Part shown: positions 1 to 64,000 of the stretch, piece by piece
Layout: each line of letters opens with the position of its first letter
Numbering within the stretch: the first letter of the stretch is position 1
NCBI GenBank assembly: GCA_964622425.1
Contig: CAZUQN010000003.1
Coordinates: forward strand, 1,166 to 65,165
Length of the DNA stretch: 64,000 bases
Source: an uncultured Ruminococcus sp.
GTDB lineage: Bacteria; Bacillota; Clostridia; Oscillospirales; CAG-272
Direction: 5' to 3'
Position numbers and translations under genes: made by a program
Notes under the pieces: generated by a model
Databases searched by the model: none
The model's input: only the letters and a program-made list of their open reading frames with translations
Told to the model about the DNA's origin: nothing

Positions 1-795
1 GCAGGCGAGATAGTCGAGATAAGCGCTGACGGTATGACCACTCTTTACGAGGGTACTGATCAGATGAAGATATGCTCCTTCCTCTGGAGCTATTACGGCT
101 ATCCAACCTCAACCTACGAGGGCAAGAACGTTGAGGTAATGCGTTACCGCAACGGAGCGATAATGGCAGAGAATGACGCGGCATGCGGAAAGAATGGCGA
201 GATAGACTACGTCGGCGGTATTCCCGACTCGGGTACCCCCCACGCTATCGGCTACGCAAATAAGAGCGGCATCCCCTTCGCAAGAGCTTTTATCAAGTAC
301 ACGCCCACCTGGGCAAGAAGCTTTACCCCCGCAAAGCAATCCGAGAGAAACCGCATCGCGAAGATGAAGCAGATACCCGTACACGAGCTTATCGAGGACA
401 AGAATCTGCTCTTCGTCGACGACTCGATCGTACGCGGCACACAGATACGCGAGACGGTAGAATTCCTCTATGAAAACGGCGCGAAGGCGGTGCATATGCG
501 CTCTGCCTGCCCACCCATTATGTATAGCTGTAAATACCTCAACTTCTCAAGAGCTACGGGAGATATGGATCTCATAGCGAGAAAGATAATTAACGAGCTC
601 GAGGGTGACGAGGGAAGCAAATACATTCACGAATACAGCGACTTCACAACCGAGCGCGGCAAGAGACTGCGCGAGGAGCTCGGCAAGAGACTCCACTTAA
701 AAACAATAGAATTCCAGACACTTGACGGTATAATCAAAGCGATAGGCCTTGAGCCGTGTAAGCTTTGCACCTACTGTTACACCGGAAAAGAATAA
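1..795 (+). CDS. purF: amidophosphoribosyltransferase, C-terminal part (5' end lies outside the window)
   Basis: Frame 1 is open from base 1. Carries the PRTase motif LLFVDDSIVRGTQ and DSGTPHAIGY. Followed by purM and purN. Confidence 0.8.
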   Translation, partial: AGEIVEISADGMTTLYEGTDQMKICSFLWSYYGYPTSTYEGKNVEVMRYRNGAIMAENDAACGKNGEIDYVGGIPDSGTPHAIGYANKSGIPFARAFIKYTPTWARSFTPAKQSERNRIAKMKQIPVHELIEDKNLLFVDDSIVRGTQIRETVEFLYENGAKAVHMRSACPPIMYSCKYLNFSRATGDMDLIARKIINELEGDEGSKYIHEYSDFTTERGKRLREELGKRLHLKTIEFQTLDGIIKAIGLEPCKLCTYCYTGKE

Positions 796-816
796 TTCGA
801 AAGGACTGTAAAAACT

Positions 817-1860
817 ATGCATTCTAATTCCAAATCCGAGGCTTACGCACAGGCGGGCGTTGATATTACCGCGGGCTATAAGGCCGTTGAGCTTATGAAG
901 GCTCACGTAGCAAAAACCGTTATCTCGAATAAGTCCTCCGACATCGGCGGCTTTGGCGGTCTTTTCGAGCTTGATATAACCGATATGCCCCACCCCGTGC
1001 TCGTTTCCGGCACCGACGGAGTAGGCACAAAGCTTAAGCTCGCCTTCCTTATGGACAAGCACGACACCGTGGGTATCGACTGCGTTGCAATGTGCGTTAA
1101 CGACGTAATCTGCTGCGGCGCGAAGCCCCTCTTCTTCCTTGACTACATCGCATGCGGAAAGAACTATCCCGAGAAGATCGCGGCTATCGTCGGCGGCGTT
1201 GCTGAGGGCTGTGTTCAGTCCGGCTGTGAGCTCATCGGCGGCGAGACCGCTGAGATGCCCGGCTTCTATCCCATCGAGGAATACGACCTTGCAGGCTTCA
1301 CCGTAGGTGCGGTCGACAGATCCAAGGTTATCAACAACAAGCTTATGTGTGAGGGTGACGTGGTAATCGCTATCCCCTCAAGCGGCGTACATTCCAACGG
1401 TTTCTCTCTTGTAAGAAAGGTATTTGACGTTGAGAATTGCGACCTTAAATCTCCCCTCGAGGAGCTCGGCGGCAAGTCGCTCGGCGAGACTCTCCTTACC
1501 CCTACCAAGATCTACGTCAAGCCTATGCTCGCCCTTATGAGCGAGGTCACCGTAAAGGGCGTTTCCCACATCACGGGTGGCGGCTTCTATGAGAATATCC
1601 CGAGAAGCATTCCCGACGGACTCGGCGCTAAGATAGATAAATCCGCGGTAAGAGTGCTCCCCATCTTCAAGCTTATCGAGAAGGTTGGAGGCATCACCGA
1701 AAGAGATATGTTCAACACCTTCAATATGGGTGTCGGTATGAGCGTTGTAGTAGCCAAGGAGGACACTGAGCGTGCTCTTGAGATCCTTAAGGCTAATGGC
1801 GAGGACGCTTACCTCATCGGCGAAATTATCAATTCCGACGAAAAGATCATTCTTGAGTAA
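817..1860 (+). CDS. purM: phosphoribosylformylglycinamidine cyclo-ligase (AIR synthetase)
   Basis: 347 aa. N-terminus [13 protein letters not shown], plus [12 protein letters not shown] and GGETAEMPG motifs. SD-like AAAGGA upstream. Confidence 0.95.
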
Positions 1861-1884
1861 TACCGTAAAAACGGAGTAAATACT

Positions 1885-2505
1885 ATGGAAAAAATCAAGG
1901 TTGCCGTGCTCGTTTCGGGCGGCGGCACTAACCTCGGCGCTCTTATTGAGGCCGAGAAGAAAGGTATAATCAAAAGCGGCAAGCTTTCCCTCGTTATCTC
2001 AAACAAGGTCGGAGCCTACGCCCTCGAGCGCGCAAAGGCGGCAGATATCGAGGCTCTCACTGTGACAAAGGCGGAGTGCGGCTCTCAGGAGGCGTTTGAG
2101 GATAAACTCATCTCGGAGCTTCAGTCGCGCGGCATCGAGCTTATCGTGCTTGCGGGATTTATGGCTATACTCTCCGAGAAATTCACCCGCACCTTTGACG
2201 GAAGAATCATCAACGTACACCCCTCACTTATTCCTTCCTTCTGCGGTAAAGGCTTCTACGGTCTCAGAGTCCACGAGGCGGCGCTTGAATACGGAGTCAA
2301 GGTGACGGGAGCTACCGTCCACTACGTCAACGAGATCCCCGACGGAGGCAAAATTATTTTGCAAAAGAGCGTTTCCGTAAAGGAAGGTGATACCCCCGAG
2401 GTGCTCCAAAGGCGCGTTATGGAAAAGGCGGAATGGATCATTCTGCCTAAGGCTTGCGAGCTCGTATCCAAGAAACTTCTCTCGGAACGAGTAGGAAAAT
2501 GTTAA
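1885..2505 (+). CDS. purN: phosphoribosylglycinamide formyltransferase
   Basis: 206 aa. VLVSGGGTNL, NVHPSLIPSFCG and TGATVHYV motifs typical of PurN. Confidence 0.9.
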   Translation: MEKIKVAVLVSGGGTNLGALIEAEKKGIIKSGKLSLVISNKVGAYALERAKAADIEALTVTKAECGSQEAFEDKLISELQSRGIELIVLAGFMAILSEKFTRTFDGRIINVHPSLIPSFCGKGFYGLRVHEAALEYGVKVTGATVHYVNEIPDGGKIILQKSVSVKEGDTPEVLQRRVMEKAEWIILPKACELVSKKLLSERVGKC

Positions 2506-2522
2506 TTTAAGATTACAATTAT

Positions 2523-4628
2523 ATGACTAACAGAGAAAAGATTACCGAGAACTTCGGTGTTATGCTTTTTAGCGAGCACGTAATGAAGGAAAGGCTCACT
2601 CCCACCGCATACGAGTCGGTAAGACTCGCCAAGGAGAGAGGCACTCCCCTCTCTCACGAGGTTGCAAAGTGCGTAGCCAAGGCTATGCTTGAGTGGGCGG
2701 TCGAGCACGGAGCAACACATTATACACACTGGTTCCAGCCTATGACGGGCATTACCGCTGAGAAGCACGATGCCTTCATAGAGCCTCACAAGATAACGAA
2801 GGAGCCCATACTCAAGCTGTCAGAAAGATCGCTTGTCAAGGGCGAGGCGGACGCATCGAGCTTCCCCTCGGGAGGTCTCAGAGCCACCTTCGAGGCAAGA
2901 GGCTATACCGCTTGGGACCCTACCTCCTACGCCTTCGTTAAGGACGGAAGTCTGTATATACCCACCGCCTTCTGCTCATACGGCGGAGAGGCGCTTGACA
3001 AAAAGACTCCCCTCCTTCGCTCCATCGACGCACTCAACGTGCAGGCAATGAGAATACTCCGCCTCTTCGGTGACGAGAAGACCAAGAGAGTCATTCCGAC
3101 CGTCGGCGCAGAGCAGGAATACTTCCTTATCGACAAGAGCGTGTATGAAAAAAGAGTCGACCTCATTCATTGCGGCCGCACCCTCTTCGGCGCCCGTCCC
3201 ACCAAGGGTCAGGAGCTCGAGGACCACTACTACGGCTCGATAAAGCCGAGAGTCGCCGCATTTATGAAGGAGCTCGACGCGGAGCTCTGGAAAATGGGTG
3301 TGTATGCCAAGACCAAGCACAACGAGGCCGCACCCGCTCAGCACGAGCTGGCGTGTATATACGAATCGTCAAATGTCGCCACCGACCAGAATCAGATAGT
3401 TATGGACCTTATGAAATCCATAGCGGGCAAGCATGATCTCGTCTGCATTCTGCACGAGAAGCCCTTTGCCTCTGTCAGCGGCAGCGGAAAGCATAACAAC
3501 TGGTCCTTGTCCACCGACTCGGGCGAGAACATTTTTGAGCCGGGCGCTACCCCAAACGATAACGCTCGTTTCCTACTCTTCCTCCTCGCGGTAATATCCG
3601 CCGTGGACAAGCATCAGGACCTGCTCAGAATAAGCATCGCCTCAGCGGGTAACGACCACCGTCTCGGCGCATCAGAGGCTCCCCCCGCCATTGTTTCCAT
3701 CTATCTTGGCGAGGAGCTCGAGGCTATCCTCGACGCTATCGAGCGCGGTGAAAGCTATCACGCGAGCGGCTCCTCAGAGCTCAAGGTCGGTATCTCTACT
3801 CTCCCCACAATACAAAAGGACTCCACCGACAGAAACAGGACGTCCCCCTTTGCATTCACGGGTAATAAATTTGAATTCAGAATGGTTGGCGCGCCGGCAA
3901 ATATCGGCTGTCCCAACTTCATCATAAACACTATCGTTGCAGATGAGCTTCGCGCCTTTGCGGACGAGCTTGAGGGCAAGGACGACTTAAACACCGCGCT
4001 CTCCGAGCTCTTCAGAAAAACGGTAAAGGCTCACAAGAGGATCATTTACAGCGGCAACAGCTATTCCGACGAGTGGCGCCGCGAGGCGGCAAAGCGAGGT
4101 CTTTTGAATCTCGAATCAACGCCCGACGCGCTCTTGCACTATCCCGACAAAAAGAACGTTACGCTCTTTGAGAGTCACAACGTGCTCACCGAGAGCGAGA
4201 TATGCTCCCGCGGAGAAATACTGCTTGAAAACTATGCGAAAACGGTACACATCGAGGCGCTCACCGCCCTTGATATGGCGAGAATGGAAATTCTGCCTAG
4301 CATAGTGAAATATCAGGACTTCCTCCTTGCGGAGATTATGAAAAAGAAGAGCTTCCCCGCCCTTAGCGCAAGGCCCGAGGAGGACCTGCTCTCGCGTATA
4401 AGCTCTCACTTCGACAGCTTCTACTCCGAGCTCTTGCTCCTTGAAGAAAGCCTCGAGAAATACCCAGCATCAGCTCCCGCAAGGGAGAGAGCCTTCTATT
4501 CCAAGGACAAGCTCCTTGCCTCTATGGAGAGGCTCAGAGGCAGCGCTGACAGAATGGAGCTTTTGATAGGAAAAGAGTTCTTACCGTACCCCTCTTACGA
4601 GGATATTCTATACAGTGTCAAATATTAA
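2523..4628 (+). CDS. glnN: type III glutamine synthetase
   Basis: 701 aa, the GSIII size class. The N-terminal block FGVMLFSEHVMKERL...GATHYTHWFQPMTGITAEKHDAFI matches my memory of GSIII N-terminal domains. Also NEAAPAQHE and SGSGKHNNWS motifs. Confidence 0.8.
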   Translation: MTNREKITENFGVMLFSEHVMKERLTPTAYESVRLAKERGTPLSHEVAKCVAKAMLEWAVEHGATHYTHWFQPMTGITAEKHDAFIEPHKITKEPILKLSERSLVKGEADASSFPSGGLRATFEARGYTAWDPTSYAFVKDGSLYIPTAFCSYGGEALDKKTPLLRSIDALNVQAMRILRLFGDEKTKRVIPTVGAEQEYFLIDKSVYEKRVDLIHCGRTLFGARPTKGQELEDHYYGSIKPRVAAFMKELDAELWKMGVYAKTKHNEAAPAQHELACIYESSNVATDQNQIVMDLMKSIAGKHDLVCILHEKPFASVSGSGKHNNWSLSTDSGENIFEPGATPNDNARFLLFLLAVISAVDKHQDLLRISIASAGNDHRLGASEAPPAIVSIYLGEELEAILDAIERGESYHASGSSELKVGISTLPTIQKDSTDRNRTSPFAFTGNKFEFRMVGAPANIGCPNFIINTIVADELRAFADELEGKDDLNTALSELFRKTVKAHKRIIYSGNSYSDEWRREAAKRGLLNLESTPDALLHYPDKKNVTLFESHNVLTESEICSRGEILLENYAKTVHIEALTALDMARMEILPSIVKYQDFLLAEIMKKKSFPALSARPEEDLLSRISSHFDSFYSELLLLEESLEKYPASAPARERAFYSKDKLLASMERLRGSADRMELLIGKEFLPYPSYEDILYSVKY

Positions 4629-4641
4629 GGAGTTTTTGCAA

Positions 4642-5361
4642 ATGAATATTTACAAAATTAACGATATAGGCGAGCTTATTAAGGATAACCCTTATGTAGG
4701 CAGAGGAATTGTTATCGGCAAAACCGAGAACGCAGAGTGTGCTGTGAGCGCATACTTCATTATGGGCAGAAGCAATAATTCAAGAAACCGTGTCTTTGTA
4801 AAGCACGGCGGTGACCTCTTTACCGAGCCCTATGACGCAAGCAAGGTCGAGGATCCCTCCCTCATCATTTACGCGGCGGTAAGAGAGACCGCAGGCGGAC
4901 TTATCGTAACCAACGGCGACCAGACGGATACCGTATGGGAGGGACTTAACAAGGGTCTCTCCTTCTCCGACTCCTTAAAGAGCCGCGAGTTTGAGCCCGA
5001 CGCTCCCAACCTCACTCCCCGTATCAGCGGATACATCACCTTCGGCGAGGGCGACTTCACCTACGAGATGAGCATACTCAAGTCTGCCGACTCCCTCGGC
5101 ACGGCTTGTAACCGCTACACCTTTTCCTATCCCTCCCTCTCCGGTCTCGGCCACTTTATCCACACCTACGTGACCGACGGTAATCCTATCCCCACCTTCC
5201 AGGGTGAGCCCGAGCGCGTCATCATTCCCAACGACATCGACGCCTTCACAAGCAACCTTTGGGAAAATCTCAACGAGGATAACAAGATTTCCCTTTACGT
5301 CAGATACACCAACCTCGCAAACGGCGAGATCACCGAAAGACTTATCAACAAAAACTCCTGA
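4642..5361 (+). CDS. purO: IMP cyclohydrolase, PurO-like (stand-alone)
   Basis: The track ORF begins at a GTG (4615) that overlaps glnN. The ATG at 4642 sits 8 nt after AAGGAG and is preferred. PYVGRGIVIG and FIMGRS motifs of the archaeal-type IMP cyclohydrolase family. Directly precedes an AICARFT-only purH. Confidence 0.7.
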   Translation: MNIYKINDIGELIKDNPYVGRGIVIGKTENAECAVSAYFIMGRSNNSRNRVFVKHGGDLFTEPYDASKVEDPSLIIYAAVRETAGGLIVTNGDQTDTVWEGLNKGLSFSDSLKSREFEPDAPNLTPRISGYITFGEGDFTYEMSILKSADSLGTACNRYTFSYPSLSGLGHFIHTYVTDGNPIPTFQGEPERVIIPNDIDAFTSNLWENLNEDNKISLYVRYTNLANGEITERLINKNS

Positions 5362-5375
5362 AAGGAACATCGACA

Positions 5376-6563
5376 ATGAAAGAATTCGAACTCAAGTACG
5401 GCTGTAACCCCAATCAGAAGCCCTCTAAGATCTATATGCACGACGGCTCCGAGCTCCCTATCGAAATCCTTTCGGGCAGACCCGGATACATCAACTTCCT
5501 CGACGCCTTCAACTCCTGGCAGCTTGTTAAGGAAATAAAGGAAGCGATCGGCATGCCCGCTGCGGCAAGCTTCAAGCACGTATCTCCCACTGCGGCGGCT
5601 ATCGGTAAGCCTCTCTCGGACGCGCTTAAGAAGGCGTGCTTCGTAGACGACATCGAGGGCCTTGACGACTCACCCCTCGCCTGCGCTTACGCAAGAGCGA
5701 GAGGCACTGACAGAATGTCCTCCTTCGGCGACTGGATCGCTCTTTCCGACGAGTGCGACCTCACCACCGCTAAGATCATCAGCCGCGAGGTATCCGACGG
5801 AATAATCGCTCCCTCCTACTCTCCCGAGGCTCTCGAGCTTCTCAAGGCTAAGAGAAAGGGCGCTTACAACATCGTAAAGATCGATCCCGACTTCGTACCC
5901 GCAGAGGTTGAGAGAAAGCAGGTATTCGGCATCACCTTCGAGCAGGGCAGAAACAACTTCAAGATCGACCGCGAGCTTCTCTCCAACGTTGTAACCGCTA
6001 ACAAGGATCTCCCCGACGAGGCAAAGATCGATATGATCATCGCCCTCATAACGCTTAAGTACACTCAGTCAAACTCGGTATGCTTTGCCAAGGACGGTCA
6101 GGCTATCGGCGTTGGCGCAGGTCAGCAGTCGAGAATCCATTGTACCCGTCTTGCAGGCGACAAGGCAGACCTCTGGCACCTCCGCCAGAGCGAGAGAGTC
6201 CTCTCCCTCAAGTTTGCCGACGGCATAGGCAGACCCGACAAGAACAATATAATCGACCTCTATCTCTCCGACAGAGATTCGGACACCGTGCTCGGTGACG
6301 ACGTATGGCAGAACTACTTCTCCGAAAGACCCGAGCCCTTCACAAGAGAGGAAAAGGACGCATATCTTGCAACCATCAAGGGAGTCACCGTAGGCTCTGA
6401 CGCGTTCTTCCCCTTCGCGGACAATATAGACCGTGCGGCAAAGAGCGGCGTGTCCTACATCGCGGAGCCCGGCGGATCTATCCGCGACAATCTCGTTATC
6501 GAGGCGGCGGATAAGTACGGTATGGTAATGTCCTTCACCGGAATGAGACTCTTCCATCATTAA
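5376..6563 (+). CDS. purH: AICAR formyltransferase (PurH lacking the MGS-like cyclohydrolase domain)
   Basis: 395 aa. LKYGCNPNQ start and C-terminal GGSIRD...MRLFHH, typical of the AICARFT domain. Confidence 0.85.
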   Translation: MKEFELKYGCNPNQKPSKIYMHDGSELPIEILSGRPGYINFLDAFNSWQLVKEIKEAIGMPAAASFKHVSPTAAAIGKPLSDALKKACFVDDIEGLDDSPLACAYARARGTDRMSSFGDWIALSDECDLTTAKIISREVSDGIIAPSYSPEALELLKAKRKGAYNIVKIDPDFVPAEVERKQVFGITFEQGRNNFKIDRELLSNVVTANKDLPDEAKIDMIIALITLKYTQSNSVCFAKDGQAIGVGAGQQSRIHCTRLAGDKADLWHLRQSERVLSLKFADGIGRPDKNNIIDLYLSDRDSDTVLGDDVWQNYFSERPEPFTREEKDAYLATIKGVTVGSDAFFPFADNIDRAAKSGVSYIAEPGGSIRDNLVIEAADKYGMVMSFTGMRLFHH

Positions 6564-6580
6564 TTCATAAGGAGCAGCAA

Positions 6581-7849
6581 ATGAAGGTTTTGGTTGTTGG
6601 AGGCGGCGGACGCGAGCACGCTATAATTAAATCGGTAAAGAATAACAAGGACGTAGATGTCATCTACGCTCTGCCCGGCAACGGCGGTATTGCGAGTGAC
6701 GCTATCTGTGTTGATATAGGCGCAAAGGATATTGAGGGCATAGTGGATTTTGCTGTAAGAAACAGCATCGACTACGCAATAGTCGCTCCTGACGATCCTC
6801 TCGTACTCGGAGCTGTCGACGCGCTCGAGGATGTGGGTATTCCCTGCTTCGGCCCCAATAAGGCGGCCGCGATAATCGAGGGAAGCAAGGCGTTCTCAAA
6901 GGAGCTTATGAAAAAGTACGGTATTCCCACCGCGGCGTATGAGACCTTCTCTGACGAGGAAAAGGCTCTTAGCTATCTCGGCACCGTATCCTTCCCCACC
7001 GTAATCAAGGCGGACGGACTCGCACTCGGCAAGGGCGTTATCATCGCAAAGGACAAGGACGAGGCAACCGACGCAGTAAAGTCCATGATGTCGGGCGGAA
7101 TGTTTGGCGAGAGCGGCAAGCGCGTTATCATCGAGGAGTTCCTCGAGGGTCCCGAGGTTTCCGTCCTCGCATTCACCGACGGCAAGTGCGTAGTGCCTAT
7201 GATCTCCTCTATGGATCACAAGAGAGCGCACGACGGTGACGAGGGACTCAACACGGGCGGTATGGGAACGATCGCTCCCAACCCCTACTACACCGACGAA
7301 ATTAAAGAAATCTGTATGAAGGAAATCTTCATACCAACCATAAACGCAATGAAGGCCGAGGGCAGGACCTTCAAGGGCTGTCTCTACTTCGGACTTATGA
7401 TAACAAAGAATGGCCCGAAGGTTATCGAGTATAACTGCCGCTTCGGTGATCCCGAGACTCAAGTAGTGCTTCCCCTTCTTAAGACCGACCTTCTCACCGT
7501 TATGCAGGCGGTAACCGAGGAGAGACTCTCCGAGTGCGAGGTTGAATTTTCGACCGACTCCGCGTGCTGTGTCATTATGGCATCAAAGGGCTACCCCGAG
7601 AAATACGACAAGGGCTTTGAAATAACTATCCCCGACGAGATCAAGGATAACGTATACGTTGCGGGAGCAGCTTTTAAGGACGGTAAGCTTGTCACCTCGG
7701 GCGGACGAGTCCTCGGCGTGACCACTACCCGAGAGCGCCTTGGGGATGCAATCAAGGAATCCTACTCACTCGTTGAAAAAATACATTTTGATAACGCGTT
7801 CTATCGCCACGATATAGGAGCGAGAGCTCTTTTAGCTAAAGGAGAGTAA
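6581..7849 (+). CDS. purD: phosphoribosylamine-glycine ligase
   Basis: 422 aa. MKVLVVGGGGREHAI start, ATP-grasp core, C-terminal AFYRHDIG. Confidence 0.95.
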   Translation: MKVLVVGGGGREHAIIKSVKNNKDVDVIYALPGNGGIASDAICVDIGAKDIEGIVDFAVRNSIDYAIVAPDDPLVLGAVDALEDVGIPCFGPNKAAAIIEGSKAFSKELMKKYGIPTAAYETFSDEEKALSYLGTVSFPTVIKADGLALGKGVIIAKDKDEATDAVKSMMSGGMFGESGKRVIIEEFLEGPEVSVLAFTDGKCVVPMISSMDHKRAHDGDEGLNTGGMGTIAPNPYYTDEIKEICMKEIFIPTINAMKAEGRTFKGCLYFGLMITKNGPKVIEYNCRFGDPETQVVLPLLKTDLLTVMQAVTEERLSECEVEFSTDSACCVIMASKGYPEKYDKGFEITIPDEIKDNVYVAGAAFKDGKLVTSGGRVLGVTTTRERLGDAIKESYSLVEKIHFDNAFYRHDIGARALLAKGE

Positions 7850-7852
7850 ACT

Positions 7853-10800
7853 ATGGTTTACAGAATATACGTACAAAAGAAAACAGAGCTTGCCCACGAG
7901 GCGCACGCACTTTACGGTGAGCTTCACCAGCTCGTAGGAATTAAGGGGCTTGAGGACGTTCGTGTTCTCAACCGCTACGACGTTGAAAACATCGACGGTG
8001 AGCTTTTCAGAAAGACCGTCGGCACAGTTTTCTCCGAGCCTCAGCTCGATATTGTTACCGATGAGCTTGACGCACGCGGCGGCCGTGTCTTTGCGGTCGA
8101 GTATCTGCCCGGTCAGTATGACCAGAGAGCGGATTCCGCGGCGCAGTGCATACAGATAATTTCCTGCGGTGAGCGTCCCACAATACGCACCGCGAAGGTA
8201 TACGTCCTTTACGGAAATATCACCGACGAGGACGTAAATGAGATAAAGAAATACGTTATCAACGCGGTGGAAAGCCGCGAGGCATCGCTTGAGAAGCCCG
8301 AGACTCTGGCTATCGAGTATGCTATCCCCGAAACCGTAGCGACCGTCGAGGGCTTCACCGGCCTTGACGACGATGGAATGAGCGCGCTTCTTGATAAGCT
8401 CGGCCTCGCTATGGATATAGATGATCTCAAATTCCTTCAGAAGTATTTCAGAGATGAAGAAGAGAGAGATCCCACCATCACAGAAATCAGAGTTGTCGAT
8501 ACCTACTGGTCTGACCATTGCCGTCATACCACCTTCTCGACACATATCGACAACGTAAAAATAGAGGATAAGGCAGTTGCCGATGCCTACGAGAGATACC
8601 TTCAGTCAAGAGTCGAGGTCTACGGAGAAGAGAAGGCGGCAGCCCGCCCAAAGACTCTTATGGACATTGCGACTATTGCCGTTAAGGTGCTCAAGAAGAG
8701 AGGCGAGCTCCCCGAGCTTGACGAGAGCGAGGAGATCAACGCCTGCTCCATTCACGTCAGTGCAGACGTCAACGGCAAGGAAGAAGACTTCCTCCTTATG
8801 TTCAAGAACGAGACGCACAATCACCCCACCGAGATCGAGCCCTTCGGCGGCGCGGCAACCTGTATTGGCGGATGCATCCGTGACCCGCTCTCCGGACGCG
8901 CTTACGTTCATCAGGCGATGCGTGTTACCGGTGCGGCAGACCCAAGACGTCCCCTTAAGGAGACTCTCGCGGGAAAGCTTCCCCAGAGAAAGATCTGCCA
9001 GACCGCGGCGGCTGGATATTCCTCCTACGGTAACCAGATAGGTCTTGCGACCGGACACGTTGCTGAGATCTACCACGACGGCTACGTTGCAAAGCGTCTT
9101 GAATGCGGCGCGGTAGTAGCTGCGGCGCCTGCCTACAACGTCCGCAGAGAGCGTCCCGAGGCGGGGGACGTGGTAATTCTTCTCGGCGGAAGAACCGGCC
9201 GTGACGGTATCGGCGGCGCAACCGGCTCATCCAAAACCCATAATATGAAATCCCTCACCACGATGGCATCCGAGGTGCAAAAGGGTAACGCTCCCGAGGA
9301 AAGAAAGATTCAGCGTCTTTTCCGCAACCCCGAGGTAACACGCCTTATCAAGCGCTGTAACGACTTCGGCGCGGGCGGTGTTTCGGTCGCTATCGGCGAG
9401 CTTGCCGACGGTCTTTCCATAAACCTCGACGCAGTTCGTAAGAAGTATGACGGTCTTGACGGCACAGAGCTTGCAATCTCCGAATCTCAGGAGAGAATGG
9501 CGGTTGTCGTTGAAGCTAAGGATAAAGATAAGTTCATCGCCTTCGCAGAGGACGAAAACCTCGAGGCATACGAGGTTGCCACGGTTACCGAGGAAGCGAG
9601 AATGGTAATGAATTGGAAGGGACAAACTATTGCTAACCTTTCAAGAGAATTCCTCAACACCAACGGTGCGAGCAAGCACACCGAGATCACGGTATCAAAG
9701 AAGGATCTCGCGGCATTCTCAAAGGCTCTTTATAAGGACCTCAAGGAAATGGCGTCCGATCTTAAGACCGCGAGCCGCAAGGGACTTGTCGAAAGATTTG
9801 ACGGCTCTATCGGAGCGGGCTCGGTGCTTATGCCCTTCGGCGGTAAGACACAGAGAACTCCCGCGCAGGCAATGGCGGCTCTTATCCCTACCCTCCCCGG
9901 CCAGACTACAAGCACCGCGAGCGTTATGGCGTGGGGCTTTGATCCCGACGTTATGAGCGTTGACACCTATTCGGGTGCTCACGCGGCAGTATATAATTCT
10001 ATCGCAAAGATCGTAGCGGCAGGCGCAAACTACAAGGACGCCTACCTCACCCTTCAGGAGTTCTTCGAGAAGCTGAAGAGCGACCCCTCCCGTTGGGGCA
10101 AGCCCTTCGCGGCGCTCCTCGGTGCTATGGACGCTCAGCTCGAGCTCTCGACTGCCGCAATAGGCGGTAAGGACTCTATGTCAGGTACCTTCCTTGACAA
10201 GGACGTGCCTCCCACACTCATCTCCTTCGCTATCGCCCCCATCAAGGCGGACAAGGTGATCTCCCCCGAATTTAAGGCTCCCTGCCACCCCGTGTATCTG
10301 TTTGCGCCCAAAACCTACGGTGCCGAGAGCACTAAGGCGGCTTGGGAAAGCTTCCATAAATATTGTGAAAGCGGCAACGTAAAGGCGGCTTGGGCTGTTG
10401 AAAACGGCCTTGCCGAGGCTGTAATGAAGATGTCCTTCGGTAACGAGATAGGCTTCAAGGCTATCCCCGGCGCGGTTAAGGACAGCTGGTATAACACGAT
10501 GATGTTCGACTTTATCGTAGCCGAGCTCGACTGTGAGATCAACTGCGAGTACGCGTTGAAGATAGGTGAGACCACCGAGGAAAAGGTTATCGCGCTTGAT
10601 AACGAATCCGCTACCATAGAGGAGCTCGCCGCACTTAACGACGCTACCCTCGAAGGCGTATATCCCACCGTAGCAAAGGCAAAGGAGGGAGACATTCCCA
10701 CCTTCGCATACAATACTAACGACGTTGTCACACCCAAGGTCAAGGTAGCAAGACCTAAGGTGCTTATCCCCGTATTCCCCGGCACCAACTGTGAGTATGA

Positions 10801-11551
10801 TTCCGCACGCGCATTTGAGCGTGCAGGCGCTGAGGCAGAGATCGTAGTAATCAGAAACCTCACATCCGAGGACGTCGCAAGAAGCGTTGACATCGTAGCA
10901 AAGAGGATTGCCGAGTCGAACATAATCTTCATTCCCGGCGGCTTCTCCGGCGGCGACGAGCCCGACGGCTCCGCAAAGTTTATCACCGCCTTCTTCAGAA
11001 ACCCGAAGATAAAGGCAGAGGTAGAAAAGCTCCTTGACGAGCGCGACGGACTTATGCTCGGTATCTGTAACGGCTTCCAGGCTCTTATCAAGCTCGGCCT
11101 TGTTCCCTACGGAAAGATCATCGACACCGATGCATCCTGCCCCACCCTTGCGCATAATATAATCGGACGTCACCAGTCGAAGCTGGTAAGAACAAGAGTA
11201 TGCACCAATAAGTCCCCTTGGCTCGCGGGCACAGACCTTGGCGAGATCTACACGGTTCCGATCTCCCACGGCGAGGGCAGATTCCTTTGTGATGAAGCTC
11301 TGGCTCTTAAGCTCGCAGAAAACGGACAGATCGCGACTCAGTACGTGGATCTTTCGGGCAATCCCTCGATGGATACAGCCTTCAACCCCAACGGCTCGGT
11401 ATTCGCGATAGAGGGCATCACCTCCCCCGACGGACGAGTCCTCGGCAAGATGGGACACAGCGAAAGAGTTGGCAAGGATCTCTACAAGAACGTCATCGGC
11501 GAGTACGAGATGAAGCTCTTCGAATCCGCAGTTAAGTACTTCAATAAATAA
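7853..11551 (+). CDS. purL: phosphoribosylformylglycinamidine synthase, single-chain large form
   Basis: 1232 aa. [19 protein letters not shown] and SESQERM motifs, with a C-terminal GATase (GICNGFQ, HGEGRF). Confidence 0.95.
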
Positions 11552-11609
11552 AAATAAAGCTGATAAGGGGCGTAAAAACCTTACACGCCCCCTCTCTAAA
11601 GGAGAAATT

Positions 11610-13283
11610 ATGGCGTATTTATCCGACATAGAAATCGCACAGCAGTGCGAAATGAAGCATATAACCGAGATAGCGAAAAAGCTCGATATTTCGGACGACT
11701 ACATCGAGCAATACGGTAAGTACAAGGCTAAGATCGATTACAGTCTTTTGAAGGACTCGGGCAGAAAGAACGGCAAGCTTATCCTCGTTACCGCGATCAC
11801 TCCCACCGCGGCGGGTGAAGGCAAGACCACCACCACGATAGGCCTTGCTGACGGTCTTACGAGAATCGGCAAGAGATGCGCGGTAGCGCTCCGCGAGCCC
11901 TCGCTCGGTCCGGTATTCGGCATCAAGGGCGGCGCCGCGGGCGGCGGCTACGCTCAGGTAGTCCCTATGGAGGACATCAACCTCCACTTCACCGGTGACT
12001 TCCACGCTATCGGTGCGGCAAACAATCTTCTTGCCGCTATGCTCGACAACCATATCCATCAGGGCAACGCGCTCGGCATCGATATCACTAAGGTGACATG
12101 GAAGAGATGCGTTGATATGAACGACCGTCAGCTCCGCTTTATCAAGATAGGTCTTGGCGGTGAGAAAAACGGCACGCCCCGTGACGACGGCTACGATATC
12201 ACCGTAGCGTCCGAGATCATGGCGGTATTCTGTCTTGCAAGCTCGATCACCGACCTTAAGGAAAGGCTCTCGAGAATCGTTGTGGCATACACCCACGATG
12301 ACAAGCCCGTAACCGCAGGTCAGCTCGGCGCAGTAGGTGCGATGACCGCCCTTCTCAAGGACGCTCTCAAGCCTAACCTCGTACAGACTCTTGAAGGCAC
12401 ACCCGCATTCGTACACGGCGGCCCCTTCGCAAATATAGCTCACGGCTGTAACTCTGTTATAGCAACTAGGATGGCAATGAAGCTCGCGGATTACGCGGTG
12501 ACCGAGGCAGGCTTTGGCGCAGACCTCGGTGCTGAAAAATTTCTCGACATCAAGTGCCGTATGGCAGGTCTCAAGCCCGATGCTGTCGTAGTTGTCGCTA
12601 CCGTAAGAGCTCTCAAGCTCCACGGCGGTGTACCCAAGACCGAGCTAGGCACGGAGAATCTCGAGGCTCTCGAGATAGGTCTTCCAAACCTCCTCCGTCA
12701 CGTATCCAACGTCAAGAACGTATATAAGCTCCCCTGCGTGGTTGCAGTCAACCGCTTCCCCACCGACACCGATGCGGAGATCGATCTCGTTATCGAGAAG
12801 TGCCGCGAGCTCGGTGTTAACGTCCGTCTCTCTACCGTATGGGCAGACGGCGGCAAGGGCGGCGTAGAGCTCGCCGAAGAGGTCGTAAGACTCTGCGAAG
12901 AGAAGAACGACTTCACCTTCAGCTATAAGCTCGGCACCACTATCGAAGAAAAGATCGATGCTATCGTCAAGAAGGTTTACGGCGGAGACGGCGTTGTATT
13001 CACCGATGAGGCTAAGGCTGAGATCGACAGACTCACCTCTCTTGGCTACGGAGATCTTCCCGTATGTATAGCAAAGACTCAGTACAGCTTCTCCGACGAC
13101 GCCACAAAGCTTGGCGCTCCCTCGGGCTTCACAGTAACGGTAAGAAAAATAAAGGTATCGGCGGGTGCCGGCTTTATCGTAGCGCTCACCGGTAACATCA
13201 TGACAATGCCCGGACTGCCTAAGGTTCCCGCAGCTGAGAGGATCGACGTTGACGAAAACGGAAAAATCTCCGGTTTATTCTAA
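11610..13283 (+). CDS. fhs: formate-tetrahydrofolate ligase
   Basis: 557 aa. [16 protein letters not shown]-loop and [13 protein letters not shown] motif. Confidence 0.95.
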
Positions 13284-13320
13284 TTTAAGTTTACAAATCT
13301 ACTAATTTTGAGGTAATAAT

Positions 13321-14322
13321 ATGAATTCCAATATCAGACCTGAAAATATGACTCGTATTACAACCAAGGAGCTTGCAGATGCTTTTATCGATGAGCAGGT
13401 AAGACGTGTGCGCGAGCAGGTAGGCGACAAGAAGGTGCTCCTTGCCCTCTCGGGCGGAGTTGACAGCTCTGTTGTTGCCGCCCTCCTCATCAAGGCAATC
13501 GGTAAGCAGCTTGTTTCCGTGCACGTTAACCACGGCCTTATGCGTAAGGGCGAGAGCGAGCAGGTAATCGAAATATTCGAGAAGGGCCTTAATGCCAATC
13601 TCGTTTACGTTGACGCAAGCGAGCGTTTCTTAAATCTCCTTGCAGGTGTCAGCGAGCCCGAGAAGAAGAGAAAGATCATCGGCGCTGAGTTTATCAACGT
13701 TTTCGCTGAGGAAGCGTCCAAGCTCGAGGGCATCGAATTCCTTGCTCAGGGCACTATCTATCCCGACATTCTCGAGAGCATCAAGCAGGCAGAGGGCAAG
13801 AAGGCGGTCAAGTCGCACCACAACGTAGGCGGACTCCCCGAAGACCTTCAGTTTGAGCTTGTTGAGCCCCTGAAGCTTCTCTTCAAGGACGAGGTAAGAG
13901 TCGTTGGTGAGGCTCTCGGCCTTCCCCACGGTATGGTCTACCGTCAGCCCTTCCCCGGCCCCGGCCTCGGTGTAAGATGCCTCGGCGCGATCACCCGCGA
14001 CAGACTCGAGGCACTCAGAGAGGCAGACGCTATCCTCCGCGATGAGTTTGACAAGTGCGGTCTCGCCGAGAAGGTATGGCAGTACTTCATCGCTATTCCC
14101 GACATCAAGAGCGTTGGCGTTAAGGACGAGAGCCGCTACGAGGGTTGGCCCGCAATTATCCGCGCTGTCAATACCACCGACGCAATGAGCGCAACCATCG
14201 AGGAGATTCCCTACGCAGTGCTTCATAAGATCACCGCAAGAATCACCAATGAGGTTGAGGGAATCAATAGAGTTCTCTACGATCTTACACCTAAGCCTAC
14301 GGGAACAATCGAATGGGAGTGA
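13321..14322 (+). CDS. guaA: GMP synthase ATP-pyrophosphatase subunit (no glutamine amidotransferase domain)
   Basis: 333 aa. The SGGVDSS PP-loop lies about 50 aa from the N-terminus, and the C-terminus TGTIEWE matches the GuaA dimerisation end. Only 37 nt separate it from fhs, so no GATase domain can be encoded upstream. Confidence 0.85.
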   Translation: MNSNIRPENMTRITTKELADAFIDEQVRRVREQVGDKKVLLALSGGVDSSVVAALLIKAIGKQLVSVHVNHGLMRKGESEQVIEIFEKGLNANLVYVDASERFLNLLAGVSEPEKKRKIIGAEFINVFAEEASKLEGIEFLAQGTIYPDILESIKQAEGKKAVKSHHNVGGLPEDLQFELVEPLKLLFKDEVRVVGEALGLPHGMVYRQPFPGPGLGVRCLGAITRDRLEALREADAILRDEFDKCGLAEKVWQYFIAIPDIKSVGVKDESRYEGWPAIIRAVNTTDAMSATIEEIPYAVLHKITARITNEVEGINRVLYDLTPKPTGTIEWE

Positions 14323-14511
14323 CTTTCGCGCCGCGAAAGTCAACTATGATTGCCTGACGGCAAGTTATGATACGCTTCGCGTAAGTTTAAATGCTCGCTA
14401 CGGCTCGCATAAAGTTAGATAGGCAATCATTTCATAACGAGTGCATAGCACTCTCATAACTTTCACGCAGTGAAATCATAACGTTCGCTTTGTGAACTCA
14501 TAACTTTAAAC
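14321..14511. repeat. mini-hairpin array with constant word TCATAAC (family copy 1 of 3)
   Basis: Starts on the guaA stop codon. Example units: gagtgcATAgcactc TCATAAC tttcacGCAgtgaaa TCATAAC gttcgcTTTgtgaac TCATAAC. The left half carries the reverse word GTTATGA. Confidence 0.7.
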
Positions 14512-14582
14512 TAAGCACTTCGAGGTTTGATTACGACTAATATCATTCCGAAAAGCGAACCATCTTAAAAAGAGCAAGAGCT

Positions 14583-16925
14583 ATGCAAAACTACGAAAAA
14601 ACTTTACACGCCTATGGGGATATCGATTCTCTGAAGGATTTGATAGCCTCATTTGACGACTCTGTCTTTGGCGAGCCGATAGGCGATATTTTCACCTCGC
14701 CCTTCCCTCACCCGCCCGTATATCCGACAGCGGGTATGCACCCGAGAGTTATAGTAAATGCGGGTGACCTTGAGAGAATCAAGCCGAGCATTACAAAGCC
14801 GCAGAATAAGTCCGCATACGAGTCATACCTCTCCTACACCGAGTGTCTAATGACCGGCGAATACGCAGGCAGCACCTTTGAGCTCCTCACAAGAATCGAG
14901 GCAAAGGCCTTCCGCTATCTTCTCACGGGCGAGAAGCTCTACGGCTACCAAGCCATATACAATATAAGAAACGCAATTCTCACCGCAGAGCACATAGAGA
15001 TCGATCCCTACCGCGCTTACGGACTGACGATGTATATCGCGGCGTGCGTGTACGACTGGTGCTATGATCTGCTCTCCGACACGGACAAGGATCAGATAGT
15101 GCGAGGCTGCATCAACCTTCTTGCTAAGCGTATGGAGGTCGGTTGTCCTCCGTCCAAGGTCGGCGCAATCGCGCATCACACGGTAGAGTGCCAGATCCTC
15201 AGAAGCTATCTCTCCTTTGCGATAGCGACCTATGACGAATATCCCGAGATATACGAATACGTGGCAGGCCGTCTTTATAGCGACATTGTACCCGCGCAGA
15301 ACTTCATGCTCGCGACGGGCAAGCACTGGGAGGGCGCATACTACGCCCCCTTCAGATACTGCAACCTGCTCGACGCGCAAAACCTTATGCTCGCGATGAG
15401 CGAGGGCAAGTGCGAGATGTTTGACTCCGGGAATCTACACGAGGTTGCAAGCGCCTTTATGGACTTCACTCTCCCCGGCCTCACGTATGACAGAATACAC
15501 GTCTTTGAGCTCGGTGACGTTGCGGCAACGACCTTTGAGGATTACTTCTCCTCGTCATTCTTCGCGTCCTGTATGTTTGGTGACGCGGCGCTGAAGGGCT
15601 TCTCCTTTAAGTGTTATAACGACAAAACCGACTTTGACAGCCTGATGAACAACACCTGGATATCTGCTGTCAGATACCTTATACACAACGATCCCGATCT
15701 TGAGCCCACCGACCCCTTCGCGGGCAGAGATCTTGTCAGAATGGCAAAGTATCCATGCACCACCGCATTCGCAAGAAGCGCGTGGAATGACAAGGATGCC
15801 GTCGCCGTCTATATGACGATGCCTGAGTTCTATTCCGCGAGCCATTCCCACGCCGAGGCAGGCTCCTTCCAGATCTACTATAAGGGTATGTTAGCCTCGG
15901 ATTCGGGCTATTATACTTCACACGGCATAGGACATCACTCGGCATACACAAGACAAACCATATCCTCAAACTCCATTCTAATCTACAATCCCGCCCTCGC
16001 CGAAAGGGGCACGTGGAATAAGGGCGAGATAAACGAGCACCCCTACTCGGGCGGTCAGTCCTTGGTGCAAGACATCACAAGAATCGTCTGTCCCTACACT
16101 CTCGAGTCGGCAAAGACGTGCGCCGCTATGGACCAGCTTAAGGTCATAGGCAAGGCGTATGAGGTAAAGAATGAACGCCTAGGATACGTCTACCTCGCGG
16201 GTGATATGACAAAGGCATACGACAAGGAAAGCGTCGACGAGGTAACTCGCCACATGATATCGGTTATGACCGAGGACGAAAATATCCCCATGGTGTTTGC
16301 TACCTTTGACCGCATCACCGCAAAGGACAAGAGCTTCAAAAAGACGGTGCTTTTGCACAGTAAGACCGCACCCGTGTTAACTGATGACGGCTTTATCGTC
16401 ATTACCAATACTAAAGATGCAAATAGCGGCAGGCTTGTCGTCAAGGCACTCCTTACCGATATGACCGTAACCGTTTTCGGTGATGACAACGGTGAAGAAT
16501 ACACTATCGGCGGCAAGGTATACAGGCCCGACAGCTACGATACCTCAGATCCCGACTACCGCATCGACCTCTGCCCCGCTGCCGAAGCGGAAACCGACCG
16601 TATTCTCACCCTTATGTACGTGACCGACGCAGAGAATGACTCCCCGCTCATTGAGGCAAAGGAGATACGCTCGGAAAAACTCCTCGGAGCATCTATTCTC
16701 GGAAAAGCGCTCCTCTTCCCTAAGGAGTCAGAGACGCTCACGGGCAGTCTTTCCTTCACCACCGAGGAAGAAGGCGCACTTCACTACTACGTCATGGGTG
16801 TAAGCGGCGGAGAGTGGACCGTAGAAGCGAACGGAAGGACGGTAACCAAGGCTTCCGTCAAGGATAACGAAGGTATTCTCACCTTCACCGCGCCCGCAGG
16901 CAACATAATCTTAAAAATGGTGTAA
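14583..16925 (+). CDS. heparinase II/III-like (polysaccharide lyase-like) protein
   Basis: 780 aa. The HSHAEAGSFQIYYKG motif resembles the heparinase II/III C-terminal signature. No obvious signal peptide and a weak SD. Confidence 0.5.
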   Translation: MQNYEKTLHAYGDIDSLKDLIASFDDSVFGEPIGDIFTSPFPHPPVYPTAGMHPRVIVNAGDLERIKPSITKPQNKSAYESYLSYTECLMTGEYAGSTFELLTRIEAKAFRYLLTGEKLYGYQAIYNIRNAILTAEHIEIDPYRAYGLTMYIAACVYDWCYDLLSDTDKDQIVRGCINLLAKRMEVGCPPSKVGAIAHHTVECQILRSYLSFAIATYDEYPEIYEYVAGRLYSDIVPAQNFMLATGKHWEGAYYAPFRYCNLLDAQNLMLAMSEGKCEMFDSGNLHEVASAFMDFTLPGLTYDRIHVFELGDVAATTFEDYFSSSFFASCMFGDAALKGFSFKCYNDKTDFDSLMNNTWISAVRYLIHNDPDLEPTDPFAGRDLVRMAKYPCTTAFARSAWNDKDAVAVYMTMPEFYSASHSHAEAGSFQIYYKGMLASDSGYYTSHGIGHHSAYTRQTISSNSILIYNPALAERGTWNKGEINEHPYSGGQSLVQDITRIVCPYTLESAKTCAAMDQLKVIGKAYEVKNERLGYVYLAGDMTKAYDKESVDEVTRHMISVMTEDENIPMVFATFDRITAKDKSFKKTVLLHSKTAPVLTDDGFIVITNTKDANSGRLVVKALLTDMTVTVFGDDNGEEYTIGGKVYRPDSYDTSDPDYRIDLCPAAEAETDRILTLMYVTDAENDSPLIEAKEIRSEKLLGASILGKALLFPKESETLTGSLSFTTEEEGALHYYVMGVSGGEWTVEANGRTVTKASVKDNEGILTFTAPAGNIILKMV

Positions 16926-16933
16926 AAACCATA

Positions 16934-16962
16934 TTGACAAATCACTTCCTTTGAGTTATAAT
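16934..16962 (+). promoter_or_regulatory. consensus sigma-A type promoter upstream of guaB
   Basis: TTGACA (16934-16939), a 17-nt spacer, then TATAAT (16957-16962), 40 nt before the guaB ATG. Confidence 0.55.
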
Positions 16963-17002
16963 AATCAAAATTATAAAAAATGTATCATAAAAGGAGAAAA
17001 GC

Positions 17003-18508
17003 ATGGCTACTTACTTTAACGAACCCTCGCGCACCTTCTCGGAGTATCTTCTCGTACCCGGCTACACCGACGAGAGATGTATCCCCGGTAACGTTTCTCT
17101 TAAGACTCCCCTCGTAAAGTATCGCAAGGGTGAGGAGGAATGTCCCATAACGCTCAATATTCCTCTCACCTCCGCAATTATGCAGTCGGTTTCCAACGAC
17201 ACGATGGCTATCGCACTCGCCAAGGAAGGCGGCATCTCGTTCATCTACGGCAACCAGACCATCGAGGACGAAGCGGCAATGGTAGCAAGAGTTAAGGGCT
17301 ACAAGGCAGGCTTTGTAGTAAGTGACTCCAACCTCAAGCCCACCGATACACTCCGTGACGTGCTCGCACTCTTTGAGGAAAAGGGTCATAGCACCATGGC
17401 TGTCACAGAGGACGGCACCGCGACAGGTAAGCTTGTCGGTATCGTAACCGGCCGTGACTACCGTGTAAGCCGTATGAACGGTGACGAGCTTGTTTCCTCC
17501 TTTATGACTCCCCTTGAGAAGCTTATCACAGCTCCCGCCTCCACTACTCTTAAGAAGGCTAACGACATCATCTGGGATCACAAGCTCAATTCCCTTCCCA
17601 TCGTTGATAAGAAGGGCAACCTCAAGTACTTCGTATTCCGTAAGGACTACTCCCAGCACAAGAGCAATCCCGACGAGCTCCTCGATAAGAACAAGAGCTA
17701 CGTTGTAGGCGCAGGTGTAAACACCCGTGACTATGAAAAGAGAATTCCCGCTCTCGTTAAGGCAGGTGCGGACGTGCTCTGTATCGACTCCTCCGAGGGC
17801 TACACCATCTGGCAGAAGAGAACCATCGACTTCGTACGTGAGAAGTACGGCGACAAGGTAAAGATCGGCGCAGGTAACGTTGTTGACCGTGAGGGCTTCA
17901 GATTCCTCGCAGAGGCAGGCGCAGACTTCATCAAGGTTGGTATCGGCGGCGGCTCTATCTGTATCACCCGTGAGACCAAGGGTATCGGCAGAGGACAGGC
18001 AAGCGCGGTTATCGAGGTTGCCGAGGCTCGTGACGAGTACTTCCGCGAGACCGGTATCTACGTTCCTATCTGCTCCGACGGCGGTATCGTACACGACTAC
18101 CATATGACTCTCGCTCTCGCTATGGGCGCAGACTTCCTTATGCTCGGCAGATACTTCGCAAGATTTGACGAGTCCCCCACACCCAAGACCATGATCAACG
18201 GTCAGTACGTTAAGGAGTACTGGGGCGAGGGCTCCAACCGCGCGAGAAACTGGCAGAGATACGACCTCGGCGGCAAGGCAAGCCTCAACTTTGAGGAGGG
18301 CGTTGACTCCTACGTAACCTACGCAGGACCTCTCCACGATAACGTAGAGCGCTCACTCTATAAGGTTAAGTCCACTATGTGCAACTGCGGCGCCATCACT
18401 ATTCCCGAGCTTCAGGAAAAGGCAAAGCTCACCGTAGTCAGCTCCACAAGTATCGTCGAGGGCGGCTACCACGACGTAATGCTCAGAAATACTACGACAG
18501 TTAAGTAA
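17003..18508 (+). CDS. guaB: IMP dehydrogenase
   Basis: 501 aa. Catalytic-loop motif [12 protein letters not shown], an inserted CBS-like region, and a strong SD (AAAGGAG). Confidence 0.88.
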
Positions 18509-18905
18509 TGGGGCCAACGCCCATTAACTAAGCTTGTCAAGGACAAGCTTAACTTCACTCGGGCTTCGCCCGAACTTCACTCGCACTCCGCGCGAACTTC
18601 ACCAAATACAGTTCATGCAAAGAAGCAAATTACACAAATAACAGGCTGAAAAGCAAACAAAAGTGCTCATTATGGCGTTGTGTTCTCTAGAAACGCAACG
18701 CCAACTCTATTCGCCTCTCGGCGGGCTCTATTGCTAAAGCAGTTATATTGCTCCGCAGTTCTATTCACTTCGCGAGTTTGAAGTTAGAGGCGAATAGAAT
18801 ACAACTGTGAGGCAAAGCCGAACAATATAACTTCCCGACAGGGAAATATCACTTTTGCGTAGCAAAAATATCATGCTGTCATAGACAGCATATCACTAAA
18901 AGCTA
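18509..18905. repeat. long mini-hairpin array with words ACTTCAC and ATATCAC
   Basis: Example units: aagcttgtcAAGgacaagctt AACTTCAC tcgggcTTCgcccga ACTTCAC tcgcacTCCgcgcga ACTTCAC ... ttcccGACAgggaa ATATCAC ttttgcGTAgcaaaa ATATCA tgctgtcATAgacagca TATCAC. Confidence 0.65.
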
Positions 18906-18947
18906 TCAGATAATGCGCGCTTTCTCACCGCCAAAGGTGCAGGCGCG

Positions 18948-18988
18948 AAAAAAGCCGATACGGATCTATTTCCGTATCGGCTTTTTTC
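18948..18988. terminator. bidirectional rho-independent terminator between guaB and the convergent lipoprotein gene
   Basis: aaaaaAGCCGATACGGAtctatTCCGTATCGGCTtttttt: a 12-bp stem flanked by an A-run and a T-run. Confidence 0.75.
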
Positions 18989-19035
18989 TGTCTTTTAGAG
19001 CACTGTTTAAAACGAATGAGCACTTTTTTATTTTA

Positions 19036-20109
19036 TTAATCGTCGGAGTAGACAGCCGACACCGAGTAGTAATACGTTTCATCCTCGAAATAGGCGCTAA
19101 CACCGTCCTCTTCCATAAGAATATAAACGTTAATATCTCCAAGCTTATAGACGAAGAATCTTTCGGGATATTTTTCAAGGAAAATCGAAACCAAAGAAGG
19201 ATAGGTTTTTCCCGTTTCTTTGTCTAAATACAGTCTACCGTTTGCTTTATCTGATGCGTAGAACGTCATTGAGCGTAATGGACTTTCGGGATTTGTACAA
19301 TCCGGATCGATCACGCTATAGTTTATACCGAAGCTATTCATAGTATCTCTTCCGGCACCCGCGCTTATCTTAGCAGACATAGGCAAGCTCATAGAAACGT
19401 CAATGCTCGAAACAGGGTTCTCCTTCACCGTATCAAATTTTGAAGGATAGTATACAGAGTCCTTTAAGTATTGCAGGTAATCCGTAGCGATGTAGCCCGG
19501 ATTGCTTTCGTCCTCCGCAGCGTCGTAGCTCCAATACTTTATCTTGCCTACGTAATCATTATCAAGCGTTGTAAAGTTGCTCTCATCCATTCCAACGTAC
19601 GGCTCCTTGAATTCGTAGCGCTTTATGGAAAGCAACATTTCTTTAAACTCGGGATACTTATTAAGATCGTCAAGAGAATTCGGAACTACGTATCCGTGTC
19701 CCTCAAAATTGTAATCAACAACGTTATAATTAACCTTGACGGTCTTTCCCTTGTATACAAAGCTCAGTTCATTTCCGTCACCTAACTCATAGAGATAAAT
19801 TAAAAAAACAATCTCTTTCTGACTCTTTCTGCTATATGCATACGATACAACCGTGTTTTCGTGATTGCAATCGATCTTAATATCCTTGTAGGTTTCGTCG
19901 GTAATATCCTCGCCATATAGTTTTACGGTGATTTTAGTCTCAGTCGCAATTTCAAAATCAAGCGTGTCGGAGCCCGAAACACCGTCAATAGTTACCTGAA
20001 ACGCCGTGTTTCCTTTCGACCACGATTTACCAATATCTCCGCAACCGAACAGCGAAAAACACATCGTCAATACAATAACCAAAAGCAAAATTTTAGCTGT
20101 TGTTTTCAT
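19036..20109 (-). CDS. lipoprotein of unknown function
   Basis: Preferred start is the ATG at 20109, preceded by GGAGGTAAG. The N-terminus MKTTAKILLLVIVLTMCFSLFGC carries a lipobox. The track ORF extends further upstream without an SD. Confidence 0.6.
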   Translation of the reverse strand: MKTTAKILLLVIVLTMCFSLFGCGDIGKSWSKGNTAFQVTIDGVSGSDTLDFEIATETKITVKLYGEDITDETYKDIKIDCNHENTVVSYAYSRKSQKEIVFLIYLYELGDGNELSFVYKGKTVKVNYNVVDYNFEGHGYVVPNSLDDLNKYPEFKEMLLSIKRYEFKEPYVGMDESNFTTLDNDYVGKIKYWSYDAAEDESNPGYIATDYLQYLKDSVYYPSKFDTVKENPVSSIDVSMSLPMSAKISAGAGRDTMNSFGINYSVIDPDCTNPESPLRSMTFYASDKANGRLYLDKETGKTYPSLVSIFLEKYPERFFVYKLGDINVYILMEEDGVSAYFEDETYYYSVSAVYSDD

Positions 20110-20217
20110 CTTTCTTACCTCCTTTACGATTATAGTATATATCATTTTTTGATAATTGTCAATAGTTGTAAGTTCTGCCATAAACAGCAATGTTTCCAAA
20201 GCATCTCTGAACAACGC

Positions 20218-21534
20218 TTATTCTCTCTCTTCTTCATCCTCAGTACCCATAATTATGCTGTGTCCGGGCGCCCATGCATCACGGGTATATCCGCAATATA
20301 TACAACTGGAATATCGCGGAGACATTTGCTTGAATAAGTGCATTTCCGTATATTCATACCCACAACTGCAGATAGACTTATGTAATGAGTTGGATATAAT
20401 ACTGTTGGAAGCATGGTTATGAGTCTCCGTTATTAAGTCTCCCCATACACATTCATACGTATGGCTGGTTGCATTTGAAGATATTAAGGTACCGCTACTA
20501 TTATGCACGTGCTTAGGATGCAAATCACCGTAAAATTCACATGCACACGCCACTCCCCCATCTGATAATACATAGTTATTTGAGCAACCGTGTGGGATCA
20601 TAGCCTCGTTGATCTCAAACCAAAGTATCCCTATATTCATGTTATAAGGCATATCAGATAGATTTTGACAATATGCATATTCACCCGTTGTATCTCTCCA
20701 GCCTGTGTGCATAACAAAATCAACAACCTCTCCGTTTTCCTTTTTTACGTCATAAGCTATCATCCTGTGACCCGTTTTCTTCGGAAATAGTTCATTACCG
20801 GTATATCCGTCAGCATATCTTGCACCTCTATACATAACAGGAATACCACTATCCACCAACTCCGCCATTTTGCTAATTACATAATCGGATGAATGTCCAT
20901 CGTTTGTGCTTAAATAATTGATTTTTAGCGGTAATTGAGCATCGGCAGGATTATAAAAACCGTACGGATCAAAATAAGTGTAGTTACCAAAGATATCGTC
21001 AAAGTAGATATCGAGTAAAAGTCCTGTTTCATATAGACTCGCGGCGTATTCATCATTTTGAATCAAGCCATCATAATATCCCTCGTCGATTCCAATTCCT
21101 ATAAGGTCCAGGTGCAAATAGCCCGCATTTTGATACATATTAACAAAATTTATATAATACTCTTCGCGGCTTAATGTCCCACCTGAAGCCACATATTGGC
21201 TATACTGTGATGAAAAGAGATTATTCTCCGTTCTAATTGTGGAATATCCATTAATTAACGCAGAGTCTGTGTACGCTACACTCCAATCATATTGAGCATC
21301 AACAAAACTATCATTCCAATAGGTGTCGTAATAAGCGAGAAGCATGCTCATGGCAACGTAGCCACAGCTGCCAACAACGTTGTTGGGTATATTTCTCTTC
21401 AACTCAGAAAAGTATTTATCCGCGCTGGAGCTATACGTTTCTTCATCAGCAGAAGATGTCAGCACAAACACAGTTGAAACCAAAATAGAGAAAACAATGA
21501 TAATGGATATTATCTTTTTAACAGTTCTTTTCAT
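20218..21534 (-). CDS. secreted protein: possible papain-like cysteine peptidase domain plus a Cys/His-rich C-terminal region
   Basis: Start at 21534 after AAGGAGG. Signal peptide MKRTVKKIISIIIVFSILVSTVFVLTSSA. GSCGYVAMSMLLAYYD and TGHRMIAYD are candidate Cys and His sites. The C-terminus carries HxH motifs flanked by Cys. Confidence 0.4.
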   Translation of the reverse strand: MKRTVKKIISIIIVFSILVSTVFVLTSSADEETYSSSADKYFSELKRNIPNNVVGSCGYVAMSMLLAYYDTYWNDSFVDAQYDWSVAYTDSALINGYSTIRTENNLFSSQYSQYVASGGTLSREEYYINFVNMYQNAGYLHLDLIGIGIDEGYYDGLIQNDEYAASLYETGLLLDIYFDDIFGNYTYFDPYGFYNPADAQLPLKINYLSTNDGHSSDYVISKMAELVDSGIPVMYRGARYADGYTGNELFPKKTGHRMIAYDVKKENGEVVDFVMHTGWRDTTGEYAYCQNLSDMPYNMNIGILWFEINEAMIPHGCSNNYVLSDGGVACACEFYGDLHPKHVHNSSGTLISSNATSHTYECVWGDLITETHNHASNSIISNSLHKSICSCGYEYTEMHLFKQMSPRYSSCIYCGYTRDAWAPGHSIIMGTEDEEERE

Positions 21535-21714
21535 AAAGCCTCCTTGTTTTTCAATCAAATATCAAAAGAATAAAAATGTGTTTAATGACAATTCAAAAGT
21601 TGAATTCAGTCTTACTTCTGCATTGGCGTATACCTCCTCTAAAATGTCTGTTCATATATATAAATCCTTTTTCGATCAAATTCGTTACATAATAATTGTA
21701 ATGTTCACAAAGTA

Positions 21715-21746
21715 TTAACAAAAGCACCCTCAAAAGAAGGTGCTTT
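21715..21746 (-). terminator. terminator after the 136-aa secreted protein gene
   Basis: Minus-strand hairpin AAGCACC...GGTGCTT followed by TTTTG. Confidence 0.5.
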
Positions 21747-21757
21747 CGCGGTTTTTC

Positions 21758-22168
21758 TTAATTTGTTGCTGTTAATTCCTTGGTATAGACGTCAGCACTT
21801 CCGCCGCTACCTTCTACGGTAACCTCAAAGGTGCAACGGTATGTACCGCTGCCAACATCCTTTGTGAATTCAAAATTATCCGTAGCATTAGTAGAAGAAG
21901 CAGTCCACTCATCTACGTCACTCCACCAAAGGCCAAATAACCCTTTTTTCTCCAACGTTACTTTCACTGTTATCTTGGAAGTTACATTGGTATGCCCAGT
22001 AACGTATATAGAGGCAATGGCCAAATCATTCTGTATAATAAAAGAACAATCAATATTACTCGCATTATTGAGGCGAGGTTCAACCGCATATTCTTCCGCC
22101 GAAGCGACAACATTCATTCCAAAGCCCAGAAGAAGACAAAGCACAAGGACAAAAGAAATTTTCTTCAT
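21758..22168 (-). CDS. small secreted protein, unknown function
   Basis: 136 aa. Signal peptide MKKISFVLVLCLLLGFGMNVVASA and a strong SD (AAAGGAGGTG). Confidence 0.55.
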   Translation of the reverse strand: MKKISFVLVLCLLLGFGMNVVASAEEYAVEPRLNNASNIDCSFIIQNDLAIASIYVTGHTNVTSKITVKVTLEKKGLFGLWWSDVDEWTASSTNATDNFEFTKDVGSGTYRCTFEVTVEGSGGSADVYTKELTATN

Positions 22169-22276
22169 ATTTTCACCTCCTTTCGCATATATTATATATA
22201 TTTTATAATCCGAAAAGTGTCGAAAACGTTACATCATTTTTGAAAATTTAATAAAATTTAATATGTAACAAATCTA

Positions 22277-22305
22277 TTGTTTTTATTTTTCGTGTGATGT
22301 ATAAT
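22277..22305 (+). promoter_or_regulatory. candidate promoter of the ECF sigma operon
   Basis: TTGTTT, a 17-nt spacer, then TGTATAAT (an extended -10). Confidence 0.4.
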
Positions 22306-22331
22306 ATACGCGTAAATAAGGAGGACATCCG

Positions 22332-22880
22332 ATGTTATCACTTTATCTGAATATGCTTGACACAACGGAAGAAAAAAACAAGTTTCTACATATATACGAT
22401 AAATATGAACGGCAAATGGTTGATTTAGCCTACTCTATCCTGCGAGACAGTAATGATGCTAAAACCGCTCTTAACGATGCTCTGCTCTCGATAGCAAAAA
22501 ATATATACAAAATACCTGACGAGGACGAGGTCAGGGAGAAATCCTACGTCTTTAAAATAACCAAAAACGCCGCCCTCAAGTTATGGAATAAAAGCAAAAA
22601 GATCGAACAAATAAATCAGTTCCTCGACGTAAATATGGTGGCAGACAATCACACACCCGCAAGCGAGCTGATCTACAAAGAAGAGGTTCGTAAGCTTATA
22701 GGATACGTAAGATCATTATCAGAGAGCTATCGCGAAGTATTAATAATGAAGTACCTCTACGGTATGAGTTACGAGGATATCTCATCGGCTCTTGGCGTAA
22801 AGATTGAAGCCGTTAGAACAAGGTGCAGTCGAGGACTTGCTTTATTAAGAAAGATGATAAATAACGAGGTAAAGGTATGA
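22332..22880 (+). CDS. ECF-type RNA polymerase sigma-70 family factor
   Basis: 182 aa. Region 4 HTH: SYREVLIMKYLYGMSYEDISSALGVKIEAVRTRCSRGL. Confidence 0.85.
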   Translation: MLSLYLNMLDTTEEKNKFLHIYDKYERQMVDLAYSILRDSNDAKTALNDALLSIAKNIYKIPDEDEVREKSYVFKITKNAALKLWNKSKKIEQINQFLDVNMVADNHTPASELIYKEEVRKLIGYVRSLSESYREVLIMKYLYGMSYEDISSALGVKIEAVRTRCSRGLALLRKMINNEVKV

Positions 22881-23548
22881 CAACGGATAACAATATGACA
22901 TTGATTAAGGAGGCTCTATACGCTTTCGCCGCTGAAGAAAATGCACAAATTGAACGCGCTATAGAATCCGGTCCTAAGCCGCCGGAATCACTTTACTCAA
23001 GCTGCAGAGAAATTGCAGAAAAGATTGCAACAGAAAAAAAGAAGGTACTACCATTTAGGAAAGCGATAGCCGTTCTAGTAGCCGCAACTTTGATTATTTC
23101 TTTACTGACTGTAGTTGTTTATGCTGCGAGAAATAAGATAGGCGGATTTTTCATAGATTTCTTTGAGAAATATGCAGAGTTAACATCCGAAAATACAGAA
23201 GATAACAACTATACTCCCTCCGACGTTTCGATTACGTATCTGCCCGAGGATTATAACGAGACAAGAAAAAATATAGGTATAACAGGCGCACTTTATGAAT
23301 GGAAAAACAGCGAGAAAATTATAACACTACAATTCAGAATATTCTCTGACGGTTCTCAAGCTGTTGACACCGAAAATTCAGAGAATACCATAGTAGAGGT
23401 GGGTGATCTTACCGTATTCAGAACTGAAAAGTATGGGCAAATCAGCGCAACGTGGACCGATGAAAAAATGGTATATATTCTCTCCGCAACCGGCGTCGAG
23501 TGGGATGAGATGGTAAAGATCATTGAAGGAATAAAGATAGAGGAATAA
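22877..23548 (+). CDS. putative anti-sigma factor (single TM, extracytoplasmic domain)
   Basis: ATGA 4-nt overlap with the sigma gene. Central TM segment AIAVLVAATLIISLLTVVVYA. Confidence 0.6.
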   Translation: MTTDNNMTLIKEALYAFAAEENAQIERAIESGPKPPESLYSSCREIAEKIATEKKKVLPFRKAIAVLVAATLIISLLTVVVYAARNKIGGFFIDFFEKYAELTSENTEDNNYTPSDVSITYLPEDYNETRKNIGITGALYEWKNSEKIITLQFRIFSDGSQAVDTENSENTIVEVGDLTVFRTEKYGQISATWTDEKMVYILSATGVEWDEMVKIIEGIKIEE

Positions 23549-23663
23549 CAGTCGGAAAACACATCCACTTTTTATTCTTTTATGCTTGCTAATTGAAAAA
23601 CCGCCGTACCCACTGCGGTATAGCAGTTTTTTGTATATTTTATTTTACATTTCAAAACAAAAA

Positions 23664-23696
23664 GCAGAGATAATGGCTCGCGCCACATATCTCTGC
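23664..23696. terminator. hairpin between convergent genes
   Basis: GCAGAGATA...TATCTCTGC, flanked by an A-run and TTTTG. Confidence 0.5.
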
Positions 23697-23703
23697 TTTT
23701 GTT

Positions 23704-24339
23704 TTATTTAGTTCCGAAAAGGATGTCTCTGAATAGCTCGGCCGTCCTCTCGTCTCCTATTGCCTTCTTGAAGGCGTCGGTGGAAGGGCCGCCCTTTGAG
23801 AGGAGCCCTTCGACGTAAAGGCTTGCCTTTTCCTTCTTCACCTCGGGATTATCCGCAGGTCTTGCCGCATCAAGATAGGCCGCAAGATGCTCGGCCGCGA
23901 GACGGGAGAGCGCGGGTGTATCCGCCTTCTTACCCTTCTTGGATATACTCTCAGGAAGTTTTATTGAGTCATACCAATGCTCGCCTGGGTCACGCTCGGT
24001 GAGAGATGAGTATTTTGCCTTGACGTCCTCCATCGATAATCCGTCTGAGGAAAGCGTGTCATAAAGCTCAACTATGAGCGTATCGTTGCCCATAGCGAAA
24101 ATGCGGTCGTAGGAATAGAGCGGAAGGTCAACCTCGGTGGGATTAACGATAAGCGTATCCATCTTCATCAGACCGAAAAATCCCTTGGCGGTCATAACAG
24201 AAACGTGTCCAAGTCCCTCGGCGTGGTATGCGCGGATATTAAACTTCATTCCGCTTGCCTTGAGGCCCTCAACACAAGCACCGTCAATGGGTGTGATGGG
24301 ATATTTCTCCGCGATCATCAAAAGGAGTTTTTCCGTCAT
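23704..24339 (-). CDS. hypothetical protein (cytoplasmic)
   Basis: 211 aa. Its start overlaps the upstream gene's stop by 4 nt. No family is confidently recognised. Confidence 0.4.
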   Translation of the reverse strand: MTEKLLLMIAEKYPITPIDGACVEGLKASGMKFNIRAYHAEGLGHVSVMTAKGFFGLMKMDTLIVNPTEVDLPLYSYDRIFAMGNDTLIVELYDTLSSDGLSMEDVKAKYSSLTERDPGEHWYDSIKLPESISKKGKKADTPALSRLAAEHLAAYLDAARPADNPEVKKEKASLYVEGLLSKGGPSTDAFKKAIGDERTAELFRDILFGTK

Positions 24340-24974
24340 TTTGCCCTACCCGTGTTGATTTCAAGCTCGGCAAGGCCGTTCTTGTGGAGAAGATATACAC
24401 CCGCAAGAAGTGCGCCCTGACCTACTACGTTAACGCCCTCTGCAATCCAATTCATTGCCGCTTCGGCAAAGTCCTTAGAGGAAAGGTAACCCATACCGAG
24501 AGAGCAAACGAAGGATACCGCAAAGATGGCTATAAGCCACGGCTTCTTCATCTTAACTGCGATTATTGAAAGCACAGTATCGAGAATACCGAGTCCCGCA
24601 ACCATAAGACCGACGAAAACAAAGGTGCCCTTAAACAGAGGCGGAGCAACGGCAAGCGCCGCACTTCCCTTGCCCTTCTTTTCGGTCAGGAGAAGCAGAA
24701 TACCTATGCCCGCGAGGACAAAGCCTATCGACTGCACCGGGAAGAACATAGCGCTCAGCGCCTCGAAGTCGCAAGCGCCCGCCGCGTAAAGCAGCTTGTA
24801 GGTAGCCTTAAGGCCGCCCGCAAGTATAATATCGATCGTGCCCGCCGCAAAGAGAGCAAATGAGCACTTATTCATCTTGTTGTAGAGGTCACGCATCAGT
24901 ATAACCGATGCGATGGCAAAGCAGATAACAGGAATGTAATCCACAAGCGCCATAGATACAGAGAAGTCTTTCAT
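24336..24974 (-). CDS. polytopic membrane protein, unknown function
   Basis: 212 aa with several hydrophobic spans. SD AGGAG. Confidence 0.5.
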   Translation of the reverse strand: MKDFSVSMALVDYIPVICFAIASVILMRDLYNKMNKCSFALFAAGTIDIILAGGLKATYKLLYAAGACDFEALSAMFFPVQSIGFVLAGIGILLLLTEKKGKGSAALAVAPPLFKGTFVFVGLMVAGLGILDTVLSIIAVKMKKPWLIAIFAVSFVCSLGMGYLSSKDFAEAAMNWIAEGVNVVGQGALLAGVYLLHKNGLAELEINTGRAK

Positions 24975-25042
24975 TATTTGTACTCCTATAAAAGCTATGG
25001 ACGGAGCAAGGTATAACCCGCCCCGTCCGGGTCGAAAATCAA

Positions 25043-25852
25043 TTATTTTTTGTTAAGATGGTAAAGAGGGATAAGAGGAATAATGATGGGAGTCTTGTTA
25101 GCATACTCGTTGTATTCCTCGTTCTCACCGTAACGAGCCATCTGACGCTTCTCAAGTCTCTGAGCGCCGTTAAACATGATATAAACGATGCAAATGTAAG
25201 CAATTATTGCCATAATCCACTGTCCGGGGGTCTTGTATGCAGTAACGCCGCTTACGAACACACCGGTCCAGAAGGTGATTTCACCAAGATAGTTAGGGCA
25301 ACGAACGATTCGGTAAAGGCCCTTTGTTGCAACCATATCGGGGCGCTCCTTCTTCTGTGCCGACTTCTGATTATCCGCAATAGTCTCGAGCACAAGGCCG
25401 AAGATGGAGATAGCAAAACCGATAATGGGAACAACTACGTCAGAGGAGCCGTTAACAACTCTGAAGAGCATGGGGCTGACCTGAGTGGTATAAAGGATAG
25501 CAACTACGATCCAGATGGTAGCGAGGACGAAGATGGGCATCTTCTTCTCATTATTCTTTGCGAGAGTGTCCTTTGCAACGTCGGTCTTTCTGAAGGAAAC
25601 GTTCTTAAGCTCTCTTACAAGGAGGAAGCCTGAAAGACGTACACCGTAAGCGATAAAGAGCGCAGTCTCGACAAGAACGATCCAAAGAGGAGTCGCAGTG
25701 GGATTTACAAGGTACATAATGAGGACTGTGATACCGCCGCCCGCGATAGCAAAGCCGTAACCGATAGAGAGGAAGTATACGAATTTATAGAATCCTACGG
25801 CGCACATTACAGCGCAAACCGCGAGGAGAATTCCGAGAAGTGACCAAGGCAT
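25043..25852 (-). CDS. DUF1295 / steroid-5-alpha-reductase-like membrane protein
   Basis: 269 aa, polytopic. The C-terminal motif VRCPNYLGEITFWTGVF is typical of this family. Confidence 0.6.
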   Translation of the reverse strand: MPWSLLGILLAVCAVMCAVGFYKFVYFLSIGYGFAIAGGGITVLIMYLVNPTATPLWIVLVETALFIAYGVRLSGFLLVRELKNVSFRKTDVAKDTLAKNNEKKMPIFVLATIWIVVAILYTTQVSPMLFRVVNGSSDVVVPIIGFAISIFGLVLETIADNQKSAQKKERPDMVATKGLYRIVRCPNYLGEITFWTGVFVSGVTAYKTPGQWIMAIIAYICIVYIMFNGAQRLEKRQMARYGENEEYNEYANKTPIIIPLIPLYHLNKK

Positions 25853-25853
25853 A

Positions 25854-26720
25854 TCAGTTTGCCTCCTTTTCGAAGTATGTCTTTATGTATTCACCAAAGC
25901 TCTTATCACCAACAACGGTGTCACCGACAAGGTCGTGGCTGAGAGTCCACTTGGAGAAGAGGATGATATCGTGCTTACCTGCCTTCTTGATCTTGGGAAG
26001 GTTAGCAAGAATACCGAAGAGCCAGATGGGAGCCCACTTGATCTTAAGAGGCTTCTCTGCCGCCTCAAAGCAAAGAGCGGCCATCTCCTCGTAGGTGTAG
26101 GTCTCCTTACCGCCTACGTTGTAGGAAACGTTGGTGTCGTTCATATGATCTACGATGAATCTTGCGAAGTCGGGGCAGTCAACAACGTTAGCCTTTACTC
26201 CTCCGTAGCCCTTAAGGAGCTGCATCTCGCCCTTATCAACGTAGGGCTTGAACACCTTTGCGATATCGTAGAAGTAACCGGTGGGACGGTGAATGATCCA
26301 GTCGATCTCACCCTTCTTGATCTCCTCCTCAACGAGGTACTTTGCGTGGAGCATGGGAACCTTCTCTGCTCCGGGCTCGTCGCAGGAGATAACGGAGATG
26401 TAATTGAACTTCTTAACGCCGGCAGCCTTTGCCTCGTTGTAGATGTTCATATTACCCTTGTAGTCAATGTCATACGAGGTAAAGCGAGTAGATGCGCCGG
26501 TAAGACCTACGGTGGAGATCACCGCCTCTGCGCCGTCGCAAAGGCCCTTCAAGGTCTCGGGATTTGTAGCGTCGATCTTTACGAAGGTGTATTTACCCTC
26601 AGTACCCTCGACTGCGCCCTCATTAAGGTCAGCGGCAACAACCTCGTGACCGTCGGCAATGAGGAGCTTAAGTATTTCAGCGCCAAGATTACCGAAGGCG
26701 CCTGCAAGTACAACTTTCAT
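25854..26720 (-). CDS. NAD(P)-binding (NmrA/atypical SDR-like) oxidoreductase
   Basis: 288 aa. N-terminal Rossmann motif MKVVLAGAFGNLG. Confidence 0.65.
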   Translation of the reverse strand: MKVVLAGAFGNLGAEILKLLIADGHEVVAADLNEGAVEGTEGKYTFVKIDATNPETLKGLCDGAEAVISTVGLTGASTRFTSYDIDYKGNMNIYNEAKAAGVKKFNYISVISCDEPGAEKVPMLHAKYLVEEEIKKGEIDWIIHRPTGYFYDIAKVFKPYVDKGEMQLLKGYGGVKANVVDCPDFARFIVDHMNDTNVSYNVGGKETYTYEEMAALCFEAAEKPLKIKWAPIWLFGILANLPKIKKAGKHDIILFSKWTLSHDLVGDTVVGDKSFGEYIKTYFEKEAN

Positions 26721-26742
26721 TTTTAAAATCTCCTATTTATTC

Positions 26743-27672
26743 TTATTTCTTATTCTTTTCTTTTGCTCTCTTGTCGTTGATTATCTTCATATGCTCAGCG
26801 GTAACGAGCTCTACGCCGTTTTCCTTTGCCCAGCTTACACAGCCCTTAAGAACAAGAGGAAGGAATACTCTCGGCACACCGAGAATGGTCATAAGAGCAT
26901 CGTCAGTGAACTTGACCTTATCGTCAGCTCTGTCTGCCGCGTAGCGCACAGACTCAAGAGATGCCTGACGCATCTGGAGAAGCTCTGCTCTCATACGTGT
27001 CTTTCTGTGGAACCAGAAGTTCTTGCTGTCACGGTAGCCGTAGTCAACGGGGAGCGCGGGGAAATCCTTAGCCTTAACGCCGTTGATGATAGCATCTGCA
27101 TACTTCTTCTTCATAAGGATCTTGTCGATCTTAAGAATGAAGTGAGCGCCAAACTTGGAGGTGATACCGTTGAAATCGTGGTAAGGTCCCTCGTAGCCGT
27201 TAAGCTCGCCGGGAAGGTCCTTGTCAGCGCCGTCAAGCTCGCGTACCCATGTACACTCGATAGCCTCGATGGCGTCGGTCAATACCATAGGTCTTACGTC
27301 CTCGGGATTCTCCTCCTCGATAAGGCTCTTCTCAAGCTTGAAGTTGCACTTGGGCATCTTCTCGGAGGGCTTGTCACCGGGCCAGGAGAGCTTTACTGCC
27401 TCCTTGAAGGTGGCGGGCTTGTCATCGATGAAGTTGATCGCGCACTTACCGTTACGAAGAATATTCTGCGCGGTGTTGGAGGAATTACGGCAGGAGAGGA
27501 GCATTGCATAATAATCCTTGCCCGCTACGTAATAGGGCTGAACGAGGGAGTAAGGACCGAGGTTAGTCGTGCCGTCCTCGCAAAGCGTGCTGATGATGAC
27601 TGTGGGCATCGGGAAGAACAAAGAGGTCTGGTAGAAGTTATCCACGATGCGAAGGTTTTCAAAACTACTCAT
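26743..27672 (-). CDS. flavin reductase-like domain protein
   Basis: 309 aa. The N-terminal block PMPTVIISTLCEDGTTNLGPYS resembles the FMN-binding split-barrel flavin reductase fold. Confidence 0.45.
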   Translation of the reverse strand: MSSFENLRIVDNFYQTSLFFPMPTVIISTLCEDGTTNLGPYSLVQPYYVAGKDYYAMLLSCRNSSNTAQNILRNGKCAINFIDDKPATFKEAVKLSWPGDKPSEKMPKCNFKLEKSLIEEENPEDVRPMVLTDAIEAIECTWVRELDGADKDLPGELNGYEGPYHDFNGITSKFGAHFILKIDKILMKKKYADAIINGVKAKDFPALPVDYGYRDSKNFWFHRKTRMRAELLQMRQASLESVRYAADRADDKVKFTDDALMTILGVPRVFLPLVLKGCVSWAKENGVELVTAEHMKIINDKRAKEKNKK

Positions 27673-27684
27673 TTTGTTTCTCCT

Positions 27685-28206
27685 TTATATTATTATTATT
27701 GATTCAAGAATGGAATATATGTCGCCAAAGGCCTTGCCCTCCATCGTCCAGGTGAGCAGGGATTCGGCAATAAACTCAGCTGCAAACTCGCCGTTTTTTG
27801 CCGTTTTACTTAACACGGGTAGGACTATATCGGCTATCTGCCTTCTTAATATTCTATGGTAATCAGTGTGTGCAGCGCCAAAGCTCTTCGCCGCCTCAGG
27901 GTCGGAAAACAGCGTTCTGTGCGAGGTAATAAAGCCGCCGAGCGAATCATACACGGCAAGGAGCACCTCCTCGGGATCACGTGAGTCAACGCTCCTCATT
28001 TTCACAAGAGCTCTCTGCCAATCCTCGAGCATAAACGAGGCTATAAGAACGTCCTTTGACGGGAAATAATTATACACGGTACCCACCCCGAGGCTGCATG
28101 CGCTCGCAACAGATCGTACGGTGGTTTTGGAATAGCCGAATTCTTTTATCTGTCTTGCTGCCTCCGCAAGGAGCTGTTCCTTTACGTTTTCAATTATCTT
28201 AGGCAT
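27685..28206 (-). CDS. TetR family transcriptional regulator
   Basis: 173 aa. HTH: FGYSKTTVRSVASACSLGVGTVYNYFPSKD. Confidence 0.85.
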   Translation of the reverse strand: MPKIIENVKEQLLAEAARQIKEFGYSKTTVRSVASACSLGVGTVYNYFPSKDVLIASFMLEDWQRALVKMRSVDSRDPEEVLLAVYDSLGGFITSHRTLFSDPEAAKSFGAAHTDYHRILRRQIADIVLPVLSKTAKNGEFAAEFIAESLLTWTMEGKAFGDIYSILESIIII

Positions 28207-28222
28207 ATTCTCTCCTTTTTTA

Positions 28223-28234
28223 TGAACACGTTCA
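28223..28234. promoter_or_regulatory. candidate TetR operator palindrome
   Basis: TGAAC-AC-GTTCA, 17 nt upstream of the tetR start codon. Confidence 0.25.
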
Positions 28235-28404
28235 CTTCAATCTAATTATATACTTCGGTTTATTAAAAGTCAAGTACTTTTTGATATTTTTTTAACAATG
28301 TTTTTATATAAAAAGGCACTGTGTCACTAAGAATTCAGTCATCACATAATTTTAAAGACTAAAACAAGCGGAAAGCACTGAATTCTTGGTGCAAAGCGCC
28401 TTTC

Positions 28405-28613
28405 GGGGCTAGATCAATTTAGGATGGAAATCAGTAGCCGTAAGGGAACCGAACTAACAAGTCTTACGACGATACCTTTTAGTGTCTTTCGCCACGCAGA
28501 GTCTTGTAAAGTCGTACTGACGAGCGATAGATGTATATAAATACATCGAGCGAGGAAACGGCGATAGAAAAAGAGTGTGAGAGGTGGAAATTACGAGAAT
28601 TTCCACCTCTCAC
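28405..28613. repeat. structured intergenic element, short copy (possible ncRNA), ending in a terminator-like hairpin
   Basis: About 90 percent identical by eye to both ends of 48316-48719. Contains hairpin GCCGTAAG...CTTACGAC and a terminal hairpin GTGAGAGGTGGAAATT..AATTTCCACCTCTCAC. Confidence 0.4.
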
Positions 28614-28706
28614 CTATAGAATATTAGGTTTCAGGGTTGTTTTCATTGGCTTCTCGACTCTTTTTCGATTACGCCTAAATAAATCAGCCCCTGTTAATTG
28701 GTTTAG

Positions 28707-29465
28707 TTATTTTACAAACTCTGCAATAAGTCTTGCAGTCTCCTCGATTTGTGCAACACCTGTGATCGTTGCCTCGGTGTCACCTTCCTGCAGACCGTAC
28801 ATGCCGAATCCTGAGTGGTTGCCACCCTCGATAATTGTCTCGGTAAGGTCAGCGGGCAGATTGCCCATAGAGCCGACGTAATTATCCTTATTCATAACGG
28901 TATCAAGGCTTCCGTATATCGAAGCTACCTTAAGTCCGCTATTGGAAAGATTCTTGCTCGAGTATGCGCCAAGGAGAATAACACCTTTGTAGTCATCCTT
29001 GTTGTCAGCCGCGTATGCCGCAGCCATGCTGCCTCCGAGTGAGTGACCTGCCATATACCAGTTATCCACCCAGAAGAGCTGATCCTTCATACCGTTTGCC
29101 GCAGTCTTTTTAAGAACCGCAAGGTTAAAGGGCATCTCGACAAGCACCGCGAGTATTCCCTCCTTCGCAAGAGCGCGCATAAGAGGAACGTAGGCGGCAG
29201 CCTCAACCTTTCCTCCGGGATAGAAGATAACACCGGCGATGCACTCGTCGGGAATGTACGCTACAGCGCCGCCCTTGAGCTCTCTCTCCTCGATCTTCAC
29301 CTCGGGAACGTATGCGTCGATCGCGGCGGTATCCGCGCGGTAATAGTCATTAACGTATATACCAAAACAAGCGAAAAGTATTGCGAAGGCGACGAGCGTG
29401 GAAATAATAATCATATGATTGCGCGCTTGACGTCTCGCCCTTATTCTTCTACTTACTTTCATCAT
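28707..29465 (-). CDS. membrane-anchored alpha/beta hydrolase
   Basis: 252 aa. N-terminal TM segment and the nucleophile elbow GHSLGG. Confidence 0.7.
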   Translation of the reverse strand: MMKVSRRIRARRQARNHMIIISTLVAFAILFACFGIYVNDYYRADTAAIDAYVPEVKIEERELKGGAVAYIPDECIAGVIFYPGGKVEAAAYVPLMRALAKEGILAVLVEMPFNLAVLKKTAANGMKDQLFWVDNWYMAGHSLGGSMAAAYAADNKDDYKGVILLGAYSSKNLSNSGLKVASIYGSLDTVMNKDNYVGSMGNLPADLTETIIEGGNHSGFGMYGLQEGDTEATITGVAQIEETARLIAEFVK

Positions 29466-29564
29466 ATATCTACACCTCTCGTGTATGTTTTCCTATATTC
29501 TATCACATTCCGCCGTCTTTTTCAACACATTTTCACTTTTTATTTTAGTTTTTATGTGTTGAGC

Positions 29565-30125
29565 TTATTTTTTAAATCTCAGACCGTCGGAGAATGCCTT
29601 GCCGACAACCTCTCCTATCACACGATACGTGTGGTTTGCGGAATCGTAGGTTATGGGCTTCAGCTTATCGGGATCTATCTTACCGTCGGTAAGAACCGAC
29701 TCGTCCGCAGACACGTTGACTATCTCTCCGACAAGACGGCAGCTTTCGTGATCATAGCTCTTTACAAGACACTCAAGCGCCATGGGTAACTCAAGAATTA
29801 TCGGCGCGTCAACAAGCTCGCTCTTTACGGTATGGAGGCCGCATCTGCCAAGCTTATCTACCACCTTATTTCCGCTCTCTATGCCCACGTAGTCGCACTC
29901 ACTGACGAAGTCAGCCGTCGCCATACTCACGGTAAAAGCGCCGCGAGCTGTAAAATTCTTCGTGGTTTTATGTTCCGCGCTGACGCAGACCGTGATCTCG
30001 TTTTCCTCGGTAATTCCGCCCCAAGCGGCGTTCATCGCGTTAGGTGTACCGTCCTCGCCATACGTGCCGAGAATGAACACGGGCATGGGGTAAACCATCG
30101 GTTTTACACCAAAATTCTTTCTCAT
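29565..30125 (-). CDS. flavin reductase family protein
   Basis: 186 aa. PMPVFILGTYGEDGTPNAMNAAWGG motif. Confidence 0.7.
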   Translation of the reverse strand: MRKNFGVKPMVYPMPVFILGTYGEDGTPNAMNAAWGGITEENEITVCVSAEHKTTKNFTARGAFTVSMATADFVSECDYVGIESGNKVVDKLGRCGLHTVKSELVDAPIILELPMALECLVKSYDHESCRLVGEIVNVSADESVLTDGKIDPDKLKPITYDSANHTYRVIGEVVGKAFSDGLRFKK

Positions 30126-30538
30126 AATACTTCTCCTTGATCAAATTCTTCTCTGCCCCACCAATCGGGCATAAGCTCGCCGAGGGTCACCGTCGTTTTC
30201 TTTTCTATATCGGTCAGTATTTCAATCTCACAGCTTCTCGGCGAAAGCTGCATCATAAGCTCTCGGCAAGCTCCGCAGGGTGAGCCTACACTGCCGTCGG
30301 TCATTACCGCGACGACCTTATCTATCTCACTCTCTCCGTTAGTTATCATATTCGCGATAGCGTTTCTCTCGGCACACATACCGAGCGAGCAGGCGGTATC
30401 TATACAGACACCGACGTATATGTTACCGCTCTTTGAGAGTATAGCCGCGGCAACGCCTCCCGCATCAACGAAGGGGGATATTCTCCTCCCCCTTTGTACC
30501 TCGAGCGCCCTTTCGTAAAGTGTATCCCAAATGCTCAT
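30122..30538 (-). CDS. cdd: cytidine deaminase
   Basis: 138 aa. Zinc motifs CAERNAI and PCGACRE. Confidence 0.85.
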   Translation of the reverse strand: MSIWDTLYERALEVQRGRRISPFVDAGGVAAAILSKSGNIYVGVCIDTACSLGMCAERNAIANMITNGESEIDKVVAVMTDGSVGSPCGACRELMMQLSPRSCEIEILTDIEKKTTVTLGELMPDWWGREEFDQGEVL

Positions 30539-30550
30539 AATATTCCTTTC

Positions 30551-30580
30551 AAAAAAGGCGCACGCGGCGCCTTTTTATTT
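30551..30580. terminator. bidirectional hairpin ending the BMC operon
   Basis: aaaaAAGGCGCacgcgGCGCCTTtttatttt. On the minus strand the stem is followed by TTTTTT. Confidence 0.6.
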
Positions 30581-30607
30581 TTGTTTCACAGTTAGCCTGA
30601 ATACCCC

Positions 30608-30916
30608 TTAGAGAAGGTGTACGGGAAGCTCAGCTCCGAGTCCGTAGCGCACGAATCCGTCGGGATGAGTATCCGTCTCAGCCTCAGCCTTCTTTGTCTC
30701 GGGCTTCTTTATGTGGGGCTTCTTCTCCTTAAGCGCGGTATTCTTCTTAGGCTCAGCCTTTACGGTAGCAACCTTCTTAGTCTCTTTCTTTACCTCGGGC
30801 TTTACCTCTGTCTCGGGCTCTGTAACCACACTGTGCTCCATATCGGGAGCGGAGGTATTCACCTTGGAATAACCGTTATTCGTTACTCTCTTAAGAGCAT
30901 TCTTACCTACCGGCAT
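30608..30916 (-). CDS. small Lys/Glu/Pro-rich, probably disordered protein; candidate ParA partner (McdB-like by architecture only)
   Basis: 102 aa with about 18 Lys. Basic N-terminus MPVGKNALKR, a central KPEVKKETKK-type low-complexity stretch and a hydrophobic C-terminus. The start overlaps the parA stop by 14 nt. Confidence 0.5.
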   Translation of the reverse strand: MPVGKNALKRVTNNGYSKVNTSAPDMEHSVVTEPETEVKPEVKKETKKVATVKAEPKKNTALKEKKPHIKKPETKKAEAETDTHPDGFVRYGLGAELPVHLL

Positions 30917-31694
30917 ATCCGATTATCTCCTTTGCAAGCTTAGTATATTCAATAGCGCTGCGGCTGTATCTCTTGTACGCAACGACGGGCTGGCTGTTGT
31001 CCTGCGCCCACTCTATTGAGGAATCGATTCTGATGTATGTGTTAAAGAGTCTTGCCGCTTCAAACTCCTTGAGTGTCTCATAGGTCTGCTTGAAGTAGCT
31101 CTTTCTCTCGTCTGCCTTGGTGATGGCAATGCCCATTACCTCAAGATGGGGATTGAGATTCTTCACCTGCGAGATGAAGTCAAACATATTCGCAAGGCCG
31201 AAAAGTCCCCACGGGCTTGCCTCAACGGGAATTATGATGAAGTCGCTGACGGTGAGAATGTTCATCACCCAACCGCCGAGTGTCGGAGGTGCGTCGATGA
31301 GAATGAAGTCGTAGTAGCCGCGCGCAAGAATCGGCGAGAGGCACTTCTTGAGGATAAACTCTCTCTGCCACTTGGTAAAGAGGTCGTACTCGATAGAGCT
31401 CATCAGAGAGGACGAGGGAATGATGTCGAGATTCGGATACTGAGTCTCGACGACAAAGTCGGAAAGATCCTTCTCATCCTTCACCGCGGTATGTATATTT
31501 TTCTCCTCGGTAGCAAAGCCGAGAGCTCTGTCCTCATCAAAGAAGGACAGCGTGAGGTTAAGCTGCATATCTCCGTCTATAAGTAATACACGCTTACCCG
31601 CCTTTACCATAGCGAGACCTACGTTGGAGCAAGTTGTGGTCTTGCCGCTTCCGCCCTTGTTATTGGCGAAGGCTATAACAGTCGTTCTGCTCAT
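30903..31694 (-). CDS. ParA/MinD-family ATPase
   Basis: 263 aa. Deviant Walker A NNKGGSGKTTT. The start overlaps the eutP stop by 4 nt. No ParB-like HTH gene is nearby. Confidence 0.85.
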   Translation of the reverse strand: MSRTTVIAFANNKGGSGKTTTCSNVGLAMVKAGKRVLLIDGDMQLNLTLSFFDEDRALGFATEEKNIHTAVKDEKDLSDFVVETQYPNLDIIPSSSLMSSIEYDLFTKWQREFILKKCLSPILARGYYDFILIDAPPTLGGWVMNILTVSDFIIIPVEASPWGLFGLANMFDFISQVKNLNPHLEVMGIAITKADERKSYFKQTYETLKEFEAARLFNTYIRIDSSIEWAQDNSQPVVAYKRYSRSAIEYTKLAKEIIGYAGR

Positions 31695-32143
31695 TGTTCT
31701 GTTTTCTCCTTCCTGTCATCCTCGCTGAGATAGTCGAGGAGCTTGTCTATACCCTCTCCGGTCATGGCACTCAAGGGGAAAATCTTCTTACAGCCCGCAA
31801 GCCTTAACCATCTCTCAACACGCTCGACGTTGGCGTCCGGCTTATCTATACCGGAAATTATGCCCACGACCTCACGGTTGACAAGACTGGTAATGCAGGG
31901 CGAGAAGATAGAATACGGCTCGTTGGCGCTAAGCACAAGACCGACAATGTCAGCCTCGTATGCATAGAGAGCGAGCGCTCCGCTCGTTTGTCTGAGCTCG
32001 GTGTATTCTCCGGGGGTATCTATAATGGTGTCCATATAGTTCACGTACTGCGTCTTGAAGTACTTGATCTCTTCACCCTTTAGCGCCTGAGTCAGTGTGG
32101 TCTTGCCTGCCGCAACCCTGCCTATCAGTATTATCTTTTTCAT
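31691..32143 (-). CDS. eutP: EutP/PduV family BMC-associated GTPase
   Basis: 150 aa. MKKIILIGRVAAGKTTL P-loop and the typical EutP length. Confidence 0.85.
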   Translation of the reverse strand: MKKIILIGRVAAGKTTLTQALKGEEIKYFKTQYVNYMDTIIDTPGEYTELRQTSGALALYAYEADIVGLVLSANEPYSIFSPCITSLVNREVVGIISGIDKPDANVERVERWLRLAGCKKIFPLSAMTGEGIDKLLDYLSEDDRKEKTEQ

Positions 32144-32149
32144 AGCACA

Positions 32150-32509
32150 CTAGGTCTTGGTTATCTCACAGCAGGTATATCCAAGTCTGTTGATAACGTA
32201 CTCTCTTATCGCCGCAAACGCCGTCTCAACCGACGATACGCTGCCCGAAATTATAAGAGTTCCCGTGAATCTGTCGACAAAACCGATCTCAGCTCCCGAG
32301 GACTTGATGGCGATGTCCGCCGCAATAACCGCGCTCTCCGCAGGGGAGATGGTGAGAACACCGATAGCCGAGCGGGTGTAATCGGTCTTAGGATCAAGAC
32401 CAAGCTTTGTATAAAGGACGTCGTCAGGGTTAGCAATAATGTGGCAGAGCGTCACCTGCTTACCGGGAACGAGCTCCTGCACTATTCTCATTTTATCTCT
32501 AAGTTCCAT
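32150..32509 (-). CDS. pduU: PduU/EutS-type (circularly permuted) BMC shell protein
   Basis: Preferred ATG at 32509, after GGAGGAAAA. The sequence RIVQELVPGKQVTLCHIIANP...GVLTISPAESAVIAADIA is typical of EutS/PduU. Confidence 0.85.
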   Translation of the reverse strand: MELRDKMRIVQELVPGKQVTLCHIIANPDDVLYTKLGLDPKTDYTRSAIGVLTISPAESAVIAADIAIKSSGAEIGFVDRFTGTLIISGSVSSVETAFAAIREYVINRLGYTCCEITKT

Positions 32510-32571
32510 TTTTCCTCCGAAATATGTAAACAAAAATTATCATTTAAAGTGTTAATTCAACCGTACGCACT

Positions 32572-33348
32572 TTATCCGCCAATCTGGCACTTAAGACCTG
32601 ATGTCTCTGCAACAGATAGAAGATGCTGCATTCTCTCCTTTGGCGGAGGCTCGATTTCGGGCAGAGCGTAGGTTCTTCCAAGACCGGTATATTTGTCAGT
32701 ACCTAGTCTGTGATAAGGCAAAAGGTGATACTCCTCTACCGTCTTTAGACTTCTCGCGAAGTCCGCAATAGCCTTGATGTCACTCTCGCTGTCATTGAAG
32801 GTGGGTATAACGGGTGTCCTGATTATCAGCTCGACTCCGCTCTCGGCTACACGCCTCGCATTCTCGAGTATACGCTCGTTAGGTGCTCCCGTGTATTCCT
32901 TGTGCTTGAGGCTGTCCATATGCTTGATGTCCATAAGATACAGATCAAGATACGGCAGTAGCTTTTCAATATCCGAATAGGGCGCATTCGCACTCGACTC
33001 AATAGCCGTGTGAAGTCCCGCCTCCTTGCAAGCCTTCAGCAGCTCCGCCGCAAAATCCGCCTGCGCGAGCACCTCACCGCCCGAGAGCGTCACACCGCCG
33101 CCCGAGCGTCGGTAATACGGAAGATCGGCAAGAATCTCGGGCATAATGTCCGCGACCGTAACGTCTCTGCCGACTACCTTTTCCTTGCCGCCCTCGATAA
33201 GAGTCTCAATCTCATATCTCTGCGACTCGGGATTACAACACCACGCGCATCTCATATAACAGCCCTTGAAGAACACTATCGTCCTTATCCCCGGACCGTC
33301 ATGGATCGAGAAACGTTGTATATTGAAGATCCTTCCCTTTCTTTCCAT
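32572..33348 (-). CDS. glycyl-radical enzyme activating enzyme (radical SAM)
   Basis: 258 aa. FSIHDGPGIRT and a CX3CX2C cluster motif (CYMRCAWC). Confidence 0.9.
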   Translation of the reverse strand: MERKGRIFNIQRFSIHDGPGIRTIVFFKGCYMRCAWCCNPESQRYEIETLIEGGKEKVVGRDVTVADIMPEILADLPYYRRSGGGVTLSGGEVLAQADFAAELLKACKEAGLHTAIESSANAPYSDIEKLLPYLDLYLMDIKHMDSLKHKEYTGAPNERILENARRVAESGVELIIRTPVIPTFNDSESDIKAIADFARSLKTVEEYHLLPYHRLGTDKYTGLGRTYALPEIEPPPKERMQHLLSVAETSGLKCQIGG

Positions 33349-33535
33349 ATTTTTACCTCTGAATTTTTTCTAAAATTTTCGTCTTTTCACATCTAACGTT
33401 CACTGTGAAAATTCCAACCTTCTGAAACTAACTTTTAATCAGTTCAACCTTGGCACAGATTTGGCGACGAGATTTTGATGCAGTTTTTGGCTTCTTCGAC
33501 CCGTATCTCGGTAATTGTAGTCGTACAAATTTTTA

Positions 33536-33608
33536 GATAGATTTGCCGTTCTTGAGGCCGAAGTCGTAGTTACCTACGACGAGCCTGCCGAAAAACATCA
33601 AATATATC
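33536..33608 (-). other. conserved intra-operon stem-loop element, copy X
   Basis: Homologous to 38247-38319. Inner hairpin GTCGTAG-ttac-CTACGAC, enclosed by outer pairing GATAGATTTG...CAAATATATC. Confidence 0.5.
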
Positions 33609-33622
33609 AAAAATTTGATAGA

Positions 33623-36154
33623 CTAAAAGCCCTGCTCGGTGCGGTTGATTATGTCATTTTGGAGCGACTTCGACAAAGTAGTGAATAGCGCACTATAACC
33701 CGCCACTCTTACTACGAGAGTCTTGTACTTCTCGGGGTGTGCCTGAGCATCAAGAAGAGTCTCTTTGGTTACTACGTTAAACTGTACGTGCATACCCTTC
33801 TGGTCGAAGTAGGAGCGAATCAGGGAAACAAACTTGGTGAGTCCCTTCATACCCTCAAGAGCCGAGGGGTGGAACTTCTGGTTAAGGAGAGTTCCGTTGG
33901 ACGCTACGCACTGCTCAAGCTTGGCAACCGAGTTTGCCGTAGCAGTCGGGCCCTTCACGTCTCTGCCTGATGCAGGACCAATGCCGTCGGCCAGGGGCGT
34001 GTAAGCTAAACGGCCGTCGGGAGTAGCTCCGGTAGTGCCGCCGAGCGGTACGTTTGCGGATACGGGATACAGACCCGCCTGGAAGATACCGCCGCGCACG
34101 TTCTTGTACTTCTCGACCTCCTTGGTGTAGGAGTTTGCAACGTCGCGCGCAAACATGTCAACCTCGTATATATCGTTACCGTACTTGGGGCATTCCTCGT
34201 CGATAAGTCTCTTTATCTCCTTGTATCTTGCTTTGGTACTCTCGTCGATTGCCGACGCTGTGGTAATTTCTCTGTAAATTGTTTCGATAGCCTTAGGAGT
34301 AATCTCGATACCCTCCTTGGCAAGCTCGATAGCAACCTCGGTGGTGAGTCTCTCTGCCGCCGCGCCCTCGATACCGTAGCCGAAGTTAGCCTTGAGCGCC
34401 TCGCGCATCTCAGCCATCGTCACCTTTTTCTCATCAAAGACAAGCTTCTTTACGGCTATGAGACCGTCGGTATTATTCGCTATACCGAAGCCCTGAGGGC
34501 CTGTAAAGTTATACACGGCTCCGCCCTCTTGGAGGGATTTACCTCTGCCGATGCAGTCGTCAACCATACAGGACTGGAAAGGAAGCGGGCAACGCTTAGC
34601 GTGTGCGGAGTCGATCGCATTGTTAGCGTTGACAAGCAGCTTTATCATATAACTCTGCTGAGTCTTGTACGCGTTATAGAACTCCTCAAAGGTGGTCATC
34701 TTAGCCACGTCACCGGTCTCAGGACCGATTTTCTTACCCTTGTCCATACCGTTTGAGAATGCGAGCTCGAGAGGACGGCACATATTGAAGAATGCCGCAT
34801 CGTGCCAGCCGTCGGTCTTGCCGCCCTTCTGAGGCTCAACGCAACCGATGATACAGTAATCTCTCGCATCCTCAAGGGTGAGACCGCGAGCCATTATTGA
34901 GGGGATAATTATCTCGTCATTATAGTATGCGGGCAGACCCGTGCCGAGTCTTGTGAGGGCAGCCGCCTTAATGAGCAGGTCCTCGGGAGAGCCGTTCCAT
35001 ACTCTTATCGAGATGGAGGGCTGAGGGAGAGGCACGTGCATAGCCGCCTCAATACACATATAGGAGAGGTCGTTGGTCGAGTCCATACCGTGCTCGTCCT
35101 GACCGCCCACGATAAGGTTCTGGAACATACCGTAGCCTGCAAATCCATCTGCAGAAACAGCATCGCGAACCTTGTTTATATCATTAAGCTTTACCCAGAT
35201 ACAGTCAAGAAGCTCCTGAGCCTGCTCACGGGTAATCGCACCCTTGTCAAGGTCAGCCTTGTAGTAGGGATACATATAGCGGTCAAATCGACCGGGAGAA
35301 ATGGAGTGTCCGCTTGACTCTACCTGAAGAAGGAGCTGAACAAACCAGAAGGACTGACAAGCCTCATGGAAGGTCGTCGCGCCAAACTCGGGAACACGCG
35401 CGCAATTCTTTGCGATAGTCTCGAGTTCACGGCGTCTGTCCGCATTTCTCTCCTTGCCCGCAAGCTCGCGAGCAAGTCTTGAATATCTTCTTGCATATTC
35501 GATAACCGCCTCACAGCTCTCGATAACAGCCTCGAGGAAGTTGGTTCTCTGTACGTACTCAGGATCGGCAAAATCAAGCTTATCAAGAGCCGCCTTTGCC
35601 TCGGTGATTATTCCACGGTAGCCTATCTTCAGGACCTTATCGTACTGAACGCATACGTGACCGATACCATTATAGAAATAGTTACCCGGGGTGAACACGT
35701 TGTGCTCGGTGAAGGCCGCGTAAGCCTCGGGAGCCATATTTGCCTTCGCAAGGTCTGAGCAGGTCTTACCCTTCCACCAAGGATAAATAGCACGGAGCTC
35801 AGCCTTGGTCTTCTCGCTGATGTAGAAGGGGTCTGCCGCTCTCGTCGCAACCGAGTCAAGCTCTGCCTCGAGCCACTCGTAGGAATACTCGGGGAATACC
35901 TGGCAGCCGCGAGGAGCAACGGTCGCACTTCCGACTATGAGCTCTCCGTCTCTGATAACGATCGGAATATTCTCAAGGATATGAGCGAATGCCGCGCTTC
36001 TGCGCTTTATGATAGGAAGATTTTCGGTCTGCTTATAGCTCTCGGTAACGAGAATTCCGCGCGCGGATTCTATCTCGGGCATCTTCTCATAGAGAGTGCT
36101 CACGAGCTTGTCAATTCTCGCGCTTTTTTCAATCACAAACTTAATGTTATCCAT
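33623..36154 (-). CDS. glycyl radical enzyme, probably B12-independent 1,2-propanediol dehydratase
   Basis: Preferred ATG at 36154, after AAGGAG. Glycyl radical motif RVAGYSALF near the C-terminus and a thiyl loop GCVEPQ. The substrate is inferred from the co-encoded class II aldolase. Confidence 0.85.
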   Translation of the reverse strand: MDNIKFVIEKSARIDKLVSTLYEKMPEIESARGILVTESYKQTENLPIIKRRSAAFAHILENIPIVIRDGELIVGSATVAPRGCQVFPEYSYEWLEAELDSVATRAADPFYISEKTKAELRAIYPWWKGKTCSDLAKANMAPEAYAAFTEHNVFTPGNYFYNGIGHVCVQYDKVLKIGYRGIITEAKAALDKLDFADPEYVQRTNFLEAVIESCEAVIEYARRYSRLARELAGKERNADRRRELETIAKNCARVPEFGATTFHEACQSFWFVQLLLQVESSGHSISPGRFDRYMYPYYKADLDKGAITREQAQELLDCIWVKLNDINKVRDAVSADGFAGYGMFQNLIVGGQDEHGMDSTNDLSYMCIEAAMHVPLPQPSISIRVWNGSPEDLLIKAAALTRLGTGLPAYYNDEIIIPSIMARGLTLEDARDYCIIGCVEPQKGGKTDGWHDAAFFNMCRPLELAFSNGMDKGKKIGPETGDVAKMTTFEEFYNAYKTQQSYMIKLLVNANNAIDSAHAKRCPLPFQSCMVDDCIGRGKSLQEGGAVYNFTGPQGFGIANNTDGLIAVKKLVFDEKKVTMAEMREALKANFGYGIEGAAAERLTTEVAIELAKEGIEITPKAIETIYREITTASAIDESTKARYKEIKRLIDEECPKYGNDIYEVDMFARDVANSYTKEVEKYKNVRGGIFQAGLYPVSANVPLGGTTGATPDGRLAYTPLADGIGPASGRDVKGPTATANSVAKLEQCVASNGTLLNQKFHPSALEGMKGLTKFVSLIRSYFDQKGMHVQFNVVTKETLLDAQAHPEKYKTLVVRVAGYSALFTTLSKSLQNDIINRTEQGF

Positions 36155-36165
36155 TATGACACTCC

Positions 36166-36711
36166 TTACATCTGATTCCACAGCTCTTCGTGAGGCGCGG
36201 CGATTATCGAGTAAGAGGAAAGCATCGCATTCTCCTTCGCGTAATTCGCGCCTGCCTCTGTCGCCGCGGTGACGTCGCCTATCTCACCTGTAAGCATTAC
36301 AATGCCCTTTCCTCCCATACCTCTTGATACGCGGAGGTCGAAAATCTCTACACGGGCCGTCTTTACCGCTATGTCAGCCGCCTTTATCGCGCTCGCCGCC
36401 GAGTAGGTTTCAAGAAGACCGAGAGAGCCTCCTCTCTCTGCCGCGTGAGTGCCGAAGAGAGCCTTGATAACCTGCTCCTCTATCCTACCGATGACCGAGG
36501 AGTCGATCACAAATCCCTCAAACCTTGAGGTAACGTGACTTACCGCCGCGGTGACGTTGGATATTGAGCCCGTCAATATTATCTCATACTTACCGGGACA
36601 GGAAGGGTGGCTTGATACCATCTCAACGCCCGCGCTCTTCAGAGCCGCGTCCGCCGCCTCAACGCCCTTGGGTATGCTTTTAAGTTCAATTACACCTATT
36701 GCCTTATACAT
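36166..36711 (-). CDS. pduT: PduT-like tandem-BMC-domain (BMC-T) shell protein
   Basis: 181 aa with two BMC domains. SHPSCPGKY contains the Cys used for the pore Fe-S cluster in PduT. Confidence 0.85.
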   Translation of the reverse strand: MYKAIGVIELKSIPKGVEAADAALKSAGVEMVSSHPSCPGKYEIILTGSISNVTAAVSHVTSRFEGFVIDSSVIGRIEEQVIKALFGTHAAERGGSLGLLETYSAASAIKAADIAVKTARVEIFDLRVSRGMGGKGIVMLTGEIGDVTAATEAGANYAKENAMLSSYSIIAAPHEELWNQM

Positions 36712-36712
36712 T

Positions 36713-38032
36713 CTATACTACCCTATCAATGATTATTTTCTTATCCGTAACCGTTACTCTGCCGTGTATCGACGCGTGCTGAGGGATCGAGAGTCCCGCA
36801 GATGCCGCCGCAACGATGTCACCGACCTGCACTATCGCACCGTCTCTTACCGCGGGTGCGCTTGGAATTCCTATGTATCTGCCGAGGGCGAGCTCGACTC
36901 TGTCAAAGTCGCGTATCTCACCGCCCCATACGGCAATGCGGTCGAATCTGTCAATACCGAGGTCCTGCGCCCATTTCTTCGAGGGGATCATTCTGTACTC
37001 CCTTTCTTCCTTAGGAGAGACCTCCTCATTCTGAGTGTAGCGGAGCTTGTTCTTAGCGAGTAATTCCTTGTAATTATTTATCACGGCCCTGGGGGAAATG
37101 CCCTGACTGCAGGCCAAGTTCTCACAAATACCGCAGCCGCAACAGAGCGTCGCGGAGAGAACCATCTCTGGCATCGCAACCGCCGCACCAATAGCCGTAC
37201 GAACCATCTTGTGAGGCTCGAGGGGGTAACCGAGGAGAGCTCTTGGGCAAAGGTCGGTGCATCTCGTGCACTGACAGCAAGCCGTCTCCGCTCTTGTTAC
37301 CGCCATCTTTTCGTTTATCAATTTAGACTCGACCGCCCGCGTATTCTTCGGGAGGACGAGGAGCGCCTTGGTCGTCTTTCCGACCTCGGCTATATTGTGG
37401 TTAATTATCTTGCCCATCGAGGGACCGCCGTCGATTACCGCGTGGTCCTCATCAACCTCTATTCCAAGTCTTTCAAAGAGGTCTGCGACCGGAGTGCCTA
37501 TCGGCACACGCACGACACGCGGCTCTTTCACGTCGCCGCCGACGGTGAGCCACTTCATAGTGACGGGCTCAAAATACTTGACTGCTCTGCCGAGATTGTA
37601 CATAGTCTCGACGTTGTAAACGAGGACGCCCTTGGATATGGGAAGACTTCCCGGCTTTATAAGCCTGCCGGTCGCCTGGTAAATAAGACTTATCTCATCG
37701 CCGATGGGATATACGTTGGGCATAACCTTGACGAAAACGCCCGCGCTGAGCTGATCGCCCTCGGAAAGCGAAAGTCTTTTCGCCGTATGCTCCTTGACAC
37801 AGAATAGCGCTCTCTTTATTCTAAGACTCCAGATGACCGACTGGATACCCGCGAGTATCATCGGAAGCTCGCGCTTCATCAGCATATAGTCGGTATACAG
37901 AAGCGGCTCACATTCCGAGCCGTTTATAAGTAGAGTGTCCGCGCCCTCCGCGAGCTTAGCGTAGGACGGAAATCCCGCGCCGCCATCGCCTACGAGTCCG
38001 GCATCCTTCATTACCTGCTTTAATTCGTGCAT
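36713..38032 (-). CDS. pduS: PduS-like RnfC/NuoF-family Fe-S flavoprotein
   Basis: 439 aa. GLVGDGGAGFPSYAKL and two ferredoxin-type clusters (CCQCTRCTDLCP, CCGCGICENLAC). Confidence 0.8.
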   Translation of the reverse strand: MHELKQVMKDAGLVGDGGAGFPSYAKLAEGADTLLINGSECEPLLYTDYMLMKRELPMILAGIQSVIWSLRIKRALFCVKEHTAKRLSLSEGDQLSAGVFVKVMPNVYPIGDEISLIYQATGRLIKPGSLPISKGVLVYNVETMYNLGRAVKYFEPVTMKWLTVGGDVKEPRVVRVPIGTPVADLFERLGIEVDEDHAVIDGGPSMGKIINHNIAEVGKTTKALLVLPKNTRAVESKLINEKMAVTRAETACCQCTRCTDLCPRALLGYPLEPHKMVRTAIGAAVAMPEMVLSATLCCGCGICENLACSQGISPRAVINNYKELLAKNKLRYTQNEEVSPKEEREYRMIPSKKWAQDLGIDRFDRIAVWGGEIRDFDRVELALGRYIGIPSAPAVRDGAIVQVGDIVAAASAGLSIPQHASIHGRVTVTDKKIIIDRVV

Positions 38033-38050
38033 CGCTACCTCCTTTCTGAA

Positions 38051-38136
38051 AAAATGATGTTTGCCTGTGGCAAATGGTGTTGGGCCTTGCCCAATGATGA
38101 CGCTTACGCTAATGATGTGTGGCTATGCCACATTTT
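38051..38136. repeat. mini-hairpin array with word (A)ATGATG inside the BMC operon
   Basis: AATGATG tttgccTGTggcaaa TGGTG ttgggcCTTgcccaa TGATG ... AATGATG tgtggcTATgccaca. Confidence 0.6.
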
Positions 38137-38246
38137 TTAGGTAAACTACAACCTTTTTACTATCAAAAAACTTACACGGTATGGGGTTAATATCGGTGTT
38201 TTATTTCACTAACAAAATCGTATCGTTTCGGTCGAGGGGATTTTGA

Positions 38247-38319
38247 GATAGATTTGTCGTTCTTCTGCCCGAAGCAATAGTTACCTATTGCGAGCTTGGT
38301 AGAAAACGGCAAATGTAGC
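38247..38319 (-). other. conserved intra-operon stem-loop element, copy Y
   Basis: Inner hairpin GCAATAG-ttac-CTATTGC, with three compensatory base-pair changes relative to copy X. Outer pairing GATAGATTTGTCGTT...AACGGCAAATGTAGC. Confidence 0.5.
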
Positions 38320-38339
38320 CAAAATACACCGATCCGAAA

Positions 38340-38588
38340 TTAGTCTACGATGCCGACTATTACTGCATCCGCGGGCGCCGACGTATTTCTAAGCGCGAGT
38401 CTTGCCGACGAGCCGGTAGTGATAAGCACGGTCTCACCGATGCCTGCGCCAACCGAGTCGATAGCAACGATGTACTCGTCGGTAAGCTGACCGTTCTTGA
38501 GAATCTGAACCTCCATAAACTTACTGCCTACTAAGGATTCCTGCTTTCTGGTGGAAACGATGTGTCCTCTGATAATTCCTCTTAACAT
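38340..38588 (-). CDS. pduN: EutN/PduN/CcmL pentameric vertex protein (BMC-P)
   Basis: 82 aa. G.IVST.K...L.G.K and AIDSVGAGIGETVLI motifs. Confidence 0.9.
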   Translation of the reverse strand: MLRGIIRGHIVSTRKQESLVGSKFMEVQILKNGQLTDEYIVAIDSVGAGIGETVLITTGSSARLALRNTSAPADAVIVGIVD

Positions 38589-38614
38589 ATCTTTTCGCCT
38601 TTCTTTTTGGTCTG

Positions 38615-39316
38615 TTATTTTACAATCTTAACCTTTGCGCCGTTGCCGATTCCCGCCGCGTTGGCATCGTCGGTATCAACGTGCATCTCAAGTCTGAAGT
38701 CCTTGTGTACTCTGACCTGAACGTCAAACCATCTGGTACGTCTCTTGCCATCAACGTCTACGGTAACGTAGTCGCAATCCTTAACGCCGAATACGGACGC
38801 ATCGCTCGGGGACATATGTATGTGTCTGTTTGCGATGATACAGCCTTCTTTAAGCTCGACAATACCCTTAGGTCCGACAATGATTATGGGAGCGGAGCCC
38901 GCGATATTGCCCGACTCACGCACGGGAGGCTTAACCTTGAGGGTATAGGAATCGGTGGTGGATATCTCTACCTGAGACTTACCTCTTACAGGACCGAGGA
39001 CTCTTACGTTTTCGATGGGACGGAGGGACGGACCGATGAGGGTGAGAGTCTCCTTGCAAGCGTACTGGCCGGGCTGAGAGAGATCCTTGAAGGGGGTGAG
39101 CTGATAACCCTTACCGAAGAGAGTCTCGACGTCCGCCTCTGAAAGGTGTATGTGTCTGTTCGATACACCTACGGGGATCTGTCCGTCAGTACACGACTCG
39201 CGGCTCTTACAGATCACGCAGTCATTCTTGCATTTATCAGTGCTCTGTTCCTTTTCGATATTCTCGATAACCTGCTTTACTATCTCGGCTATCTGACTTG
39301 ATAAAATGTTATCCAT
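38615..39316 (-). CDS. pduL: phosphate propanoyltransferase PduL with an N-terminal encapsulation-peptide-like helix
   Basis: 233 aa. Duplicated NRHIHLS/NRHIHMS motifs and an amphipathic N-terminus SSQIAEIVKQVIENI. Confidence 0.9.
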   Translation of the reverse strand: MDNILSSQIAEIVKQVIENIEKEQSTDKCKNDCVICKSRESCTDGQIPVGVSNRHIHLSEADVETLFGKGYQLTPFKDLSQPGQYACKETLTLIGPSLRPIENVRVLGPVRGKSQVEISTTDSYTLKVKPPVRESGNIAGSAPIIIVGPKGIVELKEGCIIANRHIHMSPSDASVFGVKDCDYVTVDVDGKRRTRWFDVQVRVHKDFRLEMHVDTDDANAAGIGNGAKVKIVK

Positions 39317-39474
39317 AAGAATAATCCTTTCGCATTTATCACTTTTTTGTACTGCAATAAGGCTTAATTAATAACTATACTTTACAATTAAGCACTATTG
39401 CAGCACCCAAAGGGGCGCGTGCGCCCCTTTGGAGACTGAGCGTCAACCAACTAATAACTTTCCCTTTAGGAAAA

Positions 39475-39747
39475 TTACTTGATAGAAGGAAGAAGTTTCT
39501 CAACGTCTGCGTGAGGTCTGGGAATAACGTGAGTTGCAATAACTTCACCGAGAGAGTGAGCAGCCGCGGAGCCTGCCTCAACAGCAGCCTTAACAGCGCC
39601 AACGTCACCACGAACCATAACGCTTACGAGTCCGGAACCGATCTTCTCGGAGCCAACAAGTACGACGTTCGCAGCCTTTACCATAGCATCAGCTGCCTCG
39701 ATAGCAGCTACGAGACCCCTGGTCTCTACCATTCCAAGTGCTTCCAT
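39475..39747 (-). CDS. BMC-H shell protein (PduA/PduJ-like), paralog 1
   Basis: 90 aa. [28 protein letters not shown]. Confidence 0.9.
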
Positions 39748-39846
39748 GTTTAAATCCTCCTCTTAGATTTTTAATAACTAATAAATTTTCGAAAATATAT
39801 ATTCTAAGACGCCTGTCTTAAAACCTATACTGAGCCGCCGCTACGA

Positions 39847-40119
39847 TCAACCCGTAGTAAGGAATCTCATAACGTCGGGATGCGGGCGGGCAATTACCTC
39901 GCAGCATTTTACCTTTCCGACTTCGGCTGCAGCAGCCGCACCGGCCTCAAGGGCCGCCTTCACTGCGGAAACCTCGCCTTCGACGACAACCGTTACCAGT
40001 CTGCCGCCGAGGCGCTTTTCCACGTGAATGAGATTTACGTCGGCCGCTTTAACCATAGCGTCAAGTCCGGTGATTGCGGCAACCATTGCCTGCACCTCCA
40101 AGAGCGCTATAGCCTTCAT
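39847..40119 (-). CDS. BMC-H shell protein, divergent
   Basis: 90 aa. A BMC domain (AITGLDAMVKAADVNLI). Confidence 0.85.
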   Translation of the reverse strand: MKAIALLEVQAMVAAITGLDAMVKAADVNLIHVEKRLGGRLVTVVVEGEVSAVKAALEAGAAAAAEVGKVKCCEVIARPHPDVMRFLTTG

Positions 40120-40139
40120 ATCATCAAGTCCTTTTTAAA

Positions 40140-40415
40140 TTACTTGATAACGGGAAGAAGCTTTTCAACGTCAGCGTGAGGTCTGGGAATTACGTGAGTT
40201 GCAATAACCTCGCCAAGAGAGTGAGCAGCAGCAGAGCCTGCCTCAACAGCAGCCTTAACAGCTCCTACGTCACCGCGTACCATAACGCTAACAAGACCGC
40301 TACCGATCTTTTCGCTACCGATAAGAACTACGTTCGCAGCCTTAACCATAGCATCTGCTGCCTCAATAGCAGCTACGAGACCTCTGGTCTCTACCATTCC
40401 GAGTGCTTCCATCAT
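40140..40415 (-). CDS. BMC-H shell protein (PduA/PduJ-like), paralog 2
   Basis: 91 aa. Differs from the 39475-39747 product at only 2 residues plus one extra Met. Confidence 0.9.
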
Positions 40416-40445
40416 TTTGAAATCTCCTTTATAAAATTTTTGTTT

Positions 40446-40763
40446 TTATCTTAGTTTGTCTTTACCGAGAGCGGAAAGATGAGCAAACCACTCGATATCC
40501 TCACTCTGTCTTGCAATAATTTTGTGACAGATGTAAAGATCGCGCGCTTCAGCCTCTCTCTTACCCGCCATAACGGCTGCCTCAACAGCGGCGGCAGATC
40601 CCTCGACCTTGATGGCCATAACGAGAGGAACCTTTGCCGCGTCACCTGCCGCAGGCTTGTTCTTGTCTATGGCGACGACTTTGACGTCAGCCGCCTTTGC
40701 CATTGCGTCAGCGCATACTATCGCCGTTGCAAAGCCAAAAACCTCAATCATACCGAGTGCCAT
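40446..40763 (-). CDS. BMC-domain shell protein with a C-terminal extension
   Basis: 105 aa. MALGMIEVFGFATAIVCADAMAKAADV. Confidence 0.8.
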   Translation of the reverse strand: MALGMIEVFGFATAIVCADAMAKAADVKVVAIDKNKPAAGDAAKVPLVMAIKVEGSAAAVEAAVMAGKREAEARDLYICHKIIARQSEDIEWFAHLSALGKDKLR

Positions 40764-40774
40764 ATCAACACTCC

Positions 40775-41968
40775 TTAGTCAGCAACGTAGCAAATCTTGA
40801 TACCCTGCTGAGATACGTTCATCTCCATAGCCTCGTTGAGCTTGTCAAGAGGATAGGAGTGAGTGATGAGCTCCTTGATCGGAATATTCATCTCTCTTGC
40901 CTGGCGAAGGAAGGCCATGGTGGTGGGATAATCGTCAGCGCTGTAATCCCAGGAGCCGACGATGGAGATCTCCTTGTTACACATAGCGAAGTGGGGGTTA
41001 ACCGTGTACTCGCCGTTGTTAACGAAGAAGCCCATCTCACACATTCCGCCGCCGCGACGGATATATTCATAGATATCCTTTGCCGCCATGGGAGCGCCGG
41101 TGCACTGGAAGGCGAAGTCTACGCCTACGCCGTTTGCAACGCCCTTAACGATAGCGACTCTCTCCTCAAGCGAGGTGATCTCCTTGAAGCTGATGACGGT
41201 CTTTGCGCCAAGCTTCTTTGCCATCTCGAGTCTCTTGGGAGTTCCGTCGATAGCCACGATGTGGTTAACGCCTGCGGCGCGGAGAACGGATATCATAACA
41301 AGACCTACAGGGCCAAGTCCCTGAACGAGAACCTTGGAGTTGAAGTTGATAAGACCTGTGGTGTTTGCTCTCTTGAGAGCGTGAACGCAAACGCACGCAA
41401 GCTCGAGAAGCATTCTCTCCTGAAGGTCAAGATCGTTTACTACAAAGTAGGTCGAGCCCTTGCCTCTGATAAGAAGGTGGGTAGCGAACCAGCCGGTGAG
41501 GGGCTGAGCGTCGCTGTGAGGAATAAGTCCGAAAACGCCCTGCTTGTCGCAAAGGTTGGTGTTTGCGGGATGGTTACGGCAAACGTGACACTCGCCGCAG
41601 CTGATAACCGAGGTAACGATCTTGTCGCCTACCTTGATGGGCTTGCCCGCGGTGTCGGTCTTTACGTTCTTACCGAGAGCGATGATCTCACCTGTACCCT
41701 CGTGACCGAGAGTTACGGGAATAAGACCGAAGGGGTCGCCCTTCCACTCGTGAACGTCGGTGCCGCAAACGCCGCATCCCTCAACCTTAACGAGAATATC
41801 GTCGTCTTCGAGAGCGGGGATCGGGTATTCCTTAACTTCGATTTTCTTTTGAGCGGTAAGCATAGCGACCTTAGCGGTCTTGGGAATACCTGCAGATGCA
41901 GCCTTAGGTGCGGTCTCGCCAAGAATTCTTCTTACTATTGCTTCCACCTGCGAAGAAGTAATGTTCAT
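40775..41968 (-). CDS. zinc-dependent (MDR family) alcohol dehydrogenase with an N-terminal encapsulation-peptide-like helix
   Basis: The track ORF starts at a TTG. The ATG at 41968, after GGGAAAGG, is preferred. GCGVCGTDVHEW zinc motif and N-terminus SSQVEAIVRRILGE. Confidence 0.8.
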   Translation of the reverse strand: MNITSSQVEAIVRRILGETAPKAASAGIPKTAKVAMLTAQKKIEVKEYPIPALEDDDILVKVEGCGVCGTDVHEWKGDPFGLIPVTLGHEGTGEIIALGKNVKTDTAGKPIKVGDKIVTSVISCGECHVCRNHPANTNLCDKQGVFGLIPHSDAQPLTGWFATHLLIRGKGSTYFVVNDLDLQERMLLELACVCVHALKRANTTGLINFNSKVLVQGLGPVGLVMISVLRAAGVNHIVAIDGTPKRLEMAKKLGAKTVISFKEITSLEERVAIVKGVANGVGVDFAFQCTGAPMAAKDIYEYIRRGGGMCEMGFFVNNGEYTVNPHFAMCNKEISIVGSWDYSADDYPTTMAFLRQAREMNIPIKELITHSYPLDKLNEAMEMNVSQQGIKICYVAD

Positions 41969-42050
41969 TTTATTTACCTTTCCCGACAATCATATTACGT
42001 GTAAAGCTTTTTATAGCTATTATGTAATCTTTGGTTGTCGTTTTTCTATT

Positions 42051-43511
42051 TTAGATTATTCTGAAGCTCTCCGAGAGAACACAGCGGCGATATCTGGTAA
42101 AGCTTCTCGCGCTGGTGATACCCTCGCCGGTAGGTCCTGCGATGGTGAAGGTGGTGTGTCCCTCTCCTCCGAAGCCTATGCCCGCGTAGGAGGGCGCGTT
42201 CTTTACGAATATCGTGGTCTCAACAGCTCTTGCGAATCTGGTGAGGTGGTCAATGTTCTTCGAGTGCATATGAGCGGTGTGTCTGTTGCCGTGCTCTGCC
42301 TTAACCGCGAGGTCGATAGCCTCGTCGATATTCTTTACCCTTACTATGGGAAGAATAGGCATCATGAGCTCCTCCTGGACGAAGGGGTGATTAAAGTCGG
42401 TCTCACAGATGATGCAGCGTACCTCGTCGCCTACATGAATACCGATCTTTTCGAGAATGACCTTAGCGTCACGTCCTACGCACTCACGGCTGATGACCTT
42501 GGAGATAACTCCGGTCTTGGGATTCTTCTTATCCTCAAGAACAACGTCAACAAGTCTGTCTGCGGTAGCTCTGTCGATCTTGTAAGCGCCATTTGCTATC
42601 ATCGCGTCAATGAGCTCGTCTGCAATATTTGCGAAGGCGAATACCTCCTTCTCCGCGATGCAGGGGAGGTTGTTGTCAAAGGTACATCCGTCGATGATGT
42701 CCTTGCCCGCCTTACGTATATCCGCGGTATCGTCAACGATAACGGGGGGATTTCCCGCGCCCGCGCCGATAGCCTTCTTACCCGAGGAAAGAACGCTTCT
42801 TACAACTCCGGGGCCTCCCGTACAAACGAGAAGACGGATCGCGGGATGCTTATACATAATGCTTGCCGTGTCGAGGGTAGGCTTAACGACCGATGCTACA
42901 AGCACACGGGGGCCGCCTGCCGCCAGACTCGCGCGGTTGATAAGGTCTACCGCGTAGTTAGAGGTTGCGATCGCGCCGGGGTGAGGATTGAATACAACAC
43001 CGTTGCCCGCAGCGATCATACCGATACTGTTACAGATAACCGTCTCGGAGGGGTTGGTGGAGGGCGTGATGCTTCCCACAACTCCGAAGGGAGCCATCTC
43101 GGTGAGTGTAAGACCATAGTCGCCGGTCTTTGCCGTGGATACGATATCCGCAGTGCCGGGTGTCTTGTCCGCCACGAGAGTGTGCTTTGCGATCTTGTGC
43201 GCTACCCTGCCCATCTTGGTCTCGGCAACGCCGATCTCCGCCATAATGGGAGCTTCCTTTCTCGTAAGGTCGCGGATGACCGCAATGATCTTCTCACGCT
43301 CCTCGAGTGACATTGCTCTGATAGCCTTGTAGCCCTGAGTAGCCGCATCGATAGCATCGTTCATATCGGAATAAACGCCGACGAACTTTCTGCCCTCGTA
43401 GCCGGTCGCATCCCAAGTCTTTGCGGATGCGCTCACGGGATTTGCGTTAAGATTCTTAAGCACCGAGGCAACGACCTTTTCTATGTCGGCCTCTGTCCAA
43501 TTTATAGCCAC
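42051..43511 (-). CDS. pduP: CoA-acylating aldehyde dehydrogenase (PduP/EutE-like)
   Basis: 486 aa, GTG start after GGAG. Catalytic NNLPCIAEKE motif and an N-terminal amphipathic helix EADIEKVVASVLKNL. Confidence 0.85.
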   Translation of the reverse strand: MAINWTEADIEKVVASVLKNLNANPVSASAKTWDATGYEGRKFVGVYSDMNDAIDAATQGYKAIRAMSLEEREKIIAVIRDLTRKEAPIMAEIGVAETKMGRVAHKIAKHTLVADKTPGTADIVSTAKTGDYGLTLTEMAPFGVVGSITPSTNPSETVICNSIGMIAAGNGVVFNPHPGAIATSNYAVDLINRASLAAGGPRVLVASVVKPTLDTASIMYKHPAIRLLVCTGGPGVVRSVLSSGKKAIGAGAGNPPVIVDDTADIRKAGKDIIDGCTFDNNLPCIAEKEVFAFANIADELIDAMIANGAYKIDRATADRLVDVVLEDKKNPKTGVISKVISRECVGRDAKVILEKIGIHVGDEVRCIICETDFNHPFVQEELMMPILPIVRVKNIDEAIDLAVKAEHGNRHTAHMHSKNIDHLTRFARAVETTIFVKNAPSYAGIGFGGEGHTTFTIAGPTGEGITSARSFTRYRRCVLSESFRII

Positions 43512-43556
43512 TTTAGTTTTTCTCCTTTCTAAAGCTTTTCCTTATTTCAAAGAGAA

Positions 43557-44300
43557 TTACTTACCAAGAGCCTCAAGAACCTTGCGGGTGATGGTAGCAA
43601 CGAGCTCCTCGTTTGCGGGAGCGGGCTCCTCATCGTACTCGATGCCGGGGTGACGGCCGGGAAGGTTCATCTTCTTACGGAGATCCATGAGCTTAACAAG
43701 CTGATCGTTGGGGATCTCGTGAACTGCGCCGAGCTCCATAGCGTACTTACAGATCTTTGCGTTGAACTCAACCTCCTCCATAACAAAGCGAGCCTTGTTA
43801 AGGTTGCAGCCTACGGTAAGAGCACCGTGGTTCTGAAGAAGGAATGCGTCGTGATTCTGGATGTAAGGAAGAAGGGAGTCGGGAATCTCCATGGTGGAGG
43901 GAGTACCGTACTCACAGGTAGGAACGCTACCAATGGTAAGAACTGCCTCAGGGAGAATGTACTGGTCAAGGTCGATGCCTGCGATGGTGAAGGCGGTAGC
44001 TACGGGAGGATGAGCGTGAACAACTGCGTTTACGTCAGGTCTCTCCTGATACACTCTCATGTGCATCTTGATCTCGGAGGAGGGATTGAGTCTGCCCTCG
44101 AGCTTGTTACCGTTCTTGTCTACCTTGATGATCATGTCGGGAGTGAGGTCTCTCTTGGACACGCCTGTGGGAGTGCAGTAGAACTCATTCTCGCCAACCT
44201 TAACGGAAATGTTACCGTCGTTTGCTGCTACGAAGCCAAGCTCGTACATAATGTGACCGACTTCGCAGATTTCTTTCTTGATCTCATAAACAGATTTCAT
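43557..44300 (-). CDS. class II aldolase (fuculose/rhamnulose-1-phosphate aldolase-like) with a C-terminal encapsulation-peptide-like tail
   Basis: 247 aa. AVVHAHPP metal motif and a C-terminal extension EELVATITRKVLEALGK. Confidence 0.85.
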   Translation of the reverse strand: MKSVYEIKKEICEVGHIMYELGFVAANDGNISVKVGENEFYCTPTGVSKRDLTPDMIIKVDKNGNKLEGRLNPSSEIKMHMRVYQERPDVNAVVHAHPPVATAFTIAGIDLDQYILPEAVLTIGSVPTCEYGTPSTMEIPDSLLPYIQNHDAFLLQNHGALTVGCNLNKARFVMEEVEFNAKICKYAMELGAVHEIPNDQLVKLMDLRKKMNLPGRHPGIEYDEEPAPANEELVATITRKVLEALGK

Positions 44301-44350
44301 TTTTTCTTTTTCCTTTCGGTATATATAAATTACTTAGTTAACTGACTTGA

Positions 44351-45541
44351 TTACTTAGTTGCGAGCGCGAGGGTGTCAAGAGCGATCATATATTCCTCGT
44401 TGGTGGGAATAACGAAGGTTCTTACGCTTGCGCCGGGAGCGGTGATCTCGAGGATCTCGCCGCGAGGACCGTTCATATTGAGCTCCTCGTCGATCTTAAT
44501 GCCAAGATAGGACATATCGCGGCATACGTTCTGGCGCAGAGTCTTGTTGTTCTCGCCGATACCTGCGGTGAATACGAGCGCGTCAACGCCGTTCATCTCA
44601 GCAACGTAGGAGCCAATGATCTTCTTGATATTGTGGGTGAGGATCTCGTTTGTAAGAGCCGCTCTTCTGTTTCCTGCCTCAGCAGCCGCGTCGATATCTC
44701 TGCAGTCGCTGGATACGCCGGAAACGCCGAGAAGACCGGACTTGGAGTTAAGGAGCTTCTCAACCTCAGCAGGGGTGAGTCCTTCCTTCTTCATAATATA
44801 AGGAACAACGGTGGGGTCGATAGCGCCGCATCTGGTACCCATGGGCACGCCGTCGTTGGGAGTGAAGCCCATGGAGGTGTCAACTGCCTTGCCGTTTACG
44901 GTAGCGGTGATAGAGGAGCCGTTACCAAGGTGGCAGGTGATGATCTTCGCGTCCTTGTTGCCGATAAGCTTACACGCCTCAGCACATACGAATCTGTGAG
45001 AGGTGCCGTGGAAGCCGTAGCGGCGGATCTTATGCTTTTCGTAAAGCTCGTAAGGAAGGGGGTAAATGAATGCCTTCTCTTCCATAGAGGAATAGTAAGA
45101 GGTGTCGAATACACCAACGTGTACAACGTCGGGCATAACTGCCTTACAGCCCTTGAATCCGCTGATTGCAGGCGGACCGTGGAGGGGGTTGATCTCAACG
45201 ATGCTCTCAAGATATGCGAGCTTCTCGTCGTCGAGAATAGAGGACTGACGGATCTCTCCGCCGTGAGCAAATCTGTGGCCTACCGCGCCGATCTCGTCAG
45301 CACTTGCTACAACGCCGAGCTCAGGGTCGGTGAGAAGTGAGAGCACGAGCTCGATCGCAGCCTTGTGATCCTTAAGCTCGGTTTCACGGGAGTAGTCTTC
45401 CTTGCCGGGACGCTTGTGAGTGATCTTGCCGTCAATGCCGATTCTCTCGCAAAGGCCCTTAGCAAGCACCTCGCCCGTCTCCATATCAAAGAGCTGATAC
45501 TTAAGGGAGGACGAGCCTGCGTTTACAACTAAAATTTTCAT
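44351..45541 (-). CDS. ackA: acetate/propionate kinase
   Basis: 396 aa. MKILVVNAGSSSLKYQLF start. Confidence 0.9.
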   Translation of the reverse strand: MKILVVNAGSSSLKYQLFDMETGEVLAKGLCERIGIDGKITHKRPGKEDYSRETELKDHKAAIELVLSLLTDPELGVVASADEIGAVGHRFAHGGEIRQSSILDDEKLAYLESIVEINPLHGPPAISGFKGCKAVMPDVVHVGVFDTSYYSSMEEKAFIYPLPYELYEKHKIRRYGFHGTSHRFVCAEACKLIGNKDAKIITCHLGNGSSITATVNGKAVDTSMGFTPNDGVPMGTRCGAIDPTVVPYIMKKEGLTPAEVEKLLNSKSGLLGVSGVSSDCRDIDAAAEAGNRRAALTNEILTHNIKKIIGSYVAEMNGVDALVFTAGIGENNKTLRQNVCRDMSYLGIKIDEELNMNGPRGEILEITAPGASVRTFVIPTNEEYMIALDTLALATK

Positions 45542-45600
45542 TTTCGTTTCTCCTTGTGATATATATTAATTATTTTTTGTTTTCGCTGATGGTTATTTAG

Positions 45601-45740
45601 GTTGAGTTATGAGAGTGCTATCGCGCTCAACGTTATGGTATGATTGCCCATCAAACCTTAAACTTGGCGCCAGCCAATCATAACTACCCGAAGGGTATTT
45701 TAACTCATAACTTGCCCCACAGGGCAATCATAACTGCGAA
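45601..45740. repeat. mini-hairpin array with word TCATAAC (family copy 2 of 3)
   Basis: ttggcGCCAgccaa TCATAAC tacccGAAgggta ttttaac TCATAAC ttgcccCACAgggcaa TCATAAC. The left half carries GTTATGA. Shares the core tatgattgccc with the other two copies. Confidence 0.7.
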
Positions 45741-45743
45741 GCG

Positions 45744-46583
45744 TCAATCTACGATACGCTTCGCTTTTAGCTCCGCCTCCTCCTGCACTACCGCCTGCGC
45801 TCTCTCCGCATTCTCGTAAACGATCTTGTAGCAGAGTGCGTCGATAACGACGAGTCTCGCGAGGTGGGAATTCAGACCGAGGGTTGAGTGCCTCGTCTCC
45901 TCGGTATCGGTCAGGAGCACGATCTCCGACAGCCTTGCTATCGGTGACTTCTCGCGCGAGGTGATAGCTATCGTCCGCGCTCCGCGCGACCTCGCCACCT
46001 TCATCGACTCAACGATGTCCTTTGACGCGCCCGACTGCGATATGCCGATGACCGTGTCACCCGGCCTCAGCTGGGAGACCGCGATAGCCTGCATATGCGT
46101 ATCTGCATACGCCACAGAGTTACAACCTGCCCTGAGTAGCTTGTTGCTCGCCTCCGCCGCAACCTGCGCAGATGCGCCAAGTCCGATGAGCACTACCCTG
46201 CCCGCGCCCGCAATCGCCTTCACCGCGGCAGTCATAGCCTCGGGCGAGAGTGTCTTCTTCGTCCTCTCGAGCGACATGTAAGCGTCGTTGCAGACCTTCT
46301 CGAATATGCTGAAGCAGTCGTCCGACGCCGTGATGGTCGGAGCGATAACCTTCTTGTCGTGCTCTCTCGCCAGAGCGATCTTCAGATCCTGGTATCCCGA
46401 GCATCCGAGTCTCTTGGAGAATCGGACTATCGTTGCCTCGCTGCTCTCACACATGGAGGCAAGGTCTGTTATGGAATACGGAAGGATCTCTCCCGAGTGG
46501 GAGAATAACCAATCAGCGACTCTCTTCTCGGACTTGCCCATGTCATTGTACAAGAGCTGCGCCTGAAGTAGGGTCCTGTTCAA
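45744..46583 (-). CDS. MurR/RpiR family transcriptional regulator (HTH + SIS domain)
   Basis: 279 aa, TTG start 7 nt after AGGAGG. N-terminal HTH (SEKRVADWLF, TDLASMCESSEATIVRF) and a SIS domain. Confidence 0.85.
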   Translation of the reverse strand: MNRTLLQAQLLYNDMGKSEKRVADWLFSHSGEILPYSITDLASMCESSEATIVRFSKRLGCSGYQDLKIALAREHDKKVIAPTITASDDCFSIFEKVCNDAYMSLERTKKTLSPEAMTAAVKAIAGAGRVVLIGLGASAQVAAEASNKLLRAGCNSVAYADTHMQAIAVSQLRPGDTVIGISQSGASKDIVESMKVARSRGARTIAITSREKSPIARLSEIVLLTDTEETRHSTLGLNSHLARLVVIDALCYKIVYENAERAQAVVQEEAELKAKRIVD

Positions 46584-46617
46584 AATCTTGCCTCCTTTCG
46601 TGTTTTTTTGGCGTTTT

Positions 46618-46894
46618 TGAAAATAATTTTCATTTTTCTGTAATTTTTGTGAGGTTTATCTGAAAATTATGAAAATTGTTTCCAAATTTTATGAAAAATA
46701 CTTTCACAATTCCGATTTTAGCACAGAAATACCCCTTTGTCAATACGTTTTTTGAATATTTTTTATGCCAAGACGTGCGTTTAAATATTTTAAATATTTT
46801 ATATGAATTTCACAAAAAACCGCAAATTTTGAAAATAATTTTCATTTTTTCGCCATTTTTGAAATTTTCTTAATTTTTTTGAAAAAATCTTTCA
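46618..46894. promoter_or_regulatory. four TGAAA-N5-TTTCA palindromes in the rpiR/sipW divergent region (candidate operator array)
   Basis: Sites at 46618-46632 and 46830-46844 are both TGAAAATAATTTTCA, each inside an identical 24-mer. The other two are 46692-46706 (TGAAAAATACTTTCA) and 46880-46894 (TGAAAAAATCTTTCA). Confidence 0.35.
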
Positions 46895-46971
46895 TTTACA
46901 ATTTGTTCACAAATAAAGATAGCCGCCCAATCTTGAGAGCGGCTGAGTTTGGAAAACTTAAAATATTACTC

Positions 46972-47000
46972 TTGTAATCCGAGTTTAGTTATGTTATAAT
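46972..47000 (+). promoter_or_regulatory. candidate sigma-A promoter for sipW
   Basis: TTGTAA, a 17-nt spacer, then TATAAT, 31 nt before the ATG. Confidence 0.5.
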
Positions 47001-47031
47001 AGTAACAATAAAAATAAGAAGGGAGATCCCT

Positions 47032-47862
47032 ATGCCGAAATGGGCAAAAAAGGCGCTTGACGTGACCTCAACGGTAGCACTGATAATTTTCATAGTTTTC
47101 GTAATACTGCTCCTTGGAGTCAGAGTGTTCGGCATAGAGCCGCACATAGTGCTCTCCGGCTCGATGGAGCCCGAAATACTGACCGGCTCGATGGTCTACG
47201 TTGACAAGCTCACCCCCGAGGAGGCCGCAAGCCTTCAACCCGGCGACACCGTCACCTACCAAGTCGACCAAAGAGGCACCAAGGTAACGCATAAGATATA
47301 TAACGTGGTCGGTAAAATACCGATCTACGATACCGATGAAAACGGCAATCAGAAGCTCGACGAAAGCGGCAACCCCATCATAAAGGAGTACGCCAAGGAT
47401 GCCGAGGGCAACGAGATAGTGATGTATACCACATACGGCGTGAACAACGTCAAGGACGGTAATATTGAGCTCGCGCTCGACGGTGATCCTGAGATCGGCA
47501 ACCTCGCCTCGTCAAACGTTATCGGCAAGGCTAAGTTCTCTATTCCCTTCCTCGGCTACATCGCGCACTTCGTGCAGAACCCGCCCGGCAAGTATCTCGT
47601 GCTCATCGGCTGCGTGATGCTGATATTTATGACCTTCTTTGCAAACGGACCGGCAGACAATGCGGCGGAGCCGCAGCCTGTAGGGACCGGCGTCCTCGAC
47701 GGTCCGTCCGAAATGCAAAATGCAGAATGCAAAATGCAAAATGAGGAGAGCGAGAGTACGCAAGAGATGAAACCCGTAGGGGACGGCGGTCTTGACGGTC
47801 CGTCTGAACCTCAAAGCGAAAGCGAAGATGCGCCCTCCGAAACCGCAGAAAATGACAACTAA
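47032..47862 (+). CDS. sipW: SipW-type (ER/archaeal-type) signal peptidase I with an unusual ~70-aa C-terminal tail
   Basis: 276 aa. N-terminal TM segment, catalytic SGSMEP motif and a second TM near residue 190. The tail is encoded by repeat-like DNA. Confidence 0.85.
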   Translation: MPKWAKKALDVTSTVALIIFIVFVILLLGVRVFGIEPHIVLSGSMEPEILTGSMVYVDKLTPEEAASLQPGDTVTYQVDQRGTKVTHKIYNVVGKIPIYDTDENGNQKLDESGNPIIKEYAKDAEGNEIVMYTTYGVNNVKDGNIELALDGDPEIGNLASSNVIGKAKFSIPFLGYIAHFVQNPPGKYLVLIGCVMLIFMTFFANGPADNAAEPQPVGTGVLDGPSEMQNAECKMQNEESESTQEMKPVGDGGLDGPSEPQSESEDAPSETAENDN

Positions 47863-47906
47863 TATTGTCAATAAATTAAATTATAGCATCATAATGAATA
47901 TAAAAA

Positions 47907-47940
47907 AGAGCCTTCTCATTTTCGAGAAGGCTCTTTTGTG
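47907..47940 (+). terminator. rho-independent terminator of sipW
   Basis: AGAGCCTTCTCattttcGAGAAGGCTCT followed by TTTTG, with an A-run upstream. Confidence 0.7.
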
Positions 47941-48189
47941 TGCCTTCCCTTGTGAGGCAACGAAGTGGCGTTTCGGTAGTGAATTGCATTGATAATGCAA
48001 GAGCCGAAACGTGACCGAGCCGAAGCGAGACAGGGGGACCATTTATGGTGGATGAGTAGTTACAGCGCATGCTTATTTCAACGTAGACATTTTAACTCCT
48101 CATCCGTCATACTCAATCAAGATTTCGTATGCCACCTTCTCCAACAGGAGAAGGCTCTCTTGATTATCAACTTTCAATTTTCAACTTTC

Positions 48190-48295
48190 AATTATCCACT
48201 CACGTTCGTGAGTGATGATATACAACGCGAAGCGTTGATGATATACGTTCACTCCTCGTGAGCGATGATATGCTCGACTTCGTCGAGATACTTGG
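48190..48295. repeat. mini-hairpin array with word ATGATATA
   Basis: cactcacGTTCgtgagtg ATGATATA caacgcGAAgcgttg ATGATATA cgttcacTCCTCgtgagcg ATGATAT gctcgacTTCgtcgag. Confidence 0.65.
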
Positions 48296-48315
48296 CGATT
48301 GCCGCGATTCGATTA

Positions 48316-48719
48316 GGGGCCGGCTGAATTTGGGATGGAAATCAGTAGCCGTAAGGGAACCGAACTAATAAGTCTTACGGCGATAACTTTTAGTGTCTTT
48401 CGCCACGCCGAGTCTTGTAAAGTCGCACTTGACCGCGACTCGTCGCAGCAAAACCCATCAAAAATTTGTTCGCCGTAAGATGCGAAGCAGTTATGAAAGA
48501 ATAGATTTTTTCATAGACGAGCCAAATCTTTCGAGAAATATACAGATATTTAAGAAAAATTCGGTGATGTATAGGGGAAAATCTATCTTTCATAACCTTG
48601 TGAGTTTAGTTCCCTTACGGCTATCCGCCCGAGAGGCGTATATACATACGTCGGAGGAAGGAAACGGCGATAGAAAAAGAGTGTAAGAGGTGGAAATTAC
48701 GAGAATTTCCACCTCTCAC
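48316..48719. repeat. structured intergenic element, long copy (possible ncRNA)
   Basis: Shares both ends with 28405-28613 and has about 195 extra internal nt. Long-range pairing TAGCCGTAAGGGAAC (48345 region) with GTTCCCTTACGGCTA (48610 region). Same terminal hairpin. Confidence 0.4.
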
Positions 48720-48759
48720 AAATACGTATTTTGAGTTTATATTATTTTTATTGGCTTCT

Positions 48760-49998
48760 TCACTCTTTTTCGGTTACGCCTAAATTGAGCAGCCCATTTT
48801 CAATCGCCTCAATGCGATCGCCAAGCGGCGGATGGCTATACTCAAGCGCAACGTTGATGCGCGAGGGCGAAAGGTGCGCAAAGTTCTCCCTCGCGAGCTT
48901 CTTGAGCGCCGAGACCATCGCCTCGCCGTAGCCCTCCTTAACCGCCTGCTCGTCTGCGCGGTATTCTGCCTTGCGGCTGCGCGCGTTGATCACAAGCGAG
49001 GTAAGGGGCTGGATAAGTCCGAGACCTGCCGAAAGGAGTATGTAAGCAAAGCCGTAGTTGACCTCGCCAAAGCCGAATGCCGTGTGTAATGCTGGCGCGC
49101 TGACCGCACCCCATACGATAAGCGACATTATAAGCAGGTTGCCGAAATTAAGTATCTGATTCTTGAGCACGTCGCGATGCAGACCGTGGCCGAGCTCGTG
49201 CGCAAACACCGAGCATATCTCGTCTGCGGTCATCGCGTTCACAAGATTGTCGTAGAGGACTATCGTCTTGAGCTTGCCAAAGCCGGTGAAGTAGGCGTTG
49301 AGCTTGGTCGTTCTGCGTGAGGCGTCCATAACCTCAATAGCCTTTACCGTGTACCCGTGCTTAGTTAAGAGCTCCATAAGTCTGTCCTTGAGCTCGCCGT
49401 CCTCGAGGGGCGTGAACTTGTTGCCTACTCTGCTGAGTATGGGATAGAGGAAGGAAATCACGAGCGTCACAAGGAAGATCGCTACAGCAAAGAGGAGGAT
49501 CATCCAGTTACCGAGCCACACGTGCACCGCGCGCAGGAGCACCACGATACCGATCGAAATGCCGAGCTCAATGATAAATCCGCGGATCTTGTCGATAACA
49601 AAGGTCTTCATAGTCGAGCGGTTAAAGCCGTACTTTTCCTCGATCTTCATCGTGCCGATATAGCTGAAGATGACCGACACGACCGTGCCGACCGCGCTCT
49701 CAAGGAGTATGACCGAAAACAGCTGCATAAACCAGCTATCACCAAACAGCCCAGCAAATGCCGAGTAGACGTTGGTCGCGAGCATCAGCACACTCACCGC
49801 ACAGCCGACGAGTCCCGAGATTATCGAGAGCCTCGAGTGCTCCGCGCTGTACTTCTTCCATCTGTCATAGGTTTCCGCGTCGTAAACGTCCGCAAGGTTC
49901 TCGGGCGTCGGATTGCTTGCCGAGCGATACTGCACCAGATTCAGCACAAGCTGATAAAGCCCGGAAATGATTACCGCAATAATTACAAGTAGCTTCAT
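48760..49998 (-). CDS. M48 family (Ste24/HtpX-like) zinc metalloprotease
   Basis: 412 aa, polytopic. HELGH motif (FAHELGHGLH). Confidence 0.85.
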   Translation of the reverse strand: MKLLVIIAVIISGLYQLVLNLVQYRSASNPTPENLADVYDAETYDRWKKYSAEHSRLSIISGLVGCAVSVLMLATNVYSAFAGLFGDSWFMQLFSVILLESAVGTVVSVIFSYIGTMKIEEKYGFNRSTMKTFVIDKIRGFIIELGISIGIVVLLRAVHVWLGNWMILLFAVAIFLVTLVISFLYPILSRVGNKFTPLEDGELKDRLMELLTKHGYTVKAIEVMDASRRTTKLNAYFTGFGKLKTIVLYDNLVNAMTADEICSVFAHELGHGLHRDVLKNQILNFGNLLIMSLIVWGAVSAPALHTAFGFGEVNYGFAYILLSAGLGLIQPLTSLVINARSRKAEYRADEQAVKEGYGEAMVSALKKLARENFAHLSPSRINVALEYSHPPLGDRIEAIENGLLNLGVTEKE

Positions 49999-50020
49999 AG
50001 TAAATCTCCATATTCTTTTG

Positions 50021-50290
50021 TAGCCAATGCCAACCTAAATCGAATACGTTTTAAGTGACGATTTTTTCGAGAGTACGCATCAAGAATCCTCGCGATATAG
50101 CATATGAAGTATTTTTGATTTCTCTTCCAAAAAAACGTCTACTAAAAATCTAATGACCTAAAGCCGACAGAAATTCAATGAATTTTTTAAAATGCGAACG
50201 AAGTCAAGTAACACTTTACGAGCGAGAATTTTGAAAAAGGCGTGGATTTATGCGGCTTCAGGCGTGTTCGCTTTAGGTTGGCATTGGCTA
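50021..50290. repeat. perfect 20-nt inverted repeat pair enclosing 230 nt
   Basis: GTAGCCAATGCCAACCTAAA (50021-50040) pairs with TTTAGGTTGGCATTGGCTAC (50271-50290). Confidence 0.6.
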
Positions 50291-50439
50291 CCCCTATTTT
50301 ACCAAATATCAAGAACTTTTTCAAGTAGTAAAAACTTTTTTAACTTTTGTGACTTTGTTACATACAAACGGCGAAAAATGTGATATAATAAGAGCGTAAA
50401 GAAACGAAGAAACCGCTATTACTAGAAGGAGACCATACG

Positions 50440-50646
50440 ATGAAACCGAGAATCACCCTCAACGAGGATAAAGAAATAGTCGCAACCGTAAAGCAAGGCC
50501 TTAAGGAGCGCGGCGGATACTGTCCCTGCCGTTTCGAGAAGATCGAGGACAATAAGTGCATCTGCAAGGAATTCCGCGAGCAGATCGCAGATCCCGACTT
50601 CGAGGGCTACTGCCACTGCATGCTGTACTATAAGCACAAATCGTAA
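50440..50646 (+). CDS. ferredoxin:thioredoxin reductase catalytic-subunit-like protein
   Basis: 68 aa. CPC...CIC...CHC cysteine pattern and a strong SD. Confidence 0.65.
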   Translation: MKPRITLNEDKEIVATVKQGLKERGGYCPCRFEKIEDNKCICKEFREQIADPDFEGYCHCMLYYKHKS

Positions 50647-50683
50647 TTCACAGTAATTTATAGAAAAGAAAGGAATATAAAAA

Positions 50684-50992
50684 ATGTCAGTACTTCACAT
50701 TGGAAAAGCAGAATTTGATGAGAAGATAAGAAACAGCGAGAAGCCCGTCCTTGTGGACTTCTACGCAACCTGGTGCGGCCCGTGTAAGATGATCGCGCCC
50801 ATCCTAGAGGAGATCGCCGAGGAGCACCCCGAGTACGTTATCGCTAAGGTAAACGTTGACGACGAGCCCGAGCTCGCAAAGGAGTTTAAGATCATGTCCA
50901 TCCCCGCCCTCTTTGTCCTGAGAGACGGCGAGATCACCGATAAGGCCGTCGGCTACCGCGATAAGGACGCTCTGCTAGATCTTCTAAGCTAA
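50684..50992 (+). CDS. trxA: thioredoxin
   Basis: 102 aa. WCGPCK active site. Confidence 0.9.
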   Translation: MSVLHIGKAEFDEKIRNSEKPVLVDFYATWCGPCKMIAPILEEIAEEHPEYVIAKVNVDDEPELAKEFKIMSIPALFVLRDGEITDKAVGYRDKDALLDLLS

Positions 50993-50994
50993 AA

Positions 50995-51150
50995 CGCCGC
51001 CCTCGGCGTTAACGTTCACGCAGTGAACATATCGCACCGTCGCGAGCGACGGTATATCGCTGTCTAACCTTTCAGACAATATCGCATCTGCCAAAGGCAG
51101 ATATATCGCTTTAATCCGCCCACGTGTGGGCGGATTAAACATTTTCGTCC
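50995..51150. repeat. mini-hairpin array with word ATATCGC
   Basis: gttcacGCAgtgaac ATATCGC accgtcgCGAGcgacggt ATATCGC tgtctAACCTTTCagaca ATATCGC atctgccAAAggcagat ATATCGC, followed by ttaatccgcccACGTgtgggcggattaa. Confidence 0.7.
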
Positions 51151-51400
51151 AAGCCCACGGGTGGGACTAGGGGGACCGCAACGGGGTTCCTCGATGCGAG
51201 CGAAGTCGAGCATCAGGGGTTCGCGTGCTGGCGGTGGATGAGTAGTTACAAAGCGAAGCGGTGGAGGAGTCATTCTGCGTACAAAGTCTTGCAACTACTC
51301 ATCCGTCATTTGCTCCGCAAAATCCACCTTCCCTCACAAGGGAAGGCCGAGAAAAAAGAGCCTCGCATTTCTGCGAGGCTCTAAAACTTTGTATTCAACA

Positions 51401-51508
51401 CTCCCCTTTGGGGAGGGATGGGCCACGAAGTGGCGGGTGAGGTTTAATTAGTTAGAGTATCGCAACCTCATCCACCATAAATGGTCCCCCTTCCCCAAAG
51501 GGGGAAGG
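51401..51508. repeat. MITE-like pair of inverted two-hairpin repeat units
   Basis: Left arm: CTCCCCtttgGGGGAG..GCCACgaaGTGGC GGGTGAGG. Right arm: CCTCATCC ACCATaaATGGT CCCCCTTCCCCaaagGGGGAAGG. Confidence 0.5.
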
Positions 51509-51692
51509 TCGTAGATGCTACGCACTTCGAATTTTGCACTTGCGGCTCTGCCGCACCGACCGAGCCCGCAGGCGAGACAAGGGGGACCATTTATGGTGGA
51601 TGAGGTGTACTTCGTACAAAACCTTACAACTACTCATCCGTCATTCTCAAACAAGTTTTCGAACGACACCTTCCCTCACAAGGGAAGGCCGA

Positions 51693-51723
51693 GAAAAAAG
51701 AGCCTCGCATTTCTGCGAGGCTC
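51693..51723 (-). terminator. rho-independent terminator of the giant gene (duplicated at 51352-51381)
   Basis: On the minus strand: GAGCCTCGCagaaatGCGAGGCTC followed by TTTTTT. Confidence 0.7.
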
Positions 51724-51758
51724 AAAGCTTTTTAAAAGCCGAAATTGTTTTTGCGTTT

Positions 51759-54700
51759 TTACGGGGTTACCATTCCCACTTCGTTATCCGTGAGCCACTG
51801 GTCGGTCGCGATTGTCAAGTCATCCTTTTTAATCGTGATTGAACCGCCAACGCTAACCTCAACATCTACTGTTGTAATAACAGAATCAAGATTACCATAT
51901 CTCCAAGACCACTTCTTGTCGAACGTAACAGTATACTGACCTATTGCAACGTCAGTAACAGTAAGAGCTACGCCGTCAACAACCGCAACGGTGAAGGTCT
52001 TGCCTTCTGCGAAGGTACCTGCAACACCGGTAAAGGTAAGGATAAAGCTGTCACTCTGTCCGCTTGTAATCTTAATTTCGAGATCAGCCGAGCGAGGAAG
52101 GAAGAGTGCGTAGTAGGTTGCGGAAATGTAGAGATTACCTTCCTGCTCATCACCATTATCATCCTCATAAGTGAACTGGGTCTTGGTGGGAATCAAGTGG
52201 CTATACTCTCCAATGGTCACTGGGTCAACATTAGTATCAATAGGAGTCGTGCACTCTGCATCCTTGAACCAACCGGCAAAATAATATGTCTCAGACTCAT
52301 AAGGAATAGAGCCCACAGGTGTATCATCAGAACCGGAATTAATGTTTTCACGCGTCATTGACAAACCAACGTCGCTTCCATCAATATCGTCACAAACGAT
52401 CTCGTAGATAAATGTCGACTCAGATTTCTGATAGTAGAAAATAATCACGTTACGAGATTCGTCAATATAGAGTGTAAGCGATCTCTGTGTAGACTGATCT
52501 ACAAGGTCACAACCCTTGTTGTTAACGATCTCCATATGCTTCTGCTTGTCAAGATCAACGGTGACAAGGTGTCCATGCTGAACTCCAGACGCGTCTGCTG
52601 CAACCTCATAAGAGTAATATTCCTCACCGCTATCAACATCCACGTACTTAACAGTATATCCAACAGTAACGCGATCATAGTACAGATTTATCTCTAAACC
52701 GTATTCAGTAATCGTATAACCGAATTTTTCTTCATCCATGTTGATGTGCTCAAGATCGCCCTGTGGAATAACTACACTCTCAACTACACCCGAAGTCTCA
52801 TCTTGCCTACGTGTCTCAGCATCTGCCTTTGAGAAACTGTATCCGGTAATGTCAGTCAAAACAGTTCCAAACACTATGTTTCCATCGCCGCCCTGAATAA
52901 TCTCAAAGGTGCCCGACTGATAAGAATAAACCGAATATGTTCCATCGACGTTCTGTATCAAATGATTTACAACCCAAGGAGCTGTTATGGGTGCATCAGC
53001 TTCGTTCTTGGTGTAATAGAAGGTAATAACGTTATTTGTCGCTTGATCGGTAGATGAAAGAATCAAGGACTTTGAATAAGCGTCAACTGTATAACCCGTA
53101 ATAGGTACAAATAGCTCAGTGACCGCGGCTTTTCTCGTTTTGCCCTCATAGGTTGCGGGATAGTTTGGATCGGTAGAGTCAAATACTTCTCGTGTTTCGT
53201 TATCAACGTATTTTACCCAATAACTTACCTCTTCAACCTCGTCATAAACGAAGTTGTACTCATTAACAAGAATGTTTCCATCTCCATCCTTTTCAAACTT
53301 CATCTGAACAGTATGGCTTCCTACCTGAGGGAAATAGCCCTCTTGGTAATCAGCATAAAGATCAGCTCCTGCCAAAGCACGGAAGGTTTTGTTCTGACCG
53401 GCAAGCGCGCTTCCCAGCATGGAATTACCGATCTGCACGTATACTGGCTCGTCATTTTCATCAACAACCAGCTGACCGTTCTCATCCTTTTGTTGAGTTA
53501 CAAAATTAATCTTGTAGTTAACCGTCTGCTCGGAAATCCACTTAGCATAGATAACCATATCCTGAGTGATTGGGAAGTTGAAGAGAAATGCTTTTTCTTC
53601 ATTTGTTTCGGGATCTACGTAGAACCAACCATTGAAAGTATAGTTAAGGTCCTTCTTGTATGCAGACTGCGTATAATCAGGCTCTACAGCATAGTATCTA
53701 TGTCCAACATACTGATCACCGTAGTTATCCTCACTAAACTGTGTGGTAAATGTAGCATCATCATACACTTTGACATGTCTAGTGACAGGGGTCCAAATAG
53801 CATAAAGGTTAAGCTCGCCGTCAGGAAGCGTGTCCGTCTCCCAGTCTACCATTGTATACTCACTTTGATACTCAGTAGTGTACCAACCTGCAAAAACGTA
53901 TGCTCCGACCTCAAGCTGACTAGGATATGGTACATTATTAATGTCAAAGTTACCATATGTTTCACTACTTTTCAGCACGGCAGCGAAGTCGCCCAATGAA
54001 GCACCGTATTTTAGAGGATTAGACTCCCCTGCTTGGGGTATGGTAATCAGGCTATTTCCGGCATTGAATATGTTAACCTTGAGATTTGAACTGTTTCTGT
54101 CGTAGAAGTACACATATCGGGTTACATTCTCAACGTCCAACACATTTATGCCTTCTGTTTTTTCAGGGTTAGTCTCTGTTCCTGTGACGGTATGAATATT
54201 CATACCGTGGATACTCTTTATTCCTTCTTTTTCTAGCTGAGCAAGAGCATCAATTACTCCGTCTCCATCGGAATCCGTGGCATCTAATGCGATAAATTGC
54301 ATATGTGTAGAATCTGCATCGTACCACTTTCCATCGAATTCCTTTCTTCCGTTTCCGTTTTCATCGTAAGGAATTTCGCCACTTTCTATATCAAAGCTCT
54401 CAAACATATAGTAGAGAATATATGGAACAATATTGCTCGAATACTGAGCGACCGTCCTGATTCCTGCAGAATAGCAAAGTTCAGTAACCATCGTTATGTG
54501 TTTAACGTAACGATCTATCGCTTTACTTGTATCCGTACCAGTACTATCATATTTCCAATATGTAAAATATGCTCCTTCATCATTTTGTTGAAGCCCAAGC
54601 GTATTTAGCTCAATGAAATACGGAACATATGCAGTAATATCCTGACCATATTTGGCCTGAAGTATTCTTATTGTTTGATAATAATCTTCCGGCTTAGCTT

Positions 54701-57700
54701 CAGCTTTTTGTTCGTCAGATAGGTTGTTATATACTTCCGAATAAGTAGTATCATTGGTATGCTGATGTTCTGGCTTCATACAGAGATAGCCATAACAATC
54801 TATGGTGTGTTCATGGGTGCATAAGCAATAATCTGTATGCTCGTGCTCCGCTTTTCCGCAACCATAGCAACCTTCGGCATCTGTATGCGTGTGCTCATAA
54901 CCAACAGTACAGACTTCACTGTTACATCCACCGGTGTGGTCGTGGTCAGGGGCATTTTCAGGACAAGTATCTGCCTCAATAATGACTGGGTTGGTTGAAT
55001 AATCCACATCAGGATCATAAGCATCATAATAGTACCATTGACCATTGATATAGATGGTGGGAACATCCATATATATGGTACCTGATATAATTCCCGTGCG
55101 GCTACTATACGGCACTGCTAAATCGTTCAATACATATACATATCCATTTTGAAGATTTTGAGGCGGAGCTTCCTTTTGAACAGCCGTAGCAGCTTCCGCG
55201 GCCTTTTCAGATGCAGTATCGTTAACAATGGTATTAAGTATGCCCGAAATAAGATCTCCTCCCCAAGAGAAGTTCTTCTTAATGTCAGCCTCAACTAAAG
55301 GGGAAGCGGCAGAACCAATTGAAGTTGCCATATCTGAATCAACGGAATAACAACCTGCATCGTGCACGTGCACGCCACAACATTCTGGTCCATGTATGTG
55401 CTCAGTTTTACTACAATTCTTGCATCCTGCAACATGTGTGTGTTCTTCAATGGAGCAAGAGCCCGAAGTATTGCAAGCGGAGGTATGCACGTGTTTACAA
55501 TAGAAGGGGTTGTACTCACAAGTACCGTCACCATGAAAATGTTCGTCAAGTTTGCAACCCGACTTAAGCGTATCCGCAACAAAAGTGATCTGATAGTAAC
55601 GACGATTAAAGAACACGTTAACCGTGGAGGAACCATCACCCTTAATAACAACGCCATCAGGAGAATCCTTAACCATTTCCTCATACGTCAACGATGTATT
55701 AAGCGTTGTATACTGATAATCCTCATCCCCGGTTACTACATCATCAATTGGAACTGGATTATCCCCATCATACTTTATGTACGTTCCTGATGTAGCGGTC
55801 TTCGGTACTGTATGCCAGATACTGTAGTTACCGTCATTGGGGTTTTCGAGCCAGTAAACCATATTATAATTTACTATCTCTTCACTCCAATTTGCCTTGT
55901 AAGTAACATTACAAATTATCTTGACTTTGTTTTCTTTACCTGCTGTTAAGTATTCATATCCGGCAGCGGGATCATCACAATCGACTACCTCCCACCCAAC
56001 AAATCCGTAACCTGCACAAATTGCATCGTTAATACCGACCTCATATCCATACGGAACATAAAGGTTCTCCTGTCCATATGCACCGTCTTCAACCATATCG
56101 AAGAGAACGGTGTAATACTCTCTATCGTAACGAACTTCAATGACTGTGCTACCGTCCGCAGCGATCTCAGTAGGTTCATAATAGAGGTGGCGGAAACCGG
56201 TAATATCAATCTCACAACCACTAACAGGGGAATCAACCGTACCGGACCCTTCGGTAACCGGTTGAGCCTCATATGCTACATAATTGTCATCATATACGTT
56301 CTTAATAAAGTGGTATATTTTGTATTTAGCCTTACCGGGATAATAATAAACGTTTACCGTATAGTCTGCGGTATATCCGGCGTCAATTGAAACAGTCGTA
56401 AGAGAATCATCCGAATCCGGATTCTGTGAAAAATCATAAGGATTAGAGGGTTCCGTCATGCTCGGGTAATATCCGAGAACAGAAGGAATATTAACCGTAT
56501 ACGCCTCATAATCGGTCTTTAAGGTACGGATATCGGGATAAGTTGCTTGAACCTGTGTTCCGTCAGGGCGTACCTTAATGAAGTTGACGGTTAGAGTGAT
56601 ACGCTCGGTAGACGTATCTCCATCCGCATAAGCCTTTGCGCTGTGTACAATGTATTCCTCGTTAGCAGTGGTAATATTCTCGTACTCAGGCTCCATGGGT
56701 TTAGGAGCGTAAACCGTCTTAATAGTGATGGGCAGAGATCTGTACTCAGTCTCACCATCATATGCCACTGCGCGAATCTTTGTCTTGTTATTTTCATCAA
56801 GGACATTCTTTACGAGAGCATAGGTGACGTAACATACATCGGTCACCTTGTCGTATATTCTAGCCCAAGTGTTATTTTCTGCATCAACAAGGATTTCCCA
56901 TCCCCATTCAACGTCACCGGTAAGTCTCTCCGTCTTTGCAGCTTCAAGAAGCATTTTACCGTCTTCATAAAGCGTGATTATGTCAGTTTCCTGTCCACGA
57001 TAGGTTATGGAAACAGGAGAAACGTACTCCTCGGTGATAATGAGATCGTAATAAGGATCGATGTATCTATACTGATCGTATATCATCGGCCAATCCACAT
57101 TGGTCGCATATACGTAAGTATCATCTTTATGAATTCGCTTAACGATTACTTCCTCGGGGAAGTTCTTAGTAGATACCTCGGGCTCAACGTCCTCATCTCC
57201 GTAGCCATACTCCTCGAATATAGCACTTTCTGAAGGCTCAGCAGGTCTATACGGTGCTAAACCTGTTTCTGTTTCACCAAGATTCCAGACTGCAGTGTAT
57301 TCCTTGCCAAGCTCCATTTCATCGACTGATAATCCTCCGTCTATCAGGAGCTTATCTGCATCAATATACCTATAGTCATCATAGCCTGCAGGCCAATCGA
57401 GGTTAGTTGTGTAAACAAGGTTGAAATCTCTTACACTGTTACGGATAACCGTTACACTCTCAGGAAGAAGTTCTTCGTTAATGACCTCTCCAAGTGCATC
57501 ATACGTATTAATAAAATTAAATCTCGCATAAGGCCAGAAGGTATCCGATACCCACTTCGCCGAATAGAGCTTACCGACCTCCATATCGGAGACGGAGAGT
57601 CCGGTTTCCTCATCGGTGCTATCGAGCGCTATCGCGGGGACCACGCCGATAGGCAATATATAGAACACTGTCACAAGCGCCAGAAGGAGCGAAAGTATTC

Positions 57701-57710
57701 TTTTTTTCAT
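51759..57710 (-). CDS. giant secreted multi-domain surface/adhesin-like protein (no recognisable anchor)
   Basis: 1983 aa, SD AGGAGG, Sec signal MKKRILSLLLALVTVFYILPIGVVPAIA. Two ~100-aa N-terminal repeats. F.GW-type Listeria-Bacteroides repeats (YVFAGWYT, YTFNGWFYVDPETNEE, YYFAGWFKD). MucBP-like Y.VKYVD modules. Two Cys/HxH-rich blocks. No LPXTG and no C-terminal TM seen. Confidence 0.8.
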   Translation of the reverse strand: MKKRILSLLLALVTVFYILPIGVVPAIALDSTDEETGLSVSDMEVGKLYSAKWVSDTFWPYARFNFINTYDALGEVINEELLPESVTVIRNSVRDFNLVYTTNLDWPAGYDDYRYIDADKLLIDGGLSVDEMELGKEYTAVWNLGETETGLAPYRPAEPSESAIFEEYGYGDEDVEPEVSTKNFPEEVIVKRIHKDDTYVYATNVDWPMIYDQYRYIDPYYDLIITEEYVSPVSITYRGQETDIITLYEDGKMLLEAAKTERLTGDVEWGWEILVDAENNTWARIYDKVTDVCYVTYALVKNVLDENNKTKIRAVAYDGETEYRSLPITIKTVYAPKPMEPEYENITTANEEYIVHSAKAYADGDTSTERITLTVNFIKVRPDGTQVQATYPDIRTLKTDYEAYTVNIPSVLGYYPSMTEPSNPYDFSQNPDSDDSLTTVSIDAGYTADYTVNVYYYPGKAKYKIYHFIKNVYDDNYVAYEAQPVTEGSGTVDSPVSGCEIDITGFRHLYYEPTEIAADGSTVIEVRYDREYYTVLFDMVEDGAYGQENLYVPYGYEVGINDAICAGYGFVGWEVVDCDDPAAGYEYLTAGKENKVKIICNVTYKANWSEEIVNYNMVYWLENPNDGNYSIWHTVPKTATSGTYIKYDGDNPVPIDDVVTGDEDYQYTTLNTSLTYEEMVKDSPDGVVIKGDGSSTVNVFFNRRYYQITFVADTLKSGCKLDEHFHGDGTCEYNPFYCKHVHTSACNTSGSCSIEEHTHVAGCKNCSKTEHIHGPECCGVHVHDAGCYSVDSDMATSIGSAASPLVEADIKKNFSWGGDLISGILNTIVNDTASEKAAEAATAVQKEAPPQNLQNGYVYVLNDLAVPYSSRTGIISGTIYMDVPTIYINGQWYYYDAYDPDVDYSTNPVIIEADTCPENAPDHDHTGGCNSEVCTVGYEHTHTDAEGCYGCGKAEHEHTDYCLCTHEHTIDCYGYLCMKPEHQHTNDTTYSEVYNNLSDEQKAEAKPEDYYQTIRILQAKYGQDITAYVPYFIELNTLGLQQNDEGAYFTYWKYDSTGTDTSKAIDRYVKHITMVTELCYSAGIRTVAQYSSNIVPYILYYMFESFDIESGEIPYDENGNGRKEFDGKWYDADSTHMQFIALDATDSDGDGVIDALAQLEKEGIKSIHGMNIHTVTGTETNPEKTEGINVLDVENVTRYVYFYDRNSSNLKVNIFNAGNSLITIPQAGESNPLKYGASLGDFAAVLKSSETYGNFDINNVPYPSQLEVGAYVFAGWYTTEYQSEYTMVDWETDTLPDGELNLYAIWTPVTRHVKVYDDATFTTQFSEDNYGDQYVGHRYYAVEPDYTQSAYKKDLNYTFNGWFYVDPETNEEKAFLFNFPITQDMVIYAKWISEQTVNYKINFVTQQKDENGQLVVDENDEPVYVQIGNSMLGSALAGQNKTFRALAGADLYADYQEGYFPQVGSHTVQMKFEKDGDGNILVNEYNFVYDEVEEVSYWVKYVDNETREVFDSTDPNYPATYEGKTRKAAVTELFVPITGYTVDAYSKSLILSSTDQATNNVITFYYTKNEADAPITAPWVVNHLIQNVDGTYSVYSYQSGTFEIIQGGDGNIVFGTVLTDITGYSFSKADAETRRQDETSGVVESVVIPQGDLEHINMDEEKFGYTITEYGLEINLYYDRVTVGYTVKYVDVDSGEEYYSYEVAADASGVQHGHLVTVDLDKQKHMEIVNNKGCDLVDQSTQRSLTLYIDESRNVIIFYYQKSESTFIYEIVCDDIDGSDVGLSMTRENINSGSDDTPVGSIPYESETYYFAGWFKDAECTTPIDTNVDPVTIGEYSHLIPTKTQFTYEDDNGDEQEGNLYISATYYALFLPRSADLEIKITSGQSDSFILTFTGVAGTFAEGKTFTVAVVDGVALTVTDVAIGQYTVTFDKKWSWRYGNLDSVITTVDVEVSVGGSITIKKDDLTIATDQWLTDNEVGMVTP

Positions 57711-57722
57711 TTTTCGTCCTCC

Positions 57723-58283
57723 TTAGGGTGTGATGTTAAGTGTTTTATCGTCGTTGACACTTGCAACGGATGTCCAGCTATTCACAACCGCCCCGGCGGG
57801 CTCTGCCTGAATCGCGGAAGAAAGCACCTGAACGGTGAGTGTGTAGCCTTCCATAGTGGTGTTTGCGGTTACTCCATTTGCAGCAATAAGAGTTACGCTG
57901 TCATCCTTGGATATAGGCTTCTTATAGTACCAGAAGCCGTCACTTCCCTTCGCCCAGTTTGCATCGGTGCTATAAGTGATGGTGTAATCCGCATCTTCGC
58001 CCTCCACAGGCATAGTCGAGAGGATAACACCGTTTGTATCCACCCAAGTAACGACCACTGCAGCGCGGACGTAAACGTCGGTGTCCTCTATGTTTGTGAT
58101 TGTGGAGCCGCTGATAGAGATATCCACCTCACCGGGGGTGAAGGTGTTATTAAGCTCGTTTGTCTTAACGATTATATACGCCAGCGTTGAGCCTACGATG
58201 GCTACGCTGAGCACGACGGTCAGGACTAAAAACGCCACTGCCTTTTTGCCCGACCATATGAAAAACTTAAATGTTTTTGGCAT
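57723..58283 (-). CDS. TasA/CalY-like protein with a SipW-type signal (paralog 6)
   Basis: 186 aa. Signal-anchor followed by STLAYIIVKTNELNNTFTPGEVDISI. Confidence 0.65.
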   Translation of the reverse strand: MPKTFKFFIWSGKKAVAFLVLTVVLSVAIVGSTLAYIIVKTNELNNTFTPGEVDISISGSTITNIEDTDVYVRAAVVVTWVDTNGVILSTMPVEGEDADYTITYSTDANWAKGSDGFWYYKKPISKDDSVTLIAANGVTANTTMEGYTLTVQVLSSAIQAEPAGAVVNSWTSVASVNDDKTLNITP

Positions 58284-58298
58284 TCTTTAATCCTTTCG

Positions 58299-64000: not shown

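What the first reader, a model, noticed from the sequence alone, without database searches (positions are those of the whole stretch)
47941..48160. Mosaic of short structured repeats (GGGGGACC-hairpin-GGTGGATGAG, CTCATCCGTCAT, CCTTCYCC-hairpin) recurring at 48.0, 51.2-51.7, 59.1-59.9 and 63.1-63.7 kb
The same modules recur in varying order and orientation. (a) Hairpin CCTTCCCC/CCTTCTCC/CCTTCCCT-N4-complement. (b) GGGGGACC-stem-loop-GGTGG(A/G)TGAGG. (c) A long helix GATGAGTAGTT...AACTACTCATC followed by CGTCAT. (d) A terminator-like hairpin GAGCCTCGC...GCGAGGCTC; the 3' 56 nt are identical at 51326-51381 and 51668-51723. Stems co-vary. For (b) the pairs are ACCAT/ATGGT, ACCGC/GCGGT, ACCAC/GTGGT, ACCGTC/GACGGT and GCCAC/GTGGC. 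For (a) they are CCCC/GGGG, CTCC/GGAG and CCCT/AGGG. Translated, these give the spurious GDHLWWMR / PSPKGKG peptides seen in several track ORFs. The covariation indicates selection on secondary structure in RNA or ssDNA.
Basis: seen in the sequence. Interest (0 to 1): 0.6.

Follow-up and report, generated by a model that had tools for sequence, protein, structure and literature searches.

The report
Triplex-type repeats bracketing DUF559 nuclease genes
The short "structured repeats" are the inverted ends of small cassettes that encode a DUF559 (Vsr-like) nuclease, plus many gene-less copies, and they look like a clostridial variant of the 30-year-old, function-unknown BoxC/PIT/TM "triplex" repeats of E. 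coli, which also sit on E. coli's own DUF559 gene (ycjD), giving both orphans a testable partner.

Summary
There are 9 exact copies of GGGGGACC-N4-12-GGTGGRTGAG against 0 expected. A covariance model finds 14 modules, all between 48.0 and 63.7 kb.

Each module has three parts: a pyrimidine/purine hairpin (CCTTCYCC..GGRGAAGG), a variable GC hairpin, and a G-rich box (GGATGAGG). The modules occur as inverted pairs. Two pairs bracket intact DUF559 genes (59212-59595 and 63276-63653). The rest are gene-less pairs or solo copies. The finding's own coordinates hold one gene-less pair.

Both hairpins covary. The G-rich box is also the mirror image of the purine arm, and it changes together with that arm across families. 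That is the signature of an intrastrand purine-motif DNA triplex, as in BoxC/PIT/TMECO repeats, here with a hairpin inserted in the second loop. This favours DNA structure over RNA structure.

DUF559 genes chosen by protein similarity alone carry such modules on both sides. E. coli ycjD and its Enterobacter and Klebsiella homologues overlap TMECO motifs at three different chromosomal loci.

Close relatives of the window's organism show cassette presence/absence, replacement and copying as a discrete unit, with no target duplication.

Most likely these are selfish nuclease cassettes that spread by break-induced recombination between modules. That mechanism is inferred, not shown. I found no paper linking DUF559 with these repeats.

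The parts
47942..48160 (.). Gene-less inverted pair, the finding's own coordinates. It comprises the 5' half of hairpin A (47942-47960), a nested 'X' insert (47961-48032), hairpin B plus G-box (48033-48056, +), inner helix GGATGAGTAGTT/AACTCCTCATCC, and the right module on the minus strand (48096-48160; arm GGAGAAGG, box GGATGAGG, 8/8 triads).
   Evidence: modules 48004-48059+ at 26.8 bits and 48096-48160- at 30 bits; DNA fold z -3.67.
51160..51352 (.). Gene-less inverted pair. The left module (51160-51245, +) has a 49-nt insertion in the loop of hairpin B. The right module is 51295-51352 (-). The inner helix GATGAGTAGTT..AACTACTCATC joins them.
51357..51382 (-). Duplicate copy of the host terminator GAGCCTCGC..GCGAGGCTC plus T-run. 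It is not part of the repeat family. It was carried along in a 342-nt segmental duplication.
   Evidence: (D17).
51392..51514 (.). Gene-less inverted pair. The left module (51392-51444, +) is degenerate (GGGCCACGAAGTGGCGGGTGAGG). The right module is 51464-51514 (-).
   Evidence: (z -4.87).
51515..51694 (.). Gene-less inverted pair. An X-like segment (..CGACCGAGCCCGCAGGCGAGACAA) replaces hairpin A in front of the left module (51557-51607, +). The right module is 51630-51694 (-).
51700..51723 (-). Intrinsic terminator of the 1983-aa gene (51759-57710, -). It is a host feature, conserved in relative L124.
59106..59684 (-). DUF559 cassette 1. It has a 5' module at 59634-59684 (-), a 127-aa ORF at 59212-59595 (-), a helix at 59147-59175, and a 3' module at 59106-59156 (+). 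Both modules match 8/8 triads (GGAGAAGG / GGATGAGG).
   Evidence: I2; PF04480, E 2e-27.
59885..59937 (+). Solo module (CTCCCC TTT GGGGAG, GGGGGACCGTCGCAGACGGT, GGGTGAGG). It is flanked by direct copies of TACCCGAGATTTTTTGCTTCTTTT.
63107..63709 (-). DUF559 cassette 2. It has a 5' module at 63659-63709 (-), where the G-box GGATGAGG lies 7 nt before the ATG, a 125-aa ORF at 63276-63653 (-), and a 3' module at 63107-63157 (+).
   Evidence: I1; PF04480, E 1.3e-27.
63158..63250 (-). 93-nt unit (hairpin A, hairpin B, G-box, loop, AACCTCACC) nested in the 3' end of cassette 2. It is present in the window and in L124 copy 1, and absent in L121, L122 and L124 copy 2. AACCTCACC lies on both sides.
63726..63745 (.). 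Isolated pyrimidine/purine hairpin CCTTCTCTCACAAGAGAAGG just outside cassette 2. It is the only such hairpin in the window followed by a T-run.

Best explanation
**What it is (well supported).** The repeats are DNA-structure modules of the BoxC/PIT/TM kind. On one strand each reads: pyrimidine arm, short loop, purine arm, a stable GC mini-hairpin, then a G-rich box that mirrors the purine arm. The box can therefore fold back as the third strand of a purine-motif intrastrand triplex. Two modules in inverted orientation form the ends of a cassette of about 0.55 kb encoding a 125-aa DUF559 (Vsr-like, PD-(D/E)XK) nuclease. The upstream G-box doubles as that gene's Shine-Dalgarno sequence. Most copies are gene-less pairs with a 20-60-nt centre, or solo ends.

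**How it works (inferred).** The cassette is a selfish element. The nuclease nicks or cuts at or near folded or paired modules. The break is repaired by recombination with another module-bearing locus, using the roughly 45-nt modules as homology. This copies the gene into gene-less pairs, swaps ends between copies, drags flanking host sequence along, and leaves no target-site duplication.

**Shown here:** the anatomy, the three-way covariation, the physical link to DUF559 in Clostridia and in Enterobacteria, purifying selection on the ORF, and presence/absence, replacement and discrete-unit copying between close relatives.

**Not shown:** nuclease activity, its substrate, and triplex formation by this variant.
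For: **Anatomy.** There are 14 modules, arranged as inverted pairs, and two pairs enclose DUF559 ORFs.

**Link tested from the DNA side.** In 120 loci fetched by the DNA pattern alone, all DUF559 hits (11 loci) lie next to a module. Where the upstream module was recognised (9 of the 11 loci), the gene is on the same strand 1-70 nt behind the G-box. DUF559 is the only recurrent gene there.

**Link tested from the protein side.** In 80 metagenome loci chosen by protein similarity (44-56% identity), 51/75 have a perfect pyrimidine/purine hairpin within 130 nt upstream. 49/70 have one within 160 nt downstream, and 59/65 on at least one side. Background is 0.12 per kb.

**Triplex signature.** Arm/box pairs are GGAGAAGG/GGATGAGG 8/8, AAGGGAGG/GGAGGGAT 8/8, AGGGGAGG/GGAGGGGT 8/8, GGAGAGGG/GGGTGAGG 8/8 and GGGGAAGG/GGATGAGG 7/8. 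The shuffled best score averages 5.56. In the 2x2 table of arm A/G against box A/G, the matching cells hold 118 and 13, the mismatching cells 1 and 0, p 4e-17. Parallel alignment scores lower than mirror alignment.

**Same kind in Enterobacteria.** The TMECO pattern and its in-vitro triplex are described in Holder et al.. The 3' end of E. coli ycjD overlaps a degenerate TMECO with a full one downstream. Enterobacter and Klebsiella homologues overlap perfect inverted TMECOs at two further loci.

**Mobility.**
- Modules are 94-97% identical between genomes whose housekeeping genes are about 70% identical.
- At one intergenic site the window has cassette 1, L124 has a cassette-2-type gene, and L121/L122 have none.
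- L124 has two cassettes at unrelated loci. Their similarity starts and ends at the outer hairpins, with no target duplication.
- The 5' ends of those two copies are identical while the ORFs differ by 8%.
- Both DUF559 clades occur with each module type.

**Protein.** The ORF is under purifying selection, dN/dS 0.10-0.35. D49, E60, D62 and H66 are invariant. The fold is closest to 3HRL and to the catalytic domain of homing endonuclease I-Bth0305I.
Against: - No result shows that DUF559 binds or cuts the modules.
- About 85% of modules are gene-less, and 52 gene-less centres hold no ORF remnant. Something must also seed modules at naive sites, and homing alone does not explain that.
- The commonest arm/box pair is 7/8, not 8/8. 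A triplex with a 17-27-nt hairpin in its second loop has never been measured.
- The protein is only 125 aa and lacks the separate DNA-binding domain that I-Bth0305I needs.
- Homology arms of about 45 nt are short for RecA-dependent repair.
- In E. coli, TMECO-rich genomes outnumber ycjD-positive ones: about 78% against 62% of complete genomes. O157 Sakai has 15 copies. By inference it lacks ycjD, because the ST11 lineage of phylogroup E carries eef at that locus, but I did not check the genome. The repeats therefore persist without the gene.
- Holder et al. saw no triplex footprint in vivo.
Confidence: 0.55

Rival explanations
1. A true transposon with MITE-like derivatives. DUF559 would act as the transposase, or as one subunit. 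It would excise and reinsert the unit by recognising the hairpin or triplex ends, possibly on single-stranded DNA at the replication fork, as RAYT/IS200-type enzymes do with REP hairpins.
For: The units have inverted ends and many short gene-less copies. A discrete unit is copied between unrelated loci with boundaries at the outer hairpins. The loops are typical of stable DNA hairpins. A 93-nt unit is inserted at a specific sequence, AACCTCACC. The layout of a gene between inverted repeats matches REPtrons.
Against: There is no target-site duplication. PD-(D/E)XK nucleases hydrolyse DNA and are not known to carry out strand transfer. TnsA, for example, needs TnsB (established knowledge). Ends and genes reshuffle freely, which fits recombination better than protein-specific end recognition. 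No second gene recurs with the cassette.
Confidence: 0.18
2. The modules are self-propagating or host-maintained DNA-structure repeats, like BoxC/TM, that arise and spread by replication slippage and recombination without any dedicated enzyme. On this view DUF559 is a passenger that lands in them. Alternatively it is a host factor that processes the structures, for example by relieving polymerase blocks, rather than driving their spread.
For: Gene-less copies vastly outnumber gene-bearing ones and hold no ORF remnants. TMECO persists in E. coli lineages without ycjD. Holder et al. found no mobility genes near TMECO and linked it to local rearrangement. PIT elements block DNA polymerase in vitro.
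Against: The link is too tight and too widespread for a chance passenger. All 12 DUF559 hits in 823 kb lie within about 200 nt of a module. Most protein-chosen genes are flanked on both sides. The ORF start and stop are built into the modules in Clostridia and in three enterobacterial loci.
Confidence: 0.17
3. The modules act as RNA. They would be structured 5' and 3' untranslated regions that control translation or stability of the DUF559 mRNA and of neighbouring genes, or terminators, or small RNAs. On this view the covariation reflects RNA hairpins.
For: The G-box sits 1-70 nt before the start codon and looks like the ribosome-binding site, and its complement lies after the stop. In other lineages the downstream hairpin is followed by a T-run. 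Vsr-like RAP domains bind RNA in mitoribosomes.
Against: The mirror (not inverted) covariation of arm and box has no RNA explanation, and purine-motif triplexes do not form in RNA. There is no G.U over A.C excess. GNYA outnumbers GNRA tetraloops 13 to 8, and c-GNA-g triloops dominate. Modules occur in both orientations and as solo copies far from any DUF559 gene. No Rfam family matches. In this window the hairpins lack T-runs.
Confidence: 0.08

Closest known systems
BoxC / PIT elements / TMECO intrastrand triplex motifs of E. coli and other bacteria (Holder et al. 2015, PMC4666352; earlier Hoyne/Maher 2000; BoxC 1992-96)
   Same: The strand topology is the same: C-rich arm, loop of 3-6 nt, G-rich arm, then a second G-rich block that mirrors the first (G*G, A*A, T*A triads). 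Both are intergenic, occur in both orientations, often form palindromic pairs, sit at rearrangement-prone loci, and are highly conserved across species. Intermediate forms carry the exact TMECO arms plus hairpin B (CCCTCTCCC..GGGAGAGGG-GGACCGCAAGGCGGT-GGGTGAGGG) in Terriglobia, Deltaproteobacteria, Chitinophagales and Fimbriimonadaceae. A DUF559 gene overlaps TMECO in E. coli, Enterobacter and Klebsiella.
   Different: The second loop is a 17-27-nt GC hairpin (or a 20-30-nt variant hairpin) instead of 3 nt, so the ITxF search (loops of 1-6 nt) would not list it. The arms are 8 nt, CCTTCYCC/GGRGAAGG, rather than 9 nt, CCCTCNCCC. The published work reports no associated gene and no mobility function. 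The DUF559 link is not mentioned there: 0 occurrences of ycjD or DUF559.
REP/BIME elements with their RAYT transposase (REPtrons)
   Same: Both have short structured intergenic repeats in mosaic clusters and a small enzyme gene sitting between two repeats in inverted orientation. Both have many gene-less copies per genome and DNA hairpins as the likely recognised form.
   Different: The enzyme is a PD-(D/E)XK Vsr-like nuclease (PF04480), not an HUH/Y1 transposase. The gene is multi-copy: two copies within 5 kb here and two in L124. The repeat also carries a triplex-type third strand.
Bacterial MITEs (e.g. Correia/NEMIS, RUP, Nezha)
   Same: Both are 120-220-nt non-coding units with terminal inverted repeats. 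Both fold into a long hairpin, nest into each other, and are variably present between strains.
   Different: There is no target-site duplication. No known transposase family is associated. The gene-less centres hold no remnant of the coding element.
EDxHD homing endonucleases (I-Bth0305I) and Vsr
   Same: The catalytic fold is the same: 3R3P at E 3e-4 by sequence and TM about 0.6-0.74 by fold, and Vsr is recovered more weakly. I-Bth0305I is a selfish gene that spreads by break repair and cuts a pseudopalindromic site.
   Different: There is no NUMOD or HTH DNA-binding domain. The gene is not in an intron or intein. It is bounded by structured inverted repeats. There is no neighbouring cytosine methyltransferase, as would be expected for Vsr.

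Membership tests
BoxC / PIT / TMECO intrastrand triplex motif | C-rich arm and complementary G-rich arm separated by a loop of 3-6 nt | tested here: met
   The arms are 8 bp, CCTTCYCC/GGRGAAGG or CTCCCC/GGGGAG, with loops of 3-4 nt. 147 of 211 distinct copies are perfect 8/8 and 180 have at least 7/8. Helix A is 94% paired with double changes in all 6 pairs.
BoxC / PIT / TMECO intrastrand triplex motif | A second G-rich block on the same strand, mirror-symmetric to the first (purine-motif triads, at most one mismatch) | tested here: met
   The window modules score 7/8 or 8/8. Across families, different arms go with different mirror boxes. Arm and box covary, p 4e-17.
BoxC / PIT / TMECO intrastrand triplex motif | A short second loop (3 nt in TMECO; 1-6 nt in the ITxF definition) | tested here: not met
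   The second loop is replaced by hairpin B (GGGACC-stem-loop-GGT, 17-27 nt) or by a TGGCA..TGAC hairpin.
BoxC / PIT / TMECO intrastrand triplex motif | The sequence pattern CCCTCNCCC N3-6 GGGNGAGGG N3 GGGNGAGGG | tested here: not met
   The window arms are CCTTCYCC/GGRGAAGG with box GGATGAGG. The exact TMECO arms occur only in variants from other phyla and in the enterobacterial loci.
BoxC / PIT / TMECO intrastrand triplex motif | Forms a stable triplex in vitro (CD, NMR) | not testable with these tools
   Nearest-neighbour folding predicts only the two hairpins, with the box left single-stranded. Triplex energetics are not modelled.
MITE (non-autonomous DNA transposon) | Terminal inverted repeats, small size, no coding capacity | tested here: met
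   Five inverted pairs of 120-220 nt are present. 52 gene-less pairs in the loci have centres of 21-279 nt.
MITE (non-autonomous DNA transposon) | Target-site duplication at the ends | tested here: not met
   No direct repeats appear at the outer ends of 17 pairs. The flanks tend instead to extend the palindrome. The two L124 copies have unrelated flanks.
MITE (non-autonomous DNA transposon) | A parent element encoding a recognised transposase | tested here: not met
   The only recurrent gene is DUF559. The 25 Pfam families displayed for the first 42 window ORFs include no transposase, but 35 further families were not shown.
REP/RAYT (REPtron) | An enzyme gene flanked by two repeats in inverted orientation, with the same repeats dispersed in the genome | tested here: met
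   This is seen in cassettes 1 and 2 (I1 and I2), in L021, L047, L082, L118 and L122, and in the protein-chosen loci.
REP/RAYT (REPtron) | The enzyme is an HUH/Y1 (IS200-like) transposase | tested here: not met
   Pfam gives PF04480 (DUF559) and a weak PF18741 hit, with no Y1_Tnp. The fold matches 3HRL and 3R3P.
EDxHD / Vsr-like homing endonuclease | A Vsr-like catalytic domain with conserved acidic and His residues | tested here: met
   D49, E60, D62 and H66 are invariant in 24 homologues. 3R3P scores E 3e-4. The Foldseek probability is 1.0.
EDxHD / Vsr-like homing endonuclease | An N-terminal NUMOD/HTH DNA-binding region, and residence in an intron or intein or as a free-standing phage gene | tested here: not met
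   The protein is 125 aa with a single domain. It lies on a bacterial chromosome, and there is no phage match.
EDxHD / Vsr-like homing endonuclease | Cleaves the gene-less allele and is copied into it | not testable with these tools
   Only indirect evidence is available: presence, absence and replacement of the cassette at one site in close relatives.
Rfam RNA families | A match to a curated covariance model | tested here: not met
   No match reaches gathering score at the repeats. With E up to 5, only chance-level hits appear.
Intrinsic terminator | A GC-rich hairpin followed by a T-run | tested here: not met
   The scan lists hairpin (d) and a few host hairpins. None of the 14 modules is listed, and only the isolated hairpin at 63726-63745 qualifies.

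The most novel reading that the evidence does not exclude
DUF559 proteins, including E. coli YcjD, are the missing protein partner of the BoxC/PIT/TM triplex repeats across bacterial phyla. They would be structure-specific nucleases that recognise the folded triplex-hairpin module. By cutting there, they would drive both the spread of the repeats and of their own gene, and the local genome instability reported at these loci. This would be a new class of selfish element whose ends are defined by a non-B DNA structure rather than by sequence-specific transposase binding.
Probability: 0.35. Interest if true: 0.85.

Novelty: new variant of a known kind. Interest (0 to 1): 0.72.

Why it matters
BoxC was first noticed in E. 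coli in the early 1990s. It was re-described as PIT elements in 2000 and as TM motifs in 2015. It is still without a function or a mobility mechanism, and the 2015 study states that no mobility gene was ever found nearby. DUF559 (PF04480) is a very large protein family that is also without a function.

The window shows the two physically fused. The repeat forms the ends of the nuclease gene, supplies its ribosome-binding site and often holds its stop codon. The same fusion is seen in E. coli, Enterobacter and Klebsiella.

This turns two open questions into one experiment: does YcjD/DUF559 cut triplex-forming module DNA, and does that move the cassette? It also identifies a large, previously unlisted clostridial branch of these repeats. 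That branch breaks metagenome assemblies: many contigs holding the gene are only 500-1000 nt long. It also produces spurious ORFs such as GDHLWWMR and PSPKGKG.

Tried and rejected
- **Phage origin.** There was no megablast match in the phage collection.
- **Known RNA family.** Rfam gave nothing at gathering score or at E<=5. There are no tRNA or tmRNA genes.
- **Defence system.** PADLOC gave only weak domain-level hits.
- **NCBIfam.** The only hit is the YcjD-type model, below its cut-off.
- **Hammerhead-like CUGAUGAG.** I considered this from the sequence. There is no GAAA core and no Rfam hit.
- **Integron attC-like cassettes.** Rejected, because the repeats are inverted, not direct.
- **Terminator role for the modules.** Rejected in this window, because there are no T-runs.
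- **Target-site duplications.** None were found.
- **Gene-less pairs as recent deletion derivatives.** blastx of 52 centres against 240 DUF559 proteins gave one marginal 13-aa hit. This is not supported in general. However, the 93-nt unit shares about 20 nt with the 3' untranslated region of cassette 2 (my reading).
- **Strains of the window's own organism.** Exact-protein look-ups of the thioredoxin and of DUF559 no. 1 found nothing on record.
- **Co-evolution of nuclease clade and module type.** Both clades occur with all module types, so protein-specific end recognition is not supported.
- **E. coli cross-tabulation of ycjD against TMECO copy number per genome.** This could not be done with the aggregated outputs. 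Only phylogroup-level consistency was obtained.
- **Literature.** Searches for DUF559, ycjD, Vsr-like plus mobile, REP plus Clostridia, and MITE plus homing endonuclease found no description of this link.
Full report

Yes. The core of module (b), GGGGGACC-N4-12-GGTGGRTGAG, occurs 9 times in the window. It occurs in none of 100 dinucleotide-preserving shuffles. One more copy carries a 49-nt insertion in its loop and one is degenerate.

I built a covariance model from 135 distinct copies and ran it over the window with filters off. It finds 14 full modules with E<=1e-3. All lie between 48004 and 63709, and none in the first 47 kb. That first part holds purine-biosynthesis and microcompartment genes.

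CTCATCCGTCAT occurs three times. The 56-60-nt identity at 51325-51384 and 51667-51726 is confirmed at 98%.

**2. Anatomy in the window**

Read 5' to 3', it consists of:
- a pyrimidine arm (CCTTCYCC or CTCCCC);
- a 3-4-nt loop;
- the complementary purine arm (GGRGAAGG or GGGGAG);
- GGGACC, a variable stem-loop, then GGT (hairpin B);
- the G-rich box GG(A/G)TGAGG.

CCTTCYCC hairpin' is the same unit on the other strand. It is a variant in which hairpin B is replaced by a TGGCA..TGAC hairpin, and the model finds these at 48096-48160, 51295-51352 and 51630-51694.

The 14 modules are organised as inverted pairs:
- 48004-48059 with 48096-48160;
- 51160-51245 with 51295-51352;
- 51392-51444 with 51464-51514;
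- 51557-51607 with 51630-51694;
- 59106-59156 with 59634-59684;
- 63107-63157 with 63203-63254 and with 63659-63709;
- one solo copy at 59885-59937.

The 'long helix' (c) is the pairing of the two inner boxes of a pair. The finding's own coordinates (47941-48160) are one gene-less pair. In it, the first hairpin is split by a nested insert of about 70 nt ('X'..GTGACCGAGCCGAAGCGAGACA|GGGGGACC). That insert recurs at 51515-51580, in L124 and in several other genomes.

Hairpin (d) is the intrinsic terminator of the 1983-aa minus-strand gene. It is conserved at the same place in the relative L124 and is merely duplicated here.

**3. The genes between the repeats**

Two pairs enclose intact small ORFs on the minus strand, 59212-59595 (127 aa) and 63276-63653 (125 aa). 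Both are DUF559/PF04480, with E 2e-27 and 1.3e-27.

I tested the link from both directions.

Nearly all are gut or rumen Clostridia, with some Selenomonadaceae and Flexilinea, variants in other phyla and a few chance hits.
- In these 823 kb, tblastn finds DUF559 homologues in 11 loci. Every one lies beside a module.
- In 9 of the 11 loci (all but L109 and L120) the module is recognised upstream on the gene's strand, with the start codon 1-70 nt behind the G-box.
- No other gene recurs there.

*From the protein side.* I fetched 80 metagenome loci by protein similarity only, at 44-56% identity.
- 51 of 75 have a perfect pyrimidine/purine hairpin of at least 6 bp within 130 nt upstream.
- 49 of 70 have one within 160 nt downstream, and 59 of 65 on at least one side.
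- Elsewhere in the same loci the density is 0.12 per kb.
- The modules there have different sequences but the same architecture. An example is GCCTCCCTTGTGTAAAGGGAGG-TGGCACGGCGAAGCCGTGAC-GGAGGGATTG-ATG upstream and ..CCCTCAGTCAGCTTCGCTGACAGCTCCCTTTACACAAGGGAGCC downstream, often with the stop codon inside the hairpin.

*The protein.*
- D49, E60, D62 and H66 are invariant in 24 homologues.
- Its closest solved relatives are 3HRL from Neisseria and the catalytic domain of the homing endonuclease I-Bth0305I.
- dN/dS between close copies is 0.10-0.35, so it is a working protein.

**4. What is being selected: hairpins, a third strand, and DNA rather than RNA**

Hairpin B covaries cleanly.
- Over 135 distinct copies, 99.6% of cells are paired.
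- The three pairs the search pattern left free read GC 102/AU 31/GU 2, then CG 123/UA 8/GC 2/AU 1, then CG 24/GC 4.
- 59 of 66 distinct inserts extend the stem.

Hairpin A is perfect over 8 bp in 147 of 211 distinct copies. It shows double changes in all six pairs in the protein-chosen sample.

The new point is a third partner. The G-box is the mirror image, not the complement, of the purine arm, with G opposite G and A or T opposite A. When the arm changes, the box changes with it:

| Purine arm | G-box | Triads matched |
|---|---|---|
| GGAGAAGG | GGATGAGG | 8/8 |
| AAGGGAGG | GGAGGGAT | 8/8 |
| AGGGGAGG | GGAGGGGT | 8/8 |
| GGAGAGGG | GGGTGAGG | 8/8 |
| GGGGAAGG | GGATGAGG | 7/8 |

The mean best score in shuffled flanks is 5.56.

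Within the B-type copies, the A/G in GGTGG(A/G)TGAGG tracks the A/G at the mirror position of the arm. The counts are 118 A/A and 13 G/G, with one exception, p 4e-17. These copies are not phylogenetically independent. In the window the split is 8 against 3 with no exception, and mirror alignment scores at least as high as parallel alignment in all 11 scored modules, strictly higher in 10.

This is the topology of a purine-motif intrastrand triplex. Holder et al. state that such triplexes do not form in RNA.

Two further observations point the same way.
- Mismatches in hairpin A show no G.T excess over A.C (4 against 4).
- The loops of hairpin B are mostly c-GNA-g triloops, g-CTTG-c or GNYA rather than GNRA. 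From memory of the DNA mini-hairpin literature (Hirao, Yoshizawa, Nakano/Bevilacqua), these are the exceptionally stable DNA loops. I did not test this here.

Nearest-neighbour folding as DNA predicts the two hairpins and leaves the box free.

**5. The known family**

The motif CCCTCNCCC-N3-6-GGGNGAGGG-N3-GGGNGAGGG is the BoxC/PIT element, renamed TMECO by Holder et al. (NAR 2015). According to that paper:
- it forms a triplex in vitro by CD and NMR, with Tm 70-82 C;
- there are 23 copies in MG1655;
- it is always intergenic, with no strand bias;
- its loci are more rearranged between strains;
- it has no known function;

The paper does not mention ycjD or DUF559.

The clostridial module has the same topology, but a hairpin replaces the 3-nt second loop. 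The ITxF search of Holder et al. allowed loops of 1-6 nt, so it could not list this variant. Intermediates with exact TMECO arms plus hairpin B occur in Terriglobia, Deltaproteobacteria, Chitinophagales and Fimbriimonadaceae.

I then looked at the only DUF559 gene of E. coli K-12, ycjD.
- Its last codons run through a degenerate TMECO (CCCTCTCCCtgaaaGAGCGAGGG).
- That is followed by GACCGAGCCGAA, a 12-mer shared with the window's X insert.
- A partial duplicate of its own 3' end follows, and then a perfect TMECO.
- From memory, BoxC was first described downstream of envM (fabI), which is this very intergenic region.

Other Proteobacteria show the same.
- In Enterobacter the homologue lies at another locus (hemW-yggN). 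Its stop codon is in the loop of a perfect inverted TMECO, a second TMECO follows, and several assemblies break exactly there.
- In Klebsiella it lies at a third locus, again overlapping an inverted TMECO.
- A GC-rich unknown bacterium has TM-like motifs on both sides.

In E. coli, ycjD is in 3378 of 5426 complete genomes. TMECO copies range from 1 to 32 per genome, with a median of 18. A 2026 paper places ycjD in phylogroups A, B1 and C, and the eef operon at that locus in the other phylogroups. The TMECO-poor genomes I saw are of the latter kind. However, O157 has 15 copies, and by inference from its phylogroup it lacks ycjD. This is only weakly supportive and is confounded by phylogeny.

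**6. Evidence of movement**

Modules are 94-97% identical between genomes whose housekeeping genes are about 68-70% identical. Four syntenic loci from close relatives (L121-L124; DUF559 no. 2 is 93-98% identical) show the following.
- **A nested unit.** A 93-nt unit of hairpin A, hairpin B, box and loop is nested after AACCTCACC in the 3' end of cassette 2. It is present in the window and in one L124 copy, and absent in L121, L122 and the other L124 copy.
- **One site, three states.** At the intergenic site before the 260-aa gene, the window has cassette 1. L124 has a cassette-2-type gene 94.5% identical to the window's no. 2. L121 and L122 have no DUF559 but other repeats.
- **Discrete-unit copying.** L124 has two cassettes at unrelated loci. 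Their similarity begins at the outer hairpin (..CCCC AACCTTCCCC) and ends at the other outer hairpin (GGGGAGTGT). There is no target duplication.
- **Ends exchange separately from the gene.** The 5' ends of those two copies, about 110 nt including X, are identical, while the ORFs differ at 31 of 378 positions.
- **Co-duplicated host sequence.** Duplicated pieces of flanking host sequence accompany modules in L121, around the solo copy at 59885, in the 342-nt duplication at 51.3-51.7 kb, and at E. coli ycjD.
- **Gain relative to a relative.** Relative to L124, the thioredoxin-to-large-gene spacer of the window has gained about 500 nt of modules.
- **Free combination.** Both DUF559 clades occur with every module type.

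**7. How it most likely works**

The identity part is well supported. These are structured DNA modules of the BoxC/TM kind that form the inverted ends of DUF559 cassettes, together with their gene-less relatives.

For the mechanism I commit to a homing-like model. The nuclease cuts at or near modules. Repair by recombination with another module-bearing locus then copies the gene and reshuffles ends and flanks. This model fits:
- the absence of target duplications;
- the exchange of ends independently of the ORF;
- the replacement of one cassette by another at the same site;
- the co-duplicated flanks;
- the fold's kinship to a proven homing endonuclease;
- the rearrangement-prone TM loci of E. 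coli.

It does not explain how modules reach naive sites or why gene-less copies dominate. No step involving the enzyme has been shown.

The rivals are these:
- **A true transposon with DUF559 as transposase.** The discrete unit and inverted ends favour it. The lack of target duplication and the hydrolytic chemistry of this fold argue against it.
- **Enzyme-independent structural repeats with DUF559 as passenger or host processing factor.** Persistence without the gene favours it. The built-in start and stop signals, and the tightness of the link in several phyla, argue against it.
- **RNA-level elements.** The ribosome-binding-site role of the box and the RNA-binding RAP relatives of the fold favour it. 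The mirror covariation and the lack of strand asymmetry argue against it.

**8. Novelty and limits**

The repeat kind is known (BoxC/PIT/TM). The clostridial form with a hairpin in the second loop, its organisation as the ends of a gene cassette, and above all the link to DUF559/YcjD, do not appear in the searchable literature.

The limits are as follows.
- The copies are not phylogenetically independent.
- The alignment used for hairpin A was fitted to the model.
- The window's own genome is not in the look-up collection.
- The E. coli correlation is only at phylogroup level.
- Triplex formation and nuclease specificity are untested.

Noticed in passing
window 51014-51115; 48183-48290; 14454-14505; 63788-63920; L122 7810-7900: Arrays of different perfect mini-hairpins are separated by a constant short word. 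Examples are hairpin + ATATCGC (four times at 51014-51115), hairpin + GATGATATAC (three times), and hairpin + TCATAAC/GTTATGA. The loops are again c-GAA-g or TTCG. This is a second, unrelated kind of structured repeat with variable stems.
   Followed up: no
window 47961-48032, 51515-80; L124 6255-6340 and 9880-9968; L205 (E. coli) about 4385-4396: The 'X' insert is about 70-85 nt with its own long hairpin. It always sits inside or next to the purine arm of hairpin A, just before GGGGGACC. Its 12-mer GACCGAGCCGAA also occurs right after the degenerate TMECO at the 3' end of E. coli ycjD.
   Followed up: partly
window 28402-28695 and 48313-48800: A repeat of about 400 nt lies 20 kb apart at 83-93% identity. 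It includes the 17-bp hairpin GTGAGAGGTGGAAATT..AATTTCCACCTCTCAC. No Rfam family matches.
   Followed up: partly
window 18820-18898 (-); 51074-51142 (-): A Gut-1 RNA (RF01706) matches just at gathering score (50.4 bits). A weak second match (26 bits) overlaps the ATATCGC array and a hairpin.
   Followed up: no
window 47684-47817 and 60118-60155; L122 7380-7500: Runs of GCAAAATG and copies of GGGACGGCGGTCTTGACGGTCCGTC are present. They lie partly inside the 3' end of ORF 47032-47862, so that ORF's C-terminus may be spurious.
   Followed up: no
L219/L220 970-1150 (Klebsiella): Three tandem units of about 76 nt (..GGGAGAGGGAGAAAGAGAGTCCGCACGCAGATTCCATAACCGCACCGAACGGTTCCCTCTCCCTCAGCGAGAGGG) lie between the two TMECO motifs downstream of the DUF559 gene.
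   Followed up: no
E. coli collection: ycjD is present in only 62% of complete E. coli genomes. TMECO copy number looks bimodal, about 15-30 against 1-6. According to a 2026 paper, ycjD and the eefRABCD efflux operon are alternative occupants of the fabI-sapF spacer.
   Followed up: partly
one search hit list: Many contigs carrying close DUF559 homologues are only about 500-1000 nt long, about the size of one cassette. This suggests that these elements routinely break short-read metagenome assemblies.
   Followed up: no

What the first reader, a model, noticed from the sequence alone, without database searches (positions are those of the whole stretch)
48190..48295. Further hairpin-word arrays with words ATGATATA (48190-48295) and ATATCGC (50995-51150)
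These are two more arrays of 4-5 perfect mini-hairpins, with 5-8 bp stems and loops of about 3-8 nt (GTTC, GAA, TTC, GCA, AAA and longer). Each hairpin is followed by the local fixed word. One array starts 3 nt after the thioredoxin stop codon. Including the others, I count at least seven arrays in 64 kb using at least five different words. The density and the consistent grammar suggest a genome-wide process rather than isolated terminators.
Basis: seen in the sequence. Interest (0 to 1): 0.55.

Follow-up and report, generated by a model that had tools for sequence, protein, structure and literature searches.

The report
Gut-1-type hairpin-and-word repeat arrays
The two arrays are real and belong to a widespread, poorly understood family of intergenic repeats in gut Clostridia and their phages, related to the orphan Rfam "Gut-1" motif; they are not isolated terminators, and nothing points to an array-building process.

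Summary
Both arrays exist as described. Short, almost always perfect hairpins tile exactly between copies of a 7-8 nt word (ATGATAT on +; ATATCGC on +, which is GCGATAT on -). Dinucleotide shuffles of the window give no such arrays.

They are not a new kind of object. A sister array in the same window (18820-18898, -) reaches the Rfam threshold for Gut-1 RNA (RF01706), whose consensus is three variable hairpins separated by GUGAAAU.

A genome-wide pattern scan shows that Gut-1 is one arm of a stereotyped composite repeat of about 150-190 nt: four words W, a core, three inverted words W', then a closing helix and GTTG plus a hairpin. That end abuts the 3' end of a tRNA or protein gene.

Copies within one genome can be nearly identical. 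They carry no promoter or ORF. They also occur in a phage.

Words switch together at every position between subfamilies (GTGAAAT, GTGAAGT, GCGATAT, GTTATGA) while some hairpins stay homologous. Loops are C(GNA)G or C(GNNA)G on the W' strand of both arms, the signature of DNA mini-hairpins.

The two arrays of the finding are single-arm word variants that fail the Rfam threshold. One is conserved in an 89% relative and absent from 95-97% relatives.

Verdict: a new variant of a known, function-unknown repeat family. Function and means of spread are inferred, not shown.

The parts
48197..48290 (+). Array 1: four mini-hairpins (48197-48214, 48223-48237, 48246-48264, 48273-48287) separated by the word ATGATAT(A/G). 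This is a single arm; the W strand is +.
   Evidence: All four hairpins are conserved in L010 (89% M48 relative) with loop changes and one C>T that creates a G.T wobble. The array is absent from L001, L004 and L006. Rfam Gut-1 gives no hit. A similar ATGATAT arm followed by a terminator occurs in viral contig L441.
51014..51109 (-). Array 2: four hairpins, each followed on the + strand by ATATCGC. On the - strand the word reads GCGATAT (W). On the thioredoxin sense strand this is a W'-type arm with G..A-type loops (gca, cgag, aaa).
   Evidence: Weak Gut-1 match at 51074-51142(-): 26.0 bits against a threshold of 50. Composite elements with the same W/W' pair (GCGATAT/ATATCGC) occur in L305 and L366.
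50993..51010 (+). Hairpin AACGCCG ccct CGGCGTT directly after the thioredoxin stop codon, followed by AAC. It is the gene-proximal hairpin and has no word before it.
   Evidence: The same position is held by the 'GTTG + hairpin' end of composite elements that abut a gene's 3' end.
51110..51139 (+). Terminal 13-bp hairpin TTTAATCCGCCCA cgtg TGGGCGGATTAAA followed by CATTTT. It is terminator-like on + and closes array 2.
   Evidence: terminator-like consensus match.
18820..18898 (-). Sister array with word GUGAUAU that reaches the Rfam Gut-1 (RF01706) gathering score.
   Evidence: 50.4 bits against a threshold of 50, E = 5.7e-07 for the whole window.
18529..18600 (-). Sister array with ACTTCAC x3 on + (W = GTGAAGT on -). 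One A.C mismatch on + is a G.U on -.
14320..14504 (-). Composite element of the GTTATGA/TCATAAC subfamily. On the - strand it reads [W hp]x4, core AATGATTGCC, then W' arm, then TTGCC gtca GGCAA TCATA GTTG plus a hairpin that overlaps the stop codon of the convergent gene 13321-14322.
45598..45743 (+). Composite element of the GTTATGA/TCATAAC subfamily between ackA and rpiR. The core TATGATTGCCC pairs with the terminal GGGCAATCATA. The end abuts the rpiR stop codon.
   Evidence: Present in the window, L004 and L006; replaced by unrelated sequence in L001, L005 and L010.
63789..63915 (+). Composite element of the GTTATGA/TCATAAC subfamily, ending TTGCCCC tt GGGGCAA TCATA GTTG. Its W arm is nearly identical to the arm at the ackA/rpiR locus of L004 and L006.
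38053..38132 (+). Single arm with word (A)ATGATG x4, ending in TGTGGC tat GCCACA + T6. It is antisense to both flanking genes.

Best explanation
The two arrays are single-arm, word-variant members of the repeat superfamily that includes the Rfam Gut-1 motif. This is a family of non-coding, promoter-less, modular palindromic repeats that sit in spacers at the 3' ends of genes in uncultured gut Clostridia and their phages.

Shown:
- A unit is a 7-nt word plus a short self-complementary segment that fills the whole gap between words.
- Full elements are stereotyped: [W hairpin]x3-4, core, [W' hairpin]x2-3, a closing helix, then GTTG plus a hairpin or terminator that abuts a tRNA or CDS 3' end.
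- They are dispersed in several copies per genome.
- They are inherited vertically, and are lost or replaced between close relatives.
- Within one element all words are the same; between subfamilies all of them change together.

Inferred:
- The elements persist and spread as DNA repeats, like REP/BIME or MITE elements. Their hairpins are selected or corrected on single-stranded DNA. The evidence is that loops are C(GNA)G or C(GNNA)G on the W' strand of both arms, and stems are perfect Watson-Crick.
- Because they are palindromic, they fold on whichever strand is transcribed. Placed just after stop codons, they would act as stacks of stem-loops in 3' UTRs or intercistronic RNA, serving as barriers to 3' exonucleases or partial terminators.
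- The word is the functional, sequence-specific part. It is read either by a trans-acting factor or by pairing with the inverted words and partial words of the same element.
For: - Rfam Gut-1 hits a sister array in the window. Its consensus is hairpins separated by GUGAAAU.
33 of the first 80 loci hold true hairpin arrays, almost all from gut Clostridia MAGs.
- Gut-1 scores 50-88 bits on arms of these elements, usually the GTTG-proximal arm.
- 22 oriented composite elements show 4 W in 17/22 and 3 W' in 19/22. They end in GTTG, and in about 12 a terminator follows directly; 7 are next to a tRNA 3' end.
- Of 215 inter-word spacers, 196 are perfect hairpins and 194 fill the spacer exactly.
- Loop bias: 121/215 are C-GNA-G or C-GNNA-G on the W' strand against 16 on the W strand. 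The third position of GNNA loops is not purine-biased. These match the GCGNAGC/GCGNNAGC DNA mini-hairpins of PMC13037366.
- The L104 and L161 copy pairs are nearly identical, with sharply defined ends and no shared upstream promoter.
- Array 1 is orthologous in L010. Presence or absence and replacement among 85-97% relatives is seen.
- GCGATAT composites are homologous to GTGAAAT composites, with the word switched at every position.
- Phage L366 carries arrays right after the terminase, portal and major head genes, in sense orientation.
- The same architecture holds in the window for the TCATAAC composites.
Against: - Neither array of the finding reaches the Gut-1 threshold (26 bits, and no hit).
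- Neither has the CAAC/GTTG-X module or a second arm.
- No mobilising gene, TIR or TSD was found.
- No expression data exist, so the RNA-level role is a guess by analogy with REP elements.
- The hairpin and loop statistics pool homologous hairpins, so the counts are not all independent.
- Only about 0.9 Mb of sequence (window plus loci) had been fetched when I searched for paralogous copies of the two arrays' stems.
- IMG/VR and MAG binning errors could affect the taxonomic spread (Akkermansia, Bacteroidaceae).
Confidence: 0.6

Rival explanations
1. The arrays are structured RNAs in the sense Rfam assigns to Gut-1: an sRNA or a cis-acting 3'-UTR element. The hairpins are RNA helices and the single-stranded words are binding or cleavage sites for an RNA-binding protein or RNase, or they pair W:W' to build a multi-junction fold.
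For: - Rfam/Weinberg 2010 classify Gut-1 as a likely RNA on the basis of covariation.
- A long-range closing helix (partial W + X with X' + partial W') covaries across subfamilies. It appears in the MFE structure, z = -5.4.
- A terminator is part of the repeated unit.
- The phage arrays lie in sense orientation inside an operon.
- Nested W:W' word pairs in mixed-word elements show 3 G.U against 1 A.C on the T-orientation strand.
Against: - Homology between copies starts exactly at the first word, so no promoter belongs to the unit.
- Loop types are dyad-symmetric. Any single transcript carries UNC loops in one arm and GNA loops in the other.
- Triloops outnumber tetraloops 118:60, and GNNA loops show no GNRA preference.
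- Stems are 91% perfect Watson-Crick with very few G.U pairs.
- Orientation relative to the upstream gene flips between close relatives (window versus L005).
Confidence: 0.25
2. The arrays are built by an active, CRISPR-like or transposition-like process. Each event adds a new palindromic insert and duplicates the local word, as a repeat or target-site duplication. This would explain identical words and unique stems.
For: - Words are identical within an array but differ between arrays.
- The stems of the two arrays have no paralogue in the sequence held at that check.
- Unit number differs between relatives at the thioredoxin site: 4 units in the window, 2 in L006.
Against: - The 4+3 architecture is fixed in most composite elements.
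- Hairpins at homologous positions are conserved across species and word subfamilies and in the L010 orthologue.
- Identical dispersed copies exist.
- No conserved neighbouring enzyme gene was found; the flanking genes examined are housekeeping.
- The spacers are self-complementary, so they are not captured foreign DNA.
Confidence: 0.07
3. The words are arm-type binding sites of a site-specific recombinase, or subterminal binding sites of a transposase. The composite elements would then be att-site or transposon-end remnants next to tRNA genes.
For: - 7 of 22 composites abut a tRNA 3' end, and CCAG precedes the terminator even where no tRNA is found.
- The words are direct and inverted repeats spaced about 18-25 bp apart.
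- A 23S_rRNA_IVP gene is a recurrent neighbour.
Against: - No integrase or transposase gene turned up among the flanking ORFs I scanned with Pfam or PHROGs.
- The window has about 10 arrays and no tRNA gene.
- Arrays follow ordinary CDS stop codons and occur inside a phage structural operon.
Confidence: 0.05
4. The arrays are ordinary intrinsic terminators, or chance clusters of hairpins in GC-moderate spacers.
For: The last hairpin of array 2 is terminator-like. The arrays lie downstream of genes.
Against: - 0 arrays in 40 shuffles against 3 under the same strict rule (5 with one mismatch allowed).
- Internal hairpins have no U-tract.
- Identical 7-nt linkers are not a terminator property.
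- There is family-wide homology.
Confidence: 0.02

Closest known systems
Gut-1 RNA motif (Rfam RF01706; Weinberg et al. 2010, PMC2864571)
   Same: It has the same grammar: consecutive variable hairpins separated by a fixed 7-nt linker (consensus GUGAAAU). It comes from gut microbes and its function is unknown. A sister array in this window passes its threshold.
   Different: The two arrays use other words (AUGAUAU, GCGAUAU) and lack the CAAYGAAAU + X-hairpin start. They score 0-26 bits against a threshold of 50. The Rfam model covers only one arm of what is in fact a composite repeat of about 150-190 nt.
REP / BIME / REPIN elements with RAYT transposases (PMC3116915, PMC6006769, PMC3733652)
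   Same: Both are high-copy extragenic palindromes with a short conserved tag next to the hairpin foot. Both are arranged in clusters with inverted orientation, sit at 3' ends of genes, and are species- or lineage-specific. REP elements act as mRNA stabilisers or terminators.
   Different: The tag is not GTAG/GTGG/CGTC at 0-2 nt from the foot. Stems are short (4-8 bp), perfect and much more variable. Units sit in the same orientation within an arm. No RAYT gene was seen.
BOX elements of Streptococcus pneumoniae (boxA-(boxB)n-boxC) and other modular MITE-like repeats (from my own knowledge)
   Same: These are modular, non-coding dispersed repeats with a variable number of internal units. They are located in spacers and can fold into stable structures.
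   Different: BOX modules are about 45-60 nt and conserved in sequence. Here the repeated module is a 7-nt word plus a hairpin of partly free sequence.
DNA mini-hairpins d(GCGNAGC)/d(GCGNNAGC) (PMC13037366)
   Same: 50 of the 215 hairpins contain exactly these motifs on the W' strand. In all, 121 of 215 have C(GNA)G or C(GNNA)G loops.
   Different: The mini-hairpins are a biophysical motif, not a genetic element. Their relevance here is an inference about which nucleic acid and which strand is under constraint.
CRISPR arrays
   Same: Both have a short constant sequence alternating with variable segments of similar length. The constant part is array-specific.
   Different: The constant part is 7-8 nt rather than 23-55 nt. 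The variable segments are self-complementary and are inherited or homologous. There are no cas genes and no leader.

Membership tests
Rfam Gut-1 RNA (RF01706) | Score at or above the curated gathering threshold (50 bits) of the family covariance model | tested here: not met
   Array 2: 26.0 bits, E = 0.047 in a 3.6-kb search. Array 1: no Gut-1 match at E <= 10, even when searched alone. The sister array 18820-18898(-) scores 50.4 bits, so it meets the threshold.
Rfam Gut-1 RNA (RF01706) | Three or more consecutive hairpins of variable sequence separated by a fixed 7-nt linker of type GUGAAAU | tested here: met
   The grammar is met with variant words: AUGAUAU (+ strand, array 1) and GCGAUAU (- strand, array 2). 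Each differs from GUGAAAU at 2 of 7 positions.
Rfam Gut-1 RNA (RF01706) | 5' module CAAYGAAAU followed by the terminal X hairpin (model positions 1-27) | tested here: not met
   This module is absent from both arrays. It is present in the GTGAAAT and GTGAAGT composites, and as ...TCATA GTTG in the window's TCATAAC composites.
Composite Gut-1-type repeat (as defined here from 22 copies) | Two arms with mutually reverse-complementary words (W x4, W' x3), a core, and a closing helix | tested here: not met
   Both arrays are single arms. Composites with array 2's word pair GCGATAT/ATATCGC exist in L305 and L366. For ATGATAT only a single arm (L441) was found.
Composite Gut-1-type repeat (as defined here from 22 copies) | Spacers between words are filled entirely by a perfect hairpin, with G..A loops on the W' strand | tested here: inconclusive
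   Array 2 fits: its loops on the W' (+) strand are gca, cgag, aaa and aacctttc. Array 1 is mixed: its loops on the W (+) strand are gttc, gaa, tcctc and ttc.
REP/BIME (RAYT-associated) | GTAG/GTGG (or CGTC) tetranucleotide 0-2 nt 5' of the hairpin foot | tested here: not met
   The words are RYGAWRU. GTGA, where present, lies 3 nt from the foot. The definition is taken from PMC6006769.
REP/BIME (RAYT-associated) | A cognate RAYT (Y1 HUH transposase) gene, typically flanked by REPs | not testable with these tools
   Only 64 kb of this genome is available. No such gene was seen among the flanking genes examined.
REP/BIME (RAYT-associated) | Extragenic location, many copies per genome, clustered | tested here: met
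   There are about 10 arrays in 64 kb, all in spacers.
CRISPR array | Direct repeats of about 23-55 nt with unique non-palindromic spacers, and cas genes or a leader nearby | tested here: not met
   The repeats are 7-8 nt and the spacers are self-complementary. No cas genes were seen among the neighbouring genes examined.
Intrinsic (Rho-independent) terminator | GC-rich hairpin immediately followed by a U-tract | tested here: not met
   Only 51110-51139 matches the consensus. The internal hairpins are followed by the word, not by a T-run.
MITE | Terminal inverted repeats and target-site duplication flanking a dispersed non-coding copy | tested here: inconclusive
   The dispersed identical copies have sharp ends (L104, L161), but no TIR or TSD could be recognised.

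The most novel reading that the evidence does not exclude
Gut-1-type elements are a previously unrecognised class of 'programmable-word' ssDNA hairpin repeats shared by gut Clostridia and their phages. A structure-specific enzyme, for example an HUH/Y1-like nuclease, would recognise sequence-free mini-hairpins. It would read the 7-nt word by base pairing with the inverted and partial words beside the X hairpin, as IS200/IS605 and RAYT enzymes read their cleavage sites through guide sequences. Under this model the word can switch at all 7-9 positions of an element without any change in the protein. That would create the many coexisting word subfamilies seen in this window.
Probability: 0.15. 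Interest if true: 0.8.

Novelty: new variant of a known kind. Interest (0 to 1): 0.5.

Why it matters
[quoted passage not shown] This analysis changes that picture in several ways.

- Gut-1 is placed in identifiable organisms: uncultured gut and rumen Clostridia, plus at least one phage.
- The Rfam model is shown to cover only one arm of a larger composite repeat.
- Word variants that the model misses are shown to be abundant, with about 10 arrays in this 64-kb window.
- Two properties constrain any mechanism: all words of an element switch together, and the loop signature is dyad-symmetric and DNA-mini-hairpin-like.

If the elements act at gene 3' ends, they would affect mRNA stability and termination for many genes in abundant gut bacteria. 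If they are mobilised as ssDNA, they would be a REP/RAYT-like system in Firmicutes with a different recognition logic. In practice, annotation pipelines should expect these arrays in Clostridia MAGs and should not call them terminators or CRISPR-like arrays.

Tried and rejected
- Exact-protein look-ups of the window's M48 peptidase, thioredoxin and P0001 found nothing on record. The source contig itself could not be fetched.
- The metagenome scan with the M48 protein returned only 59-78% relatives on short contigs. None carried arrays, so they did not help with orthologous sites.
- I looked for an element-associated gene between paired arrays in L087 and L104. Only housekeeping genes were there: Era, RecO, an Mrr-like nuclease, a phosphatase and a methyltransferase.
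- I tested rung-by-rung W:W' covariation. Words are too homogeneous to decide: 507 of 511 positions are Watson-Crick and only 4 elements have mixed words.
- The promoter scan around the arrays gave nothing convincing, and no promoter is shared by duplicated copies.
- CRISPR, integron attC, iteron and plain-terminator readings were rejected on unit size, self-complementary spacers and lack of U-tracts.
- UNCG or GNRA RNA-tetraloop explanations for the loops were rejected. Triloops dominate and the third position of GNNA loops is unbiased.
- Viral-contig scans for the three words were mostly noise: only 5 true arrays among 356 stretches.
- Literature searches found nothing on Gut-1 beyond Weinberg 2010, and nothing on such arrays in Clostridia.
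- One paper search failed on term length.

Full report
**Observation**

Both arrays are in the sequence as described.

Array 1 (48197-48290, + strand) has four hairpins: CACTCAC gttc GTGAGTG, CAACGC gaa GCGTTG, CGTTCAC tcctc GTGAGCG (one G.T wobble) and CTCGAC ttc GTCGAG. They are separated by ATGATAT(A/G).

Array 2 starts with a hairpin directly after the thioredoxin stop codon (50993-51010). Four hairpins follow, each followed by ATATCGC (51014-51109). A 13-bp hairpin that matches a terminator consensus closes the array (51110-51139).

The hairpins fill the space between words exactly.

Under a strict rule (at least 3 perfect hairpins joined by linkers sharing a 6-mer) the window holds 3 arrays, or 5 with one mismatch allowed. 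Forty dinucleotide-preserving shuffles gave none. RNAfold z-scores are -6.0 for array 2 and -2.9 for array 1.

In the whole window I count about ten arrays with at least six words. All lie in spacers. Several begin at or overlap a stop codon.

**Link to a known family**

An Rfam scan of the window gave a single hit above threshold. The sister array at 18820-18898 on the - strand is Gut-1 RNA (RF01706), at 50.4 bits against a threshold of 50. The Gut-1 consensus is three variable hairpins separated by GUGAAAU, which is the same grammar.

Array 2 gives only a weak Gut-1 match (26 bits). Array 1 gives none.

[quoted passage not shown] It classes the motif as a likely non-coding RNA of unknown function.

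**Organism and orthologous sites**

The flanking genes are RpiR, an S26-like peptidase, an M48 peptidase, thioredoxin and a 1983-aa Flg_new repeat protein. The M48 protein has graded relatives in animal-gut metagenomes. The only names given to them are "Clostridia bacterium" MAGs. Loci from relatives at 97, 95, 89 and 85% M48 identity are syntenic.

*Array 1.* It is present with all four hairpins in the 89% relative L010. The differences are in loops, in hairpin 1, and one C>T that creates the wobble. It is cleanly absent from the 95-97% relatives.

*Thioredoxin-downstream site.* This site is occupied differently in each relative:
- Window: ATATCGC x4.
- L006: a two-unit ATATCAC/GTATCGC array with a partly shared first stem.
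- L001 and L004: a GTGAAGT array enclosed by a long-range stem.
- L005: a GCGATAT x4 array, the same word as the window in the opposite orientation and with different stems.

The arrays are therefore heritable, but they are lost and replaced quickly. Word identity does not track locus or strand.

**The full element**

Of the first 80 loci, 33 hold true hairpin arrays. Nearly all come from gut Clostridia, Eubacteriales, Oscillospiraceae, Acutalibacteraceae or Christensenellaceae MAGs, with a few from Akkermansia and Bacteroidaceae.

Many loci show a + match followed 50-100 nt later by a - match. Twenty-two copies could be oriented, and they share one architecture:

5'-[W hairpin]x3 W - (partial W + X) - hairpin - [W' hairpin]x2 W' - X loop X' - partial W' - GTTG - hairpin/terminator

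- There are four W in 17/22 copies and three W' in 19/22. W' is the reverse complement of W.
- The GTTG end abuts the 3' end of a convergent gene. Seven copies are next to a tRNA CCA end.
- Rfam's Gut-1 scores 50-88 bits on arms of these elements, usually the GTTG-proximal arm.
- The segment 'partial W + X' can pair with 'X' + partial W'', closing the proximal arm. This pairing appears in the MFE structure of L068. It covaries across subfamilies: GAAATAAATCC/GGATTTATTTC, TAAGTTTGCC/GGCAAACTTA and TATGATTGCCC/GGGCAATCATA.
- The window's three TCATAAC elements (14320-14504, 45598-43, 63789-63915) have exactly this architecture with W = GTTATGA. Their GTTG ends sit against stop codons.

**Repeat behaviour**

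Two copies in one MAG are identical apart from a few substitutions. In L104 the identity spans about 225 nt; in L161 it spans about 190 nt, including the terminator. In L161 the homology starts exactly at the first word. The unit therefore carries no promoter and no ORF.

L067 has two tandem, diverged copies. One arm of the window's 63789 element is nearly identical to the arm at a different locus (ackA/rpiR) in L004 and L006. Genes lying between paired copies are housekeeping genes.

These are dispersed repeats, not independently evolved terminators. They are also not arrays with de novo stems.

The stems of the two arrays of the finding have no paralogue in the sequence I held at that check. 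That sequence does not include the rest of this genome.

**The word**

Viral-contig scans were mostly noise, but they yielded composite elements with W = GCGATAT and W' = ATATCGC. These are L305 and L366, from the same JGI samples as relatives L007 and L006. They also yielded a single ATGATAT arm followed by a terminator, L441.

Alignment A1 shows that the GCGATAT composites share hairpins with the GTGAAAT composites. Examples are AAATCCC ttgc GGGATTT and GCCTGCGGGCG(A/T)GAG. In contrast, every W, every W' and both partial words are switched.

Within elements, words are almost perfectly homogeneous: 507 of 511 nested W:W' positions are Watson-Crick. The word is therefore the part that evolves in concert and is presumably read specifically. 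The hairpins are partly conserved structural fillers. How the concerted switch happens is unexplained.

Rfam's model does not reach threshold on these variants.

**Which nucleic acid**

I analysed 215 hairpins lying between word pairs.
- 196 are perfect Watson-Crick and 194 fill the spacer exactly.
- 118 have triloops and 60 have tetraloops.
- In the orientation where the word reads GTGAART, loops are TTC (35), TGC (24), TAC (11) and TTGC/TAAC/TTAC (27). Their complements number 5, 2, 0 and 0.
- On the W' strand, therefore, 121 of 215 hairpins are C(GNA)G or C(GNNA)G. Fifty of them match GCGNAGC or GCGNNAGC exactly.
- The third position of GNNA loops is not purine-biased.

These are the unusually stable DNA mini-hairpin motifs (PMC13037366), not the RNA GNRA or UNCG preference.

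The bias is dyad-symmetric. In a composite element the two arms carry opposite loop types on any one strand. That is not what a single structured transcript would be selected for. I take this as inference, not proof, that the constraint or correction acts on single-stranded DNA of the W' strand.

A loop inversion between the two L161 copies (TTAC versus GTAA) and single unpaired substitutions in the L104 copies show the kinds of change that occur.

**Context and likely role**

The elements sit immediately after stop codons or tRNA 3' ends.

L366 is a phage contig encoding terminase, portal, prohead protease and major head protein. In it, arrays follow the stop codons of the terminase, portal and major head genes in sense orientation, and two of the three are followed shortly by the next RBS. 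This is the position REP/BIME elements take in enterobacterial operons.

Palindromes fold on either transcribed strand. The most economical functional guess is therefore a stack of stem-loops in 3' UTRs or intercistronic RNA, acting as exonuclease barriers or partial terminators. This is an analogy and was not tested.

In six MAGs a PF05635 (23S_rRNA_IVP, Avd-like) gene with its own TGnTATAAT promoter follows the distal arm. Its meaning is unknown, and no such gene is in the window.

**Comparison with known systems**

- *Gut-1:* the arrays share its grammar but fail its threshold and lack its 5' module.
- *REP/BIME:* they resemble these elements in location, copy number and inverted clustering. 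They fail the GTAG/GTGG-tag criterion, and no RAYT gene is known for them.
- *CRISPR arrays, attC sites and plain terminators:* they are none of these.

**Verdict**

The arrays are new word variants of a known, function-unknown repeat family. The composite architecture, the concerted word switching, the DNA-type loop signature and the presence in a phage are, as far as the searchable literature shows, not described.

Noticed in passing
window 48032-48162, 51225-51384, 51580-51726: A second, unrelated repeat family of about 130-150 nt fills the same spacers. Its sequence runs AGGGGGACC..GGTGGATGAG..ACTCATCCGTCAT..CACCTTCCCTCACAAGGGAAGG, often followed by the terminator GAGCCTCGCAtttcTGCGAGGCTC. 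Tandem copies occur in the L004 thioredoxin spacer.
   Followed up: partly
L004 13608-13856 (ackA/rpiR spacer): An extra segment of about 45-50 nt (..CTCGGGGTTCCCCGAAGCGAGCGTAGTCGAGCTTTTGGGGGTCGCG) lies inside the loop of the terminal hairpin of the TCATAAC composite. It resembles window 51184-51226. This looks like one repeat nested in another.
   Followed up: no
L366 5008-5100, 7057-7150, 10041-10195: A phage contig (terminase, portal, prohead protease, major head protein) carries three GCGATAT-word arrays. Each lies directly after the stop codon of the terminase, portal or major head gene, with the W strand as the mRNA sense strand.
   Followed up: partly
L057 237-575, L068 4814-5170, L094 6795-7126, L117 1046-1390, L146 1487-1825, L151 1271-1612: A PF05635 (23S rRNA intervening-sequence / Avd-like four-helix-bundle) gene with its own extended -10 promoter lies 16-70 nt beyond the distal arm of GTGAAAT/GTGAAGT composites in several MAGs. 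It is frameshifted in L094. There is none in the window.
   Followed up: partly
window 48165-48195: Short CAACTTTCAA-type direct repeats (ATCAACTTTCAATTTTCAACTTTCAATT) lie just upstream of array 1. They are conserved in all relatives whether or not the array is present.
   Followed up: no
L161 (two copies, terminator region): The terminator hairpins of two otherwise identical element copies differ by an inverted loop (TTAC versus GTAA). This is the signature of a flip across a palindrome.
   Followed up: no
window 51759-57710 (-): The Flg_new (Listeria-Bacteroides repeat) protein is 1983 aa in the window. Its orthologue varies from 1748 to 1991 aa among 89-97% relatives, and the spacer next to it differs in each.
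   Followed up: no
window 38053-38132 (+): The AATGATG-word arm ends in a hairpin plus T6 on the strand antisense to both flanking microcompartment-operon genes. This looks like a possible antisense terminator or small transcript.
   Followed up: no
L099, L122, L161 (first copy), L117, L057: junction after the element's terminator: The tetranucleotide CCAG precedes the terminator end of the composite element even where ARAGORN finds no tRNA. It could be a tRNA 3'-end remnant or part of the element or its target.
   Followed up: no

What the first reader, a model, noticed from the sequence alone, without database searches (positions are those of the whole stretch)
51759..57710. 1983-aa secreted multi-domain protein with no recognisable anchor, encoded as the last gene of the TasA-like cluster
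The protein has a classical Sec signal. It has two ~100-aa N-terminal repeats (GLSV.(D/E)ME.GK.Y.A.W ... TN(L/V)DWP..YD.YRYID, about 57005-57600). It also carries several F.GW Listeria-Bacteroides-type repeats, MucBP-like modules and two Cys/HxH blocks. I see no LPXTG, no C-terminal TM, and no obvious SLH, CWB or choline-binding repeats. Its start is 12 nt after the stop of TasA-like paralog 6, with its own strong SD, and a clean terminator follows. The position suggests it is displayed by, or attached through, the TasA-like proteins.
Basis: partly seen in the sequence, partly recalled or inferred. Interest (0 to 1): 0.6.

Follow-up and report, generated by a model that had tools for sequence, protein, structure and literature searches.

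The report
Giant tip protein of TasA-like fibres
This 1983-residue secreted protein has no anchor of its own. It belongs to a large unnamed family in gut Clostridia that is always encoded inside TasA-like fibre operons, and it most likely plugs into one particular fibre subunit through a short C-terminal tail, which would make it the fibre's adhesive tip.

Summary
The ORF at 51759-57710(-) encodes 1983 aa with a classical Sec signal, two N-terminal repeats, InlB-type B repeats and two Cys/HxH blocks. It has no LPXTG, C-terminal TM, SLH or choline-binding motif. Its ATG lies 12 nt after TasA-like paralog 6, and a clean terminator follows.

- All 74 distinct family members examined sit in SipW/TasA-like operons.
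- The ortholog of paralog 6 (the "E-type" subunit) always abuts the giant gene, on either side.
- The giant ends in a CnaB/pilin-like domain followed by a free tail.
- In most relatives the tail reads W-L-x7-N-x-F, the spacing seen in half of the TasA-like donor strands.
- The tail Asn co-varies almost perfectly with an invariant Lys in the E-type subunit: 58 loci scored with both (59 after correcting one regex miss), 12 with neither, in at least 4 lineages.

This points to tail-into-subunit docking, isopeptide-locked in most lineages. The window's lineage has lost both the Asn and the Lys, and it also lacks the sortase-anchored base subunit found in most other lineages. Its attachment would therefore be non-covalent, and it is unproven.

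I rate this a new variant of a known kind (TasA/BsaA donor-strand fibres). Docking itself was not tested.

The parts
51759..57710 (-). Giant gene, 1983 aa plus stop codon
   Evidence: 51 homologs in the protein database and 210 relatives in reference genomes.
57627..57710 (-). Classical Sec signal peptide (residues 1-28, ...PAIA|LD)
   Evidence: Read from the sequence. No SipW-type signal hit. The first 50 residues are the most conserved stretch in the family.
57360..57602 (-). N-terminal repeat 1 (residues 37-117)
   Evidence: Internal similarity E 2e-11. pLDDT about 90. No Pfam family.
57057..57335 (-). N-terminal repeat 2 (residues 126-218)
   Evidence: Copy number varies from 0 to 2 across the family.
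55350..55556 (-). Cys/HxH block 1 (residues 719-787; five HxH motifs, 10 Cys)
54765..54965 (-). Cys/HxH block 2 (residues 916-982; five HxH motifs, 9 Cys)
   Evidence: It lies in the least conserved part of the family.
53781..53900 (-). Listeria-Bacteroides (InlB B-type) repeat, residues 1271-1310
   Evidence: TIGR02543 at 22.1 bits, cut-off 20.95; Flg_new.
52224..52298 (-). Listeria-Bacteroides repeat, residues 1805-1829
   Evidence: Pfam Flg_new at 30 bits, cut-off 27.
51810..52112 (-). C-terminal CnaB/pilin-like beta-sandwich domain (residues about 1867-1967; WSWRY motif)
   Evidence: AlphaFold2 pLDDT above 90. Foldseek top hits are BcpA, Spy0128 and CnaB2. The profile hits T-antigen pilins. 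This is the family's hallmark domain.
51762..51809 (-). Free C-terminal tail (residues 1968-1983, ATDQWLTDNEVGMVTP); proposed docking or donor strand
   Evidence: Residues 1975-1983 have pLDDT below 50 and are coil. WLTDNE is the best match in the whole protein to the first six residues of TasA-like donor strands. The tail state co-varies with the E-type subunit.
51700..51723 (-). Intrinsic terminator that ends the operon
57711..57722 (-). 12-nt spacer; its first five bases plus the last A of the upstream TAA stop form the AGGAGG Shine-Dalgarno sequence
57723..58283 (-). TasA-like paralog 6, the 'E-type' subunit and proposed acceptor for the giant's tail
   Evidence: Peptidase_M73. Its orthologs always abut the giant gene. 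It carries a 9-residue deletion of the Glu/Lys segment.
58299..59081 (-). TasA-like paralog 5 (BsaA-family hit; 70-aa cytoplasmic N-extension plus TM)
60188..63011 (-). TasA-like paralogs 4 to 1 (60188-60937, 60954-61544, 61567-62223, 62301-63011)
   Evidence: Predicted donor strands are YFTDTAKFTNTF, WLTAETDPITNTF, YLTSQQTITNTF and WFTDTAKSGNNVI.
63909..64000 (-). 3' end of the operon's SipW signal peptidase gene, cut by the window edge
   Evidence: The translation matches the C-terminus of the L001 SipW.
47032..47862 (+). Second SipW-like signal peptidase (276 aa), conserved nearby on the opposite strand
   Evidence: NCBIfam SipW E 2.8e-21; TIGR02228 at 74 bits, cut-off 51.85. Synteny.

Best explanation
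The gene encodes the passenger, or tip, subunit of a SipW-dependent heteropolymeric TasA/BsaA-like fibre.

**Proposed mechanism**
1. The protein is exported through Sec using its own classical signal peptide (shown by sequence).
2. Most of its length is a string of beta-sandwich and InlB-B-repeat modules, typical of adhesins (partly shown).
3. It has no wall or membrane anchor (shown).
4. Its last roughly 115 residues form a CnaB/pilin-like domain followed by a flexible tail of 12-16 residues (predicted with high confidence).
5. The tail docks onto the TasA-like subunit encoded next to it, paralog 6 at 57723-58283. It most likely fills that subunit's groove as a donor beta-strand (inferred).
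6. By analogy with TapA, this would both cap the fibre end and start fibre growth, placing the giant at the distal tip. The fibre would then grow from the membrane as SipW releases each subunit's own N-terminal donor strand (inferred).

**Covalent lock in most relatives.** In most relatives the tail carries W-L-x7-N-x-F and the partner subunit carries an invariant Glu/Lys segment. This suggests an Asn-Lys isopeptide lock like BsaA N35-K74 (inferred from co-variation).

**The window's lineage differs.** It has lost the tail Asn, the partner's Lys segment and the sortase-anchored base subunit. Docking here would be non-covalent.
For: **Linkage**
- 74 of 74 giants lie in TasA-like operons, and SipW-like genes are present in 40 of 43 loci with enough flanking sequence.
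- The same arrangement occurs in different genomic contexts.

**Partner**
- Orthologs of paralog 6 are the best BLAST hits and always directly abut the giant. They lie downstream in 64 loci and upstream in the window clade.

**Anatomy**
- The C-terminal domain is modelled at pLDDT 89.7 with the last 9 residues disordered.
- Foldseek and profile searches place it among pilin/CnaB folds.
- The WSWRY and WL motifs occur only in the terminal domain, not in the internal DUF7601 repeats.
- In relatives the domain's own last strand (VTFxNxR) precedes the tail.

**Tail motif**
- W-L-x7-N-x-F is present in about 56 of 74 giants. The W-to-N spacing of 9 matches 131 of 270 predicted donor strands.
- The window-clade tails WLTDNE, WLTDDA and WLSDDT are at or near the top-scoring hexamer in the whole protein against the donor-strand start profile: at most 0.06% of body windows score as high.

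**Co-variation**
- As scored: E-type Lys with tail Asn in 58 loci, neither in 12, Lys without Asn in 1, Asn without Lys in 0 (Fisher p about 1e-12, uncorrected for phylogeny).
- The single discordant locus, L069, does have a tail Asn that my pattern missed.
- The 12 'neither' loci fall in at least 4 lineages on a rough NJ tree.
- L018 is a point-substitution pair: tail N to H and partner K to I.
- The fibre subunits' own donor strands keep their Asn in 45 of 49 cases in those 12 loci.

**Precedents**
- TasA uses an N-terminal donor strand, and TapA is proposed as the first-strand donor (PMC9674648).
- BsaA uses donor-strand exchange with an N35-K74 isopeptide catalysed by E56 (PMC11580942).
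Against: - No docking was modelled or measured. The structure tool takes single chains only.
- A 12-15-residue donor-strand PSSM does not single out the tail. The best window falls in the tail in only 9 of 74 giants, and internal 'LVLSAD..ENVITFYY' strands score higher. Sequence mimicry therefore rests on a few positions.
- The window protein's tail lacks N-x-F, and its partner lacks the Glu/Lys segment.
- The spacing of Glu and Lys in the E-type subunit differs from BsaA E56/K74, so homology of the triad is unproven.
- The co-variation statistic is not corrected for phylogeny.
- In C. perfringens, BsaC, the large protein of the bsa operon, is secreted as a monomer (PMC11580942).
Confidence: 0.55

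Rival explanations
1. The giant is a co-expressed but free matrix or secreted adhesin, comparable to BsaC. It is made together with the fibres and released, or loosely trapped in the matrix, without a defined joint to any subunit.
For: BsaC of the C. perfringens sipW-bsaA-bsaB-bsaC operon is found as a secreted monomer (PMC11580942). The window's tail has no Asn, and its partner subunit has no Lys segment. The donor-strand PSSM is not specific for the tail.
Against: This does not explain the invariant adjacency to the E-type subunit across a gene-order flip. It does not explain the Asn/Lys co-variation that is specific to this pair. It also does not explain conservation of a free tail on about 2000 cluster representatives.
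Confidence: 0.2
2. The E-type subunit is a dedicated chaperone or escort for the giant rather than a fibre subunit. It binds the tail transiently to keep the giant export-competent or folding-competent, or to hand it over, in the way TapA or CapP act on TasA and CalY.
For: TapA and CapP have been described as chaperone-like factors acting through strand complementation (PMC10151520 and PMC13082335). Adjacency and co-variation would arise equally from a chaperone-client pair.
Against: E-type proteins have a SipW-type signal and a full donor strand of their own with N-x-F, as expected of a polymerising subunit. An invariant Glu/Lys pair suggests a permanent bond rather than a transient one.
Confidence: 0.12
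3. The giant anchors itself to the cell envelope or to a substrate through other parts, namely the clade-specific N-terminal repeats or the Cys/His blocks. The C-terminal tail is vestigial in this lineage.
For: The N-terminal 'DMEVGKLY...DWP..Y..YRY' repeats occur only in the clade that lost the tail Asn. They are aromatic-rich and confidently folded. This clade also lacks the sortase-anchored F-type subunit.
Against: The repeats match no known wall-binding family, and their copy number varies from 0 to 2 within the clade. The tail start (WLTD/YFITD) is still conserved in the clade and resembles donor-strand starts.
Confidence: 0.1

Closest known systems
Clostridium perfringens bsa operon (sipW-bsaA-bsaB-bsaC; PMC11580942)
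   Same: It is a SipW/TasA-like operon in Clostridia with several paralogs and a large extra protein as the last gene. BsaA polymerises by N-terminal donor-strand exchange locked by an Asn-Lys isopeptide. That paper notes that BsaA/TasA genes often sit next to LPxTG, SpaA-domain and sortase genes. The window paralogs carry the same hxNxF donor motif.
   Different: BsaC is a 70-kDa vWA protein. The giant has no vWA hit, and I did not examine BsaC's sequence. No role or attachment mechanism is known for BsaC. Here there are six paralogs, a 1983-aa passenger and a specific adaptor subunit.
Bacillus subtilis TapA-SipW-TasA (PMC9674648, PMC10151520)
   Same: An accessory protein encoded in the operon carries a segment resembling the TasA donor strand. 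It is proposed to give the first strand, nucleating and capping the fibre.
   Different: TapA's donor-like segment is N-terminal and TapA is small. TapA is processed by SipW. The giant's tail is C-terminal, the giant uses an ordinary signal peptide, and it carries about 1850 residues of passenger domains.
Tip adhesins of donor-strand pili in Gram-negatives (FimH in type 1 pili; Mfa5 and FimC-E in type V pili)
   Same: A large adhesin is joined to the end of a donor-strand-complemented fibre through a dedicated adaptor subunit. Type V pili also use C-terminal donor strands.
   Different: There is no sequence relationship, no usher or chaperone, and no outer membrane. FimH is an acceptor (a pilin domain with an open groove), whereas the giant would be a donor.
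Sortase-assembled Gram-positive pili and their tip adhesins (BcpA, Spy0128, SpaC)
   Same: The C-terminal domain has the CnaB/pilin Ig fold. In most relatives a base subunit in the same operon carries an LPXTG-like signal.
   Different: The giant has no sorting signal or pilin motif. Polymerisation would proceed by strand insertion rather than sortase transpeptidation. The window has no sortase and no sorting-signal protein.

Membership tests
TasA/BsaA/camelysin family (Peptidase_M73; SipW-dependent): the giant itself | SipW-type signal peptide (TIGR04088) | tested here: not met
   No hit for the giant, but hits for paralogs 1, 2, 4 and 5. The signal reads AIA|LD and lacks the A|(Y/W)(F/L)TD motif.
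TasA/BsaA/camelysin family: the giant itself | TasA-like jelly-roll body (Pfam PF12389) | tested here: not met
   No M73 hit on the whole protein or on any of 10 segments. The C-terminal domain matches the CnaB/pilin fold instead.
TasA/BsaA/camelysin family: the giant itself | N-terminal donor strand with the hxNxF motif | tested here: not met
   The mature N-terminus is LDSTDEETGLSV. A donor-like segment is found only at the C-terminus, and in the window it lacks NxF.
TasA/BsaA/camelysin family: the six upstream genes | M73 or SipW-type signal hits, plus a SipW gene in the operon | tested here: met
   M73 E-values of 1e-5 to 3e-3, with four of six at or above the Pfam cut-off and the others just below. 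TIGR04088 is above cut-off for four. A SipW 3' end lies at 63909-64000 and a second SipW-like gene at 47032-47862.
Sortase-anchored surface proteins and pilins (LPXTG) | C-terminal LPXTG-like motif, then a TM segment, then a basic tail | tested here: not met
   Only the internal matches VPKTA at residue 635 and VPITG at residue 1535. There is no C-terminal TM segment.
Sortase-anchored surface proteins and pilins (LPXTG) | CnaB/pilin-type Ig domain | tested here: met
   Foldseek hits to BcpA, Spy0128 and CnaB2 with probability 0.96-1.0 and E 2e-3 to 2e-2. The profile matches T-antigen at E 1.9e-6.
Sortase-anchored surface proteins and pilins (LPXTG) | Sortase gene nearby | tested here: not met
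   No sortase in the called genes within 10 kb either side in the syntenic loci L001-L005. No credible TLxTC-motif ORF in the window. A sortase is present in the distant locus L006.
InlB B-repeat / Listeria-Bacteroides repeat proteins (Flg_new, TIGR02543) | Repeat hits above the curated cut-off | tested here: met
   PF09479 at 30 bits against 27; TIGR02543 at 22.1 against 20.95. Public sources name two homologs (P0021, P0045) 'InlB B-repeat-containing protein'.
DUF7601/DUF5979 CnaB-like domains with an intramolecular isopeptide | Pfam hit and a Lys/Glu/Asn triad | tested here: not met
   No hit for the window's C-terminal domain at E up to 1. The distant homolog P0046 hits DUF7601 at its terminal domain. 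In the window the E-box Glu and the last-strand Asn are absent (TVTFD, ITIKK).
MucBP / MucBP_2 modules | Pfam hit | tested here: inconclusive
   None for the window protein. MucBP_2 appears in 2 of 17 homologous segments, best E 1.3e-3. No PDB profile match.
BsaC-like vWA protein | von Willebrand A domain | tested here: not met
   No VWA hit in Pfam or NCBIfam.
TapA-like nucleator (functional analogy) | Segment resembling the cognate donor strand, encoded in the operon | tested here: inconclusive
   The hexamer WLTDNE is the best match in the whole protein, but the full-length PSSM is not specific. Strand donation cannot be tested with these tools.

The most novel reading that the evidence does not exclude
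Gut Clostridia build a third kind of Gram-positive pilus.
- Growth is tip-first. A modular giant adhesin starts the fibre by inserting a C-terminal donor-strand tail into a dedicated TasA-like adaptor subunit.
- In most lineages this joint is locked by an Asn-Lys isopeptide.
- The shaft then grows by SipW-gated donor-strand exchange.
- The base is fixed by a sortase-anchored subunit, or in the window's lineage by membrane-anchored subunits.
- The CnaB-like domain plus tail acts as a portable plug carried by thousands of different passenger proteins.
Probability: 0.4. Interest if true: 0.85.

Novelty: new variant of a known kind. Interest (0 to 1): 0.72.

Why it matters
TasA/BsaA-type fibres are known as biofilm scaffolds made of one or two small subunits. 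How they carry cargo, which end is distal and how they are tethered are open questions.

This family is found in 210 reference genomes and about 2000-3700 protein clusters. It offers a concrete, testable joint between a giant adhesin and one identifiable subunit, with residues that can be mutated. It also suggests that many uncultured gut Clostridia display large, fast-evolving adhesins on sortase-independent fibres.

The tail plus partner pair could also be a natural peptide/protein ligation module in the spirit of SpyTag.

Tried and rejected
1. **Donor-strand PSSM (12-15 aa) scanned over all giants.** The tail is the best window in only 9 of 74. Internal MucBP-like strands score higher. I therefore do not claim full-length mimicry. 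Only the percentile enrichment (median 0.3% against about 2% expected) and the hexamer result are kept.
2. **Single-chain chimeras for AlphaFold2 (giant tail fused to paralog 6).** Considered and not run. Monomer models leave donor strands disordered, only pLDDT and DSSP are returned, and there is no paired alignment, so the result would be uninterpretable.
3. **SipW acting as a transpeptidase on the giant's '...Q|WLTD' site.** Rejected. The residues before W are D/E/Q/K/Y, not the small residues a signal peptidase needs.
4. **The tail as the last strand of the C-terminal domain.** Rejected. AlphaFold2 leaves it disordered, and relatives have a complete last strand, VTFxNxR, before it.
5. **Searches that found nothing or failed.**
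   - phmmer of the whole protein against PDB gave nothing.
   - Pfam on 10 segments gave only Flg_new.
   - The search for related loci with the C-terminal alignment failed because no stretch was conserved enough.
   - Pfam on the 38-sequence alignment exceeded the size limit.
6. **Foldseek on the N-terminal model.** It gave only generic Ig/FnIII hits, so no binding specificity can be proposed.
7. **Literature.** Six literature searches found no description of this family or of a C-terminal donor tail.


Full report
**1. The observation**

The ORF at 51759-57710 on the minus strand is real. It is 1983 codons with an ATG start. The upstream 186-aa gene stops at 57723-57725. Then comes GGAGGACGAAAA, 12 nt; together with the last A of the TAA stop it spells AGGAGG. 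The ATG follows. Downstream there is a 10-bp stem with 7 GC pairs, a 4-nt loop and a T-run at 51723-51700.

The N-terminus, MKKRILSLLLALVTVFYILPIGVVPAIA|LD, is an ordinary Sec signal. The two N-terminal repeats, residues 37-117 and 126-218, are 36% identical (E 2e-11). The two Cys/His blocks, residues 719-787 and 916-982, are 44% identical. Each holds five HxH motifs and 9-10 Cys.

Pfam Flg_new and TIGR02543 (the Listeria-Bacteroides repeat) both pass their curated cut-offs. There is no C-terminal LPXTG-type signal, TM segment, SLH-like motif or choline-binding motif.

The six genes upstream are TasA/camelysin-like with SipW-type signals. The 'MucBP-like' label is the one element I could not confirm.

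**2. Context in the window**

The operon reads as follows on the minus strand:
- the SipW 3' end, cut by the window edge (63909-64000)
- a DUF559 gene
- paralogs 1-4
- a second DUF559 gene
- paralog 5
- paralog 6
- the giant
- the terminator

Downstream lie a thioredoxin gene, an M48 peptidase and a second SipW-like peptidase at 47032-47862. This order is conserved in relatives whose giant proteins are only 27-42% identical (L001-L005). Flanking gene order is conserved across these loci even though the giants are only 27-42% identical.

**3. The family**

The protein database holds 51 relatives. The N-terminal part (residues about 223-710) and the C-terminal part (residues about 1200-1983) are shared. 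The central Cys/His region and the N-terminal repeats vary.

A scan of one genome per species found 210 relatives. They are spread across Oscillospiraceae, Lachnospiraceae, Acutalibacteraceae, Christensenellaceae, Anaerovoracaceae, Erysipelotrichaceae and other Clostridia-type MAGs.

I called ORFs in the window and all 87 fetched loci and built HMMs from window and locus sequences. The results were:
- All 74 distinct giants with the C-terminal domain have TasA-like ORFs on the same strand, and none has one on the opposite strand.
- All 59 with at least 3 kb of upstream sequence have one or more upstream, and 58 have two or more.
- 40 of the 43 with at least 8 kb upstream have a SipW-like gene.

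The linkage also holds where the surrounding genes are entirely different (L006, L007).

**4. The C-terminal module**

All family members end with '...G.Y.(V/I)T....WSWRY...(30-60 aa)...(K/Q/Y)WL...'.

AlphaFold2 on residues 1795-1983, using a 29-sequence alignment, gives a mean pLDDT of 89.7. The model shows an InlB-B-type module followed by a beta-sandwich ending at about residue 1967. Residues 1975-1983 fall below pLDDT 50 and are coil.

Foldseek against PDB returns sortase-type pilins and CnaB domains: BcpA, Spy0128/T-antigens, CnaB2 and TIE (probability 0.96-1.0). The sequence profile hits T-antigen pilins at E 1.9e-6. The domain is therefore pilin/CnaB-like, not TasA-like.

In distant homologs with a stalk of DUF7601/DUF5979 repeats, the WSWR and WL motifs occur only in the terminal domain. 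In most relatives the domain's own last strand, 'VTFxN(T/K)R', comes before the WL tail, so the tail is additional to a complete domain.

A profile of this domain finds 3694 cluster representatives at E ≤ 1e-3 and 1994 at E ≤ 1e-10. Of the 143 newly returned top hits, 118 have WSWR and about 95 have a WL tail. These sit on proteins of 125-2600 aa. One carries a BNR/sialidase-like N-terminus (P0046). The module therefore rides on varied passengers.

**5. Does the tail mimic a donor strand?**

[quoted passage not shown] TapA, whose N-terminus resembles that strand, is proposed to supply the first strand (PMC9674648). BsaA of C. perfringens does the same and locks the joint with an N35-K74 isopeptide catalysed by E56 (PMC11580942).

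The window's paralogs have predicted mature N-termini such as YFTDTAKFTNTF, WLTAETDPITNTF and YIIVKTNELNNTF, which carry the hxNxF motif.

In about 56 of 74 giants the tail reads W-L-x7-N-x-F, for example EKWLDGDSYKVNIF. This is the same aromatic-to-Asn spacing as in 131 of 270 predicted donor strands.

The resemblance is limited. A 12-15-residue PSSM built only from donor strands puts its best window in the tail for just 9 of 74 giants. Internal 'LVLSAD..ENVITFYY' strands score higher. The tail's percentile is only moderately better than chance: median 0.3% against roughly 2% expected.

For the window clade, the first-six-residue profile ranks WLTDNE, WLTDDA and WLSDDT at or near the top of the whole protein, with at most 0.06% of body windows scoring as high (9.4-11.3 bits). 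For a single protein this corresponds to p of about 0.02.

Taken alone, mimicry is suggestive and not proven.

**6. A specific partner and co-variation**

Window paralog 6 defines an orthologous 'E-type' subunit. Its orthologs are the gene immediately downstream of the giant in 64 loci. In the window clade (WIN, L001, L002, L004, L015, L024, L037) they are immediately upstream. Adjacency therefore survives a gene-order flip.

Aligning the 71 E-type proteins shows a segment, 'V.C.V.E.F.G..K..V.I.N.G', with an invariant Glu and Lys in 59 loci. In 12 loci the Lys is missing. Usually this is through a deletion of 4-9 residues; in the window the segment reads EVDISI---------SGSTITNIE.

As scored, 58 of the 59 Lys-bearing loci have the tail Asn. 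The exception, L069, has the tail YLLDGSAYARNNSV, which does contain an Asn that my pattern missed. All 12 Lys-less loci lack the tail Asn (Fisher p about 1e-12, uncorrected for phylogeny).

On a rough NJ tree built from a part of the giant that excludes the terminal domain, the 12 fall into at least four lineages. L018 is a substitution pair with no deletion: tail N to H and partner K to I.

In those 12 loci the fibre subunits' own donor strands keep their Asn in 45 of 49 cases. The loss is therefore specific to the giant-tail and E-type pair rather than a system-wide change.

This is my strongest evidence that the tail contacts the E-type subunit. It also suggests that in most lineages the contact is an Asn-Lys isopeptide. 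The Glu-Lys spacing differs from BsaA E56/K74, so I do not claim that the triad is homologous.

**7. The rest of the machine**

In 52 loci the gene after the E-type subunit encodes an 'F-type' protein. It has a Sec signal and a C-terminal sortase-type sorting signal: '(P/A/L)P(Q/K/P)TGD' or 'LIQTGQ', then a TM segment, then an RRRK-type tail. This is a plausible wall-anchored base subunit, in line with the speculation about LPXTG-bearing BsaB homologs in PMC11580942.

The window clade has no F-type gene. The window has no sorting-signal ORF and no credible sortase. Instead, relatives of the window carry two TM-anchored TasA-like genes ahead of SipW, at L001 2340-2924 and 2965-3504. These lie beyond the window edge. 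Paralog 5 has a 70-residue cytoplasmic extension plus a TM segment.

**8. The passenger**

AlphaFold2 on residues 30-470 gives a mean pLDDT of 82. The model shows the two N-terminal repeats and further beta-sandwich domains, with a disordered linker at about residues 339-367. Foldseek returns only generic Ig/FnIII arrays.

Profile searches show an InlB B-repeat at about residues 530-600 (E 0.02) and nothing for residues 1395-1600.

The architecture is that of a long modular adhesin. Its ligand is unknown. The N-terminal repeats occur only in the clade that lost the tail Asn. I cannot explain this.

**9. Mechanism and confidence**

Shown:
- export signal
- absence of any anchor
- operon membership
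- universal linkage to TasA-like operons
- invariant adjacency to the E-type subunit
- a folded pilin-like terminal domain with a free tail (predicted)
- co-variation of the tail with the E-type subunit

Inferred:
- the tail inserts into the E-type subunit as a donor strand
- this caps and nucleates the fibre, placing the giant at the distal tip
- the joint is isopeptide-locked in most lineages and non-covalent in the window's lineage

I put 0.55 on this model for the window protein. The rivals are a free BsaC-like matrix protein (0.2), the E-type subunit as chaperone rather than fibre subunit (0.12), and self-anchoring through other domains with a vestigial tail (0.1).

**10. Novelty**

Six literature searches found no description of this family, of the terminal domain plus tail, or of a C-terminal donor strand on a TasA-type fibre. 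PMC11580942 notes only that BsaA/TasA genes neighbour LPxTG, SpaA-domain and sortase genes.

Neither Pfam nor NCBIfam has a model for the terminal domain. I classify this as a new variant of a known kind: donor-strand TasA/BsaA fibres, here with a dedicated giant tip subunit and adaptor. The window's copy is a derived member without the putative covalent lock.

Noticed in passing
window 59212-59595(-) and 63276-63653(-); L001 4508-4834, 8083-8460, 18809-19096: Small DUF559 (Vsr-like endonuclease fold) genes sit in intergenic gaps of the TasA-like array, with two copies in the window and three in a relative. They look like repeated insertions of a selfish or mobile gene into this operon.
   Followed up: no
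window 63909-64000(-) and 47032-47862(+): There are two SipW-type signal peptidases. The operon's own is cut by the window edge, with only the last 29 codons visible. A second, unusually long copy (276 aa) is conserved about 4 kb downstream on the opposite strand.
   Followed up: partly
related loci, e.g. L010 9332-9997, L061 14815-15480, L079 15158-15826: In 52 loci the gene after the E-type subunit encodes a protein with a Sec signal and a sortase-type C-terminal sorting signal (PPQTGD or LIQTGQ, then a TM segment, then RRRK). It is a likely wall-anchored base subunit and is absent from the window clade.
   Followed up: partly
window 58299-59081(-): TasA-like paralog 5 has a 70-residue cytoplasmic N-terminal extension (REIERLERELGAMNAKAAEDAARADAQ...) before its TM segment and SipW-type site. 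In other lineages it is the E-type subunit that carries such an extension.
   Followed up: no
window 54765-55556(-), giant residues 719-982: Two 70-residue blocks each hold five '[ED]HxH' motifs interleaved with 9-10 Cys. They flank a poorly conserved insert and may bind metal. The C..HxH...C pattern is conserved in the family consensus, although this region is otherwise the most variable.
   Followed up: partly
window 57057-57602(-), giant residues 37-218: The N-terminal 'DMEVGKLY...DWP..Y..YRY' repeats exist only in the clade whose tail lacks the Asn. Their copy number is 0-2. They fold confidently but match no known family.
   Followed up: partly
window 48760-50992; L001-L005: A thioredoxin gene (50684-50992, +) and an M48/HtpX-like peptidase (48760-49998, -) lie next to the operon in all close relatives. 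Some relatives add a small gene with a weak ferredoxin-thioredoxin reductase hit (PF02943). A link to the Cys-rich giant is possible but was not examined.
   Followed up: no
window about 20000-24000: GC content drops to 0.38-0.40 against about 0.50 elsewhere in the window.
   Followed up: no
window 40700-46600; L002 24089-24442: An RpiR regulator, acetate kinase, class II aldolase, aldehyde dehydrogenase and alcohol dehydrogenase are followed by BMC shell genes in relatives. This looks like a microcompartment locus bordering the fibre operon.
   Followed up: no
P0046 (protein database hit, 2285 aa): A homolog carries BNR/sialidase-like N-terminal domains on the same terminal domain and a WLDGDSYKVNIF tail. 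This suggests enzymes as well as adhesins can be passengers.
   Followed up: no
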